From Candidatus Goldiibacteriota bacterium (GTDB lineage: Bacteria; Oederibacteriota; PGYV01; DYJU01), in contig CALHNI010000005.1 of the NCBI GenBank assembly GCA_938034975.1, positions 60,718 through 124,717 of the forward strand: a stretch of 64,000 nucleotides of DNA, in the 5' to 3' direction. A program made the position numbers and the translations under genes. Positions 1 to 64,000 of the stretch are shown here, piece after piece (positions within the stretch are counted from its first letter, which is position 1; the number at the start of each line of letters is the position of its first letter). Under the pieces are notes generated by a model. That model was not told where the DNA came from. It saw only the letters and a program-made list of their open reading frames with translations, and did not search any database.

Positions 1-2172
1 GTTTTTACAAAAAATTCAGATGCCAGGGTAAAAGCATATGCGCAGTATTTAATCGGAGAATGTTACAGAAAACAAAAGGATTTTAATAAAGCGCTTTTGG
101 CATATGAAAAAGTTATGGAAAATTATAATTCCATATATGATGTTTATTCTTCTGCTTTATTAAAAGCAGGATGGTGCTATATAGTCCTGAAAAATTATGA
201 CAAAGCCGAGAAAGTTTTAAATGAATTCACACAAAAATTTATAACCCATGAAAATATAGCGCTTGGTTATTATTTGATGGGAAATGCCTATTATGAAAGA
301 AAGCAATATCCACAGGCAATCCAAGCATATCAGTTTATATTAAATAAATTCAAATACACCGATATAACAGAAGCAGCACTTTTAATGACAATGCTTACCT
401 ATTATAATCAGGACCAGCTTGCACTTTTGGTAAGTGAAGCATCACATATTCTTGGAGTTTTATCAGGGAAATTTCAGTCACCGAAAAGCAAAATAAGAGC
501 AAGAGCATATTATTATTTAGGACTGGCATATTTTAAAACAGGTATGTTTGGACCTGCAGCACAAGCATTCAATGAAATCATAGAGAAATATTATGATTCT
601 GATATAACAGGCGAAGCAAGAGCAAATCTTGCGTGGTGTTTTTATGAACTTGAAAATTATAAAGCAGCAAGAACAATGGCAAGGGATGTCATATCAGGTG
701 GTATAAAAAATGAAGATGTAAAGCGCGCATGTGAAATTTTGATTGCCCATTCATTTTTTAATGAAAAACAGTATGATAAAGCAACAGCAAGTTATGGAGA
801 ATTTGCTTATAAATATGCAAAGTTAAAAGATCCCAAGGATATAGAATTGGTTGCAGAGGCACTATTTCAGCAGGGAAAAGTTTATGAAATTCAGGAATAT
901 TATATGGATGCGGTAAAATCATGGCAGGCATTATACGATAATTATCCAAAAGCAAAAAGAGCACCTGAGGCATTATATAAAATATCTGATATTTATTTTA
1001 AAGCACAACAATATGATAAAGCAATTGCAGGGTTTCAAAAAATTATTGAAAAATATCCTAATTCTGATGTTGCAGAAGATGCAATGCTTGCAATAGCAGA
1101 AGTTTATTATAATTCGGATCAGGAAGCCAAAGCAGTCCAGGCATATAAGGATTTTATAAAAAAATATCCGGATTCTAATAAAGTAAAAAGTGTGGAAGAC
1201 GGTATGCAAAGAGCAGAATTTAGAAAAGCAGAAAAAAAAGAAGACCCTGAAATGCTTTTACAATTTTTTGAAAAATACCCGCAGAGCAATCTTGCAGTTG
1301 ATGCTATATATAAAGCAGGAGAATTATATTACCAGATAGGAAAATTTGATAAATCCATAAGTGCTTTTAACAAACTTATAGAAGAATTTCCCAATGACAC
1401 ACTTGCTATAAATGCTCACTATTATATTGGTGCATGCTATGAAGAACTAAAAAAGACAGAAGAAGCAATGAACGCATATAAAGCATTTATTAAAAATTAT
1501 CCAAAACACAACTTAACTTCTGATGTTTATTTCAGATTGGCAACAGCAGCGTATTTTAGTAAAAATTATACTGATGCTGCATTTTATTATGAAAGGATTT
1601 TAGAAAAATATCCCGGAACAGAATATGAAAAAAATGCAATGTATAATCTTGCACTCACTTACATGGATTTAAATAAAATGGATGAAGCAATAAGATATTA
1701 TAAATTATTTGTCCAAAAATTTCCTGATGATGAAAAGAGTAAAAAAATACCTGGTCAGATTGCCGGTATATATCTTGAACAAAAAAGATACAATGAGGCA
1801 ATAGCATCTTATCAGGAAATAATAAACAAAGGGACTGAAATAGAAAAATTGGAAGCATATTATAGAATCGGTGATATATATATGAATATAGAAAATACAG
1901 ATAAAGCAATAGAAACATTTTTAAATCTGTTAAATACAAAAGAAAAGAGCAATATTTTCAGAGTTACAGGGCTTATAAATCTTGCATCTTTATATGAAGA
2001 AAAATCTGATTGGAAAAAAGCAGTTAAAATATATGAAGAAATTTCTGTAAGCGGTGGTCTGAAAGAATATGTGGATGGTGCAAAAGCAAGAATTTCAGAA
2101 ATAAAAAATGCATATCCTGATTTATTTAAGGAAAAAAAAGAAACAACAACTAAACCAAAAGAAAAAAAATAA
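1..2172 (+). CDS. TPR-repeat protein, 5' end truncated by the window edge (frame open from nt 1; listed ORF starts at 97)
   Basis: Long ORF with many 34-aa TPR-like repeats (AYY..G.AY....Y.KA motifs). Frame 1 has no stop from nt 1 to the ATG at 97. It sits directly upstream of the exbB/exbD/tonB cluster, as YbgF/CpoB-type TPR proteins often do. Confidence 0.75.
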   Translation, partial: VFTKNSDARVKAYAQYLIGECYRKQKDFNKALLAYEKVMENYNSIYDVYSSALLKAGWCYIVLKNYDKAEKVLNEFTQKFITHENIALGYYLMGNAYYERKQYPQAIQAYQFILNKFKYTDITEAALLMTMLTYYNQDQLALLVSEASHILGVLSGKFQSPKSKIRARAYYYLGLAYFKTGMFGPAAQAFNEIIEKYYDSDITGEARANLAWCFYELENYKAARTMARDVISGGIKNEDVKRACEILIAHSFFNEKQYDKATASYGEFAYKYAKLKDPKDIELVAEALFQQGKVYEIQEYYMDAVKSWQALYDNYPKAKRAPEALYKISDIYFKAQQYDKAIAGFQKIIEKYPNSDVAEDAMLAIAEVYYNSDQEAKAVQAYKDFIKKYPDSNKVKSVEDGMQRAEFRKAEKKEDPEMLLQFFEKYPQSNLAVDAIYKAGELYYQIGKFDKSISAFNKLIEEFPNDTLAINAHYYIGACYEELKKTEEAMNAYKAFIKNYPKHNLTSDVYFRLATAAYFSKNYTDAAFYYERILEKYPGTEYEKNAMYNLALTYMDLNKMDEAIRYYKLFVQKFPDDEKSKKIPGQIAGIYLEQKRYNEAIASYQEIINKGTEIEKLEAYYRIGDIYMNIENTDKAIETFLNLLNTKEKSNIFRVTGLINLASLYEEKSDWKKAVKIYEEISVSGGLKEYVDGAKARISEIKNAYPDLFKEKKETTTKPKEKK

Positions 2173-2196
2173 AATATTTTTATGGAGGTGTAAAAG

Positions 2197-2853
2197 ATGG
2201 AGCACAGCGGTTATGCAGTAGATTATATGCAGGTTTTAAGAAGCAGTTGGGTTATTGTACTTATGATTTTTCTTTCAATTATTGTTATTGGTGTCACTAT
2301 TGAGAGGTGGTTTTATTTTTTAAGAACAAAATTAGATTCTGATATTTTTATGGATAAAATAAAAAACTATATAATTGATGGTGACTATGAAGAAGCAATA
2401 AATTTTTGTAAAAAATCAAAAGGTTCAATTCCAATAGTTGTAAGAGTTGGTTTAGAAAACAGACAAATGCCCCGTGATGAAATAGATAAATTAATGGAAA
2501 CAGTCAGAATGGAGCAAAGGGTTAATTTGGAAAGATACCTTGGTATTTTGGGCACACTTGGTAATACTGCGCCATTTATAGGGCTTTTGGGAACAGTTTT
2601 AGGTATTATAAAAGCATTCAGGGATTTGGCATCATCAGCAGGTGGTGGACCAGAAGTTGTTATGGTAGGAATAGCAGAAGCGTTAATTGCAACAGCTGCT
2701 GGTTTGGGTGTTGCTATTCCAGCTGTTATATTATTTAACTATTTTATGAGAAAAGTTAAAAATATTTCAGTTGAGATGGATGCTGTCTCAAAAAAATTAT
2801 TAATTTTAATGGCAAATTATGGGGAAGGTGGACATGGCAGGAAGCGCGGATGA
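2197..2853 (+). CDS. exbB: MotA/TolQ/ExbB-family proton channel
   Basis: 218 aa with three TM segments and a C-terminal LGTLGNTAPFIGLLGTVLGII motif typical of ExbB/TolQ. GGAGG RBS. Followed by two exbD genes and tonB. Confidence 0.8.
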   Translation: MEHSGYAVDYMQVLRSSWVIVLMIFLSIIVIGVTIERWFYFLRTKLDSDIFMDKIKNYIIDGDYEEAINFCKKSKGSIPIVVRVGLENRQMPRDEIDKLMETVRMEQRVNLERYLGILGTLGNTAPFIGLLGTVLGIIKAFRDLASSAGGGPEVVMVGIAEALIATAAGLGVAIPAVILFNYFMRKVKNISVEMDAVSKKLLILMANYGEGGHGRKRG

Positions 2854-3244
2854 AGATGTAGCAATAACAGATATAAACGTAACACCACTTGTTGATATTT
2901 CTCTGGTGCTTGTTATTATTTTCATGGCAACAGCGCCCATGGTAATACAATCAGGTATTGTCGTTAATTCTTCAAAAGTAACAGCATCACATGGAAAAAG
3001 CACAAGGAGCGAAGCTGTGCAGGTAAGATTAACAGGAAAATCTATATATATTGATAATGACAAGATAGCAGAAGACAAATTTGAACCAATTATTAAAGCC
3101 AAGATCGCCCAGAATAAAAAGAAATTGGTAATTATTACTTCTGACAGAGATGTAAAACATGGTAAACTTGTATGGGTCCTTGACATGGCTAAAATGGCAG
3201 GTGCAAAAACAATATCATTAATGAAAGAGGAAAAGACAAAATGA
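2834..3244 (+). CDS. exbD: ExbD/TolR biopolymer transport protein (alternative upstream start 2819)
   Basis: Has the ITDINVTPLVDISLVLVIIFM N-terminal TM signature of ExbD/TolR. The start at 2834 has a GGTGG SD 5 nt upstream; the ORF-track start at 2819 overlaps exbB by 35 nt. Confidence 0.75.
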   Translation: MAGSADEDVAITDINVTPLVDISLVLVIIFMATAPMVIQSGIVVNSSKVTASHGKSTRSEAVQVRLTGKSIYIDNDKIAEDKFEPIIKAKIAQNKKKLVIITSDRDVKHGKLVWVLDMAKMAGAKTISLMKEEKTK

Positions 3245-3275
3245 AAATAAGAAAAAATTTAAAGGAGGTTTAATT

Positions 3276-3689
3276 ATGCAGGCAGGCGGCTCTGGAAAAG
3301 AAGATGAACCAATAACTGATATAAATGTAACCCCGCTTGTTGATGTATCACTTGTTTTAGTCATTATTTTTATGGTTACAACTCCTTTTATGACACAGTC
3401 AAGATTATCAGTTACTTTACCTAAAGCAGCAACAGATGAGACAAAAAATGAAGAATACGTAACTATAACAATAGACAAAGATGACAATATAAGTGTTAAT
3501 GAAAAAAATGTATATACCCCACAGGAAATGTTAATTACAATAAAACAAAAACTTGCAAAGACAGCAGATAAAGTTGTGATAATAAAAGCAGATGAAGAAA
3601 CCAAACACGGAATTATAATAGATGCAATGGAAACAGCAAAAGAAGCAAAACCTAAAAAGATTTATTTTGCAACCCGACAAAAAAAATAA
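3276..3689 (+). CDS. exbD: ExbD/TolR paralog
   Basis: Second copy of the ITDINVTPLVDVSLVLVIIFM motif. AAGGAGG RBS 8 nt upstream. Confidence 0.75.
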   Translation: MQAGGSGKEDEPITDINVTPLVDVSLVLVIIFMVTTPFMTQSRLSVTLPKAATDETKNEEYVTITIDKDDNISVNEKNVYTPQEMLITIKQKLAKTADKVVIIKADEETKHGIIIDAMETAKEAKPKKIYFATRQKK

Positions 3690-3709
3690 AAAGAATCAAG
3701 GAGTTTTTT

Positions 3710-4675
3710 ATGTTTGCGAGTGACTATAATAAAAAAGGAGTTACAATTTCATACACAGTTTCTATAACTCTTCATATTATTGCTTTGCTTCTTTTTCTGT
3801 TTATCCAGAATAAACAAAAAAAGGCAATGCTGGATTATACTTTAACTGAGATTACAATATTAGAAGAAGTTCCGGATGAAAAACCTAAGCCGGTTCAAAT
3901 TGAAAAACCAAAAATGATGTTTGACATATTAAAACAAATAATACCAGTTAAACAAAAGGCATCAATTGAAGTTGCAAAACCCAAGACATTGGAAATAGAA
4001 AAACCCAAAATAGATTTAAAAAAGCCGCAGGCATTATCACTTGAAAAAATGGATGATAAATTAAAGCCTGCGATGAAAGCAATAGACCTTGATAATGAAA
4101 TAGGTCAGAAAAAAATATCACCAGCGATGATGAAACAGCAACTTGAATTACAGCAACAGCAGCAAAAACTTGCAGCTGCACCATCAAAGATTGATCTGTC
4201 CCAATCAGCTACTAAAAAAAGTAGTTTTCTGCCTGTTGAAAGACCAGCGATAAGTGCTGATTCCGTTCAAAGAGGGAGTGCATTAAAAGCATCTTCTTTA
4301 AAATTAGGCAAACCAACACCAGAACCGGAAAAAAAGGTTCAGGAAGAACAGATTGTTATAAAAAAAGAAAAAGGTGCTGCACTTTTAATAACCGGGCAGA
4401 TAGAAAACAGGGCGATTTTACGTAAGTTCGTTCCAGCGTATCCAAGATGGGCACAGGAGCAGGGAATAGAAGCCCAGATTGCAATTAATTTTGTTGTAAA
4501 GCCAGATGGGTCGGTTAAAGACAATGCATATGTTAGTAAAGGGAGTGGTTATCCAGAACTTGATCAGATTGCTTTGGAAGCAATTTTGAAATTTCAGTTT
4601 GCTCCGCTTTCTTCTTCTGAAAGACAGGAAGATCAGTCCGGAACAGCAATATTTAAATTCCAGTTAATAAAATGA
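3710..4675 (+). CDS. TonB-family energy transducer (N-terminal TM anchor, Lys/Pro-rich spacer, C-terminal TonB-like domain)
   Basis: N-terminal TM helix, a (E/K)KP(K) periodic spacer (PKPVQIEKPK, AKPKTLEIEKPK), and a C-terminal YP..A...G.EG.V...F.V..DG.V domain. Lies downstream of exbBDD. Confidence 0.65.
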   Translation: MFASDYNKKGVTISYTVSITLHIIALLLFLFIQNKQKKAMLDYTLTEITILEEVPDEKPKPVQIEKPKMMFDILKQIIPVKQKASIEVAKPKTLEIEKPKIDLKKPQALSLEKMDDKLKPAMKAIDLDNEIGQKKISPAMMKQQLELQQQQQKLAAAPSKIDLSQSATKKSSFLPVERPAISADSVQRGSALKASSLKLGKPTPEPEKKVQEEQIVIKKEKGAALLITGQIENRAILRKFVPAYPRWAQEQGIEAQIAINFVVKPDGSVKDNAYVSKGSGYPELDQIALEAILKFQFAPLSSSERQEDQSGTAIFKFQLIK

Positions 4676-4686
4676 GGTGATGTTAA

Positions 4687-5586
4687 ATGATAAAAAAGAT
4701 TTTTATAATTTTTATGACTATTTTAGTTTTTGTTTTTTGGTCAGTTGCTGAAGAACAAAAACAGGAAGGAGACCAGAGCGAGGTTGTTGTTAAAGGACAG
4801 TTAAAAATAAAAGTTGAGACAAAAAAACCAGATATAGAAATATCAACAGATATAAATGACGTAGCTGATGAAGCAGTAAAAACTGAAGAAATATATTTAA
4901 GTCTTGCGCCTGAGGATATAAAAGATATAAAGGCAAGTATTCCAGGGACAATTTATGAGGAAAGAGCAGATTATCATCCTGAACTTAATTTAATTGAAAC
5001 CCAACCAATTTTTTCAGTAAGTCCCAAATTTAAGCAAAATACAGAAATGGACAAATGGGAATTTAAAGTCACAGATCCTACAGGAAGATCTGTTTATTTG
5101 GTAAAAGGTGGTGGAAATTTGCCTGAAAAAATTATATGGGATGGTTTTGATAAAGAAGGAAAGATTCTAAAATTAAATGTTCCTTATTTATACATGTTAA
5201 CTTATGTTGATAAAGCCGGAAACCCCGGGAATTTAATGAGAAAAGACCCTAAAATAGTAAATGCTATAAAATACAATAAAGATGGAAAATTATACATAGA
5301 AATTTCCCATAAAATTCTTTTTGATTCTAAAAGAAAAGAAAAAATAACTGATGAAGGGAAAAAATATATAAAAGAAATTGAAAATTATTTAAAATCGTAT
5401 AATAAATTTCCAGTTCTAATAAATTTTTATTCAGAAGATAAAGAATTAGGTAATGACCAGATTTTTTCTCTTGAAAAGATATTGACAGAAGATTTGAAAT
5501 TGCCAAAAGAATTTTTCAAGATGGAAAGTTATAAGGATGAGAGTATACCTAAAAATTTCAGGACAGTATTTATAATAGGCGGTTAA
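4687..5586 (+). CDS. hypothetical secreted protein (signal peptide)
   Basis: 299 aa with an N-terminal hydrophobic signal (MIKKIFIIFMTILVFVFWSVA). No confident domain call. Possibly co-transcribed with the Exb/Ton genes. Confidence 0.5.
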   Translation: MIKKIFIIFMTILVFVFWSVAEEQKQEGDQSEVVVKGQLKIKVETKKPDIEISTDINDVADEAVKTEEIYLSLAPEDIKDIKASIPGTIYEERADYHPELNLIETQPIFSVSPKFKQNTEMDKWEFKVTDPTGRSVYLVKGGGNLPEKIIWDGFDKEGKILKLNVPYLYMLTYVDKAGNPGNLMRKDPKIVNAIKYNKDGKLYIEISHKILFDSKRKEKITDEGKKYIKEIENYLKSYNKFPVLINFYSEDKELGNDQIFSLEKILTEDLKLPKEFFKMESYKDESIPKNFRTVFIIGG

Positions 5587-5588
5587 TA

Positions 5589-6164
5589 ATGATTTACATT
5601 AAATATAGCGGAATTATAAATTCAAAGAATTTACTTCCTCAGATGAAGGAAGAATTTCAGGATATATGCGAAATAAGTGGCTGGAATTATGAAGCAATAA
5701 ATGAAAATTTTAATACATTAACAAACAAAGCAAAAAAAGAAATATTTGAGATGGATTTGGTTGAAATTGATGATACAGAAAATGAACCCAAGCAAGTTAA
5801 AGGCAAAGATATTTATCTGGAAGGTTTTAGTATAAATATAAATAAAGGAGTTGAACCTTTAAAATTTACTTTTGATAAAAAAGGGCAGATTGCTGCAATT
5901 TCTTTTTATACCACCGATACGATAGGGATTAACAGTAAAATAACAGTTAAAAAATACGAATTTATGTATTATCCATATATAAAGATCTATACAGGAAATT
6001 ATGATACCCATAAAAAAATGGTAAAAGTGCTTGATTATGTAAAGAAAAAATACATAAAAAATCTTGAAGTTATTGATACATCTTTTTATTGGGATAATAG
6101 AGATGATGAAAATTTAATAATAAAATTCTGGAAAGAAAGAAAAAATAAACAAATCACAAGATAA
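5589..6164 (+). CDS. hypothetical protein
   Basis: 191-aa ORF starting 3 nt after the previous gene. No recognisable motif. Confidence 0.45.
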   Translation: MIYIKYSGIINSKNLLPQMKEEFQDICEISGWNYEAINENFNTLTNKAKKEIFEMDLVEIDDTENEPKQVKGKDIYLEGFSININKGVEPLKFTFDKKGQIAAISFYTTDTIGINSKITVKKYEFMYYPYIKIYTGNYDTHKKMVKVLDYVKKKYIKNLEVIDTSFYWDNRDDENLIIKFWKERKNKQITR

Positions 6165-6227
6165 GTTTAAAAAGCAATCCTTTTTAAAATAAATCCAGAT
6201 AAAAAAAATATTGTAAGGAGTAATTAT

Positions 6228-7202
6228 ATGAAAAAAATAGCAGTATTAACAACCGGTGGTGATGCACCAGGTATGAATGCAGCAATAAGAGCGGTTGTAA
6301 GAACTGCGATTTTTTCAGGGGCCGAAATAGTTGGGGTTGAACATGGATTTAAAGGATTAATAGAAAATAGATTTAAACAAATGGGTTTAAGTAGTGTAAG
6401 TGGTATTATAAATAAAGGCGGGACTATATTGCAGACATTGAGGTGTCCTGAGTTCCATTCTAGAGAAAAAAGAGAAATTGCATATAGAAATTTAATAAAT
6501 AATCGGATTGAAGGAATTATTGTTATAGGTGGAGACGGTTCAAGAAAAGGTGCATTTTTAATAACAAAAGAAACAAAAATACCATCTGTTTTTATACCTG
6601 CATCCATTGATAATGATGTTTATGGGACTGACATGACAATAGGATTTGATACTGCGGTAAACACAGGGATTGATGCAATTGACAAAATTCGTGATACCGC
6701 TTCATCACATGAAAGAATTTTTATTGTTGAAGTGATGGGCAGGGAACATGGATTTTTAGCACTTGAAATCGGTTTAACCGGTGGAGCAGAAATTATTTTA
6801 ATTCCGGAATTTAAAAAAGATTATACTCTTGAAAAAATTTGTAACATAATAATAAAAGGTATAAAAAGAGGTAAGGATAGTTCAATTATAGTTGCAGCAG
6901 AAGGTTTTGGTAATATAAAAGATTGGGCTGGGAAAATCCAAAAAATTACTGGCTTAGAAACAAGATATACAGTTTTAGGATATATACAAAGAGGAGGAAA
7001 ACCAACTGCATATAGCCGTAAATTAGGACTTGTTTACGGATATGAAGCAGTTGTTTCTTTAATTAAATCAGGTAAAAATAAATCGTTAATGGTTGGTATG
7101 CAAAACGGTAAAGTCATGGTAATTGATATGAAGAAAGTTATAAATAAAGAAAAAAGAATAGATAAAAAAAATTATGATATAAATAAAATTTTTGCATTAT
7201 AA
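6228..7202 (+). CDS. pfkA: ATP-dependent 6-phosphofructokinase
   Basis: N-terminus MKKIAVLTTGGDAPGMNAAIRAVV, plus GGDGS and MGR motifs characteristic of PFK-A. AGGAG RBS. Confidence 0.85.
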   Translation: MKKIAVLTTGGDAPGMNAAIRAVVRTAIFSGAEIVGVEHGFKGLIENRFKQMGLSSVSGIINKGGTILQTLRCPEFHSREKREIAYRNLINNRIEGIIVIGGDGSRKGAFLITKETKIPSVFIPASIDNDVYGTDMTIGFDTAVNTGIDAIDKIRDTASSHERIFIVEVMGREHGFLALEIGLTGGAEIILIPEFKKDYTLEKICNIIIKGIKRGKDSSIIVAAEGFGNIKDWAGKIQKITGLETRYTVLGYIQRGGKPTAYSRKLGLVYGYEAVVSLIKSGKNKSLMVGMQNGKVMVIDMKKVINKEKRIDKKNYDINKIFAL

Positions 7203-7204
7203 AG

Positions 7205-8614
7205 GTGTTGAAATTGATAAAAATAAAATTTTTAGGTGCAGCAAGAGAAGTTACAGGTTCTATGCATCTTTTAGAAAAAGATGGATTTAAATTGCTTCTT
7301 GATTGTGGAATGCAGCAGGGAAAAAGAAAAGAAAGTTTTGAAAGAAACAGAGATTTTCCATTTAACCCGGAAGAAATAAATTCAGTGATTATTTCTCATG
7401 CTCATATTGACCATTCTGGTAATATACCTACTTTAACCAGTAAGGGTTATAATAATAAAATCTATACAACCTATGTAACAAGAGATTTATGTGAATATAT
7501 GTTGCCTGACAGTGCTTATGTTCAGATAAAGGATGTAGAGTATATAAATAAAAAAAGAGAAAAACAGGGGAAAGTCCTTTTTGAGCCACTTTATACAATT
7601 GAACAGGCAAAAGAAAGTATAAAATATTTTGTGCCCAAAAATTTAGGTGAACATTTTTTTTTAAACGAAGATATAGAAGTATTTTTCCTAAACGCAGGGC
7701 ACATTCTGGGTTCTGCGCTTACGGTTATTAAAATTAAAGAAAATGGTAAAAAAATAAAAATAGGTTTTACTGGTGATTTGGGAAGGCGTAATTTACCTAT
7801 TTTAAAAGAACCTGATTTTTTCCTGAACATTGATTATTTGATTATTGAAAGCACCTATGGAGGGAGAACTCATGGTGATATAAATAATGCATTTTTAAGA
7901 TTGGAAAAACTTATTAATACAACATACAAAAATGGCGGGAAAATAATAGTGCCTGTATTTGCAGTAGAAAGGTCGCAGGAAATATTATATGCATTAAATA
8001 AACTATATATTGAGAAAAAGATACCACCAATTACTATTTTCCTTGATAGTCCGCTTGCAATAAATATAACAGAAGTATTTATGAAACACAACGAATGTTT
8101 TGACAGTGAAACATTAAAATACATAGTCAATCATCAAAATCCTTTTTATTCTGAACTTGTAAAAATAACATCGGATGTGGAGGAATCAAAAAAGATAAAT
8201 GATTTTGATAAACCATGTATCATACTTTCTGCAACCGGGATGTGTGAAGCAGGAAGAATTTTACATCATTTGAAAAACAACATTGAAAATTCAAAAAATA
8301 TAATTTTAATAGTCGGATTTCAGGCGCAGAATACACTTGGCAGAAGACTTGTAGAAGGTGAAAAAAAAGTAAAAATTTTCGGAGAACAATACAGTGTAAA
8401 TGCAAAAATTGAGGTTATAAATGAATTCAGCGCACATGCTGGACAGAATGAACTTATAAATTTTATTAAAAAAGCAAATAGTGAAAAACTAAAAAAGATA
8501 TTTTTGGTTCACGGTGAAGTATCTGAACAGGAAAAACTTATTGAAGTTTTGAAAAATGAAGGTATAACCAATGTATGTAATCCTGAATTATTTGCCGAAT
8601 ATGAATTAGTATAA
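7205..8614 (+). CDS. metallo-beta-lactamase fold ribonuclease of the beta-CASP family (RNase J / CPSF-like)
   Basis: HAHIDHSG zinc motif, followed by beta-CASP-like segments, then a C-terminal H..G sequence; 469 aa. Confidence 0.7.
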   Translation: MLKLIKIKFLGAAREVTGSMHLLEKDGFKLLLDCGMQQGKRKESFERNRDFPFNPEEINSVIISHAHIDHSGNIPTLTSKGYNNKIYTTYVTRDLCEYMLPDSAYVQIKDVEYINKKREKQGKVLFEPLYTIEQAKESIKYFVPKNLGEHFFLNEDIEVFFLNAGHILGSALTVIKIKENGKKIKIGFTGDLGRRNLPILKEPDFFLNIDYLIIESTYGGRTHGDINNAFLRLEKLINTTYKNGGKIIVPVFAVERSQEILYALNKLYIEKKIPPITIFLDSPLAINITEVFMKHNECFDSETLKYIVNHQNPFYSELVKITSDVEESKKINDFDKPCIILSATGMCEAGRILHHLKNNIENSKNIILIVGFQAQNTLGRRLVEGEKKVKIFGEQYSVNAKIEVINEFSAHAGQNELINFIKKANSEKLKKIFLVHGEVSEQEKLIEVLKNEGITNVCNPELFAEYELV

Positions 8615-8626
8615 AAGGAAATTTTA

Positions 8627-9292
8627 ATGATAAAATTTAATCATGTATTTAAAATTTATGAAAAGAATATAAAAGCACTTGAAGATATAAATTTTTCTAT
8701 ATCAAAAGGAGAATTTGTTTTTTTAACCGGCCCTTCTGGTGCTGGAAAAACAACGATTTTAAATTTATTATACAGGGAAGATATTCCTGACATGGGATCT
8801 GTTTTTGTCAATAATGAAGATATATCGCATATAAGTGATAGAAAACTGCCGTTTTACAGGCGAAACATCGGTTTTGTTTTTCAGGATTTTAAATTATTGT
8901 TTGACAGAACTGTTTTTGATAATATTGCATTACCGCTTGTTATAACCAAAACAGAAAAAAAATTTATAAAAAATAAAGTGGAAGAATATATCAATAAAAC
9001 AGGACTTTGTGGAAAGGAAAAATTAACACCATGGCATTTATCCGGGGGTGAAAAACAAAAAGTAGCAATAGCAAGAGCTTTTATAACAAATCCTTCTTTA
9101 ATACTCGCGGATGAACCAACAGGTAATCTGGATGATGAAAGTTCATGGGAAATAATTAAAATGTTTGAAGAAGTTAATAAAGAAGGGACAACAATATTAT
9201 TTGCAACACACAACAAAGAATTGTTACAAAAAATGAATAAAAGAGTTATAAGATTAAATAAAGGCAAGGTAATATCCGATGAAAGTATTTAA
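8627..9292 (+). CDS. ftsE: cell-division ABC transporter ATP-binding protein FtsE
   Basis: Walker A GPSGAGKTT, signature LSGGEKQ, Walker B ILADEPTGNLD; 221 aa; followed by ftsX. Confidence 0.85.
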   Translation: MIKFNHVFKIYEKNIKALEDINFSISKGEFVFLTGPSGAGKTTILNLLYREDIPDMGSVFVNNEDISHISDRKLPFYRRNIGFVFQDFKLLFDRTVFDNIALPLVITKTEKKFIKNKVEEYINKTGLCGKEKLTPWHLSGGEKQKVAIARAFITNPSLILADEPTGNLDDESSWEIIKMFEEVNKEGTTILFATHNKELLQKMNKRVIRLNKGKVISDESI

Positions 9293-10160
9293 AGAAGTTT
9301 TTTTAAATTTTAAAAAAAGCGGATTCATGAACTTAATTTCCGTCGGTACAATAGCAATTACCATAATAATCCTTGGAAGTTATTTTATTGCAAATCTTGC
9401 CGTTAATCATTTTTTGTCACGGGTTGAGAATAAAATTGAAATTGTAGTATTTTTAAAAGATGGTTTTGCGGCTGAAAAAATGAAAAATACAATAACAGAA
9501 CTGGAATCATTAAATGAAATTGAAGATGTAAAATTTATTTCAAAGTATGATGCCTATCAGGAATTTGTAAAAGACAAAGAGATATTAACAATTTTGCAGA
9601 GTTTTGAGAGTAATCCTTTGCCTGATTCTATAAAGATAAAGTTAAAAGAATATACACCGAAAAATATTGATAAAATTATAAATATTTTAAAATCAAAAGA
9701 AGGTATAGAAGAGATACAGTATGGGGGGAAGGAAATTGAAAATCTTTTAAATATTTTAAATGTGATAAAAATAATTATGATAGTGATAGGAATTATTTTT
9801 ATTATTTCGTCTTTGCTTGTTGTTTCTAATATAATAAAACTTACAATTTACGCAAGACGGCAAGATATATATATTTTTAAAATGGTAGGTGCGACAAATT
9901 TTTTTATTAAAATGCCTTTTATTTTGGAAGGAATTATTCACGGTTTTTTTGGTGGCATAATCGGCTGGGTTATTTTATATGTAATAATAAATATTCTTTT
10001 AACTGAAATAAAAAAAGAAACAGGCCTTGATTTTACCGGATTTTATGTTTTTACTCCGTCTTTTTTTTCATTAAAATTTTTAATTGAGACTATAATAGCG
10101 GGTATTTTGCTTGGATTTTTTGGAAGTTTGTTATCGCTTGGTAACATAAAAGAAAAATGA
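9279..10160 (+). CDS. ftsX: cell-division permease FtsX
   Basis: 293 aa with four TM segments and a periplasmic loop. Overlaps ftsE by 14 nt, as usual for ftsEX. Confidence 0.75.
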   Translation: MKVFKEVFLNFKKSGFMNLISVGTIAITIIILGSYFIANLAVNHFLSRVENKIEIVVFLKDGFAAEKMKNTITELESLNEIEDVKFISKYDAYQEFVKDKEILTILQSFESNPLPDSIKIKLKEYTPKNIDKIINILKSKEGIEEIQYGGKEIENLLNILNVIKIIMIVIGIIFIISSLLVVSNIIKLTIYARRQDIYIFKMVGATNFFIKMPFILEGIIHGFFGGIIGWVILYVIINILLTEIKKETGLDFTGFYVFTPSFFSLKFLIETIIAGILLGFFGSLLSLGNIKEK

Positions 10161-11335
10161 AAAAGTTTTATTATTTTTATATTATTTTTTTAATATCTTA
10201 TATAAATTTAAGCGGGGTTGTAATAAAAGAAGAAATTACAGATTATAAGGCGCATCTTGTTGAAACCAAAAAAAAATTAGAAGATATTAGAAAAAAGATT
10301 GCTGAAGAAAGAAATAAAATTGTAAAAGAAAAAGAAAAAGAGAAAACAACAACACAATATCTTCAAAGACTTGAGAAAGAAATAGATATAACCAAAAAAG
10401 AATTATCGGTTTTTGATAATAATATAAAAGTTTTAAATGAGATAATTTTAAATATTGAAAAAGATATAAGCGAAAAAGAAAAATTTATCAAAGAAAAGGA
10501 AAACGATGTTAAAGAAGTTTTAAGAAAGTATTACAAAAATAAAACCAGTGAATATTTTGATTTGTTGTTAAAATCAAAAAGTTTGGATGAGTTTATTATA
10601 CGTTATAAATTTTATAAAATTCTATCTAAAAAAAATATATCCGATATTGAAAGTTATAAAATAACCATTGAAAAATTAAAAGAAGAAAGACAAACGCTGG
10701 TTGATTACAAAAAGGAAATAGAAGAATTAAAAGCAGCAAAATTAAACGAATGGGATAAATATAAAAATCAGAAATGGGAAAAATTTGTTTTATTAAAAAG
10801 TATTAAGAGAAATATAACAAAGAGTCAGCAGGTTGTTGAAGAATTAAAAAGGAATGAAAAAAAGTTAAATCAATTTATGGAAAAATTACAAATATCTGTT
10901 GAACTGGAAGATAAAGAAGCAAAAGAAGCATTTTCGGGATATAAAGGTAAATTCCCCTGGCCTGTTGATTCCAGGAAAATACTTGCGGGTTTTGGATATT
11001 ACAATCACCCTAAATTTAAAAGTAAAGTTTTAAGTAATGGTATACATATAGAAGAAAAATACAATTCGCCTGTTTATTCAATATTTAAAGGTATTGTTAA
11101 ATATGCTGATTGGTTTGAAGGATACGGAAAAATGATAATAATTGATCACGGAGGTGGATATTTTTCCATATATGCCCATCTTTCAGAATTTTATGTTCAG
11201 GAAGGGGACAGAGTTAATATAAAAAGTTTAATAGGAAAAACAGGGGATACGGAATCCTTTTTTGGTAATGAACTTTATTTTGAGTTAAGAGAAAAAACAA
11301 AACCTTTGAATCCATTAAAGTATTTAAGTAGATAA
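10157..11335 (+). CDS. EnvC-like murein hydrolase activator (coiled-coil + M23/LytM peptidase domain)
   Basis: Long Lys/Glu-rich coiled coil and a C-terminal LytM/M23 domain (HIEEKYNSPVYS..G.V.YAD...GYG..IIIDHGGGY.S.Y.HLS). Directly follows ftsEX. Confidence 0.75.
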   Translation: MKKFYYFYIIFLISYINLSGVVIKEEITDYKAHLVETKKKLEDIRKKIAEERNKIVKEKEKEKTTTQYLQRLEKEIDITKKELSVFDNNIKVLNEIILNIEKDISEKEKFIKEKENDVKEVLRKYYKNKTSEYFDLLLKSKSLDEFIIRYKFYKILSKKNISDIESYKITIEKLKEERQTLVDYKKEIEELKAAKLNEWDKYKNQKWEKFVLLKSIKRNITKSQQVVEELKRNEKKLNQFMEKLQISVELEDKEAKEAFSGYKGKFPWPVDSRKILAGFGYYNHPKFKSKVLSNGIHIEEKYNSPVYSIFKGIVKYADWFEGYGKMIIIDHGGGYFSIYAHLSEFYVQEGDRVNIKSLIGKTGDTESFFGNELYFELREKTKPLNPLKYLSR

Positions 11336-11420
11336 AAAAAGAATTTTGAAAAAAATTAGAAAATTATGTTTTCAAAAGAAAAAATATTATCAAAAATATT
11401 ATATGAATAATTTAAGTGTA

Positions 11421-11696
11421 AAACGGGTGAATATAAATAATATATAATAAATAAAAATTTATTAAATAAAAATAATAAAAAAATCCTGAAAAATGTATTA
11501 GCGTTTTTCAGGGGAAAAGAGAAAATATAAAAAAAAGGTTTATAAACAAATAAGAATTTTAAGATTGTCCTTGTTTTTAAAATTAAAAAACAGGTGAATT
11601 AAAGTAATGTACTATAAAAATAAAAAATTATTAAACAAAAAAAACAAAAATATTTTATATTCCCGTAAAAACGCATTTTCTAACGCGTTTTTACGG
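11421..11696 (+). repeat. intergenic composite repeat, copy F1 (D'-A-spacer-D-B), forward orientation
   Basis: Contains palindrome A 11485-11512 (cctgaaaaatgtattagcgtttttcagg), module D 11586-11662 (caggtgaattaaagtaatgtactataaaaataaaaaattattaaac...) and palindrome B 11663-11696 (ccgtaaaaacgcattttctaacgcgtttttacgg). The same modules recur at at least 9 other intergenic sites. Confidence 0.85.
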
Positions 11697-11709
11697 AGAA
11701 TTTAAATAT

Positions 11710-11738
11710 TTGACTTTTGTATTTTTTTATTTTAAAAT
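11710..11738 (+). promoter_or_regulatory. sigma70-type promoter: TTGACT-N17-TAAAAT, 13 nt downstream of palindrome B
   Basis: -35 TTGACT at 11710-11715, 17-nt spacer, -10 TAAAAT at 11733-11738. Gene start is at 11769. Confidence 0.55.
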
Positions 11739-11768
11739 TATAGATATACCAGGATATAAGGACGGAAA

Positions 11769-12206
11769 ATGGGTATTAATAGTATAAAAATAAAATTTAT
11801 TTTTTTAATTTTTATCTTTATTTCCTGTTCAGAAAATAAAAGATTAAAATATGAATTTGAAAATTACTTATACGGTGAATGGAAAGGTGGCGGCGAACAT
11901 GTGTTTTTTTCCAAAAATCATATTAAATATGATTTATATAAAAAAAATTTATGGTCAATAAGTAAATGGCGTATAATTAAAATAAATAAAAAAAGGAATT
12001 TGATCTATATTAATTTTTATGATATAAAACTTACTGAGGATGCAATAAATTTAAGTAAAAAATACGGGTTACCGATAGAAGGTATTTTAAAGCCTGTTAA
12101 CATTATTTATATTTTTGATGAAAAAAAACAAAAAATAAAAATATTCAAGGGTGGAAATTCTCCTGAAAATATTTTGAAAAAAATAAGTGAAAAACAAAAA
12201 CCTTAA
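11769..12206 (+). CDS. hypothetical lipoprotein
   Basis: 145 aa; signal peptide ending in FISC (lipobox-like); Lys-rich. Confidence 0.5.
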   Translation: MGINSIKIKFIFLIFIFISCSENKRLKYEFENYLYGEWKGGGEHVFFSKNHIKYDLYKKNLWSISKWRIIKINKKRNLIYINFYDIKLTEDAINLSKKYGLPIEGILKPVNIIYIFDEKKQKIKIFKGGNSPENILKKISEKQKP

Positions 12207-12223
12207 AAAAGGGAGGTATTAAA

Positions 12224-12640
12224 ATGAATGATTTTGGGATGGCTTTAGCAATTTCATGGAAAATTATTGAATCTTCGCTTTTATCTTTAATTGTCGCTGG
12301 TAGTATTTATTTGTGTATTATTTATTTTTTTGAAAAAAAGGATGAAGAAGGCAGAAAAAATGAAAAGATGCGCATAGAATTTGAAAGAAAAATTGCTAAT
12401 TTTACAAAAAATCTGATTTTGCCGCTTGCATTTTTAATTTTTGTTGGGTTGTATGGTAAAACACCAGTAATAGGGAAGATGATGTTAATATTAACAGCAG
12501 GTTCAATCTCTGCATCTAATCTTGCTGTTTTACTGAAAAAAGTTTTTGGACTTGAAAAAGAAGGAGAAACATTCTGGATACTATTTATCATTTGTTATTG
12601 TTTAATAATGTATATTTTAATAGGGGAAATTATTAAATAG
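12224..12640 (+). CDS. hypothetical membrane protein
   Basis: 138 aa with 3-4 hydrophobic helices. GGGAGG RBS. Confidence 0.45.
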   Translation: MNDFGMALAISWKIIESSLLSLIVAGSIYLCIIYFFEKKDEEGRKNEKMRIEFERKIANFTKNLILPLAFLIFVGLYGKTPVIGKMMLILTAGSISASNLAVLLKKVFGLEKEGETFWILFIICYCLIMYILIGEIIK

Positions 12641-12693
12641 TAAAAAAATATTCCTATAAAAATATAAAGAATAAAAGCAGTAAAAATAAAAAA

Positions 12694-12721
12694 GGCAACC
12701 ATTATTAGGTTGCCTTTTTTT
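12694..12721. terminator. bidirectional Rho-independent terminator (ggcaacc-attatta-ggttgcc flanked by A- and T-runs)
   Basis: 7-bp GC-containing stem 12694-12714 followed by T7 (12715-12721) on + and, after reverse-complementing, a T-run on - as well. Lies between the 3' ends of convergent gene 12224-12640 (+) and tRNA-fMet (-). Confidence 0.6.
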
Positions 12722-12723
12722 AT

Positions 12724-12798
12724 TGGTTGCGGGGGTTGGATTTGAACCAACGACCTCTGGGTTATGAGCCCAACGAGCTACCACTGCTCCACCCCGCG
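12724..12798 (-). tRNA. initiator tRNA-fMet (anticodon CAU), 75 nt with encoded CCA
   Basis: Reverse complement reads CGCGGGGTGGAGCAGTGGTAGCTCGTTGGGCTCATAACCCAGAGGTCGTTGGTTCAAATCCAACCCCCGCAACCA. It has the C1xA72 mismatch, three consecutive G-C pairs in the anticodon stem (GGG/CCC) and a CAU anticodon, all initiator hallmarks. Confidence 0.9.
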
Positions 12799-12869
12799 AT
12801 TTATTTAATTTGCACTCTGCTATTTTTAATAATTAAGAACCATATATAATATTATTATGCTGACCTAAC

Positions 12870-13066
12870 CTGTGGGGGTTGGATTTAGCCGCTACGCCGC
12901 TAGAAAGCGGCTACGCGTCTCCTGCTCGTCCTGCTGACGGCCGCATTATGATTCCTTTGGAAACTGCGGCCTTATCCTTCGGCGCAGGACTCGCCTTCGT
13001 CCTTACGGACTCAGCCAACGACCTCTGGGTTATGAGCCCAACGAACTACCACTGCTCCACCCCGCG
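12870..13066 (-). ncRNA. second tRNA-fMet paralog interrupted by a 128-nt GC-rich insertion (12887-13014) at T-loop positions 54-56. Intron-like element, novel structured RNA or disrupted pseudogene.
   Basis: The 5' 53 nt are identical to the neighbouring tRNA-fMet except one D-stem change (C->U, still pairs as G-U). The 3' part AAAUCCAACCCCCACAGG retains the T-stem 3' strand and acceptor, but with a G70->A change and no encoded CCA. Between them, the 128-nt insert (about 60% GC in a roughly 30% GC genome) replaces exactly UUC (54-56). The same 16-bp 5' flank (aattaaataaat) precedes both copies. Confidence 0.6.
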
Positions 13067-13103
13067 ATTTATTTAATTCTTTTACATCTTTTAATGAACC
13101 ATA

Positions 13104-13192
13104 TGGTGCCGGGAGCCGGAGTTGAACCGGCATGGAGGGTGAGCTCCCGTGGATTTTAAGTCCACTACGTCTACCAATTTCGTCATCCCGGC
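13104..13192 (-). tRNA. tRNA-Leu (anticodon UAA), 89 nt with a long variable arm and encoded CCA
   Basis: Reverse complement reads GCCGGGATGACGAAATTGGTAGACGTAGTGGACTTAAAATCCACGGGAGCTCACCCTCCATGCCGGTTCAACTCCGGCTCCCGGCACCA. Anticodon loop CUUAAAA; type II variable arm. Confidence 0.85.
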
Positions 13193-13209
13193 TATTATTT
13201 TGTTTTAAA

Positions 13210-13237
13210 ATTATAACAAATAAATTTTTTCTGTCAA
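13210..13237 (-). promoter_or_regulatory. sigma70 promoter on the minus strand for the tRNA-Leu/fMet*/fMet operon: TTGACA-N16-TATAAT
   Basis: On the minus strand the sequence reads cattcTTGACAgaaaaaatttatttgtTATAATttt. The -35 is at 13237..13232 and the -10 at 13215..13210. The tRNA-Leu 5' end is at 13192. Palindrome B (13251-13284) lies 13 nt upstream of the -35. Confidence 0.6.
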
Positions 13238-13250
13238 GAATGAATAACTT

Positions 13251-13433
13251 CCGTAAAAAAGCATTAGAAAATGCGTTTTTACGGAAAAAAATATTTTTAT
13301 TTTTATAAGTCATTACTTTTATTTACCCGTTTTTTATTTAAAATAAAACGCAAGAGTTTAATTTCTTTAATAATATTTTTTTTGTATGTTTTTCTCATGG
13401 AAATCGCAATCTTTTAATAATGAGATTTTCAGG
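13251..13433 (-). repeat. intergenic composite repeat, copy R1 (A'-D-B), reverse orientation
   Basis: Palindrome B variant 13251-13284 (ccgtaaaaaagcattagaaaatgcgtttttacgg), reverse module D around 13300-13345 (gtcattacttttatttacccgttttttatttaaaat) and reverse A'-like palindrome 13399-13433 (ggaaatcgcaatcttttaataatgagattttcagg). Confidence 0.8.
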
Positions 13434-13497
13434 AACTTGAAATAAAAAAAATTTTATGTAAATATATTTTAAAAAATAAGATAAAGGAGTAATAAAA

Positions 13498-13917
13498 ATG
13501 GTAAAAACAAAAACAATTTTATTAAATACAGGTGGAAATACGGATATTATAGATATTACTGAAAAAGTAGAAAAGTTTATAAAAGAATCAGAAATAAAAA
13601 GTGGCATAGTAACAGTTTTTGTTCCAGGATCAACTGGTGGTATTACAACTGTTGAGTATGAACCAGGTTTAATTAAAGATTTAAAGGATATTTTTGAAAA
13701 ATTATTTCCATATAGAGCAAACTGGGCACATAATGCAACATGGGGTGATGGTAATGGTGCATCTCATATAAGGGCTTCTTTTATAGGACCTTCAATTACT
13801 ATTCCGTTTGTAGATAGTGAAATGACTCTTGGAACATGGCAGCAAATTGTTTTTATTGATTTTGATACAAGAGCAAGAACTAGAAAATTGATAGTACAAA
13901 TAATAGGAGAAAAATAA
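13498..13917 (+). CDS. YjbQ/UPF0047-family protein (secondary thiamine-phosphate synthase-like)
   Basis: 139 aa with conserved motifs (T.S.TGG.T..E.E.G...D........P.....W.HN...GDGNG.SH..A...G.S...P......LGTWQ.I.F.DFD....R.R). AAGGAG RBS. Confidence 0.7.
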   Translation: MVKTKTILLNTGGNTDIIDITEKVEKFIKESEIKSGIVTVFVPGSTGGITTVEYEPGLIKDLKDIFEKLFPYRANWAHNATWGDGNGASHIRASFIGPSITIPFVDSEMTLGTWQQIVFIDFDTRARTRKLIVQIIGEK

Positions 13918-13923
13918 AATATT

Positions 13924-15804
13924 TTATTTAAAAGAATATTTTTTTAATAATATCAATAAAACATTTATATCAGCAGGAGTTACACCTTCTATTCTTGATG
14001 CATGGCCTATTGTTTTTGGTTTTATTTGAGCTAATTTTTGTTGAGCTTCTTTGGATAGGCCTTTTGCCTTATGATAATCAAACGAGTCAGGAATTTTTAT
14101 TGATTCCATTTTTTTAAATTGTTTAATTTGTTCATTTTGTAATTTAATGTAACCTTCATATTTAACTTCTGCATCAATATAATCAATAAAATGTTGGGGT
14201 AAATTTTTTTTAATTTCTATGAATGCTTCAAGGTCTTTATAAACTATCTCAGGTCTTTTATATATATTAAAAAGAGAAGTTGATTCCTTAATAGGAGTTG
14301 TATTTAATTTTTTTAATTTATCGTTAATTTCCAGAGTTGGCTTAATAATAGTTTTTTTTATTCTTTTGATTTCTTTTTCAAAAAAGTCTTTTTTATAAAG
14401 AAATTTATCATAAAGTTCATCGCTTATTAAACCTAATTTTTTACCTGTTTCCATAAGACGTATATCAGCATTATCATTTCTTAAAATTAATCTAAATTCA
14501 GAACGTGAAGAAAATAATCTATATGGTTCATTGATTTCTTTTGTGGTTAAATCGTCTATCATAACTCCAATATATGCCTGAGTTCTATCAATTATAAGTG
14601 GTTCTTTTTGGTGAATTTTAAGCGCTGCATTAATCCCTGCTATTAGCCCTTGTGCTGCTGCTTCTTCATATCCCGAAGTTCCGTTTATCTGCCCTGCCAA
14701 AAATAATCCTGGAATTGTTTTTGTTTCAAGTGTTTTGTTTATCTGGGAAGGTGGAATAAAATCATATTCTATACCATAACCTGGTTTTAAAATTTTAGCA
14801 TTTTCAAAGCCAGGTATGGTTTTTAAATAAGCATACTGCACATCCAAAGGTAAAGAAGTAGAAAGACCATTTAAATACATTTCATTTGAATCTCTCCACT
14901 CTGGCTCTATAAAAACCTGATGCGATTTTTTTTCCGGAAATTTAACAATTTTATCTTCTATGGAAGGACAATATCTCGGACCTATACCAAAAATTTTTCT
15001 GTGTTCTTTGCTGTATAAAGGCGACCTGTCAAGATTGTCTGCAATTACTTTATGAGTATTTTCATTAGTATTTGTTAAATAGCATACTATTTGGTCAATT
15101 TCTATTTTATCAGTTGAAAAAGAAAAAGGTTTTGGGACTGGATCGCCATACTGTGGTTTAAATTTTGAAAAATCAAGTGAATTTCTATCAACGCGCGGAT
15201 TAGTTCCTGTTTTTAATCTGCCTGTTTTTAAACCGAGTTTTTTTAAAGATTCGGATAATTCACATGATGGAGGGTCATCCAATCTTCCACCAGGAAATGA
15301 ATCAAGTCCAATATGGATTACCCCATTTAAAAAAGTCCCGGTTGTAACTATAACTGCTTTGGCAGAATAATTTTTATTATCCGATGTCTTAATACCTGTA
15401 ACACCGCTATCGTTAACTAAAATTTCATTTACCATTGCTTCAATTAAATCAAGATTTTTTTGTCTTTCAATTACTTTTTTCATATAAAGCGAATATTGTA
15501 TTTTATCTGCCTGGGCGCGTAGTCCCTGGACAGCAGGTCCTTTTTTTGAGTTTAACACTTTAAACTGTATACAGGTTGCATCTGACACTTTGGCCATTTC
15601 ACCACCTAAAGCATCTATTTCTCTTACTAATTGTCCTTTTGCAAGTCCGCCTATAGCAGGATTACAGGACATAGTAGCAATTTTATTTATATTAATTGTA
15701 AAAAGTGCTGTTTTTGCATTCATCCTTGCAGCTGCAAGTGCGGCTTCGCAGCCCGCATGTCCAGCACCTATTACTATGACATCATATTTATTCTCAAAAT
15801 TCAT
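13924..15804 (-). CDS. mnmG: tRNA uridine-5-carboxymethylaminomethyl modification enzyme MnmG (GidA)
   Basis: 626 aa. N-terminal FAD fold [22 protein letters not shown], then [21 protein letters not shown], then the typical C-terminal tail. Confidence 0.9.
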
Positions 15805-15832
15805 CAGGTTAACTCCTAAATAAAAAATATGA

Positions 15833-15982
15833 CCGTAAAAAAAGTATTATTAAGAAAGTTAGTTTTTACAGAAAAAAGATATTTTTATTTATCAAGTTTC
15901 TATTTCTATAATGCATTACTTTTATTTACCTCTTTTTTAATTTATTTTCTGAAATCACAATTTTTTTATTGCGATTTTCAGG
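15833..15982 (-). repeat. intergenic composite repeat, copy R2 (A'-D-degenerate B), reverse orientation, between mnmG and rlmN
   Basis: Degenerate B 15833-15871 (ccgtaaaaaaagtattattaagaaagttagtttttacag), reverse module D 15903-15945 (atgcattacttttatttacctcttttttaattta) and A'-like palindrome 15949-15982 (ctgaaatcacaatttttttattgcgattttcagg). Confidence 0.75.
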
Positions 15983-15984
15983 TA

Positions 15985-15993
15985 TGATATAAT
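15985..15993 (+). promoter_or_regulatory. extended -10 promoter element TGaTATAAT for rlmN
   Basis: TG at 15985-86 and TATAAT at 15988-15993, immediately after the A' palindrome. rlmN starts at 16033. Confidence 0.45.
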
Positions 15994-16032
15994 AAAATTA
16001 TATTATAATTTATAAAAAATAAAAGGAAAAAT

Positions 16033-17040
16033 ATGGAAGATTTAAAAAACTTTAATTTGCCTGAATTAAAAAAAATAATCAAAGAAAAAGGTTTTGAGGA
16101 ATTCAGGGCAAAACAGATATTTGAATGGATTTATAAGAAAAAAGTTTTAAATATTGAAGATATTAAAAATATTCCAAATAAATTAAAAGATGAGTTTATA
16201 AAAAAATATACCTTATCTTCACTTAATATTATAAAAATCCAGGAATCTAAAGATGGAACAAAGAAAATTCTTTTTGGACTTTTAGATGGGAACAAGATAG
16301 AAAGTGTGATAATACCTGATAAAGAAAGAAAAACTTTATGTATATCTTCGCAGGCAGGATGCGGTTGCGCCTGTGCTTTTTGCGCAACAGGTAAACTTGG
16401 ATTTAAAAGAAATTTAAAAGCAGCAGAAATTATAGAAGAATTTTTAAGAGCATCTTTATTAGAAAAAATAGATAATATAGTTTTTATGGGAATGGGAGAG
16501 CCGCTTTTAAACTGGCAGAATGTAAAAAAGGCAATTGAAATTTTTTCTGATAAAGATGGATCAAATTTTTCACAAACGAGAATAACCGTTTCAACTATAG
16601 GAATTGTGCCTGTTATCAAAAAAATTGCAGATGAAAATTTGAGATTTTATCTTGCTGTTTCTTTGGTTGCTGCAAATGATAATTTGCGCTGGAAATTGGT
16701 TCCTTTTAATAAAAAGTATCCTTTAAAAGAAATTATCAATGTTTCCGGGTATTATAATAAAAAAACAAAAAAAGAGATAACTTATGAATATGTTTTATTA
16801 AAAGGTATAAATGATTCTGAGAATGATGCAAAAGAAATCACAAAAATATTAAAAGGAATTAAATGTAAGATAAATTTAATACCTTTTAATGCAAAATTAA
16901 ATTCTGAATTTAAAAGACCTGATGAAAAAAATATTTTAAACTTTCAAAAAATATTAATTGAAAATGGATATAAAACATTCATACGTAAAGAAAAAGGAAC
17001 AGATATTTCTGCTGCCTGCGGGCAACTGGCAGGTGAATAA
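16033..17040 (+). CDS. rlmN: 23S rRNA (adenine2503-C2)/tRNA methyltransferase RlmN (radical SAM)
   Basis: 335 aa. Radical-SAM cysteine cluster SSQAGCGCACAFCATG, then MGMGEPLLN, then a C-terminal CGQLAG motif. Confidence 0.85.
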   Translation: MEDLKNFNLPELKKIIKEKGFEEFRAKQIFEWIYKKKVLNIEDIKNIPNKLKDEFIKKYTLSSLNIIKIQESKDGTKKILFGLLDGNKIESVIIPDKERKTLCISSQAGCGCACAFCATGKLGFKRNLKAAEIIEEFLRASLLEKIDNIVFMGMGEPLLNWQNVKKAIEIFSDKDGSNFSQTRITVSTIGIVPVIKKIADENLRFYLAVSLVAANDNLRWKLVPFNKKYPLKEIINVSGYYNKKTKKEITYEYVLLKGINDSENDAKEITKILKGIKCKINLIPFNAKLNSEFKRPDEKNILNFQKILIENGYKTFIRKEKGTDISAACGQLAGE

Positions 17041-17067
17041 AAATATCAAAAGAAAGAAGGTAATAGT

Positions 17068-17529
17068 ATGAAAATTTATATTTTAAGACATGGAGAGGCA
17101 AAGGATGAGAGCGAAGATATTAAAAGACCATTAAGTGAAAAAGGAGAAACTGATATACATAAAATAGGAAATTTCATGAAAAGGACAGGAATAAAAGTTG
17201 AAAAAATGTATCACAGCACAAAATTAAGAGCAAAACAAACAGCAGAAATTTTAGCACAATATATTGAAATAAAAGATGGGTTAAAAGAGGTAAATTATCT
17301 GGAGCCAAATTCAGATGTAAATATATTTTATAATAAAATTTTTTTAGAGGAGACCGGTGATTTTGTAATAGTTGGGCATTTGCCATATTTATCAATTTTT
17401 GTTGCAAAACTTCTTACAGGAAATGAAAATAAAAAAATTATAGAATTCAAATCCGGTAGTTTGTTATGTGTTGAAAAAAATATATTAAATGAATTTATAA
17501 TAAATTTTTTTATTTCACCTGAAATTTAG
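17068..17529 (+). CDS. sixA: phosphohistidine phosphatase SixA (histidine phosphatase superfamily)
   Basis: Starts MKIYILRHGEA; RHG catalytic motif; 153 aa; GHLP near the C-terminus. Confidence 0.65.
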   Translation: MKIYILRHGEAKDESEDIKRPLSEKGETDIHKIGNFMKRTGIKVEKMYHSTKLRAKQTAEILAQYIEIKDGLKEVNYLEPNSDVNIFYNKIFLEETGDFVIVGHLPYLSIFVAKLLTGNENKKIIEFKSGSLLCVEKNILNEFIINFFISPEI

Positions 17530-17537
17530 ATACAAAT

Positions 17538-17568
17538 CCGTAAAAACTAGTTTTCGGCTGATTTTTTT
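17538..17568 (+). terminator. putative intrinsic terminator after sixA (ccgtaaaac..gttttcgg followed by ctgaTTTTTTT)
   Basis: Imperfect 8-bp stem with a 1-nt bulge, then a 7-T run at 17562-17568. The stem resembles a half-site of palindrome B. Confidence 0.4.
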
Positions 17569-17572
17569 CATC

Positions 17573-17600
17573 TTTACTTTAAATAAAAAAACCTTTATAA
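17573..17600 (+). promoter_or_regulatory. sigma70-like promoter TTTACT-N16-TATAAT for tRNA-Gly
   Basis: -35 at 17573-78 and -10 TATAAT at 17595-17600. The tRNA 5' end is at 17621. Confidence 0.45.
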
Positions 17601-17620
17601 TTATATGAAATTTTAAGAGA

Positions 17621-17694
17621 TGCGGGCGTAATTCAATGGTAGAATACGAGCTTCCCAAGCTTGGTACGTGGGTTCGATTCCCATCGCCCGCTCC
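17621..17694 (+). tRNA. tRNA-Gly (anticodon CCC), 74 nt with encoded CCA
   Basis: Sequence GCGGGCGTAATTCAATGGTAGAATACGAGCTTCCCAAGCTTGGTACGTGGGTTCGATTCCCATCGCCCGCTCCA. Anticodon loop UUCCCAA; acceptor GCGGGCG/CGCCCGC. Confidence 0.85.
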
Positions 17695-17764
17695 AGAATT
17701 ATTTTTAAAACATTAAATTAAGGCAGGAAATTTTTGTGAAATAAAATTCTGATAATAAAAATCG

Positions 17765-17797
17765 GAGCAAAAATGGAGCAAAAATGGAGCAAAAATG
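17765..17797 (+). repeat. perfect tandem repeat, 3 x 11 bp (ggagcaaaaat), overlapping the start codon of the PHP-domain gene
   Basis: cggagcaaaaatggagcaaaaatggagcaaaaatgggcag. Each unit carries GGAG and an ATG. The ATG at 17784 is the in-frame start. Confidence 0.9.
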
Positions 17798-18617
17798 GGC
17801 AGATTTGCATATACATACTAATAAATCAGATGGAATACATAGTGTAGAGGAGATATTTAAAAAAGCCAAAGAACAGGAAATATCGGCAATTGCAATTACT
17901 GATCATGATACTGTTGCGGCTATTGAAGAAGCAATGGAATATGCAAAATTTTTTAATATTGAGTTTGTTCCTGCTGTTGAACTTTCTGCTATGTTTGAAG
18001 AAAGAGAAATTCACATAGTAGGACTTTATATAGATTGGAAAAATAATGATTTTATTAATCACCTTTTATATTTTCAGAAAAAAAGAGTAGAACGCGCGAT
18101 TAATATTGTAAAAAAATTAAAAGAAAACAAAGTCTCAATTGAATTTGATGAACTATATGAAATGACTGATAATTTAAATAATATAGGAAGATTACATATA
18201 GCAAGATTGCTTCTTAAAAAAGGATATATTAAAAATATAAAGGAAGCGTTTGATAAATTCTTATCAGAAGGAAAACCAGCATATATCAAAAAGGCAAGGT
18301 TATCAGTAAAGGAAGCCATAGATATAATAAAAAAAGCAAAGGGAATTTCAATTCTTGCTCATCCTGGAATTGCTAAAAGAGATTATATGATTGAAACATG
18401 GAGAGATAATGGCTTAGATGGAATTGAAGTTTTTCATCCAGACCATACAAACGAAGATATTTTAAATTATTTGGATTATGCAAATAAATTTAATTTGTTG
18501 ATAGGAGGCGGATCTGATTTCCATGGTGAGATAAGAGAATATTCAGTCATAGGCAAAGTAAAACTACCATATGAATATTATGAGAAAATAAAAGAAAAAG
18601 TTATAACAAAAATTTAA
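17784..18617 (+). CDS. PHP-domain phosphoesterase (TrpH/YciV-like)
   Basis: WADLHIHTNKSDG...AITDHDT...H..D.HG; 277 aa; His-rich metal-binding motifs of the PHP family. Confidence 0.7.
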   Translation: MEQKWADLHIHTNKSDGIHSVEEIFKKAKEQEISAIAITDHDTVAAIEEAMEYAKFFNIEFVPAVELSAMFEEREIHIVGLYIDWKNNDFINHLLYFQKKRVERAINIVKKLKENKVSIEFDELYEMTDNLNNIGRLHIARLLLKKGYIKNIKEAFDKFLSEGKPAYIKKARLSVKEAIDIIKKAKGISILAHPGIAKRDYMIETWRDNGLDGIEVFHPDHTNEDILNYLDYANKFNLLIGGGSDFHGEIREYSVIGKVKLPYEYYEKIKEKVITKI

Positions 18618-18634
18618 AATAAAAGGGTGCAAAT

Positions 18635-20125
18635 ATGGAAGAAATGAATGAAAAAAATGAATCAGAGATTATAAAAAGCAGAGAAGAAAATTTAAAGTTT
18701 ATTTTAGAAAAAGGAATTATGCCTTATAAATACAGTTTCCAGCGCACAGGAACAATAAATGAAATTTTAGAAAAAAATAAAGACATAAAAGAAGGTGCAG
18801 AAAGCGAAGATGTAGAAATGTTGGCAGGAAGATTAATAAGTTTGCGTTTGCATGGAAAAACGATTTTTGGGCATATAAAGGATTCAGGAAATAAAATTCA
18901 GATTTATGTTAGAAAGGATGATATAGGTGAAGAGCAATATGAAATTTTTAAAAAACTTGATATCGGGGATATTATAGGAGTTGAAGGAAAAATTTTTAAA
19001 ACAAGGACAGGCGAAATCACAGTAAAGGTAAGTAAGTTTGAACTTCTAACAAAGTCGCTGTTACCTTTACCTGAAAAATGGCATGGCTTAAAAGATAAAG
19101 AAATAAGATACAGAAAAAGATACCTTGATTTAATTGTGAATGATAATGTAAAGAAGAATTTTGAGTTAAGAACCAAAATAATAAAAGAAATAAGAAATTT
19201 TCTGGATATGCAGGGATTTTTGGAAGTTGAAACACCAATGATGCAACTAATACCAGGTGGAGCAAAAGCAAAACCATTTCTTACGCATCATAATGCACTT
19301 GATTTGGATCTTTATCTAAGAATTGCACCCGAACTTTATTTAAAAAGGCTTTTGGTGGGCGGGTTTGAAAAAGTCTATGAAATAAACAGAAATTTCAGGA
19401 ACGAGGGTATTTCAATAAAGCATAATCCGGAATTTACCATGCTTGAACTATATGTCGCATATGCAGATTACAAAGTCGTTATGCAGATAGCAGAAGATCT
19501 TGTGGTAAATATTGCAGATAAAGTCTTAGGAACCAGAATTATTGAATATCAGGGCGAAAAAATTGATCTTACTCCGCCGTGGAAAAAATTAAAAATGACT
19601 GATGCAATAAAAGAATACTCAGGCATTGATACTGAAAAAGAATCTGAACAGGAACTTATAAATAGATTAAAACAGAGGGAAGTTGAAATACGGCAAGGTA
19701 TAACAAAAGGCGAACTCATTGCCCTTACGTTTGAAGAGTTTGTAGAAGAGAAACTCATTCAACCGGTATTTATAACTGATTTTCCTGTGGAAGTATCTCC
19801 GCTTGCCAAAGAAAGCAGAAAGAATCCAGGATTTGCAGAAAGATTTGAGCCATATATTTTTGGTAGGGAAATAGGGAATGGGTTTTCTGAATTAAATGAT
19901 CCAAAAGAGCAGGAAAAGAGATTTAAAGAACAAATAGAACAGGATACAGGAGGCGAAGTAGCAAGGGTAATTGATAAAGATTTTATTGAAGCATTAAAAG
20001 TTGGTATGCCTCCAGCAGGCGGTTTGGGCATAGGTGTTGATAGATTGATTATGTTTTTTACTGATGCGCCATCTATAAGAGATGTTATTTTGTTTCCGCT
20101 TTTAAGACCACAAGGTAGTGAGTAA
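18635..20125 (+). CDS. lysS: lysine--tRNA ligase (class II)
   Basis: 496 aa. N-terminal OB anticodon-binding domain, class II motifs (FLEVETPMMQ.IPGGA.A.PF.THHNALD, ...GIDRL.M). GGGTG RBS. Confidence 0.9.
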   Translation: MEEMNEKNESEIIKSREENLKFILEKGIMPYKYSFQRTGTINEILEKNKDIKEGAESEDVEMLAGRLISLRLHGKTIFGHIKDSGNKIQIYVRKDDIGEEQYEIFKKLDIGDIIGVEGKIFKTRTGEITVKVSKFELLTKSLLPLPEKWHGLKDKEIRYRKRYLDLIVNDNVKKNFELRTKIIKEIRNFLDMQGFLEVETPMMQLIPGGAKAKPFLTHHNALDLDLYLRIAPELYLKRLLVGGFEKVYEINRNFRNEGISIKHNPEFTMLELYVAYADYKVVMQIAEDLVVNIADKVLGTRIIEYQGEKIDLTPPWKKLKMTDAIKEYSGIDTEKESEQELINRLKQREVEIRQGITKGELIALTFEEFVEEKLIQPVFITDFPVEVSPLAKESRKNPGFAERFEPYIFGREIGNGFSELNDPKEQEKRFKEQIEQDTGGEVARVIDKDFIEALKVGMPPAGGLGIGVDRLIMFFTDAPSIRDVILFPLLRPQGSE

Positions 20126-21362
20126 AATGTTAAAAAAATTTAATTTTTTTATCGGTTTGCGTTATCTTAAATCCAAAAAACAAGGTTTTATTTCACTTAT
20201 AAATTTTATTTCTATAGCCGGAATATCAGTTGGTGTTATGGCTTTAATAGTTGTTATATCTGTTATGAATGGTTTTCATCAGGATATAAGAGATAAAATA
20301 ATAGGTGCAAATGCGCATGTGATTGCATCTTCATATTTTAAAGATGGTATATTTGATTATGATAAGAAGGTAAGGGAGATAAATAAAATAGAATATGTAA
20401 AGGGTGTTGCTCCTTATTTTATGGGACAGGTTATGCTAAAAACACAGGATAAGGTTGAAGGAATTTTACTCTGGGGCATAGTTCCTGATAATATATCCAA
20501 AGTTAATAATTTGAACAAAAATATAATCAAAGGTGATATTGAATCTATAACAAAGGATTTACCGGATGATAAAAAAGGGATTTTAATTGGTAAAGAACTT
20601 ATGACCAAATTAGGTGTTGATCTTGGCGATGATATTTTGCTTATTTCCCCTGTTTTTCAGCAGACACCAACAGGACTTATGCCTAAAATATATAAAATGA
20701 AAATAGTTGGTATTTTTGAAGCTGGAATGTATGATTATGATTCTACTTTTGCATATGTATCCCTAAAAAATGCCCAGCAGATTTTTAATAAACCGGATGT
20801 TATTACAGGTATTGCAATCAAAGCAGACAAACTTGAAAATGCTAAATACATAGCAACTGAAATTCACAGGAAATTTAAGGATCTATGGGCAAGGGACTGG
20901 ATGGCTATGAATAAAAATTTATTTGCTGCCTTGAAAATAGAAAAATTAACTATGTTTATTATACTTACATTGATTGTTCTGGTTGCTGCTTTTAATATAG
21001 CGGGAACACTGATAATGATAGTTATGAGAAAGACAAAAGAAATCGGTATATTAAAATCAATTGGTGCTAGCAACAAAGATATAATGAACATTTTTATTAT
21101 ACAGGGAGTTGCAACTGGGTTTATAGGTGCTATTATCGGACTTATATCAGGCGTTGGTCTTTGTATTTATCTTAAATTATATCCTATTTCAATGCCTGGT
21201 GGTGGCAGCGTTTATTATATTGATAAACTTGCTGTGGCAATGGAATTGAGGGATTTGATTATAATACCTGTTGCAGCAGTTTTACTTTCATTTCTGGCTA
21301 CATTATACCCTGCTTATCATGCTTCAAAAATGGATCCAGTTGAGGCGATAAGATATGAATAA
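20118..21362 (+). CDS. lolC: lipoprotein-releasing system permease LolC/LolE (FtsX-like ABC permease with MacB-type periplasmic domain)
   Basis: 414 aa. N-terminal TM, large periplasmic domain, three C-terminal TMs; ends with the LATLYPAYHASKMDPVEA..YE motif. Overlaps lolD. Confidence 0.75.
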   Translation: MSKMLKKFNFFIGLRYLKSKKQGFISLINFISIAGISVGVMALIVVISVMNGFHQDIRDKIIGANAHVIASSYFKDGIFDYDKKVREINKIEYVKGVAPYFMGQVMLKTQDKVEGILLWGIVPDNISKVNNLNKNIIKGDIESITKDLPDDKKGILIGKELMTKLGVDLGDDILLISPVFQQTPTGLMPKIYKMKIVGIFEAGMYDYDSTFAYVSLKNAQQIFNKPDVITGIAIKADKLENAKYIATEIHRKFKDLWARDWMAMNKNLFAALKIEKLTMFIILTLIVLVAAFNIAGTLIMIVMRKTKEIGILKSIGASNKDIMNIFIIQGVATGFIGAIIGLISGVGLCIYLKLYPISMPGGGSVYYIDKLAVAMELRDLIIIPVAAVLLSFLATLYPAYHASKMDPVEAIRYE

Positions 21363-22050
21363 TATTCTTATAGTAAGACAGATAAAAAAGGCATTTATCA
21401 ACGGTAAAAATGCATTGAGTGTATTAAAAGATATAAATCTGGAAATAGGTGAAGGAGAACTTGTGATAATAGTTGGGCCATCAGGTGCAGGTAAAAGCAC
21501 TTTACTTACTGTAATGGGCGGATTAAGCAGACCAACAGAAGGAGAAATACTGCTAAATGATATAAATTTATATAAATTAAGTGATGAAAAACTGGCAGAA
21601 ATAAGAAATAAAAAGATGGGATTTATTTTCCAATTTCATCATCTTTTACCTGAGTTTACTGCTATTGAAAATGTAATTTTACCTTCTTTAATAGCAGGAG
21701 AGAATAAAAAAACAGCAACAGATAAAGCAAAAAAAATATTGATAAGTATGGGATTAGGTGGTAGATTATTACATAGACCGTCTGAATTATCAGGCGGAGA
21801 ACAGCAGAGAGTTGCAATTGCAAGGGCACTTATAAATGACCCTGATATAATATTTGCTGATGAACCAACAGGTAATTTAGATAAGCAAAATTCAGAACTT
21901 ATAAATAAAATAATTTTTGACCTTAATAAAAATTTAAAGCAAACATTTATTATTGTTACACATAATGAACAACTTGCTTCTTTGGGAAACAAAGTAATTC
22001 ATATAGAAGATGGGATGATAAAAAATATTGTAAAAAAAGGAGGAAATTAA
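21355..22050 (+). CDS. lolD: lipoprotein-releasing system ATP-binding protein LolD
   Basis: GPSGAGKSTLL, LSGGEQQRVAIARAL, IIFADEPTGNLD; 231 aa; follows lolC. Confidence 0.8.
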   Translation: MNNILIVRQIKKAFINGKNALSVLKDINLEIGEGELVIIVGPSGAGKSTLLTVMGGLSRPTEGEILLNDINLYKLSDEKLAEIRNKKMGFIFQFHHLLPEFTAIENVILPSLIAGENKKTATDKAKKILISMGLGGRLLHRPSELSGGEQQRVAIARALINDPDIIFADEPTGNLDKQNSELINKIIFDLNKNLKQTFIIVTHNEQLASLGNKVIHIEDGMIKNIVKKGGN

Positions 22051-22929
22051 ATGCTGATAAACTTAAACGGAAATTTAGTGCAAAAAGAAGATGCCAAAAT
22101 ATCTGTTTTTGATCATGGTCTTTTATATGGGGATGGTGTTTTTGAAGGAATAAGAATTTATTCAAATAATATTTTTAAATTAAAAGAGCATATTGACAGA
22201 TTATATGATTCGGCTAAATTTATAAATCTTGATATACCATTGTCAAAAAAAGAAATGATTGAAGAAGTTGTAAAAACAGTAGCAGTTAATAAATTAAAGG
22301 ATGGTTATATAAGACTGGTTGTAACGCGCGGTGAAGGGGATTTGGGACTTGATCCGAGAAAATGTAAAAAAGCAACTTATTTTATTATTGCGGATAAAAT
22401 TGTGCTTTATCCTGATGAATTTTATAAAAAAGGGCTTTCAATTATTACTGTTGCAACACGTAGAAATGTAAACGAAGCATTGGAACCACGCGTCAAATCA
22501 TTAAATTATCTTAATAATATTCTTGCAAAGATAGAAGCAAATAATGCAGGAAGTCTAGAGGCAATTATGATAAATCAGCAGGGTTATGTTTCAGAGGCAA
22601 CGGGTGATAATATTTTTATAATAAAAGGAAATAATCTTATTACTCCTTCGCTTTTTTGTGGTGTATTAAACGGCATAACCCGAGCCACTGTTATTGAAAT
22701 AGGCAGAAAAATTAAAATGAATGTTTTGGAAAATGTTCTTACTCGGTATGATTTATATACTGCGGATGAATGTTTTTTAACAGGAACAGCAGCTGAGGTT
22801 ATTCCTGTTGTTGAAATTGATACGAGAAAAATAAATGGTGGTATACCAGGAACAAAAACAAAAGTCATTATGAGGGAATTTAAAAAATTAACAAAAAAAA
22901 TAGGTGTTAAGGTAAAATATAAAACCTGA
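22051..22929 (+). CDS. class IV PLP aminotransferase (branched-chain amino-acid / D-amino-acid aminotransferase family)
   Basis: 292 aa. LLYGDGVFEGIR near the N-terminus. The fold-type IV catalytic Lys is expected in the R.V.SLNYL region. Confidence 0.7.
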   Translation: MLINLNGNLVQKEDAKISVFDHGLLYGDGVFEGIRIYSNNIFKLKEHIDRLYDSAKFINLDIPLSKKEMIEEVVKTVAVNKLKDGYIRLVVTRGEGDLGLDPRKCKKATYFIIADKIVLYPDEFYKKGLSIITVATRRNVNEALEPRVKSLNYLNNILAKIEANNAGSLEAIMINQQGYVSEATGDNIFIIKGNNLITPSLFCGVLNGITRATVIEIGRKIKMNVLENVLTRYDLYTADECFLTGTAAEVIPVVEIDTRKINGGIPGTKTKVIMREFKKLTKKIGVKVKYKT

Positions 22930-22953
22930 TGCGACTTTTAATGAGGTGTAAAA

Positions 22954-25389
22954 ATGTTTGATAAATTTTCAGATAGGGCAAGGAAGGTAATTGCTTTTGC
23001 AAAAGAAGAAGCTTTAAGATTAGGTCATGATTTTTTAGGGACAGAACATATACTATTGGGTTTAATTAAAGATGGTTCTGGCGTTGCCATGGCGGTTCTG
23101 GATCGGCTTGGTGTTAATCCAGAAGAATTAAAGGTTAACATAGAAGAGCGTTCGCTCGGAAATAAAAGTAATACTATGGTTGTAGGTGATATACCATTTA
23201 TGCCACAGACAAGAAAGGTATTTGAATTTGCAGCAGAAGAATCGCAACTTTTAGGACATAACCACATAGGAACAGAACATCTTCTTTTAGGACTCTTAAG
23301 AGAAACAGACGGAATTGCATACCTTGTTCTTACTGAAGCAGGAGTTACGTATCGTAAGGCAAAAGAAGAAACAATAAACATACTTGGTTCAAGTGCACCA
23401 CCTAAATTTTCTGTTTTTTCTCATTCGCATAAAACAAATACACCAACGCTTGATAATTTCGGGAGAGATTTAACTTTTTTAGCAAAAGAAAATAAACTGG
23501 ATCCTGTTATAGGAAGAGAAGATGAAATAGAAAGGGTTATTCAGATTTTAAGTAGGAGAACAAAAAATAATCCAGTATTAATTGGAGAACCTGGTGTTGG
23601 TAAAACAGCAATAGTAGAAGGACTTGCCCAGAAAATTGTTAAATCAGAAGTTCCTGAACTTTTATTTAATAAAAGGGTTGTTGCTTTGGACTTGGCAGCT
23701 GTTGTTGCCGGCACAAAGTATCGTGGGGAATTTGAAGAAAGGTTAAAAGCAATAATAAATGAAGTCCGTCACGCAGCAAACACAGTTATACTTTTTATAG
23801 ATGAATTGCATACCTTGGTTGGCGCCGGTGCAGCCGAGGGTGCAATAGATGCATCAAATATGTTAAAACCGGCTTTATCACGTGGAGAATTTCAGTGTAT
23901 TGGCGCTACCACATTTAATGAATACAGGAAATATATTGAAAAAGATGGTGCTTTGGAACGAAGGTTTCAACCTATATTTGTAAAAGCGCCGACAGTTGAA
24001 GAAACTATAAAAATAATAAAAGGTTTACGTGATAAATATGAAACACATCATAAAGTAAAAATTTCAGATGAAGCCATAGAAGCAGCAGCAAAACTATCAA
24101 ACAGATATATATCTGACAGGTTTTTACCTGATAAAGCAATAGATGTTGTAGATGAAGCAGGAGCACGTGCGCGTTTATATGCAACAACTGTTCCGGATGA
24201 AATAAAAGCAATTGATAAAGAAATTAAAAATGTTATAAGGTCAAAAGAAGAGGCGGTAAAATCGCAGGAATTTGAAAAGGCAGCAAATTTAAGAGATAAG
24301 ATAAATGAATTAAAAAGAAAAAGAGAAGAGATGAGGAAAAAATTTGAAAATACAAAAACTATGAATATCCCGGTTGTAAAAGCAGAAGATATTGCGTATA
24401 TAATATCCAAACAAACAGGCATACCAATTTATAAACTTGAAGAAAAAGAATCAGAAAAACTTTTAAAAATGGAAGATGAACTTCATAAAAGAATAATAGG
24501 CCAGAATGAAGCTATAGAGGCAATTTCAAAAGCAATAAGAAGGTCCCGTTCTGGTATGGCAGATCCTAATAAGCCAATTGGTTCATTTGTCTTTTTAGGA
24601 CCTACAGGAGTTGGAAAAACAGAAGTTGCAAGAGCACTTGCAGAAATCCTTTTTGAAGATAAAGATGCTTTAATAAGAATTGATATGTCTGAATTTATGG
24701 AAAAGTTTGCAGTGTCAAGATTGGTTGGTGCTCCGCCAGGGTATGTTGGTTATGAAGAAGGCGGGCAATTAACAGAAAGAGTAAGGAGAAGACCATATTC
24801 GGTTGTGTTATTTGATGAAATAGAAAAAGCACATCCCGAAGTATTTAATATACTTTTGCAGATATTAGAAAGCGGACGTCTTACTGATTCTGTTGGAAGG
24901 ACAGTGGATTTTAAAAATACAGTCATTATAATAACTTCTAATATAGGTTCCAAATATGTTGAACGAAGTAGAGGTCTTGGTTTTAAAAAGGAAACAGAAG
25001 AGGATGTTTCTTATGATAAATATAAAGCAAGAATAATTGAAGAAGTAAAAAAAGTTATGAATCCTGAATTTATTAACAGGATAGATGAAATAATAGTTTT
25101 TCATCCATTAACAAAAGATGATTTAAAGAAGATAATAGATATAATGCTTGAGGATGTTATAAAAAGATTATCAGAAAAAGGTATAAAAATAATATTAACT
25201 GATAACGCAAAAGAGTTTTTAATAGAAAAAGGGTATGATCCTGTTTACGGAGCAAGACCATTAAGAAGAACCATTCAAAAATATGTTGAGGACCAGATGG
25301 CAGAAAAGTTACTTTCAGGTGAAATTAGTGATAATAAAACAGTTGAGATTGAAAGAATAAATGATGGTCTCCAGTTTATATCAAGATAA
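22954..25389 (+). CDS. clpC: ATP-dependent Clp protease ATP-binding subunit ClpC (two AAA+ modules, N-terminal Clp_N repeats, UVR linker)
   Basis: 811 aa. Two Clp_N repeats, Walker A GEPGVGKT and GPTGVGKT, a UVR-like motif ([11 protein letters not shown]), and the ClpB/ClpC signature. Confidence 0.85.
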
Positions 25390-25414
25390 AATAAACTAAA
25401 AGGGTCTCTGTTCA

Positions 25415-28400
25415 ATGAAAATAATCCGAAATATAATTTTATTAATTTTATCAGTGATATTTCTGTTTATGTTTTTTCTGATTATTTTGGCTAAAATTCC
25501 AACCTTTACAGCAATTATTACTGATTATGTTAATTCTGAAATCTATAAAGCAACAGGTAAAAATATCAGAATAAGCAGTATTGAATTTGGATTCATAGAT
25601 AATATAAAATTAAAAAATATTTCGGTACCCCTTAAAAGGACATTATCAGAAGGAGAGTTTGCAAATATAAAAGAGATAATTTTAAGATTTAATATCATTG
25701 ATATTATTCTGCATAAAAAAGAAGTTGCTGAATCATTATCAGGGTTAATAATAAAATCACCGGTTTTCTATATTTATAAGCAAGACAATAAATTAAACAT
25801 TCATAATTTTTTTTATGGGTTTAATGAAAAAAAAGAGAAAAGTCAGGGAAAAAATATTTTTTTAGTTTTACCTGTTTTTAAAATTTTTATTGAAAAGGGA
25901 AAAATAATTTATGGAGATAAAGATGTAAAATTTTTTGATTCTTTGGAATCTATAGATGGTAATATTTTTTTTGATGTGAAAAATAAAATATTAAAGGTCG
26001 TTTTGGATGCAAGATTAAAGGAAAGCGTAAAAGGTAAAATAAAAATTAATGCGGATTATTATCAGGAAAAAAATAAACTAAAAGCAAATTTAAAAACAGA
26101 AAACTTAAATTTAAACACTGTTATTAACTATCTTTTTGATAATAAAGAACAACCTGTAAAAATGGTAGACATAACATCTGATATTGATATTTATTCCGCT
26201 GATATGAAAATTGAAAACTTAAAATTAAATGGTTATATAAAAATAAATAACGGGATTATTTTTAAAAATAATATTCCGATAAATAATATTAATGGACATG
26301 CAATAATTTCCAATGATAAAATTTTGATTAATAATTTTACTTTTAATATTTTTCAAAACCCTGCTTTTATAAATGGGAAATTAAAAAACTTTTTTAGGGA
26401 AATTGAATATAACTTTGATGTTGTAATAAATGATTTTAATCTGGAAAATTTGGCAAAAGATTTTTTAAGTGGTAATGCAAGGTTAACTTTTAATATTTGG
26501 GGCGATAAATCAGCAATGGAAGGTAAAGGGAAATTATTTTTGGACAGCGCTTTTATTAATAAAATACCAATTAAAAATATTGAAGCAGGAATTAAATTAG
26601 AAAAAGGGAGATTTAATCTATATGATTTAAAAGGTAAATTCGCAGAAGGTAATTTAAATGGTGATTTTTCAGTTGATATAAAAAATAATGAAAAATTGAA
26701 AGGAAAAATAAATTTACAACTTGTTGATTTTGAAAAGTTAGTAAATGAAAAAGATTCAGATGGAAAAATAAATTTTCTTTGTGATATATCAGGAAAAATT
26801 AATATGCCTTTTATTAAATTACAATTGAATTCTGATTCAATAAGATACAAAAAATATAAAATAAAAAATATAAAAGGCAATATAATTTATGATGATAAAA
26901 AAGTTGAGGTTTTTTCATATTTTGATTATATGGACTATGTTTTTCTTAAAATATATGGAAATATTTTATTTAATGAAAATAAAATAGAAATTGTGAATTT
27001 GAATATAAAAGAAAAGGATTTAAGTCTTGTTAGTATAAACGGGTTTTTAATACCAGGGGAAAAACAAATTAATATTAAATCGGATTTTTCAAATATAGTT
27101 TTATCAAAATTAAAAATTGAATATTTTAAAAATAAAGATATAGAAGCAGAGTTTAATGCAAACAGCATTATAACAGGTAAAGTTGATTCGCCTGTTATTG
27201 GGTTTAAACTGAACACCCAAAAACTATCTATAAATAAAGAAGCATACAATTTGTTCTGCGATGTCCTTTATGAAAAAAATGCAATAACAATAAAAGAACT
27301 AAATTTTAGTAATATAGTTACAGGAACAGCTGAATTTTCACTAAAAAAGAAGTTATTTACAATAATGACTGATATTAAAAATTTAAAAGGGGATGTATTA
27401 AAAGAAGTTTTTGGGTTGCATATTTTTAAAGACAGCCAAATAAACGGAATGGCAAATATCAATAAAACTTCAGAAGGTTTTGGCGGAGCAATTGTTGTTA
27501 ATACATCTTATAAAACTGGCATATATAAACAAATTGAAATTGATATTAAAGGTGAAAAAAATTTTTTTAATATAAATAAATTAAATATACAACAAAAAAA
27601 TGGTTTTTTTAATATCGCGGGTAATTTTAATATCAAAGATGACCAGGATATTTTTGTTGACATAAACGGGAATGCGAAAAATTATCAAATTAATAACAAA
27701 TTAAAAATAAAATTTGCAATTGATAGTAAAAGTAAAATAACATTGGCAGATAAAATATTTTCTTCTTTTAATTTGAAATTTTCTGATATTAAATTTAATG
27801 ACAGACAATTAAAAGACCTTGTGCTAAATATAAAAACAGAAAATATAGATATAACTTCCTTAAAAGCAAACTGGGGAGAAAATTATTTTATAAATGGGGA
27901 TTTTTATTCTGATATACCCAGGGGATATCTTAGATTTGATTTTAAAGAAGCTGATTTTTTTCCTTTTTATACTTTGTTTGATATAAGAGAAAAAGGACTT
28001 GAAAATGATTCGCTTTTAAATGGGTATCTTGAAATAAAAGGGCCTGTTGATGACTCTGATTTTATTCTATATGTTTCCCAGGTAAAAGGAATTGCAAGAT
28101 TAAGCGGCAAACTGAATTTTAATAAGAATCTTAATTTTTTTAAGTTGAACAGAGTCAGTATTGATTACAATATTATGAATTGTGATCTTAAAAAATTTGT
28201 TTCAATTTTTATAGATAACTTTGAGAATACCGGTAATTTTAATGCAAAAGGAAAGGTAAATGGTAGTCCTGAAAATTTAACGAGCGAAGGGAATATGCTA
28301 TTATCAGGGGGCGTTTTGCAGGGGTTTAATTACGAAAATATAAATATTGATTATATTTTTGAAAAAAATAAATTAACATTAACCAAATTTAATTTTTACA

Positions 28401-30685
28401 ACAAAAATCAGTTACTGGATCTTTCAAATTCATTTTTTAAAATAAACAATAAAAATGAATATTATTCTGATATTAAAATGCATCTTAAAGATTTTGTTTT
28501 TCGTGGAAACAGATTGAACGGAAATATCAACTTTTCGGGGCAGATAAATAATTATCAGGATTTAAAAATTAGGGGGTCTGTTTCCTCTGATAATTTTACA
28601 TTTTGCAGACACACATTTTCTCCTTTTATAATAAATGTAAATCTGGAAAAAGATGAGTTATTTTTAAAAACAAGTGAAAGTATTAAATGGAATAAATTAT
28701 ATGGTAATATAAAATTTTTAAAAAATAAAGTTTTTATAAAAGAATTTTCAATTGAAAATTCTTCTCATAAATTTCTTGATGCCCGCGGGTTTATCTGTTA
28801 TTCAGATGAAAACTCTGATTTTTCTGTAGAGATGTTTGATTATGAACCACAGATATTAAGCAATTTGCTTAACTGGACTCATGAGTGGAAAGGCTCTTTA
28901 AGCGGTAATATTAAGATCTCACGAAATACCATAAAAGGGCTTGCTTTTACAATATACCTTAAATTAACCAATGGTTCTTTTAATAATCTGGAATTTGATC
29001 TTTTTACAGGGCTTTTTTCATTGAAAGACAACTGGCTTGATATTTCTCCTGCTGGGCCTGCCATACTTACCAAAGAAGGAAAATATGAAATAAAAGCGCA
29101 GGGAAAAATACCAGTGCCAATGTCAGAGGAAGGAGTTCAGATTGTAAAAGGTGTTGAGATGGATATAACAGCAAATGTTAAGCAGGGCGATTTATCAATA
29201 ATAAAATTTATAAAATGGGTTGATACAGCGGAAGGATTATTAGATGCAGATATTAAAATAAAAGGCACAAAGGAGTTTCCATCAATAAGTGGTAAGATAA
29301 ATGTAACAGATGGTTCGGTTTCATTTAAATACCTGTTAAAAGATATAAAGCATATATTTGCCAATATACTTATCAAAGATAACGTAATTGATATATACAG
29401 TCTAAAAGGAGATTGCGGAAAAGGGATATTAAAAATAACCAATTTAAATGATGAAAAAAAAGGTGGATTGCTTAAAGAATATAAAATATATGAAGCAAAC
29501 TGGAAATTTAAAAATATCGGTGATAAGATAAGAATATCGGATACTAAATATATGGAATTTTTGGATGGAGATGCTGATGTAGATATTGAAATGAGCGGTC
29601 CAATTGAGAATCCTTTAATCAAAGGCGAATTGAAACTTTACAATACCAAATACACTTATCCGACAAAGATGATGTCTGAAAAGGGAGAAGAATTAAAGGA
29701 TTTAAAAACAAATTATGCAAAGCAGATAAACTGGGATTTAAATGTTTATTGCGGAGATAATTTTATGTATTACAGTACTTATGGAAATAATTATGCAGAA
29801 GTATTTGTAAGACCTTCTGATATGCCTTTTGTATTTAAAGGTAAAGGCAACGATCTTAAAATAACCGGAAATGGCATTATACAACGTGGAACATTTAAAT
29901 ATATGAATACTGATTTTACATTTGATGAAATGAGAGAGTCAAAAGTCGTTTTTGATGGAGATAAAAGGCCTGTTCTTGACATATATGCTAAAAGTAAAAT
30001 GAAAAGAATAAAATTGAACGGATATGAAGAAGAAAAAGATGTTGATGTATATCTAAAGGCATATGGACGGGTAGGTGATGTGCGTATAGATGTTTCATCA
30101 GAACCATCTCTTGACAGAAACAGAATATTTTATATTTTAACTTTTGGTAGCGATGTTCCCCAAGGTATAGATATAACAAAGATAGGGAAAGATGCAACAA
30201 TGCTTGCTGCTGATGCGCTTGCAAATTACTGGCTTAAAATAGGTGGTCAGGAAATAAAAAAAAGAACTCCGCTTGATTATGTTGATATAAAGTTAAAAGC
30301 AAGTGATTTTTTGGGAAGAGATGAAAAAAAGCAGGAAAATCAGCAGGATTCACCTAAAAAAACAACTGATACAGTTGATTCAACATCAAATACACCTTCT
30401 GCAATTGTTCAGATAGGGATGGGTAAATATTTAACAGATCAGCTTTATTTTGGTTATGACCTGAAATTATTCAAACATGGGATAAATCTTAATTTGGATA
30501 AGACAACAGAGGTTTATGATTTACAGCACATTTTAGGATTTGAATATTCACTTGATAATACAAAAAAACTTAAATTTTTTAGAACCTTTGGTTCACCTAA
30601 TTTGGGTCTAAAAGATGAAACATTTTTTGGTCTAGAAAGCAGAATATCTTTTGAAAGCTGGGATTCAAAAAACAAAGAAAAATAG
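25415..30685 (+). CDS. TamB/AsmA-like translocation-and-assembly-module protein (giant inner-membrane-anchored, periplasm-spanning beta-rich protein)
   Basis: 1756 aa. A single N-terminal TM anchor, a very long Asn/Lys/Ile-rich beta-strand-rich body, and a C-terminal DUF490-like end (..LQHILGFEYSL...FGSPNLGLKDETFFGLESRISFESW). Confidence 0.55.
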   Translation: MKIIRNIILLILSVIFLFMFFLIILAKIPTFTAIITDYVNSEIYKATGKNIRISSIEFGFIDNIKLKNISVPLKRTLSEGEFANIKEIILRFNIIDIILHKKEVAESLSGLIIKSPVFYIYKQDNKLNIHNFFYGFNEKKEKSQGKNIFLVLPVFKIFIEKGKIIYGDKDVKFFDSLESIDGNIFFDVKNKILKVVLDARLKESVKGKIKINADYYQEKNKLKANLKTENLNLNTVINYLFDNKEQPVKMVDITSDIDIYSADMKIENLKLNGYIKINNGIIFKNNIPINNINGHAIISNDKILINNFTFNIFQNPAFINGKLKNFFREIEYNFDVVINDFNLENLAKDFLSGNARLTFNIWGDKSAMEGKGKLFLDSAFINKIPIKNIEAGIKLEKGRFNLYDLKGKFAEGNLNGDFSVDIKNNEKLKGKINLQLVDFEKLVNEKDSDGKINFLCDISGKINMPFIKLQLNSDSIRYKKYKIKNIKGNIIYDDKKVEVFSYFDYMDYVFLKIYGNILFNENKIEIVNLNIKEKDLSLVSINGFLIPGEKQINIKSDFSNIVLSKLKIEYFKNKDIEAEFNANSIITGKVDSPVIGFKLNTQKLSINKEAYNLFCDVLYEKNAITIKELNFSNIVTGTAEFSLKKKLFTIMTDIKNLKGDVLKEVFGLHIFKDSQINGMANINKTSEGFGGAIVVNTSYKTGIYKQIEIDIKGEKNFFNINKLNIQQKNGFFNIAGNFNIKDDQDIFVDINGNAKNYQINNKLKIKFAIDSKSKITLADKIFSSFNLKFSDIKFNDRQLKDLVLNIKTENIDITSLKANWGENYFINGDFYSDIPRGYLRFDFKEADFFPFYTLFDIREKGLENDSLLNGYLEIKGPVDDSDFILYVSQVKGIARLSGKLNFNKNLNFFKLNRVSIDYNIMNCDLKKFVSIFIDNFENTGNFNAKGKVNGSPENLTSEGNMLLSGGVLQGFNYENINIDYIFEKNKLTLTKFNFYNKNQLLDLSNSFFKINNKNEYYSDIKMHLKDFVFRGNRLNGNINFSGQINNYQDLKIRGSVSSDNFTFCRHTFSPFIINVNLEKDELFLKTSESIKWNKLYGNIKFLKNKVFIKEFSIENSSHKFLDARGFICYSDENSDFSVEMFDYEPQILSNLLNWTHEWKGSLSGNIKISRNTIKGLAFTIYLKLTNGSFNNLEFDLFTGLFSLKDNWLDISPAGPAILTKEGKYEIKAQGKIPVPMSEEGVQIVKGVEMDITANVKQGDLSIIKFIKWVDTAEGLLDADIKIKGTKEFPSISGKINVTDGSVSFKYLLKDIKHIFANILIKDNVIDIYSLKGDCGKGILKITNLNDEKKGGLLKEYKIYEANWKFKNIGDKIRISDTKYMEFLDGDADVDIEMSGPIENPLIKGELKLYNTKYTYPTKMMSEKGEELKDLKTNYAKQINWDLNVYCGDNFMYYSTYGNNYAEVFVRPSDMPFVFKGKGNDLKITGNGIIQRGTFKYMNTDFTFDEMRESKVVFDGDKRPVLDIYAKSKMKRIKLNGYEEEKDVDVYLKAYGRVGDVRIDVSSEPSLDRNRIFYILTFGSDVPQGIDITKIGKDATMLAADALANYWLKIGGQEIKKRTPLDYVDIKLKASDFLGRDEKKQENQQDSPKKTTDTVDSTSNTPSAIVQIGMGKYLTDQLYFGYDLKLFKHGINLNLDKTTEVYDLQHILGFEYSLDNTKKLKFFRTFGSPNLGLKDETFFGLESRISFESWDSKNKEK

Positions 30686-30688
30686 TTT

Positions 30689-31429
30689 ATGGATGAAAAA
30701 ATAAAAAGGTTAATTGAATTGATAGAATTAAGTGATAATATAGCAGCTTTGACAGGGGCCGGGATTAGCACTTTGTCAGGCATTCCTGATTTCAGGGGTG
30801 GCTATAATCCAATATGGGATAAATTCCCGCAGGAAAAAATTTTTGATATAGATTATTTTAAAAAAGATCCGTCCTTATTTTATGATTTTTTCAGAGAAAT
30901 ATCAAAAAAGAATTATGAGCCAAATATTTCTCATAAGTTTTTAAAATTTTTAGAAGATAAAGGGAAATTAAAAGGCATAATAACACAAAATATAGATGGT
31001 TTGCATCAGAAAACAGGGTCAAAGGCTGTATATGAACTGCATGGCAGCATTTATAAAAATCATTGTATGAAATGTAAAAAAAAGATAACATATGATGCGT
31101 TTTTAAATAAAGTAAAAGATGAAAGAGTTCCATTATGTGAATGTGGTGGAGTAATAAGACCTGATATTGTTTTTTTCGGGGAACTTTTGCCGGATTATGA
31201 TTTAAAAATGGCTTTTTCATTGGCGCAAAATACTGATTTACTTTTAATTGCCGGCACATCTCTTGTTGTTCAACCCGCTTCGTATATTCCAACATACACA
31301 CTAAAAAATGGAGGAAAAGTTGTTCTTATTAACAGAGGCGATACTTATATAAATGATAGAGCAGTACTAATTTTTACCGATATTAAGAAAACATTTGATT
31401 TTCTGGCGCAATACTATAAAATAACCTGA
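30689..31429 (+). CDS. cobB: NAD-dependent protein deacylase (Sir2/CobB sirtuin)
   Basis: GAGISTLSGIPDFRG, QNIDGLH, Zn ribbon CMKC...CECGG, IRPDIVFFGE; 246 aa. Confidence 0.8.
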   Translation: MDEKIKRLIELIELSDNIAALTGAGISTLSGIPDFRGGYNPIWDKFPQEKIFDIDYFKKDPSLFYDFFREISKKNYEPNISHKFLKFLEDKGKLKGIITQNIDGLHQKTGSKAVYELHGSIYKNHCMKCKKKITYDAFLNKVKDERVPLCECGGVIRPDIVFFGELLPDYDLKMAFSLAQNTDLLLIAGTSLVVQPASYIPTYTLKNGGKVVLINRGDTYINDRAVLIFTDIKKTFDFLAQYYKIT

Positions 31430-31605
31430 AAATCGCATTATTAGAAGATTGCGATTTTCAGAAGAAAAAAATATATGAAAAAATATATTATTAAAAAAAA
31501 ATAAAATATTTAAAACAATACTTGTTATTTATTTTAAATAAAAACAGATAAATAAAAGTTATAAAAATAAAAATTTATTAAATAAAAAAATAAAAAAATT
31601 TAGAA
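31425..31605 (+). repeat. intergenic composite repeat, copy F2 (A'-C-D, no B palindrome)
   Basis: A' palindrome 31425-31460 (cctgaaaatcgcattattagaagattgcgattttcag), which overlaps the cobB stop codon. Module C 31494-31540 (aaaaaataaaatatttaaaacaatacttgttatttattttaaat) and module D 31547-31605. Confidence 0.75.
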
Positions 31606-31615
31606 AGGAGAAAAA

Positions 31616-32161
31616 ATGGATAAAAAATTTTTACTTCTGGCAGGCGGGATTGATAAAAAAGGAATTGTTTATAAATTAACAAAAATATTGAAAAAGTATA
31701 AATTTAATATAGAAGATTCTTCTATGGTGATGCTTAGAAGAACTTTTTCAATAATAATGCTTCTTACAAATAAAAATAAAATTGATGAAAAAAAATTGCA
31801 AAAAGATATTTGTGATTTTATGAATGAAAATCAGATGATGGTTGATATGCGAATAATAACAAAAAATGAAATGAGGGAATATAAAGAAGAAGGAAAAGTG
31901 TATTTAATTTCAATAAGCGGAGCAGATAAAATCGGCATAGTAAATAAAATAACAGAAGTATTATTTAAAAATAAAATAAATATCATTGATCTTGAAACAA
32001 AAAGTTCTGATAAAGTTATTCCACATGCATATTACATGTATTTGGAAGTAGATATTCCCGAAAGTGTAAATATAAAAAATTTTGAAAAAAAGTTAAAAAA
32101 GTTATGTGAAAAAATTGGCGTTAATATAAGTATAAGAGCAGTTGATAAGGAGATTTTATAA
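31616..32161 (+). CDS. tandem ACT-domain protein
   Basis: 181 aa with two ~70-aa ACT-like units (G.DKKGIVYK.T..L....NI and GADKIGIVNKITEVLF...NI). Confidence 0.55.
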   Translation: MDKKFLLLAGGIDKKGIVYKLTKILKKYKFNIEDSSMVMLRRTFSIIMLLTNKNKIDEKKLQKDICDFMNENQMMVDMRIITKNEMREYKEEGKVYLISISGADKIGIVNKITEVLFKNKINIIDLETKSSDKVIPHAYYMYLEVDIPESVNIKNFEKKLKKLCEKIGVNISIRAVDKEIL

Positions 32162-32657
32162 AATTATGAAAATATTGCTATTCCCAGATGAAAAATTACG
32201 TTTAAAATCAAAAAAAGTAGAAAGAATAAATTATGGTATTATCAGATTTGCAGAAAGTTTAAAAGATTTTTTATATAGCAATAAAGGCTGTGTCGGTATT
32301 GCAGCGCCTCAGGTTGGGCATTTTGAAAAAATTATTATTGTTGATGTGACAGGGCATAAAAAAACAACAGAGTGCCATAATTTGATTATAATGTTAAATC
32401 CGGAAATAATTGAAAGTTCAGGCGAAAGTATAAATAGAGAAGGTTGTTTAAGTGTTCCTGATTATACGGGAAATGTGGAAAGAAATTATTATGTGAAAAT
32501 AAAGTATATTAACTTAAACGGTGATGAAAAAATACTTACAACAACAGGTTTTGAAGCAGTTGTTTTACAACATGAAATTGACCATCTTGATGGAATTTTA
32601 TTTATAGACAGAATAACAAATTTAAAAAGAGATCTTTTTAAAAGGAAAGTATATTAA
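32142..32657 (+). CDS. def: peptide deformylase
   Basis: Motif 1 GVGIAAPQVG, motif 2 EGCLSVP, motif 3 HEIDHLDG; 171 aa. Confidence 0.85.
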   Translation: MIRRFYKIMKILLFPDEKLRLKSKKVERINYGIIRFAESLKDFLYSNKGCVGIAAPQVGHFEKIIIVDVTGHKKTTECHNLIIMLNPEIIESSGESINREGCLSVPDYTGNVERNYYVKIKYINLNGDEKILTTTGFEAVVLQHEIDHLDGILFIDRITNLKRDLFKRKVY

Positions 32658-32659
32658 TG

Positions 32660-32830
32660 AAACCAAAAAATCGTAATAGAAAATAGCTGTTTAAAGTAGA
32701 AAAACACACAAAAAAATATTATTAAAAAAAGGAGATAAAAGTAATGCATTATAAAAATAAAAAATTTATAAATCAAAATATTTTGTTTTTTATCAAAAAT
32801 GCGTTTTCTAATTGGTTTTTAATGACCAAA
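32660..32830 (+). repeat. degenerate composite-repeat copy F3, whose SD+ATG and B-like module form the 5' end of the CPBP protease ORF
   Basis: The sequence ggagataaaagtaATGcattataaaaataaaaaatttataaatcaaaatattttgttttttatcaaaaatgcgttttctaattggtttttaatg parallels module D + B (aggtgaataaaagtaATGcactataaaaataaaaa...ccgtaaaaacgcattttctaacgcgtttttacgg). Confidence 0.55.
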
Positions 32831-33394
32831 TATAAAAATATTATATATGTTTTTGTAATAATAGCAGAATTATCTTTGCCTTTATTAGGTTTTTTTATTT
32901 TTTTAATTATAAAAAAGCCATTTTCATCTGTTTTTTTAATGAAAATGAATTTTTTTGTTCAAATTCTCTATGGAACTGTTTTAGGTATATGCGCTGGTTT
33001 TTTATCAGCAGTATTAGTTGATAAAATAAAAAATTTTAAAATAATAAAAGAACTTGTAATGAAAATAATTAAGGAATACAGGATAAATTTGTTTGATATT
33101 ACATTAATCTCTTTTCTTGCAGGGATATGTGAAGAGATATTGTTCAGGGGAGTTTTACAACAACTGACAGGATTATTTTTAAGTTCATTTATTTTTATAC
33201 TATTGCACGGGTATTTTAATCCTTTTAATCTTAACATCAGTATTTTTGGTCTGTTTATGTATATTTTAAGTTTAATTATTGGTATAAGTTTTGAATATTT
33301 TGGTATTTTATCTGCTATTGTATTTCATTTTTTATATGATTTTATAGTTCTTTATTATTTTAAAAAAAAAAGTTGCAGTTATGGATTTAAATGA
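32744..33394 (+). CDS. CPBP-family (CAAX-type) intramembrane metalloprotease. The N-terminal 26 codons derive from a repeat-element copy; an alternative start is M27 at 32822.
   Basis: EEILFRG motif 1 and a FxxxH motif (IVFHFLYD); multi-TM; 216 aa. Confidence 0.6.
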   Translation: MHYKNKKFINQNILFFIKNAFSNWFLMTKYKNIIYVFVIIAELSLPLLGFFIFLIIKKPFSSVFLMKMNFFVQILYGTVLGICAGFLSAVLVDKIKNFKIIKELVMKIIKEYRINLFDITLISFLAGICEEILFRGVLQQLTGLFLSSFIFILLHGYFNPFNLNISIFGLFMYILSLIIGISFEYFGILSAIVFHFLYDFIVLYYFKKKSCSYGFK

Positions 33395-33432
33395 AAATGC
33401 ATTTTAAAGTGAGTTTTTTACAGTTGTGAAAC

Positions 33433-33646
33433 CCGGAAATCGTATTAGAAAAATACGATTTTCAGAAGAAAAAACACAAAAAGTATATTATTTAAAAAAA
33501 TAAAATATTTAAAACAACACTTATCCTTTATTTTAAAAAACAGATGAATAAAAGTAATGCGTCATAAAAATAAAAAATTATTAAATAAAAATAATAAAAA
33601 TATTTTGTTTTTCCGTAAAAACGCATTTTCTAATGCGTTTTTACGG
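33433..33646 (+). repeat. intergenic composite repeat, copy F4 (A'-C-D-B), forward orientation
   Basis: A' 33433-33465 (cccggaaatcgtattagaaaaatacgattttcag), C 33494-33537, D 33538-33612 (cagatgaataaaagtaatgcgtcataaaaataaaaaattattaaat...) and B 33613-33646 (ccgtaaaaacgcattttctaatgcgtttttacgg). Confidence 0.85.
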
Positions 33647-33660
33647 GTGAAAGATTTATC

Positions 33661-33689
33661 TTGACAAAGAAAAATTGGTGTGATAATTT
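33661..33689 (+). promoter_or_regulatory. sigma70 promoter: TTGACA, then an extended -10 (TGtGATAAT / TAATTT), 14 nt downstream of palindrome B
   Basis: -35 TTGACA at 33661-66 and -10 region at 33679-33689. Followed by an approximately 100-nt leader with tandem AGGAGG motifs before the start at 33794. Confidence 0.5.
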
Positions 33690-33793
33690 TATTTAAAATA
33701 TATAAAAACATATTATTTATTATAATATTTTTTGAGAGAGAAGCATATATTTTATTCAGGAGGTCAGCCGATTTTTAAGGAGGATTTTATTTT

Positions 33794-34966
33794 ATGGCGG
33801 ATGTAATGTCTGAAATTGAAGAATTGAAAAAAAAATTATCACAAAATCCTGACTCTCTCATTTTTGTTCCTTTGGCTGATGCATATCGCAGGGCAGGTAT
33901 GCTTGATGAGGCAATAGAGGTATGCAAAAAAGGACTTGAAAAACATCAAAATTATACATCTGCCCGGGTTGTTTTAGGCAGAATTTATTCTGAAAAGAAT
34001 ATGCTGGATGATGCGATTTCTGAATTTAAAAAAGTAGAAGCAGTTGATGTTGATAATATAATGGTTCATTCAATGTTAGGTAATATATATTTAAAAAAAA
34101 AAAGATATGCTGAAGCAATTGAACAGTTTCAAAGAGTTCTTTCATTAAATCCAGAGGATCTGGAAACACAGGAGAAATTAAAAGAAGCACTTGCTGCAAA
34201 ACAGGAACCGGCTAAACCAGAATCACAACCAGTTGAAAAACCAAAAGTTGAAGAAAAATCAAATCAGGATCCTAATGAAGAATTACAAAAAAGTTTAAAA
34301 GTAGCTGAAATATATACAAAAAAAGAAGAGTTTGATAAAGCAATAGAAATATATAATGAAATTTTATCAAAGGATCCTGAAAATATTTCTGTGCAGCAAA
34401 AATTAAGAGAGGTTTATAATTTCCAGGAGAAAAAGCTGGAAAAAATAAAACAAAAAACTTCTCAGGTGAGTAAGAACGAAAATGATAAAATAACCACAGA
34501 AGATATACTTGTTGTAATGAAAGATGCTGTTAAAGAAACAGAAAAGGAAGTAAATAAAGAATCTGAAAAAATTGAGAAAACAGAATCAGGTGTTCTTTTT
34601 GATAGCCAAAAGGCAAAAGCAATAGAAAATATTTTAAAGGACTTAACCAATACAGACGGAATGGTGGGTGGAATTTTTTTGCAAAGAGATGGAAAGATTG
34701 TTGCAAGTGTTTTACCGCCTGATATAGATTCTTCTGAAATTGGTAAGGATATTGCACAGATAGTGGATAAAACAGAAAAATCAGTTCTTAATATGAAGCA
34801 AGGTAAATTAAACCATGCAATTATAGCATCAGAGTCCGGACAACTTTTATTTACAGAAATAAGTAATGGAGTTTTATTCATGATAGGAAATGAAAAGATA
34901 AATATGGGCAAAATGAGTTATGTTTTAAAAGATGTAGTTGCAAAAATAAAAGCACTTTTTAAATAG
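33794..34966 (+). CDS. TPR-repeat protein with a C-terminal Roadblock/LC7 (MglB-like) domain
   Basis: N-terminal TPRs (..A.AY...GM.DEAIE....), a Glu/Lys-rich linker, and a C-terminal ~110 aa GMVGGIFLQRDGKIVAS..P........IAQIV......LNMKQGKLNHAIIASESGQLLFTEISNGVLFMIG typical of Roadblock/LC7. Confidence 0.5.
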   Translation: MADVMSEIEELKKKLSQNPDSLIFVPLADAYRRAGMLDEAIEVCKKGLEKHQNYTSARVVLGRIYSEKNMLDDAISEFKKVEAVDVDNIMVHSMLGNIYLKKKRYAEAIEQFQRVLSLNPEDLETQEKLKEALAAKQEPAKPESQPVEKPKVEEKSNQDPNEELQKSLKVAEIYTKKEEFDKAIEIYNEILSKDPENISVQQKLREVYNFQEKKLEKIKQKTSQVSKNENDKITTEDILVVMKDAVKETEKEVNKESEKIEKTESGVLFDSQKAKAIENILKDLTNTDGMVGGIFLQRDGKIVASVLPPDIDSSEIGKDIAQIVDKTEKSVLNMKQGKLNHAIIASESGQLLFTEISNGVLFMIGNEKINMGKMSYVLKDVVAKIKALFK

Positions 34967-34992
34967 ACAAAAACGGAGGAATATTAAAATAA

Positions 34993-35349
34993 ATGGATTT
35001 TAAAACAGTGTTACAAAAAGTAGTTGAAAATGTTGATGGCGCAATCGGAGCAGCTGTAATTGGCGAAGATGGGATAGCGATAGATCAGTTTACAACCAAA
35101 GCGGATTTTGATATTACAGCCGCAGGTGCTGAATATTCAACTATAATAAGTAGTGCAAAAAAAGCATCTAAAAGTTTCGGACTCGGAAAAACAAATGAGG
35201 TTTTAATATCAACAGAAAAGGCAACTATGATAATGATGATGATGGAAAAAAATCTGTTTGTAACTCTTGCTTTAAATCTTGATGGAAACCTTGGAAGGGG
35301 TAGATTAGAATTAAAAAAAGCAATTCCTGAACTGGAAAAGCTAATTTAA
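34993..35349 (+). CDS. Roadblock/LC7-domain protein (MglB-like)
   Basis: 118 aa. VDGAIGAAVIGEDGIAI........D...AGAEYS.II......K.FGLGKTNEVLISTEKATMIMM...NLFV.L.L.LDGNLGRGRLELKKA matches the Roadblock fold pattern. Confidence 0.6.
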   Translation: MDFKTVLQKVVENVDGAIGAAVIGEDGIAIDQFTTKADFDITAAGAEYSTIISSAKKASKSFGLGKTNEVLISTEKATMIMMMMEKNLFVTLALNLDGNLGRGRLELKKAIPELEKLI

Positions 35350-35352
35350 CCT

Positions 35353-36144
35353 ATGTTCCTAAGGGTTTTGAAAAGAACATTCTGGGTATTTTATGATAAT
35401 CTGTTAAAAGGAATAATATTTAATTTTTTTCTTTTTATTATTTTTCTCATTCCTGTCATTTTTGCTTTTAAAATGAAAAAATACGAGTTTTTTTTTCTTG
35501 ATATTGTTTTGTGGCATATTTTTATTCCTCCTGTTATGTTTTATTTTATTAAAATAATAAGAGTAGAAGAAACAAAAAATTTTTTTTATGAATTTTTAAC
35601 TGGATTACGTTTTTTTGCTATAAAAAGTTTTATTATATTGATTATAAATATTTTATTTATTATTGTTGCTTTTGTCAGTATAAATTTTTATAAAAATATG
35701 ACACAGTTAAAACAGATTGCGTTGATTTTAGGTGGGATTGGGATATGGATTTTTTTTATTTTTATTTTAATGCAGATTTATATTTTACCTGTTTTTGTTC
35801 TTGATGAAAAAAGAAGGATTTTTACAACTTTTAAAAAAGCGCTAATAATGGTCATATCGGCTCCTTTCAGTTCTTTTTTTATTTTTTTACTGATTGTTTA
35901 TCTTCTTGTTTTATTTTATCCGATTTTTTTGATTATGTTTGGAAATAAAATATCATTTTTCCTTGCTTTTTTCTCGCTGTTTCCCATTTTTTTATTGCCA
36001 TTTATAAGTTTTACATTTATAATATTAATGCAGACAAATGCAACGTTTTTATTATATGAAAAGTATAAAATCTTTCAGGATTTAACAGAAATCTGGGAAG
36101 AAAAAAGTTTATCAAATATTTTTAAACCCTGGGAGACAAAGTAA
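35353..36144 (+). CDS. hypothetical polytopic membrane protein
   Basis: 263 aa, about 6-7 hydrophobic helices, Phe/Ile-rich. Confidence 0.4.
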   Translation: MFLRVLKRTFWVFYDNLLKGIIFNFFLFIIFLIPVIFAFKMKKYEFFFLDIVLWHIFIPPVMFYFIKIIRVEETKNFFYEFLTGLRFFAIKSFIILIINILFIIVAFVSINFYKNMTQLKQIALILGGIGIWIFFIFILMQIYILPVFVLDEKRRIFTTFKKALIMVISAPFSSFFIFLLIVYLLVLFYPIFLIMFGNKISFFLAFFSLFPIFLLPFISFTFIILMQTNATFLLYEKYKIFQDLTEIWEEKSLSNIFKPWETK

Positions 36145-36146
36145 AA

Positions 36147-36440
36147 ATGTGGAAGACAAAGAGGATGGCTGTAAAACAAGGGAAAAAAGGTTTACTGCTG
36201 ATTCTTATTCTTGCTTTTTTAACTTTTGAATTTTTAAAAGGTTTTTATAAATATGTTTCAATGGCTATAAGAGAAAAACAGATAGAACAGGAAATTGAAA
36301 TTTTAAAACAAAAAAATGAGGATTTAAGACTGAAATTAAACAATATTTATGATAATAAAGATTTTATTGAACAACAGGCAAGGAAATTAAATCTTATAAA
36401 AGATGGAGAAATTGTTTTTATAATAAAGAAAACTGAATAA
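36147..36440 (+). CDS. ftsB: septum-formation initiator FtsB/DivIC-like protein
   Basis: 97 aa: N-terminal TM followed by a coiled coil (EQEIEILKQKNEDLRLKLNNI). Confidence 0.5.
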   Translation: MWKTKRMAVKQGKKGLLLILILAFLTFEFLKGFYKYVSMAIREKQIEQEIEILKQKNEDLRLKLNNIYDNKDFIEQQARKLNLIKDGEIVFIIKKTE

Positions 36441-36469
36441 AATTTAAAATAAAACCGGAAATTCCAAAA

Positions 36470-39379
36470 ATGCGCAAAATAAATAAAATTTTATTTTTTT
36501 TAATATTGATTTTTTTTATATCTGTTTATACATTTGCTTTAAATAAAATAAGATATAAAGATTTTAACTGGTTCATTTATGAGACTGATAATTTTTATGT
36601 TTATTATTATAAAGGTGCTGAGTTTTTGGCTAAAATATCAGCAATTTATGCAGAAGAAGCATATAATAAAATAAGCAGAGAACTTAATTTTAAATCCAAG
36701 GAAAAAATCCCGCTTTTTATTTATGATTCCCATCAGGCATTTACAACAACAAATATTACACTTTCTTTTCTTGGCGAGGGAACAGGCGGATTCACAGAGA
36801 TGTTTAAAAACAGAGTGGTTTTGCCAGGCAATGGTTCTTTAAAATCATTAAGACAGGTCATTTTTCATGAAATAACGCATGCGTTTCAGTATAAGTTAAT
36901 ATATGGAGAAGGAGGAATGCTCTCATATGCTTCATTATACAAAGATCTTTTTATACCTTTATGGGTTATGGAAGGCAGTGCCGAGTATTTTGCTGATGAT
37001 TTTGATACAATCGGTGATATGATTTTAAGAGATGCAGTTATAAATAACAGATTAATATCAATTGATAAATTGGATGGTTTTTCACATCTTGAAGAAGTTT
37101 ATCTTGCCTATAAGGAAGCGCAGAGTATTTATATTTACCTTGCAAATAAATACGGAAAAGAAAGAATAGGTGAATTTTTAAATGGTTTCCGCGGGGATGC
37201 CGGTTTGGATATAATTTTTAAAAAGGTATTTAAAAAAGAATTTTCAGATTTTCAAAAAGAATGGGAATTTTATTTAAAGAAAAAATACTGGACGCAGGTT
37301 CAGGGCAGGGATAAGCCAGAAAAATACGGACCCAAATTAACTGAAAATAATCATAATTACATAGTTTATAATCAGGCACCTTCACTTTCTCCTGATGGAA
37401 AATATATTGCTTTTATATCAACGCGGGATGGAAACAGAGCAATTTATATAATGAGAAATGATGGAAAAGAAATGAGGCAGGTTTTTGGAAACAGATTTGA
37501 AGGTATTTCAACTGACGGTTTTCCGATTTCATGGTCAAATGATAACAAAACAATTTATTTTGTTTCAAAAGAAAAAGGAAGGAAATATATATTCAAAGGC
37601 AATATTGAAACAGGAAATTTGGAAAAAATTATAATCCCGGAATTTGATGTTCTGTATTCTCCGGCAATATCTCCTGATGAAAGATATATTGCTTTCATTG
37701 GTTTAAAAGACGGGTTTTCAGATGTTTATATACATGATACAGAAAAAAAAGAGACAATGAATATCACCAGGAATATTTTTGCGAATAATTATGTGAGCTG
37801 GTCAAAAAATGGTGATATGCTTGTTTTTACAGAAGAAAGAAATGATTATAACAGATTGGTTATTTTTGATATAAAATCAGGTAATAAAAAATTTTTAACA
37901 AAAATAGTTAAATATGATTATTTGGCGCCAAAATTTTTAAATGATAAAGAGTTAGTTTGTATATCGGATAAAAACGGGGTTTTAAATGTTTATAAAATAG
38001 ATATAAAAAATGGTAATGAATATCAACTAACCAATGTAATAAATGGTATTTTCGGTATTTCGGTTAGTGATAATTATATTGTTTATTCTTATTATGAAGA
38101 TGCGTGTTATAACATTTATAAATACCTTATATCAAAAAAATATGAATTTACAAAAATACCACTTATCTATAATGAAGCATTTTTGGAAAATAAGGAAAAA
38201 AAAGAAGAAAAATTTTTTAATTATGAAAAAAAATACACACCTATAATTAAAATGCCAGAAGAAGGTGATGATATAGAATTTAAAGAAGAAATAGAAGAAA
38301 TTGCAAAAAAAACAATTAAAAACAATGAAGAATATACCATAAAATTTACACCGGATATATTTTTTGCTTTGCTTGGATTTAGCACTGATACTGGACCTGT
38401 AGGTGGTGCTTATATTCTTGCTTCTGATATGCTTGGAGATAATAATTTAGGGCTGCTTGCGAATTTTATACCAGGGTATTTTTCACAATTTGAATTTAAT
38501 TATTTATTTTTAAAACTTCCTTTTGATATTGGATTTAACTTTTTTTATTATCAGAATATTTATAAATTATATGATATAAGAACCAATTCGTTTTTTTCAC
38601 AGCTTGACACAACAGAAATAGGAGGAAGTATTCAGATTAGTTATCCTTTGAGTTTATATGCGAATCTTGGACTTTCACTCGGAACAAAGAGAATAACTGA
38701 TAAATATATAAATTATGATACAAGCAGTATTTATTCTTTTAATGAAAATGAGTCAAATATTTTAAATACTTTGGCATTTTATTTTGTAAATGATTTTTCT
38801 TCATGGCGTGATTTCTGGACATATTCAGGAGATTTTATTTTATTTTATGTGGAAATGTCAGATAAAATTTTTGGAGGGACAAAGACATATACTATTTATG
38901 AAATTGATTTAAGAAAATATTTTGACCTTTCATCTTTTATTTATAAAAATCTCAGTTTTAATTTAAGGATATTAGGTGCAATGACAGAAGGGAATGATAA
39001 ACCATATTTTCTTTGCGGAGGATTAAATACAATAAGGGGATTAAAATACGGCGAGTATATAGGAGATAAGGTTTTAATAACAAATTATGAATTACGTTAT
39101 ACATTGGCAAAAAATTTTGATTTTTCAATATGGCCCTTGCAATTTTTAATGTTTAAAAATTTAAAAATTGCTTTGTTTGATGATGCCGGAATTGTAAAGT
39201 CGGGTATAATTGATAAATTAACCAATGAAGAGATAAAAAACGGAATAGGTATGAGTTTGATAATTGATGCATTTTTAATTCAGAGACAATTTTTACCATT
39301 GAGATTTGATATAGCAAGGAGAACTGATATCGGGGATTCTTCCTGGAAATTTTATTTTTCCTTCAGCACGGGATTTTAA
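36470..39379 (+). CDS. composite outer-membrane protein: signal peptide + HExxH zincin-like domain + PD40/TolB-type beta-propeller repeats + C-terminal Omp85/surface-antigen-like beta-barrel
   Basis: 969 aa. Signal peptide; VIFHEITHAFQ...E.EGSAEYF (HExxH...E); repeated PD40 motifs (SLSPDGKYIAFISTRDGNRAIYIM, YSPAISPDERYIAFIGLKDGFSDVYI, VSWSKNGDMLVFTEERNDYNRLVIF); ends ...WKFYFSFSTGF with a terminal Phe (OM beta-barrel signature). Confidence 0.5.
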   Translation: MRKINKILFFLILIFFISVYTFALNKIRYKDFNWFIYETDNFYVYYYKGAEFLAKISAIYAEEAYNKISRELNFKSKEKIPLFIYDSHQAFTTTNITLSFLGEGTGGFTEMFKNRVVLPGNGSLKSLRQVIFHEITHAFQYKLIYGEGGMLSYASLYKDLFIPLWVMEGSAEYFADDFDTIGDMILRDAVINNRLISIDKLDGFSHLEEVYLAYKEAQSIYIYLANKYGKERIGEFLNGFRGDAGLDIIFKKVFKKEFSDFQKEWEFYLKKKYWTQVQGRDKPEKYGPKLTENNHNYIVYNQAPSLSPDGKYIAFISTRDGNRAIYIMRNDGKEMRQVFGNRFEGISTDGFPISWSNDNKTIYFVSKEKGRKYIFKGNIETGNLEKIIIPEFDVLYSPAISPDERYIAFIGLKDGFSDVYIHDTEKKETMNITRNIFANNYVSWSKNGDMLVFTEERNDYNRLVIFDIKSGNKKFLTKIVKYDYLAPKFLNDKELVCISDKNGVLNVYKIDIKNGNEYQLTNVINGIFGISVSDNYIVYSYYEDACYNIYKYLISKKYEFTKIPLIYNEAFLENKEKKEEKFFNYEKKYTPIIKMPEEGDDIEFKEEIEEIAKKTIKNNEEYTIKFTPDIFFALLGFSTDTGPVGGAYILASDMLGDNNLGLLANFIPGYFSQFEFNYLFLKLPFDIGFNFFYYQNIYKLYDIRTNSFFSQLDTTEIGGSIQISYPLSLYANLGLSLGTKRITDKYINYDTSSIYSFNENESNILNTLAFYFVNDFSSWRDFWTYSGDFILFYVEMSDKIFGGTKTYTIYEIDLRKYFDLSSFIYKNLSFNLRILGAMTEGNDKPYFLCGGLNTIRGLKYGEYIGDKVLITNYELRYTLAKNFDFSIWPLQFLMFKNLKIALFDDAGIVKSGIIDKLTNEEIKNGIGMSLIIDAFLIQRQFLPLRFDIARRTDIGDSSWKFYFSFSTGF

Positions 39380-39384
39380 CATAA

Positions 39385-40203
39385 ATGGATTTTGTTAATT
39401 CTGCAATTTTGGGTTTGGTCCAGGGGTTTACCGAATTTTTACCAATAAGTTCAACTGCGCATTTAATAATTGTGCCTTTTTTACTTAAAATTAAAGAGGA
39501 ATTTTTAAAATCTCTTGTCTTTGATGTTTTTTTGCATTCAGGAACTTTGTTAGCTGTATTGATTTATTATAAAAATAAGATAATAAAAATAATAGTTGCT
39601 TTTTTAAAAGGCATATATAATAAGGATAAAAGGGAGAATATTGATTTTAAACTTGCATTATATATAATATTTGCATCATTGCCTGCTTTTATTTTTGGCT
39701 ATTTTTTTAAAGATATAATTGAACGAGTTTTCAGAAATCCTGTTTTTCCTGCTTTATTTCTGATAATTTTTGCAATTTTACTTCTTTTAGCGGATAGAAA
39801 AAAGAATCAGGAAAAAGAATTAGCAAAATTAAATTTTATTGATGCTATAACAATAGGATTTTTTCAGGTAATTGCATTATTACCCGGAGTTTCAAGGTCA
39901 GGTATTACAATAACCGCGGGTCTTTTTTTGGGATATAAAAGAACTGATGCGGCAGAATTTTCTTTTTTAATTTCAATACCTGTAATTTCAGGTGCTGTTG
40001 TTTTTAGCATAAAAGATATTTTGGAAAAAAAAACAGATAGCGCGGATTTAATTATTTTAATCACGGGATTTGTTTTTGCTTTTTTGTCGGGTATTATTGC
40101 GATTAAATTTTTACTTTCTTATGTGAAAAAATTTTCATATCTGATTTTTGTTGTTTACAGAATAATTCTTGGTTTTATTATTCTGCTTCTTTTATTTTCT
40201 TAA
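39385..40203 (+). CDS. uppP: undecaprenyl-diphosphatase UppP (BacA)
   Basis: AILGLVQGFTEFLPISSTAHL and LPGVSRSG.TI motifs; 8 TM; 272 aa. Confidence 0.85.
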   Translation: MDFVNSAILGLVQGFTEFLPISSTAHLIIVPFLLKIKEEFLKSLVFDVFLHSGTLLAVLIYYKNKIIKIIVAFLKGIYNKDKRENIDFKLALYIIFASLPAFIFGYFFKDIIERVFRNPVFPALFLIIFAILLLLADRKKNQEKELAKLNFIDAITIGFFQVIALLPGVSRSGITITAGLFLGYKRTDAAEFSFLISIPVISGAVVFSIKDILEKKTDSADLIILITGFVFAFLSGIIAIKFLLSYVKKFSYLIFVVYRIILGFIILLLLFS

Positions 40204-40210
40204 AAAAAAA

Positions 40211-40975
40211 ATGAAAATAAAATTTTTAGGAACAGGAACATCGCATGGTGTCCCGCTTATTGGTTGTAATTGCAAAACCTGTAAATCAAAAGATTTAAAA
40301 AATAAAAGATACAGAACTTCCATTTTTATAAATGATAATAATACAAATATATTAATTGATACTCCGCCTGAGTTTCGTTTGATGGCAATTGAATATGAAA
40401 TAAAAAAAATAGATGCAGTATTTTTTACGCATGCCCATATGGACCATATTGCCGGTTTTGATGATATAAGAAGATTTAATGAAATTCAGGGTAAGGAAAT
40501 AAATACTTATTCAGATAAAAAAAATCTAAAAGAAATAAAAAAACGATTCAGCTATATATATGAAAAAACACAATTGGGTGGCGGAAAACCCAAAGTTAAT
40601 TTTATAGAAATAAAACCTTATTTCCAATTTAAGGTAAATAATTTAAAAATTATACCATTGACTGTATTTCATGGGGATATTAAAGTAATTGGATTTAGAA
40701 TAAAAAATTTTGCTTATATAACCGATGTTTCAAAAATTCCGGAAAAAACATATAAATATTTAGAAAATCTTGATGTTTTAGTGCTTGATGCTTTAAGAAT
40801 AGAAAAACATCCGACACATTTTAATTTGGCTCAGGCGATATCTGAGGCAAAAAAAATAAATGCCAAAAGAACTTTTTTTACACATATTTCCCATTCATTA
40901 GAACATGGTAAAACAGAAAAAATTTTACCCCAAAATATCAAATTGGCTTATGATGGTTTGGAAATAAAAATTTAA
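40211..40975 (+). CDS. MBL-fold metallo-hydrolase (PhnP/GloB-like). The ORF-track start at 40169 overlaps uppP; the ATG at 40211 is preferred.
   Basis: Starts MKIKFLGTGTSHG..., has a HAHMDHIAG zinc motif and a later H..L.......E....NAKRTFFTHISH. Confidence 0.65.
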   Translation: MKIKFLGTGTSHGVPLIGCNCKTCKSKDLKNKRYRTSIFINDNNTNILIDTPPEFRLMAIEYEIKKIDAVFFTHAHMDHIAGFDDIRRFNEIQGKEINTYSDKKNLKEIKKRFSYIYEKTQLGGGKPKVNFIEIKPYFQFKVNNLKIIPLTVFHGDIKVIGFRIKNFAYITDVSKIPEKTYKYLENLDVLVLDALRIEKHPTHFNLAQAISEAKKINAKRTFFTHISHSLEHGKTEKILPQNIKLAYDGLEIKI

Positions 40976-40996
40976 TTTTTATCACAATTTAATTTT

Positions 40997-41207
40997 AAAA
41001 TTGCATTATTAGGAGACTGCGATTTTCATGAGAAAAAACAAAAATAATATATTATTTAAAAAAATGAAATATTTAAAACAACACTTGATCTTTATTTTAA
41101 ATAAAAACATGGTGAATAAAAGTAATGCAATATTAAAAATAAAAATTTATTAAATAAAAATATTTTGTTTTCCGTAATAAAAAGCTTTTTTAAATGCGTT
41201 TTTATGG
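40997..41207 (+). repeat. intergenic composite repeat, copy F5 (degenerate A'-C-D-degenerate B)
   Basis: A'-like 40997-41030 (aaaattgcattattaggagactgcgattttcatgag), C 41053-41100 (aaaaaaatgaaatatttaaaacaacacttgatctttattttaaat), D 41107-41165 (ggtgaataaaagtaatgcaatattaaaaataaaaatttattaaat) and B-like 41171-41207 (tccgtaataaaaagcttttttaaatgcgtttttatgg). Confidence 0.75.
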
Positions 41208-41220
41208 ATTTAAAAAAGTC

Positions 41221-41250
41221 ATAGCAAAAATTAAAATTTTTTATTATAAT
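41221..41250 (+). promoter_or_regulatory. putative promoter of the kor operon: ATAGCA-N18-TATAAT, 13 nt after the B-like palindrome
   Basis: Weak -35 at 41221-26 and consensus -10 TATAAT at 41245-50. korD starts at 41285, preceded by a GGAG RBS. Confidence 0.4.
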
Positions 41251-41284
41251 ATATTCGTTTTGATTATCTGAAAAAGGAGTTTGA

Positions 41285-41521
41285 ATGAGAAAAGGAAAAA
41301 TAAAAATAAATGAGGATCGCTGCAAAGGATGTCTGCTTTGTATTGAGCAATGCAAAGTAAAGGAAATTATACAAGGCGAAAAAGTAAATAAATACGGGCA
41401 TTTGGTTGTTGAATTTAAAAATTCAGGTAAATGTAATGCATGCACTTTATGTGCAATAGTGTGTCCTGATGCAGCAATTGAGGTTTATGAAGTATCTGAG
41501 GAAAAAGTAAATGGAAAATAA
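41285..41521 (+). CDS. korD: 4Fe-4S dicluster ferredoxin subunit (delta) of 2-oxoacid:ferredoxin oxidoreductase
   Basis: 78 aa with two CxxCxxCxxxCP-type motifs (CKGCLLCIEQC and CNACTLCAIVCP). Confidence 0.7.
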   Translation: MRKGKIKINEDRCKGCLLCIEQCKVKEIIQGEKVNKYGHLVVEFKNSGKCNACTLCAIVCPDAAIEVYEVSEEKVNGK

Positions 41522-42566
41522 CAAGATATTGATAAAAGGTAATCATGCCATTGTAGAAGCTGCAATTGATGCTGGTTGCAGGTTTTATGCCGGTTATCCA
41601 ATAACCCCGCAAAATGAAATACCGGAATATATGTCAATAAAAATGAAAGAAGCAGGCGGAATTTTTATGCAGGCAGAAAGTGAACTTATTTCAATAAATT
41701 TGGTTTATGGCGCAGCAGTTGCCGGGGCACGTGCTATGACAACATCTTCTTCTCCTGGTATTTCGCTTATGCAGGAAGGCATTTCATATATGGCTGGATG
41801 TGAACTTCCTGGTGTTATTGTGAATGTTCAAAGGGGAGGACCAGGTCTTGGTAATATATCACCATCCCAATCAGATTATTTTCAAGCGGTAAAACCAGGG
41901 CATGGGGATTACAGGTTAATAGTTTTAGCACCATATAACACACAGGAAATGTATGATTTTACTTTTGAAGCCTTTGATCTTGCAGATAAATATAGAAATC
42001 CTGTAATGGTATTAACTGATGGATTACTTGGTCAGATAATGGAAAGTATTGAATTAAAAAGAAAAACCCCTGAACTTTTAAATCAAAAAAAAGACTGGGC
42101 ATTAACAGGTGCAAAAGGAAGAAAAGGTAAAAGGATTGTTTCTTTACTGATGGAACCAGGTGTTCTTGAAAAACATAATTTTCATTTAAAAGAAAAATAT
42201 GATTTAATAAGAAAAACAGAAAAAAGATTTGAAAAGTTGGGTATAACTGAAGATATGGAATATTTGATTGTGGCTTTTGGAACCGTTGCACGAATATCAA
42301 AAGGTGCAATAAAACTTAGCAGAGATATTAAAATTGGTTTATTCAGACCAATTACATTATTTCCTTTCCCTTATGAGGAATTAAAGGAAATTGCACGAAA
42401 AGTAAAAAAAATTTTTGTTTTTGAAATGAATCTGGGTCAGATGCTTGAAGATGTTAAAATAGCAGTTGAGGATTCTGAAAAGATTGAATTTTATGGCAGA
42501 CCAGGCGGTGGCGTTCCGACTTCCGAAGAACTTTTAAATTTTATATTAAAAAGGATACAAAAATGA
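41511..42566 (+). CDS. korA: 2-oxoacid (2-oxoglutarate/pyruvate-type):ferredoxin oxidoreductase alpha subunit
   Basis: 351 aa. GN.A...AA..AG.RF...YPITP and Q.ESE......GAA.AGAR.MT.SS.PG motifs; overlaps korD. Confidence 0.8.
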   Translation: MENNKILIKGNHAIVEAAIDAGCRFYAGYPITPQNEIPEYMSIKMKEAGGIFMQAESELISINLVYGAAVAGARAMTTSSSPGISLMQEGISYMAGCELPGVIVNVQRGGPGLGNISPSQSDYFQAVKPGHGDYRLIVLAPYNTQEMYDFTFEAFDLADKYRNPVMVLTDGLLGQIMESIELKRKTPELLNQKKDWALTGAKGRKGKRIVSLLMEPGVLEKHNFHLKEKYDLIRKTEKRFEKLGITEDMEYLIVAFGTVARISKGAIKLSRDIKIGLFRPITLFPFPYEELKEIARKVKKIFVFEMNLGQMLEDVKIAVEDSEKIEFYGRPGGGVPTSEELLNFILKRIQK

Positions 42567-43306
42567 TTGAAAAAATAATTTATAAAAAACCTGATTCACT
42601 TACAGATGTAAATTTTTCCTATTGTCCGGGATGTGGTCATAGCACTGTTCATAAAATAATTGCTGAAGTAATTGACGAACTTGCTTTAAGGGAAAATACA
42701 ATTGCTGTTGCACCAGTTGGGTGTGCAGTATTTGCATATAATTTCTGGGATTTTGATGTTACAGAAGCACCGCATGGTAGAACCCCGGCAGTTGCAACCG
42801 CTATAAAACGTGTTTTACCTGATAGATTGGTTTTTTCATATCAGGGAGATGGTGATTTGGCTTCTATCGGAATGGCAGAGATTGTTCATACTGCAAACAG
42901 GGGAGAAAATATAACTGTGATATTTATTAATAATACAAATTATGGAATGACAGGCGGTCAGCTTGCTCCAACAACTTTATTAAATCAGAAAACAACGACT
43001 TCGCCTTTTGGCAGAGATGCAAAAAATTATGGTTATCCTTTTAAGATGCTGGAATTTTTATCACCATTAGAAGGTGTAAAATACTTAGAAAGAGTAAAAG
43101 TTACAGATGCAGCATCAGTTGTAAAAACAAAAAATGCTATAAAAAAAGGTTTTAGTTATCAATTACAAAATATTGGTTTTTCAATGATTGAAGTTTTATC
43201 TTCTTGTCCTGCGAACTGGCGAAAAGAACCATTAGATTCAAATAAATGGATTGAAGAAGAAATCTCAAAAGTATATCCAGTTGGAAAAATAAAGGATATA
43301 AAATAA
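42563..43306 (+). CDS. korB: 2-oxoacid:ferredoxin oxidoreductase beta subunit (TPP-binding)
   Basis: 247 aa. YCPGCGH, GDGD...IG (TPP-binding GDG) and NN..YGMTGGQ motifs. Confidence 0.8.
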   Translation: MIEKIIYKKPDSLTDVNFSYCPGCGHSTVHKIIAEVIDELALRENTIAVAPVGCAVFAYNFWDFDVTEAPHGRTPAVATAIKRVLPDRLVFSYQGDGDLASIGMAEIVHTANRGENITVIFINNTNYGMTGGQLAPTTLLNQKTTTSPFGRDAKNYGYPFKMLEFLSPLEGVKYLERVKVTDAASVVKTKNAIKKGFSYQLQNIGFSMIEVLSSCPANWRKEPLDSNKWIEEEISKVYPVGKIKDIK

Positions 43307-43316
43307 AAGGAGTAAA

Positions 43317-43850
43317 ATGACAGAAAAAGTAATTATAGCAGGAAGCGGTGGTCAGGGTGTATTAACACTTGGTATTTTTATTGCAAAAATTGGATTTAGT
43401 GAAGGAAAAAATGTTACATGGTTACCAACCTATGGTGCTGAAAAAAGAGGTGGTTTTTCTTTTTGTTACACAGTTGTTTCAGATGAAGAGATTTTTTCTC
43501 CTGTTGTTGAAAGCCCTGATACTTTGATTTTATTTGACCAGCGTGCTTATGATGTTTATAAGGAAAAAATAAACCAGCAAACTTATGTCGTTGTTAATTC
43601 CAATCTTGTAAAAAATATAAACAAGAACAATAAAAATTTTTTTGAAATAGATGCAACAAAAATTGCCAAAGAAATTAATTTTATTCAGGCGATGAATGTT
43701 GTAATGTTTGGTGCATATTTTCAGTTAAAAAAAATATTTAAAATAGAAACAGTTTATAATGTAATGAAGCAGATGCTAAAGGGTAAAAAGGAAGATACCT
43801 TTTTAAAAAATAAAATTGCTTTTGAAAAAGGTATGGAATTTTTTAAATAA
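43317..43850 (+). CDS. korC: 2-oxoacid:ferredoxin oxidoreductase gamma subunit
   Basis: 177 aa. IIAGSGGQGVLT.G..IA motif. Follows korAB. Confidence 0.75.
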   Translation: MTEKVIIAGSGGQGVLTLGIFIAKIGFSEGKNVTWLPTYGAEKRGGFSFCYTVVSDEEIFSPVVESPDTLILFDQRAYDVYKEKINQQTYVVVNSNLVKNINKNNKNFFEIDATKIAKEINFIQAMNVVMFGAYFQLKKIFKIETVYNVMKQMLKGKKEDTFLKNKIAFEKGMEFFK

Positions 43851-43853
43851 AAG

Positions 43854-44315
43854 ATGAAATTTATAATAAGAAAAGCAAAAACAAAAGACGCATATAAAAT
43901 AAGAAATATACTAAAAAAATATAGTGCTCAGGCAGATATACTTATAAGGCCGCTTAATGATATTTATGAAAATATCAGGGATTTTTTTGTGGTAGAATAT
44001 AAAAATAAAATTATAGGTGTTATTGCTTTACATATTTACTGGGAAGATATTGCTGAAATAAGGTCTTTTGTAATAGAAGAAAAATATAGAAATTTAAGTT
44101 TGGGAAAAAAACTTTTGGAAACAGCGTTAAAAGAAGCAAAGGAACTGGATTTAAAAAAAGTTTTTGCTTTGACTAAAATAGAAAAATTTTTTATTAATAA
44201 CGGATTTAAAAAAATTTCAAGAAAAAAATTGCCGCAAAAAATATGGCGTGATTGTTTATTTTGTGCAAAATATCCGGATAAATGCGATGAAATAGCTGTA
44301 ATAAAAAAAATATAA
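43854..44315 (+). CDS. GNAT-family N-acetyltransferase
   Basis: 153 aa with an R.FVIEE.YR...LG..LL acetyl-CoA binding motif (motif A Q/R-x-x-G-x-G/A). Confidence 0.6.
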   Translation: MKFIIRKAKTKDAYKIRNILKKYSAQADILIRPLNDIYENIRDFFVVEYKNKIIGVIALHIYWEDIAEIRSFVIEEKYRNLSLGKKLLETALKEAKELDLKKVFALTKIEKFFINNGFKKISRKKLPQKIWRDCLFCAKYPDKCDEIAVIKKI

Positions 44316-44335
44316 ATAAATTTTGCAGGTAAAAG

Positions 44336-47300
44336 ATGAAAATTGAAAAAAAAGAGATAGTTTTAAACTTTGAAATAGTTATAAAAGAACAGGATGGCCA
44401 TTTTATAGGTGAATGCATTGAATTGCCAGGACTTATTGTTAGCGGAGCAAATAAAAATGAGGTTATAAAAAATATTAAAGCGGCAATACCACTTTATTTA
44501 AAATATGTGCCAAAAGAGTCCTTTATACCTGTTTATGAAAATTCAATGACTCCTATAATATATGATTTTGAAGAATTCAATGGTTTTTTATATGCAGCAT
44601 CAAGCAAAGATGTGGTTTTAAAAACCCCCACCGGTGATGTTGGTTCATGGGAAAATATAAACATAACAAATATATTTTCGCCTTATTTTAATCCGCCTGT
44701 GGGAAAAATAAGGGATTTTACAACAGAAGATCTTGGTGATTATACGCCTCAGATATACTGTCTTAAATTTTTTAGTGACCTTGGAACACCAAAACTTTAC
44801 TGCGGAACAAATGCCAATGGCGGGATTTATGAAACGCTTGATGGTAAAAAATGGAGCTTATCATTTAACAGTGGTGAAGCAAGAGTGCATTGCCTTGAAG
44901 TTTTCAAAGGGAAACTTTTTGCTGGCACATCAACAGAAGGTAAAATATACAGTTATAATGGTACAAATTGGACAATTTCAAATGCAACAACTGAACTTGC
45001 TATTGTCTCTTTCGGGCTTTTCAGGGATTATCTTTATGCTGGCACTTACCCGAACGGCATAATATTCAGGACAGCAGATGGTATAAACTGGCAGAAAGTA
45101 TTTGATACAAATCAGAGTTTTGTAAATAGTTTTTGTGTTTTTAAAAACAGGTTATATGCTGCTACATCAAAAGCATCCGGTGCCCTTGTTTTTATGACAG
45201 AGGATGGAACAAACTGGGTTGAAAATTTTTTTTCTGAAAAGGATCCTAATTTTTTTAAATTTGCTGTTTTTGCAAATGCTCTTTATCTTGGGACAGGCGA
45301 TAATGGAAGAGTATATAAAACTTTAGACGGTAAAAAATGGGAACTTGCATTCCAGACAGATGAAGAAGATATAAGAGCCATAACAGTTTTTAATGGTTAT
45401 CTATATTTTGGCTCATCACCCAAAGGCAGAATATTTAAAACAATTGAAAGCAATGTGCCGCCACCAAAAGCGTATGATATTGAGATAAGCGAAGTGACGT
45501 CCCACAGCGCAGTTATAACATGGAAAACAGATAGGGAAGCAAACACTATAATAGAATATGGTTTGGATAAAAATTATGGTAATAATATTATAAATGAGAC
45601 AAAAACTGTAAATCATAAAATTACTTTGAATAATTTAAAAGCATTAACAACCTATCATTTTAGAATACTTACTTTTTCTGATATGGGAAGTTTTTCAGGT
45701 ATACTAGAAGATTATAGTTTTACAACCAGTGCGGCAGTTACGCCTGTTATTTCATCAAAGACGCATAGTGACCAGAATAAATGGTATTCTTCAATGGAAT
45801 GTGAACTAAACTGGGGCATACATCCTGAGGTAAAAAATTATTACTATTTATTTGATAAAAATCCTGAAACGGTTCCTGATATTTCAAAGTGTAATGTAAC
45901 GGCAAAAGAAAGCACTATTATAAAATTGCCGGAAGATGGAATATGGTATTTTCATTTACTTATTGAAGATAAAGCAGGAAATATAAGCACATCTGTTTCC
46001 CATTTTACAATAAAGATTGATACTTCGGCTTTGCCTCCTGATGTTTTTTCACCCACACACCCTGATAATACTAAATGGTATAATAACAGCAACGTTGTTT
46101 TAAAATGGAATCCACCCGATGATCTTTCAGGGATTGAAGGATATTATTTTATGATTGATGACTTACCTGGAACATTGGTAAATGAAAAATCTGGCAGGTT
46201 TACGTCTGATACTCAAATTTCAATAAAAATTCATGATGATGGAGTAAAATATTTTCATATTATATCAAAAGATAAGGCAGGTAATATAGGAACAAAGGCA
46301 ACACATTTCAGGATAAACATTGATACGCATTCTTTGCCACCTATAATAAGTTCTAAAACTCATCCTGATACAGAATCATGGTATAATGAAAGAGAGGCAG
46401 AAATTCATTTTGCAAAACCCCATGATTTATCAGGAATTGAAGGATTTTATTATTATGTGGATAATAATAAAACACCGAATGAAAATGTTGACTGGTCTTT
46501 CATTGAATCAGGAGATATAAAAATTAAAGTTAATCAGGATGGGATATGGTATGTTCATGCAAAATCAAAGGATTTGGCAGGAAATATATCAAAAGAAATA
46601 TCAAGTTTTAAATTAAAGATAGATACCCAGGCGTTACCACCTAACATATCTTCCTTAACACATCCTGATCCTAATAAATGGTATAATATTAAACGTGCCC
46701 AGTTTAAAATATATCCTTCTGATGATTTATCTGGCATAGAAGGTTATTATTATTTAATTGATACAAAAGAAAAAACAATTCCTGATACAACATCAGTTTG
46801 GCTTGATAAAGACACAATTTTTACGCCTGATTTAAAAGATGGCGAATGGTATTTACATATCATAACAAAAGATAAAGCAGGGAATGTTGGGATTTTGGCT
46901 TCTCATTTTAAATTTAATATTGATACTACAGCCAAGCCACCCAAAGTTTTTTCAAAAACACACCCGAACCAGGAGGAATGGTATAATAATCCAAATCCGG
47001 AATTACACTGGGAAACCCCTGAGGACCTTTCAGGCATAGAAGGTTATTATTATATTGTTGATAATAAACAAAATACAATACCAACAAAAGAAAACGGTGA
47101 ATGGATAAAGACAAATCAGGTTGTTCTTTCACAAATGGAAGATGGAATTTTTTATTTTCATATTGTTTCAAAAGATTATGCCGGTAATATAGGTTTTGAA
47201 GCAGAACATTTTAAAATAAAAATAGATACAAAAGTTGAATCTCCAAAAGTTATGTCATTGACGCATCCTGATGAAAACAAATGGTATAATAGCCAGATTG

Positions 47301-49873
47301 TAAAATTGTCATGGTCAGTTCCGCATGATTTGTCAAAAATAAGAAATTTTTATTATTTACTTTCCCAGGAAAAACAATTAAAGATAAATCCTGCTCTTGC
47401 AACAAAGACAGAAAAAAGAGAAATTGATTTTAATCTGGCAGAAGAAGGTATTTATTATTTTCATATAATAGGTGAGGATAACGCTGGTAATATAGGCGAT
47501 GAACCGGCTATATTTACGATTAAAATAGATTTAAAAGCCGAGCCGCCTGAGGTAATATCAACAACGCATCCCAATCCGGAAAAATTTTATTCAAATGTAA
47601 ATCCTGTTTTTGTTATAGAAAAAGTAAATGATTTATCTGGTGCTGATGGATTTTATTATATTGTTGATAAACAACCGGAAACAATACCAGATAAAAAAAC
47701 AGGAAGATTTGTAAATGATACAACTATAAAAATTCCGGAAAAATTAGAAGATGGTGAATGGTATTTTCATATTGTTTTAAAAGATAAAGCAGGTAATTTA
47801 GGAACAAAAGCTACACATTATAAATTTAAAATTGAGACAACACCGCCTGAGGCGCACATAAAGGAATTACCACAATTTGTTGCATCCGATACTTTTGAAG
47901 TTAAATGGACAGGTTCTGATAAAGAATCTGGAATAAATTGTTTTACCATAGAATACAAAGAAGGTGAAAAAGGAAAATGGAAAACCTGGCTTTTGGAAAC
48001 AAAAGCGCAATCAGGAATTTTTAAAGGAGAAGATGGTATTACTTATTATTTCAGAATAAAAGCAAAAGATAATGCGGGAAACTGGTCGGATTTTTTTGAG
48101 GATGAAAAAATAAAAACAACGATAGATATATCACCTCCTTCACCTGTAACCCAGATAGTTGCAAAGCCAATTGCTGGCGGAAAAATTTTACTGGAATGGA
48201 ATAAATCTTTGGATTCAATAAGTGGCCTTGATTTTTACAGGATATACAGGTCAACATCAAGCGGACAACTTGGGATGCAGATAAATAATGATGGTGAAAC
48301 AAAAGAGACGAAGTTTATTGATGAATCAAAAGAACTGGAAGATGGTATTATTTATTACTATACAATAAGAGCAGTGGATAAAATAGGAAATGAAAGGGAA
48401 AGTGGCAATAAGCAGATTTTTGCTATATGTGACAGAATTGCATTACCACCTGTAATTTCATCAATTACACATCCAATACAAGATCAGTGGTATAATCATA
48501 AAAATATAAAATTAACATGGAATACACCGCAAGATGCAACGAGGATAAATGGTTATTATTATATATTTGACCAGCTGTCAACAACTGTGCCTGATGCAAA
48601 AACAGGGAATTGGATTACAGAAAACGAAATAGACATTAACAATGTATCTGATGGGACGTGGTATTTTCATATAATATCAAAAGATGATGCCGGAAATTTA
48701 TCAGAAGAAGCAACTCATTTTAAGATAAATATAGATACAACAAAACCCAAACCACCGGTTGTTTCTTCTATTACACATCAGGATCCAAACCAGTGGTATA
48801 ATAATAATTCACCTTCTTTTTCATGGACAATACCTTCTGACCCGGCAGGAATAGAAGGTTATTATTATATTTTTAATCAGATGAAAAATGTGGTGCCTGA
48901 CATTGCTACATCAAGTTGGACAAAAGGAACAATTGCGTCTTTTGTTGATGTTCCGGACGGGATATGGTATTTTCATATCATTGCAAAGGACACAGCAGGT
49001 AATATTTCTGAAGAAGTTTCCCATTTTCAGATAAATGTTGCAATGTCGCCGCCGCCGCCTTATGTTTTTTCAGCATCACATCCTGACCAGGAAAAGTGGT
49101 ATAGGGAAAGAAATGTAAAGATACAATGGAAACCTGTAAAATATGTAAATGAAATAATAGGGTATTATTATGTTCTTGATAATAATGAAGGAACAATTCC
49201 AACGGTTAAATCAAATAAAACAATGGATACAAATGTGAATTTTCAGGATTTAAAAGATGGAATTTACTATTTTCATATAATATCGGTTGATAAAGAAGGT
49301 GTAATTGGAAGGACCGCGGCTCATTATAAAATAAAAATCAAGACAAAAATAACTTTAAAAGGAGTCATAACACAATCTAATGGAATTATGCCTTTGCCTG
49401 GTGCAACGGTTGAGGTGATGAAAGAAGATGGCACAACGCTTGGGGTTTCAATTTCAGATAAAGAAGGTAATTATCAAATAGAAAATTTATCCGTTGGGAA
49501 AGTAAAGATAAAAGTTCTTGCCAAAAATCTTCCGCCACAGATGATTTATGATATAGAATTAACCGAGGACCAGTCAGAAAGAATATTAAATATATCTTCT
49601 GAAATATTTGCAATCTATGAACCATCAACAGAAAAAATAATTTTTAATTATTATATACCTGAAAACGGATTGGTTACTATAAAAATTTATACCGAAAGTG
49701 GTAAAATACTTCATACCATAGAAGAAAAAAAGACAGGTAAAATATACAATAATTCTTTTTGGAATGTTAAAGATATAGAAGATGGAATATATCTTTACCA
49801 GATAACTTCAAAAGGTGATGCAACAGGAAAATTAACCAGATACGCTATAAGGAAAATAAAAAAAGGAAAATAA
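44336..49873 (+). CDS. giant multi-domain protein: HicB-like N-terminal domain + BNR/Ycf48-like beta-propeller + FN3 + ten ~100-aa tandem repeat modules + CarboxypepD_reg-like domain + C-terminal T9SS/FlgD-Ig-like sorting-type beta-sandwich
   Basis: 1845 aa. aa 1-60 match the HicB/UPF0150 pattern (FEIVIKEQDGHFIGECIELPGLIVSGANKNEVIKNIKAAIPLYL). Propeller repeats (LYAGT..G.IY.T.DG..W). FN3 (VTSHSAVITWKTDREANTIIEYGLD). Ten repeats of THPD..KWYN...WN.P.DLSGIEGYYY..D......P..............DG.WYFH....DKAGN.G....HF.I.ID. The C-terminus LVTIKIYTESGKILHTIEE...WNVKDIEDGIYLYQITSKGD resembles type-A CTD/FlgD-Ig. Confidence 0.6.
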   Translation: MKIEKKEIVLNFEIVIKEQDGHFIGECIELPGLIVSGANKNEVIKNIKAAIPLYLKYVPKESFIPVYENSMTPIIYDFEEFNGFLYAASSKDVVLKTPTGDVGSWENINITNIFSPYFNPPVGKIRDFTTEDLGDYTPQIYCLKFFSDLGTPKLYCGTNANGGIYETLDGKKWSLSFNSGEARVHCLEVFKGKLFAGTSTEGKIYSYNGTNWTISNATTELAIVSFGLFRDYLYAGTYPNGIIFRTADGINWQKVFDTNQSFVNSFCVFKNRLYAATSKASGALVFMTEDGTNWVENFFSEKDPNFFKFAVFANALYLGTGDNGRVYKTLDGKKWELAFQTDEEDIRAITVFNGYLYFGSSPKGRIFKTIESNVPPPKAYDIEISEVTSHSAVITWKTDREANTIIEYGLDKNYGNNIINETKTVNHKITLNNLKALTTYHFRILTFSDMGSFSGILEDYSFTTSAAVTPVISSKTHSDQNKWYSSMECELNWGIHPEVKNYYYLFDKNPETVPDISKCNVTAKESTIIKLPEDGIWYFHLLIEDKAGNISTSVSHFTIKIDTSALPPDVFSPTHPDNTKWYNNSNVVLKWNPPDDLSGIEGYYFMIDDLPGTLVNEKSGRFTSDTQISIKIHDDGVKYFHIISKDKAGNIGTKATHFRINIDTHSLPPIISSKTHPDTESWYNEREAEIHFAKPHDLSGIEGFYYYVDNNKTPNENVDWSFIESGDIKIKVNQDGIWYVHAKSKDLAGNISKEISSFKLKIDTQALPPNISSLTHPDPNKWYNIKRAQFKIYPSDDLSGIEGYYYLIDTKEKTIPDTTSVWLDKDTIFTPDLKDGEWYLHIITKDKAGNVGILASHFKFNIDTTAKPPKVFSKTHPNQEEWYNNPNPELHWETPEDLSGIEGYYYIVDNKQNTIPTKENGEWIKTNQVVLSQMEDGIFYFHIVSKDYAGNIGFEAEHFKIKIDTKVESPKVMSLTHPDENKWYNSQIVKLSWSVPHDLSKIRNFYYLLSQEKQLKINPALATKTEKREIDFNLAEEGIYYFHIIGEDNAGNIGDEPAIFTIKIDLKAEPPEVISTTHPNPEKFYSNVNPVFVIEKVNDLSGADGFYYIVDKQPETIPDKKTGRFVNDTTIKIPEKLEDGEWYFHIVLKDKAGNLGTKATHYKFKIETTPPEAHIKELPQFVASDTFEVKWTGSDKESGINCFTIEYKEGEKGKWKTWLLETKAQSGIFKGEDGITYYFRIKAKDNAGNWSDFFEDEKIKTTIDISPPSPVTQIVAKPIAGGKILLEWNKSLDSISGLDFYRIYRSTSSGQLGMQINNDGETKETKFIDESKELEDGIIYYYTIRAVDKIGNERESGNKQIFAICDRIALPPVISSITHPIQDQWYNHKNIKLTWNTPQDATRINGYYYIFDQLSTTVPDAKTGNWITENEIDINNVSDGTWYFHIISKDDAGNLSEEATHFKINIDTTKPKPPVVSSITHQDPNQWYNNNSPSFSWTIPSDPAGIEGYYYIFNQMKNVVPDIATSSWTKGTIASFVDVPDGIWYFHIIAKDTAGNISEEVSHFQINVAMSPPPPYVFSASHPDQEKWYRERNVKIQWKPVKYVNEIIGYYYVLDNNEGTIPTVKSNKTMDTNVNFQDLKDGIYYFHIISVDKEGVIGRTAAHYKIKIKTKITLKGVITQSNGIMPLPGATVEVMKEDGTTLGVSISDKEGNYQIENLSVGKVKIKVLAKNLPPQMIYDIELTEDQSERILNISSEIFAIYEPSTEKIIFNYYIPENGLVTIKIYTESGKILHTIEEKKTGKIYNNSFWNVKDIEDGIYLYQITSKGDATGKLTRYAIRKIKKGK

Positions 49874-49925
49874 GAATATTTAAATTTTCTATACAATTTT
49901 ACCAAAAATAAATAAAGGAGGAAAA

Positions 49926-50759
49926 ATGGCAAAATTTTGTAAATCGTGTGGAGCGGAAAACAGAGACGATGCTTCTTTTTGTAAAGAATGCGGAGTCCCG
50001 CTTCCGAAAAAGAGAAAGGATATTGATGACAGAAAAATAAAAGAGTATGAGAAAAGATTAAAAAAATTCTGGATAACGGTTTTTATTATAATAGGTTTAG
50101 CAGGAATTATAGTTTATACAATAATAAAAAAAATAGAATATTATAATAAAGTTGAAACAGTAAAAGAATATAGCGGTAAATATTTAAATGAAGACAAAGC
50201 AGCGTTTTCCGGAATAGGTTTGGGGACTTTTGCTCTTGAAGGACTTACATGGGATTTAAAAATAAATGATATTCAGAAATTATATCCTTATGTGAAAGAG
50301 TCCAAGGATCCTGATTTTGTTACTTCGCTTATGGTTTCGCAGCCGGATTTTAAAGTTGAAATACCACATGCCAATTTTATGAGTTTGGGGATAATAAATG
50401 AAAAATTATATGCAATAAAATTTGAATTCGGGAGTTCAAGAGAATTTTTAAGGCAGCAACTGAAAATACCTAATGAAGATGAAATAATGTATGGAAGATT
50501 TGAAGGAATTTATAAAGTTTTCAGGGAAATATACGGACAGCCGTCTTTTGTGAAAAATGAAATAGGTAAATTAAATTTTTCTGAAAGGTTAAAATATTTA
50601 AAATCAGGGAAATTAAAAGATGGCAGGCCAAGTAATGTTTATATATACTGGATTTTAGGTAAAACAAAGGTAGAAATTGCTTTTTTTGGTTTTAATGGTA
50701 AACCTAAACTCACAGTCAGGTTTTTATATCTGCCTGTATGGGAAAAAATAGGTGGATAA
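49926..50759 (+). CDS. zinc-ribbon domain membrane protein (N-terminal CxxC...CxxC, one TM, extracytoplasmic domain)
   Basis: 277 aa. Starts MAKFCKSCGAENRDDASFCKECG, followed by a TM helix. GGAGG RBS. Confidence 0.45.
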   Translation: MAKFCKSCGAENRDDASFCKECGVPLPKKRKDIDDRKIKEYEKRLKKFWITVFIIIGLAGIIVYTIIKKIEYYNKVETVKEYSGKYLNEDKAAFSGIGLGTFALEGLTWDLKINDIQKLYPYVKESKDPDFVTSLMVSQPDFKVEIPHANFMSLGIINEKLYAIKFEFGSSREFLRQQLKIPNEDEIMYGRFEGIYKVFREIYGQPSFVKNEIGKLNFSERLKYLKSGKLKDGRPSNVYIYWILGKTKVEIAFFGFNGKPKLTVRFLYLPVWEKIGG

Positions 50760-52689
50760 AACAAAAAAACTTTTTTTTACAAATTTTTTTCTTTATCTCT
50801 TTTTTCTTTTGCCACTTGTCTTTTCATCTTTTTCATACAGTATTTTAATAGTAAAAGAAATTTTGTTTACTATTTGCATTTTAGGTTTTATTATTTGTTT
50901 CTTTATGGAAAAAGAAATAAAATTAAAAAAAATAACTTTGCTCCCTTTGATTTTTATTTTTTATTTATTTTTATCTGTATTTTTTTCAAAATATAAATTT
51001 GCAGCAGCAGGGATTTTATATGTGCTGGTCATAAATTTTATTTTTTTTATGCTTTATTCTAATTCGGAAAACATAAATACGGAAAAAATCTTAAAATTTT
51101 TTGTGTATTCATGTTTGCCTTTTGCATTTATCGGCATTTTTCAGTCAGTGGGAATTGATTTTCCAAAAGGACTTTTGGTTTTTGGAAAAAATATACCTGC
51201 AACATTTGGAAATCCCAATTTTTTTGCAGCTTATATTATTGGTATTTTTCCTGTTTTAATGATGCTTTTTTACAAAGACACAGGATTTAAAAAATATTTA
51301 TTTTTTTCTTTAATTATTTTATTTATTTTTTTACTTTACAAAACAGGCTCAAAAGCAGGGCTTTTAGCTTTTTTTACAGAAATTTTTTTATTAATATTTT
51401 TCTCTGAGTCAATATCCAAAAAAAGTAAAATCATAATAATTGTTTTAATTTTTATTATTTCTTTGGTTATTTTTATTAAAATTTTTAATGTGCCGGTTAA
51501 TAAAATTATAGAAAGAAAAGAATGGCTAAAAAATGAATCGGTTTTTTTCAGGGTTAATGTGTGGCATGGAACAATAAAATTAATAAAAAAATATTTTTTA
51601 ACTGGATGCGGACCAGGTTCTTTTGCTTATGTGTTCCCTTTTTTTAAACCAGAAGCAGTGATGTTTTGGGCAAAAGAGCATAGTTATGAAATTGTTTATC
51701 CGGAAAATATTTTTTTACAAATTATGGCGGAAACAGGAATTTGCGGATTTCTTATTTTTTTATTTCTTTTAATCATATTATATAAAAATTTTAATATAAA
51801 AAATAAATACTTTTTTATAAGTATAACCGGGATTTTATTTTTAAATTTATTTTCGGTGGATTTAAATTATATAACATCAATTTTTTTAATTTCATTTTTA
51901 GCGGGTAATATTTTTATAAAGAAAGAAGATGATTTTTTTGTTTTAAATGGCAGAACAAAAAAAATAATTTTTATTTTTTTAATTTTTATAACAATCTGTA
52001 TATTTTATTTTCAGGTTAAAAATTTTATTTCTGATTCTTATCTTCAGGGTGCTATTTGGGATTCAAAACAAAAAAAATGGGAGTATGCAATTGAAAAATA
52101 TAAAAAAGCATTGAGTTTTAATAAAAATAATATTGTGGCACAATATTTTCTGGCAAATTCTTTATATGATAATGGAGATTTATATGGTGCTTTGAAAACA
52201 TACGAGGAACTTGATAAAAAAGTTCCCGGATATATTTTAACCAATTATAAAAAAGCAAATATTTTAAATAGGATAGACAATATTGAAAGTGCAAAAAAAG
52301 AGTATAAAAAAGCAATCTCGCTTGACCCTTATTTAAAAGAAGCACTTTTAGAACTTGCTTTTATATATTATAATGAAAAAAATTTTTCAGATGCTGAAAG
52401 TTTAATAAAAAAAGGATTAAAAAAATATAATGATGCGGCTTTATATAATAATCTTGGTAATATATATTTTTCTTCAGGGAAAATCAAAGAGGCAATTGAA
52501 TCATATAAAAAAGCAATTGAAATAAAAGAAGATAAGGATTATTATTATAATCTCGGCTGTGTTTATTTTGTTTTAAAGGATTATAAAAAAGCAAAAGAAA
52601 ATTTTGAAAAAGCATATAGTTTGAAAAATGATGATGAGAAAATAATAAATATGTTAAAAACAATTAAAAGATATGATATAACTAAATAA
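50752..52689 (+). CDS. O-antigen ligase (Wzy_C/WaaL-like) polytopic membrane protein fused to C-terminal TPR repeats
   Basis: 645 aa with more than 10 TM helices. A periplasmic loop with conserved KTGSKAG... precedes the ligase-type loop. The C-terminal 200 aa are TPRs (AIEKYKKALSFNKNN..AQYFLANSLYDNGDLYGA...). Confidence 0.6.
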   Translation: MDKTKKLFFTNFFLYLFFLLPLVFSSFSYSILIVKEILFTICILGFIICFFMEKEIKLKKITLLPLIFIFYLFLSVFFSKYKFAAAGILYVLVINFIFFMLYSNSENINTEKILKFFVYSCLPFAFIGIFQSVGIDFPKGLLVFGKNIPATFGNPNFFAAYIIGIFPVLMMLFYKDTGFKKYLFFSLIILFIFLLYKTGSKAGLLAFFTEIFLLIFFSESISKKSKIIIIVLIFIISLVIFIKIFNVPVNKIIERKEWLKNESVFFRVNVWHGTIKLIKKYFLTGCGPGSFAYVFPFFKPEAVMFWAKEHSYEIVYPENIFLQIMAETGICGFLIFLFLLIILYKNFNIKNKYFFISITGILFLNLFSVDLNYITSIFLISFLAGNIFIKKEDDFFVLNGRTKKIIFIFLIFITICIFYFQVKNFISDSYLQGAIWDSKQKKWEYAIEKYKKALSFNKNNIVAQYFLANSLYDNGDLYGALKTYEELDKKVPGYILTNYKKANILNRIDNIESAKKEYKKAISLDPYLKEALLELAFIYYNEKNFSDAESLIKKGLKKYNDAALYNNLGNIYFSSGKIKEAIESYKKAIEIKEDKDYYYNLGCVYFVLKDYKKAKENFEKAYSLKNDDEKIINMLKTIKRYDITK

Positions 52690-52714
52690 AATTTTTATTT
52701 TAGGAGAAAATAAT

Positions 52715-53335
52715 ATGACAAAAATTGCAGTTTTTATATCAGGTGGCGGCACCAATCTTCAGGCATTGATAGATGCAATAAATAACGAATATATAAAAGA
52801 AGGATACATTGAAATTGTGTTTAGCAATAAAAAAGAAGCATATGGCCTTGAAAGGGCAATAAAGAGTGGAATAAAAACAATGTTTTTAGACCCAAAGGAA
52901 TTTTCAGGCAGACAGGAATATGATGAATATTTGGCAGGCAAAATGAATTCAATGAATATTGACCTGATATGCCTTGCTGGTTATATGCAAATACTCACTG
53001 AAAAATTTTTAGATAAATTCCATGGAAAAATTATGAATATTCATCCTGCGCTTTTGCCTTCCTTTGGTGGACCAGGAATGTATGGGTTAAATGTTCATAA
53101 AGCAGTTATAGAAGCCGGTGTAAAAATTACAGGATGCACAGTTCATTTCGTTGATAAAGGAGTTGATACAGGTCCGATTATAATTCAAAAATGTGTTAGT
53201 GTTGATGATAATGATACACCAGAGACATTGCAACAAAAAGTTTTAAAGTATGAACATCAGGCATATCCCGAAGCAGTAAAGTTATTTACCGAAGGCAGAT
53301 TAAAAATAGTTGGTAAAAGAGTAGTAATATCATAG
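52715..53335 (+). CDS. purN: phosphoribosylglycinamide formyltransferase
   Basis: KIAVFISGGGTNLQALID, a NIHPALLP-type motif (MNIHPALLPSFGG) and GCTVHFVD..VDTGPII; 206 aa. Confidence 0.85.
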   Translation: MTKIAVFISGGGTNLQALIDAINNEYIKEGYIEIVFSNKKEAYGLERAIKSGIKTMFLDPKEFSGRQEYDEYLAGKMNSMNIDLICLAGYMQILTEKFLDKFHGKIMNIHPALLPSFGGPGMYGLNVHKAVIEAGVKITGCTVHFVDKGVDTGPIIIQKCVSVDDNDTPETLQQKVLKYEHQAYPEAVKLFTEGRLKIVGKRVVIS

Positions 53336-53347
53336 GGGGAAAAAGAA

Positions 53348-53662
53348 ATGTTTTGTCCAAATTGTAAATATGAGTATAAAGAAGGCATTTTTATTTGTCC
53401 TGATTGTGGAGAAAAACTTATTGAAAAATTACCGGAAAATAAAATTTTAAAATTTGATACAGTGGAATTATGTGAAGTAGAAGATGAGTTTCAAGCATAT
53501 TTAATAACATCTTTGCTTGAAGAAAATGAAATAGAGAATTTTGTCAGGGAAAACTTTTTACCACATACCAGAGTTGTTATGGGTGAAAAAAGAAAATATG
53601 CAACAATAATCGTAAATAAAGAAAAATTTGAAAAGGCAAAAGAGATTATTAAAAATTTTTAG
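53348..53662 (+). CDS. small zinc-ribbon protein (DUF2007-like putative signal-transduction module)
   Basis: 104 aa. [10 protein letters not shown]...CPDCG, then an acidic tail. Confidence 0.45.
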
Positions 53663-53684
53663 ATACAAATTCAAGGAGGTAGCA

Positions 53685-55241
53685 ATGCTTAAGGTAAACA
53701 GGGCTTTGATAAGTGTATCAGATAAGGAAGGCATAGTTAATTTAGCAATGGAACTTTCAAAGTTGGGAGTAGAAATTATATCAACAGGTGGAACTGCTAA
53801 AGTTTTAAAACAGGCAGGTATAAATGTTATGGATGTGTCTGATGTGACAGGTTTTCCTGAAATGTTAGATGGGAGGGTAAAAACCCTTCATCCTTTTATA
53901 CATGGTGCTTTACTTGCGGTCAGGAAAAATAAAGAACACATGGAGACAATTCAAAAACATAAAATAATACCTATTGATATGGTTGTAATAAACTTATATC
54001 CTTTTAAAGAAGTTATAAAAAAAGAAAATGTGAGTTTAGAGGAAATAATTGAAAATATTGATATTGGTGGACCAGCAATGATAAGGTCAGCTGCCAAAAA
54101 TGCAGATTCTGTTGCTGTTGTAACTGATAAAAGAGATTATGATAGAGTAATTTTAGAATTAAAATCAGGTGGTATAAAAGATGAGACACTGCAGGAATTA
54201 AGAGTAAAAGCATATAAAACAACAGCAGATTATGACATACATATATCAAATTATCTTGAAAACATTTTGCTGAAAAAAGAAGATTTGCCGGATAAAGTTT
54301 TAATAAGTGTTGATAAAAAACAGGATTTAAGATATGGAGAAAATCCGCATCAAAAGGCAGCTTTTTATGTTTTTTCTAATTTTAAAGAGACAAGCCCGAC
54401 ACTTTCTGAACAATTGCATGGCAAAGAACTTTCCTTTAATAATATATATGATATGGATGCTGCATTTAATCTGGTTAAAGAGTTTGATGAACCAGCAGCA
54501 GTAATTGTAAAACATGCAAACCCATGTGGTGTTGCTTTGAACAATGATATTACCCAGGCATATATAAATGCGTATAATGTTGATACGGTTTCAGCATTTG
54601 GAGGAATAACTGCTTTAAACAGAAAATGCACTGAAAAAATAGCAGAGGAGATAAATAAAATTTTCATGGAAGTTGTTATCGCACCTGATTATGAAGAAAA
54701 GGCACTTCAGATTTTAAAACAAAAGAAAAATTTAAGAATAATAAAAACAGGCGCTATAAAAAAATATATGGAAAACACAATAGCTTATAAAGATATAAGA
54801 AAAGTAACAGGTGGATTGCTTATTCAGGATTTAGATATAAAAGATATAAAAAAAGAAGAATTAAAATTTGTAACAAAAAGAATTCCGACTGAAAAAGAAT
54901 TAGATGACCTTATTTTTGCCTGGAAAGTAGTAAAGCATGTTAAATCAAATGCAATAGTAATTGCAAAAGATAAAATAGCAATAGGGATAGGACCAGGACA
55001 GACAAACAGGGTTGGTTCGGTAAATATTGCTGTAAATCAGGCCAAAGATAAAATAAATGGGGCTGTTTTGGCATCAGAGGCATTTTTTCCTTTCAGGGAT
55101 AGTGTTGATATGGCAGCGAAATTTGGGATATCGTGTATAATACAGCCTGGTGGTTCTATAAAAGACGAAGAGGTCATAAAAGCCGCAGATGAACATAACA
55201 TAGCAATGGTTTTTACAGGAATAAGACATTTTAAACATTAA
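53685..55241 (+). CDS. purH: bifunctional AICAR transformylase/IMP cyclohydrolase PurH (start at [14 protein letters not shown]; ORF-track start 53628 rejected)
   Basis: MGS-like N-terminal domain ([10 protein letters not shown]), AICARFT domain ([12 protein letters not shown]). AGGAGG RBS at 53673-78. 518 aa. Confidence 0.9.
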
Positions 55242-55360
55242 AAAATTTTTTAAATTTAAAGTGCATTTCTTTTTGTTTTTATTATCAATCAAGTATATTT
55301 TAAATTAAAAATTATAAAATTAATAAAAACTTAAAAAAAAAACAATATTATTCCCTAATA

Positions 55361-55607
55361 TTTAATTCAACCTGAAAATCATTAGAAGATTGTTATTTTC
55401 AGCAAAAAAACAAAAATAATATAATTATTATTAAAAAATTAAAAAATTAAAAAATTAAAATATTTAAAACAACACTTGTTCTTTATTTAAAATTAAAAAA
55501 AAAAGATGAATAAAACAATGCAGTATAAAAATAAAAATTTATTTAAATAAAAATAATAAAAAAATTTATTTTTTCGTAAAAACGAGTTTTCTAACGCGTT
55601 TTTATGG
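55361..55607 (+). repeat. intergenic composite repeat, copy F6 (A'-C-D-B), forward orientation
   Basis: A' 55361-55392 (cctgaaaatcattagaagattgttattttcag), C 55443-55490 (aaaaaattaaaatatttaaaacaacacttgttctttattt), D 55497-55573 (agatgaataaaacaatgcagtataaaaataaaaatttatttaaat...) and B 55574-55607 (tcgtaaaaacgagttttctaacgcgtttttatgg). Confidence 0.85.
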
Positions 55608-55621
55608 TTCAATAAGGGGCG

Positions 55622-55650
55622 TTGACATATATTTTAAATACATATATAAT
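55622..55650 (+). promoter_or_regulatory. consensus sigma70 promoter TTGACA-N17-TATAAT, 14 nt downstream of palindrome B
   Basis: TTGACA at 55622-27, 17-nt spacer, TATAAT at 55645-50. Gene start is at 55694, with an AAGGT SD. Confidence 0.65.
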
Positions 55651-55693
55651 TAAAACATAAAAGAAAAAATCCGTAAAAAATTTAAGGTAAAAA

Positions 55694-58303
55694 ATGAAGA
55701 AAACATTTCTGGTTCTTATGCTGATAAATTTGTTATTTTCATTGGATTGCAGGAAAAGAATGCCAACTGCACCTGAATATACCCCTGAACCTACCCAGAT
55801 AATAGTTCCAACATATACACAAACAATTACTCCAACATTAATTTTCACAAATACACATACACAAACTTTTACTTTAACTCATACAACAACAAATACTTTT
55901 ACTTACACCGAAACATTTATAATCCCATCAGATACATTTACAGCAACATCTACTTTTTCTGCAACATACTCAGTGACACAAATTTTCATAAATACAGAAA
56001 CATTTACAGAAACTCATACACAATATTTTACCCCGACAGAAACTCCAACTAATAGTTTTACTTTTACAGACACAATGACTTTAACAGAAAGTTTTACTTT
56101 TACAAACACAGAAACGCCAACAATTACATTTTCTTTTACAGAAACTTTTACTTATGGAGCAACTTTTACAGTTACTGAAACTTTAACTCCGTATCATGGA
56201 AGCGCTTTAATTTCGCCAACAACAGTTTATGGAAAAACATCAGGTAATACAATAACAATAACTTATACAAACGGAAATATAAACTGGGCAGAGGCACCGT
56301 CATATGGGACATTAAAAATAAAAATACCGGCTGGCTGGAGTTTACCAAGTTTAGATCCTTTAAACGCAGGGTATTTTAGCGTTGCAGTGGAAAATGGTTC
56401 TTTGTATGGTCAGTGGGTCCAGGGTAATGAAATAATAATTGGTGTTCGTAACCTAAAACCATTTACAGGTAAAATAATAGTTAATTATGGAGACAAAAGT
56501 TTTGGACCAGGTGCTTTTGTTGATGGTAATGGATTTATAGTTATAGTTGTAGAAGTTGATGAAGATGGAAATCAAACCCAGGAGATAGAGCAAAGTCCTC
56601 AGATTTATGTTGTTCCAGCAACACCGACAATAACCCCAACAATAACTCCTATAATGGGAGAAGGAATAATAGAAATTGATCCATACATTTATGTGGATGG
56701 CACAACCGGAAATACAATGCATTTTATTTATACTGCTGGTCCTACGACATGGGCATCAGGAATGCAATATGGGACATTACGTATAACTTTACCACCTGGC
56801 TTTTCTCAACCGAGCACACAAATTACAAATGCAGGTTATTTTTATGTTACTACAACAGGAAATGAATGGATAGGGACTTCAGTAGATGGTCAGGATATGA
56901 TAATAAATGTGAAAGGTTTACCAGCAATAACCGGAAAGATAAATATTTATTATGGTTATAAAGGGTTTGGGAGTCCAGGTGCTTTTATTACAGGAAACGG
57001 AGTTATTGAAATAATGGTAAAGAGTAATCCTTCTGGTGATGAAACTTATAGATTGCATTTACTTCCGACTATTATGATAATACCGCCAACTGGAACTATA
57101 ACGCCGACAATTACAGAAACAAACACTTTTACAATAACACCTACAATAACAGAAACATTTACTATAACTCCTACATTTACCATATCTGATACATTTACAA
57201 TAAGCCCTACATTTACAATATCTGATACAATAACAGAAACAGTAACGCAAACAATTACTCAGACAATTACACCAACTTTAACTTTTACTTTTACCCCAAC
57301 TCCTCACTGGACTTATGTGGGGAATTCTGGATTTTCTGATGGAGCAGGTGAAAATCCATCTATTTTTGTTTACAATGGTATACCTTATGTTGTGTATACA
57401 GATTTAAAAAATGCAGGTAAAGCAACAGTTAAAAAATTTACAGGAATAAATTGGGAAGATGTGGGTTTACATGCATTTACATCAGACATTGCTTATGAAC
57501 CTAGTATATTTGTTTACGCAAATCAACCTTATGTCGCATTCAGAGATTTTGCACACTCTAACAGATTAAGTGTTATGAAATACAATGGTTCTAATTGGGT
57601 TTATATTGGTTCGCCTGGTTTTACAAGTGGTGCTGCTTATAATCCAAAAATATTCATCTATGCAGATAAAATTTATGTTGGATTTAAAGACGGGTCTTTA
57701 AAAGCAAATGTTATGGTTTATGATGGTAACTGGCAATATGTTGGCTCGCCCGGATTTTCAGATGGACAAATTTCTGATTTTTCATTTTATCTTTATTATG
57801 ATGTTCCATATTTTTCATATCAGGATTGGACGCAGAATTTCAAAGCAACAGTTATGCATAACAGTGGAGCCGGCTGGATGGCTATAGGGAATAAAGGATT
57901 TACAAATGGTAAAGTAAATTACACATCTTTATTTGTAGATGACGGAACACCTTATGTCGCTTTTGCAGATGAAAATTTATCTAATAAGCTAAGTTTAATA
58001 AAATATGATGGAGACAACTGGGTTTATTCAGGAGAAGGAATATCAGATGGAGAAGCACAATATGTTTCACTTTTTATTTATAATGGCAAACCATCTGTGG
58101 CGTATAAGGATTCAGCGCATGAAAATAAATTTTCTGTGGTAAAATATAATGGTATTTCCTGGGAATCTTTAGGAATAGGTATATCAGAAGGAGAAGTAAA
58201 TTATATATCATATTTTATATATAATGGTATTCCATATGTTGCATATCAGGATGTAATACATAATAATAAAATATCAGTTATGATGTATGAAGGAAACTAT
58301 TAA
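55694..58303 (+). CDS. secreted Thr-rich repeat protein: signal peptide, Thr/Phe low-complexity linkers, two ~150-aa beta-rich domains, C-terminal 8 x ~45-aa repeats (propeller-like)
   Basis: 869 aa. Signal MKKTFLVLMLINLLFSLDC. Low-complexity PTYTQTITPTLIFTNTHTQTFTLTHTTTNTFTYTETF... and ITETNTFTITPTITETFTITPTFTISDTF... Eight repeats of GFS.G....S.F.Y.G.PYVA..D.....K..V.KY.G..W..(I/V)G. Confidence 0.5.
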   Translation: MKKTFLVLMLINLLFSLDCRKRMPTAPEYTPEPTQIIVPTYTQTITPTLIFTNTHTQTFTLTHTTTNTFTYTETFIIPSDTFTATSTFSATYSVTQIFINTETFTETHTQYFTPTETPTNSFTFTDTMTLTESFTFTNTETPTITFSFTETFTYGATFTVTETLTPYHGSALISPTTVYGKTSGNTITITYTNGNINWAEAPSYGTLKIKIPAGWSLPSLDPLNAGYFSVAVENGSLYGQWVQGNEIIIGVRNLKPFTGKIIVNYGDKSFGPGAFVDGNGFIVIVVEVDEDGNQTQEIEQSPQIYVVPATPTITPTITPIMGEGIIEIDPYIYVDGTTGNTMHFIYTAGPTTWASGMQYGTLRITLPPGFSQPSTQITNAGYFYVTTTGNEWIGTSVDGQDMIINVKGLPAITGKINIYYGYKGFGSPGAFITGNGVIEIMVKSNPSGDETYRLHLLPTIMIIPPTGTITPTITETNTFTITPTITETFTITPTFTISDTFTISPTFTISDTITETVTQTITQTITPTLTFTFTPTPHWTYVGNSGFSDGAGENPSIFVYNGIPYVVYTDLKNAGKATVKKFTGINWEDVGLHAFTSDIAYEPSIFVYANQPYVAFRDFAHSNRLSVMKYNGSNWVYIGSPGFTSGAAYNPKIFIYADKIYVGFKDGSLKANVMVYDGNWQYVGSPGFSDGQISDFSFYLYYDVPYFSYQDWTQNFKATVMHNSGAGWMAIGNKGFTNGKVNYTSLFVDDGTPYVAFADENLSNKLSLIKYDGDNWVYSGEGISDGEAQYVSLFIYNGKPSVAYKDSAHENKFSVVKYNGISWESLGIGISEGEVNYISYFIYNGIPYVAYQDVIHNNKISVMMYEGNY

Positions 58304-58330
58304 ATAGAAATAATAAAAACAGTTTGTTTT

Positions 58331-58578
58331 CCAGTAAAAACGCGATTTCTAATGCGTTTTTAAGGTTAAACCTGAAAAACGCATTAGCGTTTTTCAGGGA
58401 AAAAAAGGAAATATAAAAAAGGTTTATAAACAAATATAATTTTTAAAAGAGAACTTATTTTTAAATTAAAAAACAGGTGAATAAAAGTAATGCACTTTAA
58501 AAATAAAAATTATTAAACAAAAAAGACAAAAATATTTTATATTTCCGTAAAAACGCATTTTCTAATGTGTTTTTACGG
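58331..58578 (+). repeat. intergenic composite repeat, copy F7 (B-A-spacer-D-B), forward orientation
   Basis: B 58331-58365 (ccagtaaaaacgcgatttctaatgcgtttttaagg), A 58371-58398 (cctgaaaaacgcattagcgtttttcagg), a ggtttataaacaaat spacer shared with copies F1/R3, D 58469-58544 and B 58545-58578 (ccgtaaaaacgcattttctaatgtgtttttacgg). Confidence 0.85.
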
Positions 58579-58591
58579 TTAAATATTTCAA

Positions 58592-58620
58592 TTTACATTT
58601 TTAATTTTTTTATTTAAAAT
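58592..58620 (+). promoter_or_regulatory. sigma70 promoter TTTACA-N17-TAAAAT, 13 nt downstream of palindrome B
   Basis: -35 at 58592-97 and -10 at 58615-20. NSS transporter start is at 58650, with a GGAGG SD. Confidence 0.55.
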
Positions 58621-58649
58621 AATGAAAATTATAATTTCCGGAGGCATAG

Positions 58650-60218
58650 ATGAGTATTCATAAAAATATAAATAAGAAACGTCAGACCTGGGGAACTAAA
58701 ATCGGTATAATTTTAGCTGTTGCTGGTTCTGCAATTGGACTAGGAAATTTTTTAAGATTTCCGGTTCAGGCAGTATTAAATGGCGGAGGAGCATTTTTAA
58801 TACCTTATTTTGTTGCACTTATTTTGGTTGGAATACCGCTTATGTGGATTGAATGGACAGTTGGAAGATATGGTGGCGGATTTGGTCACGGAACAGCACC
58901 TGGTATTTTCCATTCAATGGCTCAAAAAACAAGATTTATAAAATATTTTGGCGTTATAGGAATTTTTGGTCCTGTAATTATTTTTATTTATTATGTTTAT
59001 ATTGAATCCTGGTTATTAGGTTATACATTTTTTTCTTTGACAGAAAAATATTTAAGTGCAGTAAAGGCAGGAGAAGTTAAGGATTTTTTTTATGGTTATG
59101 TGAATATTACGAACAATAAATATTTTAATGGGATAGGGATTGCGTATATTTTCTTTTTAATTACTTTTGCTTTGAATTTTATAATAATTTATTTTGGTAT
59201 AAAAGCAGGTATTGAAAGGGTTGCAAAAATTGCTATGCCTTTACTTTTAATACTTGGCATTTTTTTAATGATAAGAGTGTTAACACTTGGAACGCCGGAT
59301 CAGGCAAAACCTGATTGGAATGTAAATAACGGGTTTGGTTTTTTGTGGAATCCGGATTTTTCAAAATTAGGGGACCCCAAGGTCTGGCTTTCAGCAGTGG
59401 GACAGATTCTTTTTACATTAAGTGTTGGTATTGGGGTTATTTTGACCTATGCAAGTTATTTAAAAAAAGAAGACGATGTTGTATTATCAGGATTGACATC
59501 CGCAACAACAAATGAATTTGCCGAAATTATTCTTGGAGGAAGCATTGTCATTCCTGTTGCCTTTGCTTTTTTCGGTCCGCAACAGATAGTTGAAATAACC
59601 AAATCAGGAACTTTTGGACTTGGCTTGATGACAATGCCTCTTATATTCGGAAAAATCCCATTGGGTGAAATTTTTGCTCTTTTTTGGTTTTTACTTTTGT
59701 TTCTTGCCGGCATTACATCATCTATTTCTCTCTTACAACCGGCAATTGCTTTTTGTGAAGATGAATTTAATTTAAGCAGGAAAAAAACAGTTTTAATAGT
59801 TGGTTTAATAACATTTATTCTTTGCCAACCAGCCATTTTTTTTATAAAACAGGGAGCAATAGATGAACTTGATTTTTGGGCTGCTAATTTTTGTCTTGTT
59901 GTTTTTGCCCTTATAGAAACAATTTTATTTGCCTGGATATTTGGTATTGATAAAGCATGGGAGGAAATACATCATGGTGCCCAGATGAAGGTTCCTGAAT
60001 TTTATAAGTTTATAATAAAATATATTACCCCGTTATTTTTAATTGCCATACTTGTTTTCTGGTTTGTAAAGGAATGGTGGCAAATGATAATAATGAAAAA
60101 TGTTCCACCAGAAAATCAGGGTGTAATAATTGGAATAAGGATAATGCTCGTTTTATTTTTTATAAGTCTGGTTTTTTTAGTAAAAATCGCATGGGATAAA
60201 AGAAAAAAAGGAGCATAA
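58650..60218 (+). CDS. sodium-dependent transporter of the NSS (neurotransmitter:sodium symporter, SLC6-like) family
   Basis: 522 aa with 11-12 TM helices. N-terminal W.TK.GIILAVAGSAIGLGNFLRFP motif typical of bacterial NSS/SNF transporters. Confidence 0.8.
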   Translation: MSIHKNINKKRQTWGTKIGIILAVAGSAIGLGNFLRFPVQAVLNGGGAFLIPYFVALILVGIPLMWIEWTVGRYGGGFGHGTAPGIFHSMAQKTRFIKYFGVIGIFGPVIIFIYYVYIESWLLGYTFFSLTEKYLSAVKAGEVKDFFYGYVNITNNKYFNGIGIAYIFFLITFALNFIIIYFGIKAGIERVAKIAMPLLLILGIFLMIRVLTLGTPDQAKPDWNVNNGFGFLWNPDFSKLGDPKVWLSAVGQILFTLSVGIGVILTYASYLKKEDDVVLSGLTSATTNEFAEIILGGSIVIPVAFAFFGPQQIVEITKSGTFGLGLMTMPLIFGKIPLGEIFALFWFLLLFLAGITSSISLLQPAIAFCEDEFNLSRKKTVLIVGLITFILCQPAIFFIKQGAIDELDFWAANFCLVVFALIETILFAWIFGIDKAWEEIHHGAQMKVPEFYKFIIKYITPLFLIAILVFWFVKEWWQMIIMKNVPPENQGVIIGIRIMLVLFFISLVFLVKIAWDKRKKGA

Positions 60219-60224
60219 ATATTT

Positions 60225-60323
60225 ATGAAAATAAGCGGTTATATAATGTTAATACTTGCATGGGGAACAATTTTAAGTTTGGGAGTTTATTGTTTTTACA
60301 GGATCTTTAAAGAACACAAATAA
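60225..60323 (+). CDS. putative 32-aa single-TM small protein immediately downstream of the NSS transporter (possible MetS-like small subunit)
   Basis: ATG 6 nt after the transporter stop, AGGAGC SD-like sequence upstream; MKISGYIMLILAWGTILSLGVYCFYRIFKEHK. Not in the ORF track (below its length cut-off). Confidence 0.3.
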   Translation: MKISGYIMLILAWGTILSLGVYCFYRIFKEHK

Positions 60324-60421
60324 AATATCAAAGTAAAGCTTTTTAATTTTTTTATATATTCCTCATCTATTGACATAAAATGTAAAATGATTCACCATTT
60401 AAGAAAATATGTTTTTAGTAA

Positions 60422-60604
60422 CCTTAAAAACGCATTAGAAAATGCGTTTTTAAGGTATTTAATAATTTTTATTTTTAAAGTGCATTACTTTTATTCACCA
60501 GTTTTTTAATTTAAAAATAAGTTCTCTTTTAAAAATTATATTTTTTTATAAACCTTTTTTATATTTCCTTTTTTCCCCTGAAAAACGCTAATGCGTTTTT
60601 TAAG
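60422..60604 (-). repeat. intergenic composite repeat, copy R3 (A-spacer-D-B), reverse orientation
   Basis: B 60422-60455 (ccttaaaaacgcattagaaaatgcgtttttaagg), reverse D 60470-60520 (aaagtgcattacttttattcaccagttttttaatttaaaaat), ggtttataaa spacer in reverse, and A 60577-60604 (cctgaaaaacgctaatgcgtttttaag). Near-exact reverse complement of 58371-58578. Confidence 0.85.
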
Positions 60605-60617
60605 TCAGATTTTTTTC

Positions 60618-60646
60618 TTGCCAAATTATAAAGCATATAGTATTAT
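60618..60646 (+). promoter_or_regulatory. putative promoter TTGCCA-N17-TATTAT for the DUF151 nuclease gene
   Basis: -35 at 60618-23 and -10 at 60641-46. Gene start is at 60681, with an AAGGTGA SD. Confidence 0.45.
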
Positions 60647-60680
60647 AATTAACAAATTTATTTTAATTAAGGTGATTGAA

Positions 60681-61163
60681 ATGATAGAAATGAAGGTAAA
60701 CGGACTTGCAATAGATAGTGAATCAAAATTACCGGTTGTTATACTTACTGATATGGATGAAAAAAGATTTCTTCCTATCTGGATAGGTATATATGAGGCG
60801 GATGCTATTTTGATTGCACTTGAACACATAAAAGTGCCAAGACCAATGACACATGATTTGATAAAAATTATCTTAGATACATTAAATGCAGAAGTTCAAA
60901 GGGTTGTAATTTATAAAATAGAAAATAATACTTTTTTTGCAAAAATTCATTTGACGTTTAATGAAAAAGAATATGAAATTGATTCCCGTCCTTCTGATGC
61001 TATTGCAGTTGCGTTACGCGTTGATGCTCCCATATTTGTTACTGAAAATATCATATTAGAAGCAACAATAATGGATAAGGATAAATATGAAAAAGAAATG
61101 AAAGAATTTAAAGAGTTTTTAAAAAATATTAAACCGTCTGATTTTGCAAATTATAAAGATTAA
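60681..61163 (+). CDS. bifunctional nuclease family protein (BFN/DUF151). Start at MIEMKVNG; ORF-track start 60591 lies inside repeat palindrome A and is rejected.
   Basis: 160 aa with typical DUF151 motifs (LP..I.......IW.G..EA.AI..........RP.THDL......L.......V.I........F.A........E...D.RPSDAIA.A.R...PI). Confidence 0.6.
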   Translation: MIEMKVNGLAIDSESKLPVVILTDMDEKRFLPIWIGIYEADAILIALEHIKVPRPMTHDLIKIILDTLNAEVQRVVIYKIENNTFFAKIHLTFNEKEYEIDSRPSDAIAVALRVDAPIFVTENIILEATIMDKDKYEKEMKEFKEFLKNIKPSDFANYKD

Positions 61164-61257
61164 ATTTTTTTATATATTCTTTGAAACAGTGTTTTATAAA
61201 GAGAAAGAATTTTTAAATAACAGTAAAAAACCTGAAAAAAAAAGATAAGGGTTATTT

Positions 61258-61470
61258 ATGGATAAAAATAATTCCGAGATGTTAAAATCTCTTGGAACAT
61301 TAGGTGCTCTTGGATTCACACTCGTGCTTTCAACTTTTTCTGGACTTTTTTTGGGTATATGGCTGGATAAATTAACAGGTTTAAAACCCTTATTTACAAT
61401 AAGTTTATTATTATTTGGTATTGTGGCAGGTTTTATTAAAATATTTAAAGAAACAATAAAAAAACAGTGA
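61258..61470 (+). CDS. AtpZ/AtpR-like small membrane protein preceding the ATP synthase operon
   Basis: 70 aa, two TM helices; upstream of atpI-atpB. Confidence 0.45.
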   Translation: MDKNNSEMLKSLGTLGALGFTLVLSTFSGLFLGIWLDKLTGLKPLFTISLLLFGIVAGFIKIFKETIKKQ

Positions 61471-61850
61471 TAAACTATAAAAGATTTTTAATAATCTGTT
61501 TAATTTTTTTTTTCATTTTACTTGTGTTTTTTTGGGTTGATAAAAAAGTAGCAATAAGCGCATTGCTTGGTTTTTCTACAGGTTTTATTAATTTTTTTTT
61601 AATAGTGACAAATGTAAAAATTTTATTTGGCAGTGACAAGATAAGGTCAAAATTTTTAAAAATTGTTTTGACTATTTTTATATATACTATTAAAATTATT
61701 ATAATTGGTCTTTTTATTTATTTTTTAATAGTAAAAAGGTATCTTATAAATTTTAATTTTATTTATTTTTTAGTTGGCTTTACTTTTAGTTTAATACCGA
61801 TTGTCATAGAAAATTTATTGCTTGCAAGAAAGGAGAAAATAAAGAAATGA
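61467..61850 (+). CDS. atpI: ATP synthase protein I-like membrane protein
   Basis: 127 aa, four hydrophobic helices, overlaps neighbours by 4 nt; in the canonical atpI position. Confidence 0.5.
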   Translation: MINYKRFLIICLIFFFILLVFFWVDKKVAISALLGFSTGFINFFLIVTNVKILFGSDKIRSKFLKIVLTIFIYTIKIIIIGLFIYFLIVKRYLINFNFIYFLVGFTFSLIPIVIENLLLARKEKIKK

Positions 61851-62557
61851 GAGAATCGGTAGAGATACATTTTATAAATCCTGTAATTATAATGATATTA
61901 ATTGATTATCTGATAATATTTACCATAGTTACTCTCGGGTGTATAAATATTAAGATAAAACCGGGAAAAATCCAGAATCTTGTTGAATATGCTGTTAAAT
62001 TTATTTGTGACCTTGCAGATGATATAATTGGCCCTTCGGCACCTTCTTTTTATCCTTTATTTATAATGTTTTTCTTTTATATTTTAATTGGTAATCTTAT
62101 GGGGTTAATCCCCGGACTTTTTTCACCAACGAGTAAATTAAGTGTTACTGTCGGGCTTGCTTTAATAGTGTTTTTTTATGAACATTATATAGGAATAAAG
62201 AAAAAAGGCGTAATAAATTATTTTAAACATTTTGCAGGTGAAGGGATTCCCGGATGGGTAAAACCATTTATGTTTTTCATAGAGATCATCAGTGAACTTG
62301 CAAGGCCGCTTTCTCTTTCTTTTCGTCTTTTTGGTAATATACTTGCAAAAGAAATTTTATTAAGCGTTCTTATCATGCTTATTTTAATATTTTTTCCATC
62401 AAACAATGTAATACAAAAGAGTTTAACCATAGTTCCTTTTGTATTAAGACCGTTAATACTTGTTCTTGGCACACTGGTGAGTTTAATACAGGCAGGTGTT
62501 TTTACTATGCTTGCAATGATATATGTTGCAGGTGCAGTAAAAAGCCATGAACATTGA
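61847..62557 (+). CDS. atpB: F0F1 ATP synthase subunit a
   Basis: 236 aa. Conserved LSLSFRLFGNILA with the essential Arg; five TM helices. Confidence 0.85.
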   Translation: MRESVEIHFINPVIIMILIDYLIIFTIVTLGCINIKIKPGKIQNLVEYAVKFICDLADDIIGPSAPSFYPLFIMFFFYILIGNLMGLIPGLFSPTSKLSVTVGLALIVFFYEHYIGIKKKGVINYFKHFAGEGIPGWVKPFMFFIEIISELARPLSLSFRLFGNILAKEILLSVLIMLILIFFPSNNVIQKSLTIVPFVLRPLILVLGTLVSLIQAGVFTMLAMIYVAGAVKSHEH

Positions 62558-62570
62558 TTAAATAAAATTA

Positions 62571-62862
62571 TTAGTCAAGGGTAAGGTTAAAAGTTTTATG
62601 AAAGAAATGAAGTAGTAATAAATAGATAATGTGAAAAGTTCTATGAAAAAGAAAGAAGGTAGAGATTAAAATATATACTAAAAGTATTAAAAATAATATA
62701 CATTTCCCCCTCTTTAATAAAGATGGGTTATGGAAAAAAAGAATGGATGTAAATCCCACTAAATCCCCCTTTGATAAAGGGGAAACAAAGGCAACCAAAG
62801 TATATGAATAAAAGGATTTTTAAATGAAAAGGATAAAAAACTTTTCACAATACTTAGTCAAG
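62571..62862. mobile_element. candidate 274-bp MITE-like insertion between atpB and atpE, flanked by 9-bp direct repeats (ttagtcaag) with imperfect terminal inverted repeats
   Basis: ttagtcaag at 62571-79 and again at 62854-62. Left end ggtaaggTTAAAAGTTTT (62580-97). The right end reverse-complements to gtattgtGAAAAGTTTT (62837-53). Internal hairpin cccctttgataaagggg. The atpB-atpE spacer is unusually long (321 bp). Confidence 0.35.
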
Positions 62863-62878
62863 AAAAAGGAGGTGAAGT

Positions 62879-63259
62879 ATGAAAAAGTTTTTAAGCATAA
62901 TTCTTATTTGTTGTTTGGTTCTTGGTTTTGCAGGATTTGTTTTAGCATCTTCTGAAAAAACACAGGAAGGCAAGCAAGTTGAAGAAAAAGCAAAAGGAGA
63001 CAGTGTCTGGTATTTTGTTTATACAGTTCTTGGTGCTTCTATTGCAATAAGCATTGCAGCATTAGGTGGCGGTATAGGACAGGGGATTGCAACTGCAAAA
63101 GCAGCAGAAGGTGTTGCGAGACAACCGGAAGCATCTGGAAAAATACAGACGCTTTTGATTTTGGGGCTTGCTTTTATTGAATCATTGACAATTTATGCTC
63201 TTGTTATAGCGCTTATATTGATATTTGTTAATCCATTTGCAAAATTTTTTATTGGTTGA
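62879..63259 (+). CDS. atpE: F0F1 ATP synthase subunit c with an ~45-aa N-terminal extension; ion-binding site of the Na+-type (Q...ES..Y)
   Basis: [23 protein letters not shown]...[22 protein letters not shown]. Aligns with the I. tartaricus Na+ c-subunit: Q32, E65, S66 and Y70 equivalents present. GGAGG RBS. Confidence 0.8.
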
Positions 63260-63265
63260 TATATA

Positions 63266-63294
63266 CCGGCAGATGTTTATTATCTATCTGCCGG
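63266..63294 (+). other. stable hairpin between atpE and atpF (ccggcagat-N11-atctgccgg); possible attenuator
   Basis: 9-bp GC-rich stem 6 nt after the atpE stop. No adjacent T-run, so it is not a canonical terminator. Confidence 0.3.
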
Positions 63295-63333
63295 CGGATT
63301 TATAAAATTAATTTTTAATATAAGGAGGATTGT

Positions 63334-63825
63334 ATGGTATCAATAGAATGGGATATTTTATTGTTACAGATAATTACTTTTGTCATTGCCCTTCCTTTGA
63401 TATGGATGTGGCTTTTAAGACCGCTTGTTAACCGTCTTAAAGAAAGGGAAAAATTTATAAAAGAAAGTGTTGATAAAATTGAAAATGAAAGAAAAGAAAT
63501 AGAAAGGCTAAAAGAAGAGCACTTTAAAGGTATAAAAGAACTGGAACAGCGTTCAAAAGAAACTTTATCCGCAGCAGTTTCAGAAGGCGAAAGGGTAAAG
63601 CAGCAGATGATAGAAGATGCAAAAAAAGAAGGGGCAAAAATGGTTGAAGAAGCAAAAAAAGAAATAGAACTTGAAAAAAACAAGGCAATAGAGGATGTGA
63701 AAGATAAAATAGCAGAACTTTCAATTTTAACCGCTGAAAAGATAATAAAAAAGAAGATAAGCAAAAAACAACATTTAGAAATTATTAAAAATTATTCCAA
63801 AGAAATAGGAAAAGGAATAAATTGA
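63334..63825 (+). CDS. atpF: F0F1 ATP synthase subunit b
   Basis: 163 aa: N-terminal TM followed by a long charged coiled coil. AAGGAGG RBS. Confidence 0.75.
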   Translation: MVSIEWDILLLQIITFVIALPLIWMWLLRPLVNRLKEREKFIKESVDKIENERKEIERLKEEHFKGIKELEQRSKETLSAAVSEGERVKQQMIEDAKKEGAKMVEEAKKEIELEKNKAIEDVKDKIAELSILTAEKIIKKKISKKQHLEIIKNYSKEIGKGIN

Positions 63826-63826
63826 T

Positions 63827-64000
63827 ATGGTAAATCAGGTTTTGCCGTTAAAATATGCAAATGCGCTTTTTTTAGTGGCGAAAAATTCAGGTAAGTTAAA
63901 ACAAATAGAAAATGACTTGGGGTTTATAATTAAAATTTTTAAAGAAAATCCTGAATTTGAAAAAGTTATAAATCATCCCGGTATTAATAAAGAAAATAAA
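63827..64000 (+). CDS. atpH: F0F1 ATP synthase subunit delta (3' end truncated by the window)
   Basis: Starts MVNQVLPLKYANALFLVAKNSGKL, matching the OSCP/delta N-terminus (..YA.ALF..A); begins 2 nt after atpF. Confidence 0.6.
   Translation, partial: MVNQVLPLKYANALFLVAKNSGKLKQIENDLGFIIKIFKENPEFEKVINHPGINKENK

Follow-up and report, generated by a model that had tools for sequence, protein, structure and literature searches.

An outer-membrane barrel protein with a predicted collagenase-like zinc protease and a TolB-like propeller in a Candidatus Goldiibacteriota genome

What might a protein do that joins, in a single chain, a predicted zinc protease, a TolB-like propeller and an outer-membrane barrel? 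This question is raised by positions 36470..39379 (+) of the window, that is, the whole stretch of 64,000 nucleotides of Candidatus Goldiibacteriota DNA analyzed here. A first-pass annotation, made from the raw sequence, had described a 969-aa protein at this position with a signal peptide, an HExxH domain followed by a downstream Glu, PD40/TolB-type propeller repeats and an Omp85-like barrel. It found the architecture not placeable in a characterised family and offered two roles, a divergent barrel partner of a nearby TamB-like gene or an outer-membrane-anchored periplasmic protease. According to our analysis, a single ATG open reading frame at 36470..39379 matches the 969-aa protein exactly, and by profile searches, AlphaFold2 (AF2) and Foldseek taken together, all three domains had been read correctly. 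The full-length AF2 model, built from 63 sequences, is confident (pLDDT 88.5, pTM 0.87), and the full-length protein is at most 83% identical to anything on record. From its N-terminus onward, the protein consists of a Sec signal peptide, a gluzincin domain, a TolB-like PD40 propeller with six blades, a hypervariable linker and an Omp85 barrel with 16 strands, five parts in all. We consider this predicted architecture of an outer-membrane barrel protein with a zinc protease and a TolB-like propeller to be real. Promoter and terminator scans around the gene showed no meaningful difference from shuffled sequence.

The N-terminus (aa 1–23, 36470..36538; all features are on the forward strand), where the first-pass annotation had seen a signal peptide, reads as a typical Sec signal, MRKINKILFFLILIFFISVYTFA, with probable cleavage after TFA and before LNK and without a lipobox Cys. 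This region is poorly conserved among homologs, and AF2 models it as a low-confidence helix (residues 2–19).

The signal peptide is followed by a gluzincin (clan MA) metallopeptidase domain with a collagenase-like (M9) active-site signature (aa 24–285, 36539..37324). Pfam Peptidase_MA_2 (PF13485) matches residues 61–270 with an E-value of 2e-13, at 51 bits against a cut-off of 32.4. The domain contains the motif VIFHEITHAFQ, in which HEITH is the zinc-binding HExxH (H133, E134, H137; 36866..36880), and the motif MEGSAEYF, in which E168-G-S-A171-E172 (36971..36985) provides, according to the family alignment, the third zinc ligand Glu, the hydrophobic-basement Ala and the His-stabilising Glu. 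None of the four residues H133, E134, H137 and E168 varies among 63 homologs (27–83% identity); A171 and E172 are kept in 52 and 58 of these 63 sequences, and Q140, three residues past H137, in 46. Upstream lies a Gly-Gly and edge-strand motif, G106-G107-F108-T109-E110 (36785..36799), with G106, G107, F108 and E110 present in 63/63 sequences. G107 and H133 stand 26 residues apart in every one of them, and the distance from H137 to E168 is 29–31 across the family. The zincin is also the most conserved domain of the protein, with 40% identity among distant members and 34 columns conserved at ≥90%. Judged from this conservation, strong purifying selection acts on the catalytic machinery.

Given the full-length model, Foldseek returned mainly TolB and BamA matches and missed the peptidase, so the N-terminal domain was modelled separately. 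In this second model, built from 22 sequences, the Gly-Gly/edge-strand segment is of low confidence, whereas the same segment is confident in the full-length model. The zincin domain model matched the peptidase domains of the clostridial M9 collagenases ColG, ColT and ColH (E 1.5e-5, TMq 0.61–0.66), which are the closest fold match, and further M30 lugdulysin and M1 aminopeptidases. Together with the Pfam score and the invariant residues, these matches identify the domain as a gluzincin, with HExxH and a downstream Glu on a thermolysin-like fold; the HExxH region aligns to catalytic gluzincins and keeps their catalytic and second-shell residues.

The likeness to M9 extends beyond the fold. In both, a Glu follows HExxH at a distance of about 28–31 residues, a Gln stands at the third position past the second His, the ligand Glu is followed by an Ala at +3 and a Glu at +4, and a Gly-Gly precedes the edge strand. 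Work on M9 describes the double-Gly/edge-strand element, a Glu 28–30 residues after HExxH and Gln462 of ColH (PMC3711286); this Gln corresponds to Q140 of the 969-aa protein. However, identity to M9 is 14–16%, the Gly-Gly to HExxH spacing is 26 here and 29 in M9, the edge-strand Glu stands one position earlier here, and the 969-aa protein has no activator, PKD or collagen-binding domain. Pfam and NCBIfam gave no M9 family HMM match in the protein. The zincin resembles M9 and is not an M9 member, and collagen is not a plausible substrate in the periplasm. An M1-type aminopeptidase, with GGFTE as a GAMEN-like motif, was also considered. We rejected it because the His-to-Glu spacing of 29–31 (about 18 in M1 aminopeptidases) and the second-shell residues fit M9.

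From its residues, the N-terminal module appears to be a catalytically competent M9-type gluzincin, probably an endopeptidase and not an exopeptidase. If the HExxH module were instead degenerate, as in pseudo-peptidases, the protein would be a non-catalytic scaffold that is held in the outer membrane and serves only for binding in the periplasm. The insignificant result of the zincin domain profile against the PDB, by sequence only (best match 3cia, E 0.25), is in line with such a scaffold, but the zinc ligands, the catalytic Glu, the Gly-Gly element and the second-shell Q/A/E are conserved down to 27% identity, the Pfam score lies above the gathering threshold, and the domain superposes on active catalytic domains. 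We give the scaffold a very slim chance.

The zincin is followed by a six-bladed TolB-like PD40 beta-propeller (aa 286–555, 37325..38134), as the PD40/TolB-type repeats seen earlier had suggested. PD40 matched in three stretches (E 5.7e-19) and DPPIV_N at 1.2e-10 (Pfam), PDB TolB chains match the propeller at about 1e-10, and AF2 places 23 strands in six blades. Foldseek returned TolB (6pnv, 1.2e-10, rmsd 2.9 Å over 236 columns), and TolB propellers superpose with an rmsd of 2.7–2.9 Å over about 235 residues. The TolB propeller equivalog TIGR02800 matched at 1.6e-30 over the propeller part only, with 106 bits against a cut-off of 343. Unlike TolB, the protein has no N-terminal alpha/beta domain and no tol-pal operon, no tol or pal genes being found near 36470..39379; it is TolB-like in its propeller and not a TolB. 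The propeller of TolB binds Pal as well as disordered peptides from colicins, and in DPP-IV, prolyl oligopeptidase and tricorn the propeller limits entry to the active site. By analogy, the propeller of the 969-aa protein would most likely recruit or gate unfolded polypeptide substrates.

Between propeller and barrel lies a Lys/Glu-rich low-complexity linker (aa 556–616, 38135..38317), which AF2 models as disordered except for one short helix (602–615), with pLDDT below 50 for residues 557–589. In the alignment it is the least conserved part of the protein (family identity 12%, length 25–102 aa), and some relatives (P0054) carry a Fn3-like insert at this place. The most conserved zincin combined with the least conserved linker is what one would expect of a tethered enzyme. 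No POTRA domain is present: AF2 shows none, and PF07244 is absent both from the 969-aa protein in Pfam and from the precomputed Pfam lists of 120 homologs. The Omp85 superfamily is defined by the barrel alone, and POTRA-less subfamilies are recognised (Heinz & Lithgow 2014, PMC4104836).

The C-terminal region (aa 617–969, 38318..39376) is predicted to form a 16-stranded Omp85-type outer-membrane beta-barrel ending in the beta-signal ...FYFSFSTGF. DSSP on the AF2 model finds 16 long strands from residue 626 to 965, where pLDDT mostly exceeds 85, and Foldseek matched BamA and TamA barrels (probability 1.00, E about 1e-10, TMt up to 0.60). The loop-6 motif T854-I-R856-G857-L858 (39029..39043), equivalent to the Omp85 (V/I)RG(F/Y), has R856 and G857 invariant in 63/63 sequences; in the FxDxG motif F903-D-D905-A-G907 (39176..39190), D905 is invariant and F903 and G907 are kept in at least 90% of the 63. 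The last residue is F, Y or W in 62 of 63 family members and Phe in the 969-aa protein, in keeping with the aromatic C-terminus pointed out in the first-pass annotation. Of the domain profiles proposed there, Peptidase_MA_2 and PD40 matched but the barrel profile PF01103 did not (not detected at E ≤ 1 with the Pfam copy used). NCBIfam Omp85_fam stayed below its cut-off of 200 bits (42 bits, 6.4e-11), and PF01103 is precomputed for many full-length homologs. The Omp85 assignment of the 969-aa protein is a prediction resting on the model, the motifs and the homologs.

A barrel of this kind could act in outer-membrane biogenesis as an insertase or translocase, with the propeller as scaffold and the zincin as accessory, either TamA-like with TamB as partner or as a BamA-BamB-like fusion of the sort suggested by Heinz & Lithgow 2014 (PMC4104836). 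Omp85 proteins characterised before PlpD all act in protein assembly or translocation (PMC11116518), and the functional motifs are conserved here: the 16-strand barrel, the loop-6 RG, FxDxG and the C-terminal aromatic residue are shared with TamA and BamA. In addition, a TamB-like gene (25415..30685, PF04357 E 2.9e-25) ends 5.8 kb upstream, and no second Omp85 or BamA was found by a Pfam scan of the large ORFs in the window, as expected from the earlier remark that no canonical TamA was nearby. However, nine unrelated housekeeping genes separate the TamB-like gene from 36470..39379. We analyzed linkage in two ways: every neighbour in the window was compared by tblastn with 80 related loci, and 671 flanking ORFs were put through an unbiased clustering. 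TamB lay within 10 kb in 1/80 loci, namely L001, an 83%-identical syntenic relative, and in 0/79 others. No neighbour was broadly conserved; the maximum was 12/80 loci, and the clusters were lineage-specific (e.g. aroA-like). TamB linkage, and any operon-based inference of function, were therefore rejected.

The DUF490 domain of TamB binds POTRA1 of TamA, and a TamB without a TamA is nothing unusual, since in many lineages TamB has BamA as its partner (PMC5582053). With no POTRA for DUF490, no conserved tamB linkage and no adjacent tamB or bam genes, the 969-aa protein does not qualify as a TamA, and the divergent TamB partner proposed at first is not supported; the protein carries an enzyme-propeller module instead. 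Further points speak against a biogenesis factor in general: the propeller is six-bladed and TolB-like and not of the eight-bladed BamB type (PMC11358297), the zincin and not the barrel is the most conserved part, and several genomes have multiple paralogs. We regard a biogenesis factor as highly unlikely. Elsewhere in the window, an 869-aa ORF without a Pfam match is a Thr-rich repeat lipoprotein and not a barrel.

The architecture itself is not new: it is widespread and was catalogued in 2014, when Heinz & Lithgow set apart, within the Omp85/TpsB superfamily, a "WD40-like Omp85" subfamily (PMC4104836). Its domain strings combine PF07676 repeats with PF01103, and supplementary Table S3 lists, for about 100 members including UniProt B0VIY2, H1XQ58 and D0MEQ5, Phyre2 template matches to BamA/TamA (4K3B/4C00), TolB (2W8B/2IVZ) and aminopeptidase/collagenase (4AR1/4AR9/1Z5H/3QNF) (PMC4104836). 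Our Foldseek templates were 4c00 and BamA barrels, 2w8b/2ivz and 4ar1/4ar9/1z1w/3qnf, with the F3 factor among the peptidase templates. As in the 969-aa protein, a PD40 (PF07676) TolB-like propeller stands N-terminal to a PF01103-type C-terminal barrel without POTRA, with an additional N-terminal aminopeptidase/collagenase-like zincin. By domain order and predicted template classes, the 969-aa protein is a member of this subfamily; we see no architectural difference, and it stands as a new low-GC sequence from an uncultured lineage.

The 2014 main text treated only the propeller, as a "BamA-BamB fusion", and the peptidase appears only in a supplementary column (PMC4104836). Another paper characterises it as the Omp85 subfamily with "divergent WD40 and peptidase domains" (PMC11358297). 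Later papers (2016, 2024) cite the WD40-like Omp85 subfamily as uncharacterised, and no functional study of it was found in the literature searched. The first-pass annotation was thus right that no characterised family holds this protein, but the family had already been catalogued. Relatives occur in at least 582 species-representative genomes from many phyla; those at E ≤ 1e-30 form 1,244 clusters at 50% identity, most of 900–1,130 aa with an N-terminal zincin. As far as sequences tell, the family is large and architecturally constant. One homolog from the Cloacimonas lineage (P0077; 30% identity, 99% coverage) is not a listed Table S3 entry.

To this family our analysis adds that conservation is strongest in the peptidase and not in the propeller, on which the 2014 work had laid its stress, that the M9-like active-site signature of the peptidase is complete, that the tether is hypervariable, and that no operon partner, TamB included, is conserved. 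The conserved peptidase, the M9-like signature, the variable tether and the lack of an operon partner point to an enzyme-on-a-barrel logic like that of PlpD and not to an insertase. PlpD, a patatin-like Omp85 protein formerly classed as type Vd, likewise has an N-terminal hydrolytic enzyme tethered to a 16-strand Omp85 barrel, and is the best precedent for the likely arrangement of the 969-aa protein. It differs in its patatin-like phospholipase, its single POTRA, its homodimeric state and the lack of a propeller; the 969-aa protein has a zincin and a propeller and no match to patatin (PF01734), and is not a PlpD.

The most likely function is that of an outer-membrane-anchored, periplasm-facing metalloendopeptidase, whose topology and substrates we infer. 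We put roughly 60% on the whole proposal of an exported, barrel-anchored, periplasmic zincin-propeller protease that processes or controls envelope proteins. Of the two roles offered at first this is the one we favour; its domains and catalytic residues are borne out, and its periplasmic orientation is drawn from analogy. The Sec system would export the protein, and BAM would insert it into the outer membrane through the C-terminal 16-strand Omp85 barrel and the aromatic beta-signal. The N-terminal module, with the M9-type gluzincin predicted to pack beside the six-bladed TolB-like propeller, would stay periplasmic on a flexible tether of variable length, and the zincin would cleave substrates delivered by the propeller. 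At the inner face of the outer membrane it would probably process envelope proteins by proteolysis or serve in their quality control. When the strand number of a barrel is even, both termini lie on the periplasmic side. For PlpD, experiments have placed the N-terminal enzyme domain in the periplasm (PMC11116518), and by analogy we infer the same orientation for the zincin-propeller module; the barrel may be just an anchor or may also engage substrates.

The proposed role is probably analogous to BepA at BAM in function and to PlpD in architecture. BepA (M48 + TPR) is a periplasmic zinc metalloprotease at BAM that degrades stalled outer-membrane proteins (PMC8423444, PMC13478230, PMC13067283). 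The likeness would lie in the pairing, at an Omp85 barrel, of a zinc metalloprotease in the periplasm with a repeat domain for protein interactions. The two are not homologous (M48 versus an M9-like MA_2 zincin, TPR versus propeller), and BepA is a separate soluble protein docking non-covalently on BamA, whereas here the protease is fused to its own barrel. A bolder version would make the protein a self-contained outer-membrane quality-control machine, in which a BamA-like lateral gate captures beta-strands of outer-membrane proteins that are stalled or misfolded, the propeller threads the unfolded chain and the zincin cuts it, taking the place, in the many non-proteobacterial phyla with this family, of the separate BAM-BepA/DegP system of E. 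coli; we consider this version unlikely.

The same domains could also be read as a surface-displayed or secreted protease, with the zincin-propeller passenger passing through its own barrel or next to it, in the manner first modelled for type Vd, and degrading environmental proteins for nutrition. This possibility was raised for enzyme-bearing Omp85s by Heinz & Lithgow 2014 (PMC4104836). The zincin finds its best fold matches in collagenases that bacteria secrete and in the likewise secreted M30 lugdulysin; judging by record titles, many of the host lineages are organotrophic and come from sediments and digesters, and the disordered linker with helix 602–615 directly before beta-strand 1 superficially resembles autotransporter linkers. 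That helix, however, has 14 residues, which is short for spanning a barrel, and loop 6, which closes Omp85 barrels, has an invariant RG motif here. PlpD, the prototype of type Vd, has been shown to keep its enzyme domain in the periplasm, and moving a folded domain across such a barrel is regarded as energetically unfavourable (PMC11116518). In the model, the pTM of 0.87 suggests a defined three-domain packing, as AF2 predicts for PlpD. Surface display or secretion therefore seems distinctly unlikely to us.

If the periplasmic protease reading is true, it would establish that Omp85 barrels serve generally to anchor periplasmic enzymes, and a widespread envelope protease would be revealed in many poorly studied phyla. 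The 969-aa instance, coming from an uncultured organism, adds a sequence and not a new concept. Homologs of 611 aa that seem to lack the barrel are poor evidence for soluble forms, as the sequence of P0029 runs at its end into a translated Illumina adapter (IGRAHV) and that of P0098 breaks off within the linker.

The target ORF (36470..39379, +) has an ATG start and encodes 969 aa, with exactly the coordinates of the first-pass annotation. It is surrounded by tightly packed co-directional genes (about 29% G+C), with ftsB/DivIC (36147..36440) before it and uppP/BacA (39385..40203) followed by an MBL-fold hydrolase gene (40169..40975) after it. The product starts with a Sec-type signal peptide (MRKINKILFFLILIFFISVYTFA/LNK), carries the zincin motif VIFHEITHAFQ...MEGSAEYF and PD40-type repeats (SPDGKYIAFISTRDG...IYIM), and ends with ...FYFSFSTGF, all as that annotation had quoted them.

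In a Pfam scan, Peptidase_MA_2 matched residues 61–270 (E 2e-13, 51 bits against a cut-off of 32.4), PD40 repeats were recovered with an E-value of 5.7e-19 and DPPIV_N matched residues 288–407. NCBIfam gave a strong yet sub-threshold TolB-propeller match (1.6e-30) and a weak, sub-threshold Omp85_fam match on residues 786–966 (6.4e-11, 42 bits against 200), while a sequence search of the PDB returned TolB propellers only (about 1e-10). Because PF01103 was not detected by the Pfam scan of the target, the barrel assignment needed independent support. An AlphaFold2 model built from a 63-sequence alignment (27–83% identity) was confident (mean pLDDT 88.5, pTM 0.87), with pLDDT below 50 only in the signal peptide (1–23) and at residues 557–589. 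The high pTM does no more than suggest a defined arrangement of the three domains. DSSP on this model delimits an N-terminal domain, mixed alpha/beta then helical (residues 34–277), a propeller whose 23 short strands form six blades of four strands (300–553), a single short helix (602–615) and a barrel of sixteen long beta-strands (626–965); a disordered, Lys/Glu-rich linker separates propeller and barrel.

Using Foldseek against the PDB, we found that the full-length model matches TolB propellers (6pnv, E 1.2e-10, rmsd 2.9 Å over 236 columns) and the BamA/TamA barrels 7bnq, 7nre and 4c00 (probability 1.00, TMt <= 0.60). The N-terminal domain, modelled separately (pLDDT 78), matches the peptidase domains of the clostridial M9 enzymes ColG, ColT and ColH (E 1.5e-5 to 9e-4, TMq 0.61–0.66), and also M30 lugdulysin and the M1 catalytic domains of IRAP, tricorn factor F3, LTA4H, ColAP and ERAP1/2, all of which are catalytic gluzincin domains. 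The initial reading of the protein as an HExxH zincin, a PD40/TolB-type propeller and an Omp85-like barrel is correct: the C-terminal region is predicted as a 16-strand barrel with BamA/TamA fold matches, the PD40 repeats fall in a predicted six-bladed fold, and the HExxH region aligns with catalytic gluzincins, not with a non-catalytic structural domain.

H133, E134, H137 and E168 are invariant in the 63-sequence alignment, as are G106, G107, F108, E110, K113 and R115. In M9 peptidases, a third-ligand Glu lies 28–30 residues after the second His of HExxH, a Gln is found one helical turn past this motif, Ala and Glu occupy positions +3 and +4 relative to the ligand Glu, and a double-Gly motif stands ahead of the edge strand (Eckhard et al., 2013, PMC3711286). 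The target family matches all these points, with a His-to-Glu spacing of 29–31, Q140 in 46, A171 in 52 and E172 in 58 of the 63 sequences, and a Gly-Gly motif at a fixed 26 residues ahead of HExxH. Judged on these residues, activity of the peptidase is very probable, and the enzyme resembles an M9-type endopeptidase more closely than an M1 exopeptidase. With the four catalytic positions invariant and only catalytic gluzincins among the fold matches named here, it is highly improbable that the target is an inactive scaffold. Membership of M9 itself was rejected because the identity of the zincin domain to M9 is 14–16% and neither activator nor collagen-binding domains are present.

The barrel carries the loop-6 motif TIRGL (R856 and G857 invariant) and an FxDxG motif in the form FDDAG (D905 invariant), and 62 of the 63 sequences end in F, Y or W. 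When the 47 distant members were compared domain by domain with the target as query, identity was 40% for the zincin, 29% for the propeller, 27% for the barrel and 12% for the linker, which is 25 to 102 aa long. Neither the target nor any of the precomputed Pfam lists for 120 homologs shows a detectable POTRA domain. A longer branch of homologs (P0053–P0074, about 1,040–1,100 aa) bears an Fn3-like domain in the propeller–barrel linker, as in the relative P0054 (~1,070 aa, residues ~640–720), and their precomputed Pfam lists add PF04450 and PF19527 in the N-terminal region, pointing to a variant zincin subtype. The apparently barrel-less form of a 611-aa homolog (P0029) is a contig-end assembly artefact, since its C-terminus (...IGRAHV) is the translated Illumina adapter ATCGGAAGAGCACACGTC.

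The Omp85/TpsB superfamily was split into ten subfamilies, one of them "WD40-like", with PF07676 repeats and PF01103 but no POTRA as its definition; a separate "Metallo" subfamily carries PF00149 (Heinz & Lithgow, 2014, PMC4104836). Supplementary Table S3 of that work lists about 100 WD40-Omp85 members with three kinds of Phyre2 match, to BamA/TamA (4K3B/4C00), to TolB (2W8B/2IVZ) and, in a "best aminopeptidase hit" column, to 1Z5H, 4KXD, 4AR1/4AR9 and 3QNF. Going by the prefixes of their UniProt accessions, the listed members include proteins of Rhodothermus marinus, Salinibacter ruber, Cytophaga hutchinsonii, Anaeromyxobacter, Geobacter and Vibrio vulnificus. These template classes are the same as those independently recovered for the target. 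WD40-Omp85 was listed again by Iqbal et al. (2016, PMC5582053), these Omp85 subfamilies were described as poorly characterized so far (Hanson et al., 2024, PMC11116518), and a 2024 Leptospira paper called the WD40 and peptidase domains of this one divergent (PMC11358297). We found no functional study of the WD40-like subfamily in the literature searched, which ran to mid-2026. The claim that the architecture lies outside any characterised family thus holds for experimental characterisation, but the architecture itself was catalogued in 2014. The target, compared with the 2014 members by template classes, adds a new sequence to a subfamily that is widespread and already catalogued but experimentally uncharacterised; its architecture is recognisable to specialists.

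A word-indexed search gave 1,097 homologs among its scored candidates; nearly all share one domain list and a length of 920–1,100 aa. Two of them stand closest to the target, at 83% and 69% identity, followed by Goldbacteria-labelled sequences at about 50%, and the nearest named relatives come from Goldiibacteriota and FCPU426 MAGs. By one peptide pattern alone, relatives occur in at least 582 species-representative genomes, with record titles that include Goldiibacteriota, FCPU426, Firestonebacteria, Poribacteria, Zixibacteria, KSB1, Cloacimonadota, Eisenbacteria, Ignavibacteria, Gemmatimonadota, Latescibacterota, Elusimicrobia and Leptospiraceae; at least one MAG carries two paralogs. When the profile of the zincin domain was used for an exhaustive HMM search, 13,506 clusters (50% identity) were retrieved at E<=1e-3 and, at E<=1e-30, 1,244; most of the best 150 clusters are 900–1,130 aa long with the zincin domain at residues ~20–300. 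The sources use generic names ("hypothetical", "PD40 domain-containing", "Tol biopolymer transport system component", "BamA/TamA family outer membrane protein"). The closest related locus (L001, contig DYJU01000018.1; 83% identity for the target protein) is titled "Candidatus Methylomirabilis sp.", a label that looks doubtful because its G+C content is 28.7%, against 28.9% for the window; Methylomirabilis genomes are G+C-rich.

The first-pass annotation had also placed a TamB-like gene upstream with no canonical TamA nearby, and both points were borne out: the gene (25415..30685, +; 1,756 aa) matches PF04357 (E 2.9e-25), and a Pfam scan of the large ORFs in the 64-kb window showed no other Omp85. 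TamB pairs with BamA in lineages without TamA, and its DUF490 binds POTRA1 of TamA (PMC5582053). Since the target has no POTRA, its proposed role as a divergent barrel partner of TamB is not supported. Between the two genes lie those for SIR2, an ACT-domain protein, peptide deformylase, an Rce1-like protease, TPR-Roadblock, Roadblock, a membrane protein and FtsB. Searching all window neighbours by tblastn against 80 related loci, we found TamB and the intervening genes only in L001, which is fully syntenic from TamB through the MBL hydrolase. UppP and the MBL hydrolase lie downstream of the family gene in the four closest lineages and no others. When 671 flanking ORFs were clustered without bias, no neighbour recurred in more than 12 of the 80 loci, and TamB was not among the recurrent ones. 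The TamB connection is coincidental, and a role of the target as an insertase or TamB partner is quite unlikely. The TamB-like gene has no adjacent Omp85 gene, unlike tamA-tamB or the Borrelia tamB-bamA arrangement, and is directly preceded by a ClpB/ClpC-type AAA+ chaperone gene (22954..25389).

The target holds a signal peptide, an M9-like gluzincin with intact catalytic residues, a six-bladed TolB-like propeller, a hypervariable tether and an Omp85 barrel with hallmark motifs, without POTRA and without a conserved partner gene. BAM inserts barrels via an aromatic C-terminal beta-signal, and both termini of a 16-strand barrel are periplasmic. In the Omp85 protein PlpD, the N-terminal enzyme domain was long regarded as secreted but is periplasmic (PMC11116518). 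On these grounds, the target barrel would be inserted by BAM through its aromatic C-terminal beta-signal, and the zincin–propeller module is most likely suspended from the inner face of the outer membrane. The same considerations make type V-like display of the module at the cell surface unlikely. TolB binds Pal and disordered colicin segments, and the propellers of DPP-IV, POP and tricorn filter substrates. By analogy, the target propeller probably recruits or gates unfolded polypeptides, and the most plausible role of the protein would be to process or quality-control envelope proteins, with BepA at BAM as a functional analogue. We give this overall picture, a periplasm-facing tethered module with a substrate-gating propeller that acts in envelope protein processing or quality control, a probability of roughly 0.6; any specific substrate class would be a guess.

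Several other ORFs in the window were noted. A 390-aa protein combining TPRs with a Roadblock/LC7 domain at its C-terminus is encoded immediately ahead of a 118-aa stand-alone Roadblock/LC7 protein (33794..35349, +; the latter 97% identical to its L001 counterpart); the pair resembles an MglB-like regulatory module, and a TPR-containing relative lies upstream of the family gene in 10 of the 80 loci. The gene that separates the Roadblock gene from ftsB (35353..36144, +) encodes a polytopic membrane protein of 263 aa, which is 78% identical to its L001 counterpart and matches no Pfam family at E<=1. A giant protein of 1,845 aa (44336..49873, +) combines Big_13, fn3, Ig-like and CarboxypepD_reg domains and is a probable surface or adhesin-like protein. 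An 869-aa ORF (55694..58303, +) matches no Pfam family (best match E 0.054). Its signal peptide bears a lipobox-like LFSLDC, its two repeated ~150-aa modules are set apart by long Thr-rich "TFT/TPT" spacers, and its C-terminus consists of an array of ~45-aa repeats (G.PYVA[YF].D...K.SV.KYNG..W..[VL]G..G[FI]S.G) resembling an as yet unclassified repeat of the propeller type.

What the first reader, a model, noticed from the sequence alone, without database searches (positions are those of the whole stretch)
44336..49873. 1845-aa giant protein with a HicB-like N-terminus instead of a signal peptide, followed by propeller, FN3, 10 tandem ~100-aa modules and a secretion-type C-terminal domain
The domain order suggests a cell-surface or secreted adhesin: BNR/Ycf48-like propeller, FN3, ten copies of a THPD..KWYN...DLSGIEGYYY...DG.WYFH...DKAGN.G..HF.I.ID module, a CarboxypepD_reg-like domain, and a T9SS/FlgD-Ig-like C-terminal beta-sandwich. 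Yet the first 60 aa are hydrophilic. They match the HicB/UPF0150 antitoxin-like fold (FIGECIELPGLIVSGANKNEVIKNIKAAIPLY) and there is no Sec signal. A T9SS-type cargo without a signal peptide is contradictory. Either this is a novel cytoplasmic architecture, a fusion of a small HicB-like gene onto the adhesin, or the real start or signal lies elsewhere. I could not assign the 100-aa module to a family I recognise.
Basis: partly seen in the sequence, partly recalled or inferred. Interest (0 to 1): 0.6.

Follow-up and report, generated by a model that had tools for sequence, protein, structure and literature searches.

The report
Giant surface-type protein with HicB-like head
A 210-kDa protein kept at almost the same length across the uncultured Goldbacteria looks like a secreted cell-surface fibre, yet it starts with a domain borrowed from a cytoplasmic antitoxin (HicB) instead of an export signal, so its route out of the cell, if it has one, is unknown.

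Summary
ORF 44336-49873 (+) encodes 1845 aa and has no hydrophobic segment anywhere. A stop lies two codons upstream, so no alternative start can supply a signal peptide. Residues 11-57 are a true HicB/UPF0150 N-domain. A profile of this region retrieves about 100 small proteins from 1.84 billion, and 76 of the 82 scanned are Pfam HicB_lk_antitox. AlphaFold gives strand-strand-strand-helix, and the top PDB fold matches are almost all HicB/UPF0150. The rest is a 7-bladed propeller, FN3, 7 Big_13-type Ig modules, 2 FN3, 3 more modules, CarboxypepD_reg and a T9SS type-A C-terminal domain. The fusion is not an artefact. Sixteen species-level genomes (GC 30-51%) carry it, and 14 of them have intact ORFs of 1844-1848 aa. 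A sister-lineage copy aligns end to end at 36% identity with 29 gap columns. None has a signal peptide. Other envelope proteins in the window do. PorV/PorQ-family genes occur in related loci. My best reading (about 0.4) is a fixed-length envelope fibre exported without a Sec signal, with the HicB-derived domain as an N-terminal docking or retention module. A cytoplasmic role (about 0.3) is not excluded. I rate it a new variant of a known kind, of moderately high interest.

The parts
44336..49873 (+). Whole gene: 1845 aa, 210 kDa, pI 5.5, with no signal peptide or TM segment
44366..44515 (+). HicB/UPF0150-like N-domain (aa 11-60): strands 14-19, 22-27 and 34-37, then helix 40-57. It keeps the family's near-invariant L30 P31 G32 G37 E42 N46 A50 I51.
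   Evidence: 76 of 82 profile hits are PF15919; HicB/UPF0150 PDB entries at rmsd 1.0-1.5 A
44516..44557 (+). Linker plus conserved strand FIPVY (aa 63-67). The strand forms only when the propeller is present in the model, so it probably closes the propeller (inference).
   Evidence: against 53; near-invariant in Goldbacteria
44558..45451 (+). Seven-bladed beta-propeller (aa 75-372). It is the most conserved domain, at 81% mean pairwise identity.
   Evidence: DUF6242, 36.8 bits, above GA 29
45452..45745 (+). FN3 domain 1 (aa 373-470)
   Evidence: fn3 376-451
45755..47845 (+). Ig-like modules R1-R7 (aa 474-1170), about 100 aa each, with the signature THPD..KWYN...DLSGIEGYYY...DG.WYFH...DKAGN
47846..48460 (+). 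FN3 domains 2 and 3 (aa 1171-1375)
48461..49345 (+). Ig-like modules R8-R10 (aa 1376-1670)
49346..49600 (+). CarboxypepD_reg-like beta-sandwich (aa 1671-1755)
49601..49870 (+). T9SS type-A-like C-terminal domain (aa 1756-1845), ending ...DGIYLYQITSKGDATGKLTRYAIRKIKKGK
43854..44315 (+). Upstream GNAT N-acetyltransferase (PRK07757 type). It is syntenic in all Goldbacteria loci, and its stop overlaps the giant's start in 5 of 13 loci. A functional link is not shown.
49926..50759 (+). Downstream 277-aa protein: a cytoplasmic zinc ribbon, one TM helix (aa ~48-70) and a ~200-aa external domain of unknown family. It is syntenic in nearly all Goldbacteria loci at gaps of 9-136 nt. It is a candidate partner only.
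50752..52689 (+). Wzy_C (O-antigen-ligase-like) plus TPR membrane protein, syntenic in most Goldbacteria loci. It may be envelope-related context.

Best explanation
The gene encodes a real 210-kDa protein of fixed architecture, conserved across the phylum. It has a HicB-derived N-domain, a closing strand, a 7-bladed propeller and 15 beta-sandwich domains in series, which would be roughly 60 nm if extended. It ends in a T9SS type-A sorting domain. I take it to be an envelope or cell-surface fibre. In this reading, the C-terminal domain is recognised in the periplasm by a PorV-family, T9SS-like pathway and fixes the C-terminus at the outer membrane. The rod then holds the propeller and the HicB-like cap away from the cell. 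Because no ortholog has a Sec or Tat signal, the inner-membrane step must use a route that does not need a Sec signal. The HicB-derived domain sits exactly where the signal peptide would be. I propose it serves as the N-terminal docking, oligomerisation or retention module for that step, rather than as an antitoxin. Shown here: the architecture, the homology of each domain, the absence of a signal peptide, and conservation of length, repeat order and N-domain. Inferred: the location, the export route and the role of the N-domain.
For: Every body domain is of an extracytoplasmic type: fn3, Big_13/OmpL47-type, CarboxypepD_reg and TIGR04183 CTD. The nearest non-orthologous propeller relatives carry classical signal peptides (P0004, P0005, P0007, P0012). 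The CTD is conserved like the other domains, at 66% within Goldbacteria and 31% to the sister lineage, and keeps the typical terminal motif, so it is probably in use. PorV/PorQ-family genes occur near the gene in the sister lineage (L005, 195.7 bits, beside a 1403-aa protein whose C-terminus passes TIGR04183). One also occurs in a Goldbacteria locus (L008, 77.5 bits for a partial gene). The conserved downstream neighbours are membrane proteins. The N-domain is under purifying selection across genomes of 30-51% GC, with 70% identity in the core, and residues 48-66 are nearly invariant.
Against: No signal peptide, TM segment, Tat motif or RTX motif exists in any ortholog. T9SS cargo is defined as Sec-dependent (PMC12618676). 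HicB/UPF0150 domains are otherwise cytoplasmic. T9SS core genes were not examined, and PorV-family barrels also occur outside T9SS (the same protein also hits Pfam UPF0164). By the phylogeny in PMC7031533, Goldbacteria sit beside Elusimicrobia and Firestonebacteria. That T9SS is confined to the FCB superphylum comes from an abstract listed, and that these sibling phyla lie outside FCB is my inference. No other protein with a closely related CTD was found. Fixed length and repeat order are unlike typical adhesins. The gene is packed tightly behind metabolic genes (POR, GNAT).
Confidence: 0.4

Rival explanations
1. It is a cytoplasmic structural protein. An ancestral secreted T9SS-type protein lost its signal peptide, gained a HicB-like domain, and now acts inside the cell as a rod, ruler or scaffold of fixed length. 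The CTD would be kept only as a structural beta-sandwich.
For: A signal peptide is absent in all orthologs over deep divergence. The HicB_lk domain is a cytoplasmic type. Length is 1844-1848 aa in 14 of 16 species, and the sister-lineage copy aligns at 36% identity with only 29 gap columns. Orthologous repeats are 62-79% identical against 40% for paralogous repeats, so there is no repeat turnover. Six isolated conserved cysteines are present. The genomic context is housekeeping and operon-like.
Against: All 15 beta-sandwich domains and the propeller belong to families otherwise found outside the cytoplasm. The sorting-type CTD keeps its characteristic C-terminal motif under purifying selection. 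To my knowledge there is no precedent for a giant cytoplasmic Big_13/FN3 rod in bacteria.
Confidence: 0.3
2. It is a T1SS-type giant adhesin. It would be secreted C-terminus first through an ABC/MFP/TolC system, with the fast-folding N-terminal HicB-like domain and propeller acting as the retention plug that tethers it to the cell, as in LapA, MpIBP or SiiE.
For: There is no Sec signal, the N-terminus is a folded hydrophilic domain, and there is a long run of Ig-like repeats. This is the known pattern of T1SS adhesins (from general knowledge).
Against: There are no RTX GGxGxD repeats. The C-terminus is a folded T9SS-type beta-sandwich that passes TIGR04183, not a T1SS signal. No ABC, MFP or TolC genes lie within about 10 kb in the window or in the annotated related loci L003, L004 and L005.
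Confidence: 0.1
3. The N-domain still works as an antitoxin or HicA binder. The fused HicB domain would neutralise or recruit a HicA-like protein encoded elsewhere.
For: The domain keeps all near-invariant family residues. The N-domain alone suffices to inhibit HicA in characterised systems (as summarised in PMC13621843).
Against: No HicA gene is adjacent in the window, and none appears in the loci whose genes were annotated. There is no DNA-binding C-domain. A toxin-antitoxin module would not be expected to stay single-copy, syntenic and fused to a 1780-aa body across a phylum.
Confidence: 0.05
4. It is an artefact: a frameshift, an assembly chimera or a wrong start that joins a small HicB gene to a secreted protein.
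For: One metagenome contig has an in-frame TAG (L001), and one long-read MAG has the gene split in two (L019).
Against: The same continuous ORF occurs in 14 independent species-level assemblies with GC of 30-51%. The junction sequence FIPVYEN..P.IYDFEEFNG is highly conserved. A stop lies two codons upstream in the window.
Confidence: 0.02

Closest known systems
T9SS type-A CTD cargo, such as the large surface adhesins SprB and RemA of Flavobacterium johnsoniae and the CTD proteins of Porphyromonas gingivalis
   Same: The C-terminal ~90-aa beta-sandwich passes TIGR04183. A CarboxypepD_reg domain lies just upstream. The body is long and made of Ig/FN3 repeats. PorV/PorQ-family genes occur in related genomes.
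   Different: There is no Sec signal peptide, which is a defining feature. The phylum is a sibling of Elusimicrobia and Firestonebacteria, which I take to lie outside the FCB group. The N-terminus is a HicB-like domain. The number and order of repeats are fixed.
HicB antitoxins and UPF0150 proteins (PF15919, PF21748; PDB 6g1n, 4p78, 6hpb, 2dsy, 1wv8, 2yzt, 3k6q)
   Same: The same strand-strand-strand-helix core at 1.0-1.5 A rmsd. The same LPG...G....E...N...AI signature. A profile of the giant's N-terminus retrieves this family.
   Different: It is fused to a 1780-aa extracellular-type body. It has no RHH/HTH DNA-binding domain and no adjacent HicA. The window's own sequence scores below Pfam's threshold (14.6 against 27.3 bits).
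T1SS giant adhesins with N-terminal retention modules (LapA, MpIBP, SiiE)
   Same: It has no signal peptide, a folded hydrophilic N-terminal domain, and tandem Ig-like repeats in a protein above 200 kDa.
   Different: It has no RTX repeats, no T1SS genes nearby, and a T9SS-type C-terminus.
Big_13 (PF19077) and OmpL47-type (NF047446) bacterial Ig-like domains
   Same: The 100-aa module matches both families, with the D.AGN strand motif.
   Different: Single modules score below the curated cutoffs. The N-terminal THPD..KWYN segment and the DLSGIEGYYY loop are specific to this module.

Membership tests
HicB / UPF0150 (PF15919, PF21748) | N-domain fold: a three-stranded antiparallel sheet followed by a helix (partial RNase H-like) | tested here: met
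   AF2 models (core pLDDT above 90). Most of the top 21 Foldseek PDB hits are HicB/UPF0150, at probability ~1.0 and rmsd 1.0-1.5 A, although E-values are only 0.04-0.6 because the domain is small.
HicB / UPF0150 (PF15919, PF21748) | Sequence match above the curated Pfam threshold | tested here: not met
   The window sequence scores 14.6 bits on PF21748 against 27.3. The best ortholog reaches E 0.0013. The sister ortholog P0058 has a weak precomputed PF15919 hit.
HicB / UPF0150 (PF15919, PF21748) | Homology shown by profile search | tested here: met
   A 4-sequence N-terminal profile found 103 hits at E<=1e-3 in 1.84 billion proteins. Of the 82 small proteins scanned, 76 are PF15919 and 63 are PF21748. 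All near-invariant family residues are kept.
HicB / UPF0150 (PF15919, PF21748) | Adjacent HicA toxin gene and a C-terminal DNA-binding domain | tested here: not met
   The neighbours are a GNAT and a zinc-ribbon membrane protein. The antisense 70-aa ORF has no family hit. The domain is followed by a propeller.
T9SS type-A cargo | C-terminal sorting domain (TIGR04183 / PF18962) | tested here: met
   TIGR04183 scores 29.3 bits in isolation and 23.4 in context, against a cutoff of 23. Pfam PF18962 scores 24.6, below GA 27.
T9SS type-A cargo | N-terminal Sec signal peptide | tested here: not met
   The highest 19-residue hydropathy mean is 1.19, a stop lies two codons upstream, and all orthologs lack one. 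The requirement is stated in PMC12618676.
T9SS type-A cargo | T9SS machinery in the genome | tested here: inconclusive
   PorV/PorQ-family genes occur in L005 (195.7 bits against a cutoff of 90) and L008 (partial, 77.5 bits). The core genes (SprA, GldK-N, PorU) could not be searched. PorV-family barrels are not exclusive to T9SS.
T1SS RTX/BIg adhesins | RTX nonapeptide repeats or a C-terminal T1SS signal, and adjacent ABC/MFP/TolC genes | tested here: not met
   No GGxGxD motif. No such genes within about 10 kb in the window or in L003, L004 and L005.
Big_13 (PF19077) Ig-like repeat | Match to the family profile | tested here: met
   The whole protein scores 118.3 bits against GA 27 over 7 stretches. 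Single modules score 22.8 bits, below GA.

The most novel reading that the evidence does not exclude
The HicB-derived N-domain is a substitute for the signal peptide. It would be a folded N-terminal module that hands a T9SS-type cargo to an inner-membrane export route independent of Sec signals, through a dedicated translocase, a holin-like channel or hitch-hiking on a partner. That would be a new class of bacterial export signal, recruited from a toxin-antitoxin fold.
Probability: 0.15. Interest if true: 0.85.

Novelty: new variant of a known kind. Interest (0 to 1): 0.6.

Why it matters
T9SS cargo is defined by a Sec signal plus a C-terminal sorting domain. Here a whole family keeps the sorting domain and an extracellular-type body, but for a very long time it has carried a cytoplasmic antitoxin fold in place of the signal. 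There are two readings. Either these bacteria move a 210-kDa protein across the inner membrane by an unrecognised route, or a secreted fibre was turned into an intracellular rod of fixed length. Both would be new biology. They also give a concrete, testable entry point into the cell envelope of an uncultured phylum that sits beside Elusimicrobia. The case also shows a HicB domain used outside toxin-antitoxin systems.

Tried and rejected
- An exact-sequence look-up of the protein found nothing on record.
- The first alignment was too divergent for the genome scan. A 3-sequence alignment worked.
- A CTD profile against 5.8 billion proteins returned only C-terminal fragments of orthologs.
- A CTD HMM against all ORFs of the window and the loci fetched by then (several hundred kb) hit only the giants themselves. 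I therefore could not show a CTD paralog family.
- An apparent similarity between the 1403-aa PorV neighbour and the window's 869-aa lipoprotein is Thr-rich low-complexity bias, not homology.
- The L011 M6 protease has only a weak CTD-like end, at 16.3 bits against a cutoff of 23.
- The large hits P0020 and P0022 in the profile search are repeat artefacts.
- The viral fold search found only small HicB-like proteins and no phage structural precedent.
- The propeller fold search was generic, returning WD40, Ycf48, BamB and BT4663.
- The promoter and terminator scan was uninformative in this 29% GC DNA.
- Literature searches found no description of HicB-fused or signal-less T9SS cargo, nor of T9SS in Goldbacteria.
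Full report
**The observation**

The window is 29% GC. It holds an uninterrupted ORF at 44336..49873 (+) of 1845 codons. An in-frame stop lies two codons upstream of the ATG, which follows an AGGT Shine-Dalgarno-like sequence. None of the internal ATG/GTG/TTG codons in the first 150 codons is followed by a hydrophobic stretch. The highest Kyte-Doolittle 19-residue mean in the whole protein is 1.19, far below that of a signal peptide or TM helix. There is no Tat twin-arginine motif and no RTX repeat. Other envelope proteins in the same window have ordinary Sec or lipoprotein signals, for example 36470, 55694 and 62879. The organism therefore uses classical signals, and this protein is an exception.

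**Domain content**

Pfam and NCBIfam and AlphaFold give the following order:
- aa 11-57: a small alpha/beta domain.
- aa 63-67: a conserved strand.
- aa 75-372: a 7-bladed propeller (DUF6242, 36.8 bits against GA 29).
- One FN3 domain.
- Seven ~100-aa modules.
- Three more modules.
- A CarboxypepD_reg domain (44 bits).
- A C-terminal domain that passes NCBIfam TIGR04183, the T9SS type-A sorting domain. It scores 29.3 bits in isolation and 23.4 in context against a cutoff of 23. It falls just below Pfam's PF18962 cutoff (24.6 against 27).

The ten modules start at aa 474, 572, 673, 773, 873, 974, 1075, 1376, 1478 and 1579. They belong to the Big_13 / OmpL47-type Ig-like families. Big_13 scores 118 bits over seven stretches, and single modules score 22.8 bits.

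**Is the N-terminus HicB-like?**

The window's own sequence matches Pfam UPF0150 only weakly (E 0.03). The best PDB sequence hit is TTHA0281 at E 0.43. I then built a profile from four orthologous N-termini and searched it against 1.84 billion representative proteins.
- It found 103 proteins at E<=1e-3, nearly all 60-130 aa long.
- Of the 82 small hits scanned, 76 are Pfam HicB_lk_antitox and 63 are UPF0150.
- The giant keeps every near-invariant residue of that alignment: L30 P31 G32 G37 E42 N46 A50 I51.

AlphaFold with this alignment gives strands 14-19, 22-27 and 34-37 and helix 40-57, with core pLDDT above 90. In the Foldseek PDB search, most of the top 21 hits are HicB or UPF0150 structures (3k6q, 2yzt, 6g1n, 6g1c, 2dsy, 6u0i, 1wv8, 4p78, 6hpb). 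They match at probability about 1.0 and rmsd 1.0-1.5 A. The E-values are only 0.04-0.6, because the domain is small. The fold matches the published description of the HicB N-domain core (PMC13621843). The strand at aa 63-67 appears only in the model that includes the propeller. I infer that it closes the propeller.

**Not an artefact**

Orthologs with the same fused N-terminus were found in protein databases (P0001, P0015, P0016, P0017, P0058, P0106, P0026, P0117). They were also found in 16 species-representative genomes. These MAGs are labelled Candidatus Goldiibacteriota or candidate division FCPU426. Some carry labels I take to be mislabels (Spirochaetia, Methylomirabilis), because their giant protein is 72-93% identical to the others. 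The nearest relative, at 93% identity, is a Sulphur Cave MAG with 29.7% GC.

Locus GC ranges from 30 to 51%, yet the ORF is 1844-1848 aa in 14 of the 16 genomes. Every copy starts with the HicB-like domain, and none has a signal peptide. The two exceptions are a contig end (L009) and a split ORF in a long-read MAG (L019). One metagenome contig has a single in-frame TAG.

A sister-lineage ortholog (P0058, on the 2.88-Mb chromosome OZ218778.1) aligns end to end at 36% identity with only 29 gap columns. It has an even more canonical 'CPLLPGC' HicB motif.

Orthologous modules are 62-79% identical, while paralogous modules within one protein average 40%. The ten modules are therefore ancient and fixed in position. 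The propeller is the most conserved domain (81%). The HicB core (70%) and the CTD (66%) are conserved like the rest. Residues 48-66 are nearly invariant within Goldbacteria.

**Genomic context**

In Goldbacteria the gene order is 2-oxoacid:ferredoxin oxidoreductase subunits, a small GNAT, the giant, a 277-aa zinc-ribbon/one-TM protein, a Wzy_C+TPR membrane protein, then PurN.
- The gap between the GNAT stop and the giant's start is -3 to 96 nt, and the two overlap in 5 of 13 loci.
- The next gene follows the giant after 9-136 nt.
- In the sister lineage none of this synteny exists, and the giant stands alone on its strand. No adjacent partner is therefore obligatory.
- No HicA, ABC/MFP/TolC or other secretion genes are nearby in the window or in the annotated loci L003, L004 and L005.

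**Is there a T9SS-like system?**

The sister-lineage locus has a PorV/PorQ-family gene (NF033709, 195.7 bits against 90). It sits next to a 1403-aa protein whose C-terminus passes TIGR04183. A Goldbacteria locus (L008) has the start of a PorV/PorQ-family gene about 5 kb downstream of the giant (77.5 bits for 114 aa). Another locus (L011) has a signal-peptide-bearing M6 protease with a weak CTD-like end.

This suggests CTD-based sorting exists in these lineages. PorV-family barrels are not proof of a T9SS, and the core genes could not be searched. Published work places Goldbacteria next to Firestonebacteria and Elusimicrobia and notes that Goldbacteria have flagellar genes (PMC7031533). The T9SS is described as confined to Bacteroidota or the FCB group, with Sec-dependent cargo (PMC12618676 and PMC12398890).

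**Interpretation**

Two readings each need something new.
- In favour of export: every body domain is of an extracytoplasmic type, the propeller's nearest non-orthologous relatives have signal peptides, the sorting-type CTD is under purifying selection, PorV-family genes are present, and the downstream neighbours are membrane proteins.
- In favour of a cytoplasmic role: a signal has been absent from all copies over deep divergence, HicB domains are cytoplasmic, the fixed length and repeat order are unlike adhesins, the conserved cysteines are isolated, and the setting is a housekeeping operon.

I rank them as follows:
- Envelope fibre exported without a Sec signal, with the HicB-derived domain as an N-terminal docking, retention or oligomerisation module: about 0.4.
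- Cytoplasmic rod: about 0.3.
- T1SS-like adhesin with an N-terminal plug: about 0.1. It has no RTX repeats, no nearby T1SS genes and a T9SS-type end.
- Working antitoxin: about 0.05.
- Artefact: about 0.02.

**Novelty**

All database copies that carry a name are 'hypothetical protein' or, for C-terminal fragments, are misnamed FlgD. Literature searches found no description of HicB-fused or signal-less T9SS-type cargo. I class this as a new variant of a known kind: a T9SS-CTD giant surface-type protein that fails one defining feature of that class and carries a recruited toxin-antitoxin fold.

Noticed in passing
window 36470-39379 (+): A 969-aa protein with a signal peptide combines a Peptidase_MA_2 domain, a TolB-like PD40 propeller and a C-terminal segment that matches the Omp85-family barrel (NF047779, aa 786-966, E 6e-11, below cutoff). 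This is an unusual protease-propeller-barrel combination.
   Followed up: partly
window 55694-58303 (+): An 869-aa predicted lipoprotein (MKKTFLVLMLINLLFSLDC) has long Thr-rich TxTxT low-complexity tracts and C-terminal repeats of the form Y.G..W...G.GISEGE..Y.S.FIYNG.P.VAY.D. It has no Pfam or NCBIfam hit.
   Followed up: partly
window 25415-30685 (+): A second giant ORF (1756 aa) has an N-terminal membrane anchor and a TamB domain. With the ExbB/ExbD-, TonB- and LolE-like N-termini elsewhere in the window, this points to a diderm envelope.
   Followed up: partly
window 49926-50759 (+): A 277-aa protein with a cytoplasmic zinc ribbon, one TM helix and a ~200-aa external domain of no known family lies directly downstream of the giant in nearly all Goldbacteria loci. 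It is absent from the sister lineage's locus.
   Followed up: partly
window 43854-44315 (+) and loci L008, L011, L012, L014, L018: The stop codon of the GNAT (PRK07757-type N-acetyltransferase, 181 bits) overlaps the giant's start codon in 5 of 13 loci. This suggests translational coupling of a small acetyltransferase with the giant protein.
   Followed up: partly
L005 23369-25535 (-); L008 20798-21139 (+): PorV/PorQ-family outer-membrane protein genes occur in lineages whose published sibling phyla are Elusimicrobia and Firestonebacteria. In L005 the gene sits beside a 1403-aa Thr-rich protein that ends in a T9SS type-A domain.
   Followed up: partly
L001 1916-1918; L019 10001-15557: One metagenome contig carries an in-frame TAG where orthologs have Tyr (SP*FN against SPYFN). 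One long-read MAG has the gene split into overlapping 951- and 1006-aa ORFs. These are probably sequencing errors or pseudogenes.
   Followed up: partly
L006-L017 record titles: Several MAGs carrying this gene are labelled Spirochaetia or Candidatus Methylomirabilis. Their giant protein is 72-93% identical to the copies labelled Goldiibacteriota or FCPU426, so these labels look wrong.
   Followed up: no
window 33794-35349 (+): A TPR protein with a C-terminal Roadblock/LC7 domain is followed by a stand-alone Roadblock/LC7 (MglB-like) protein.
   Followed up: no
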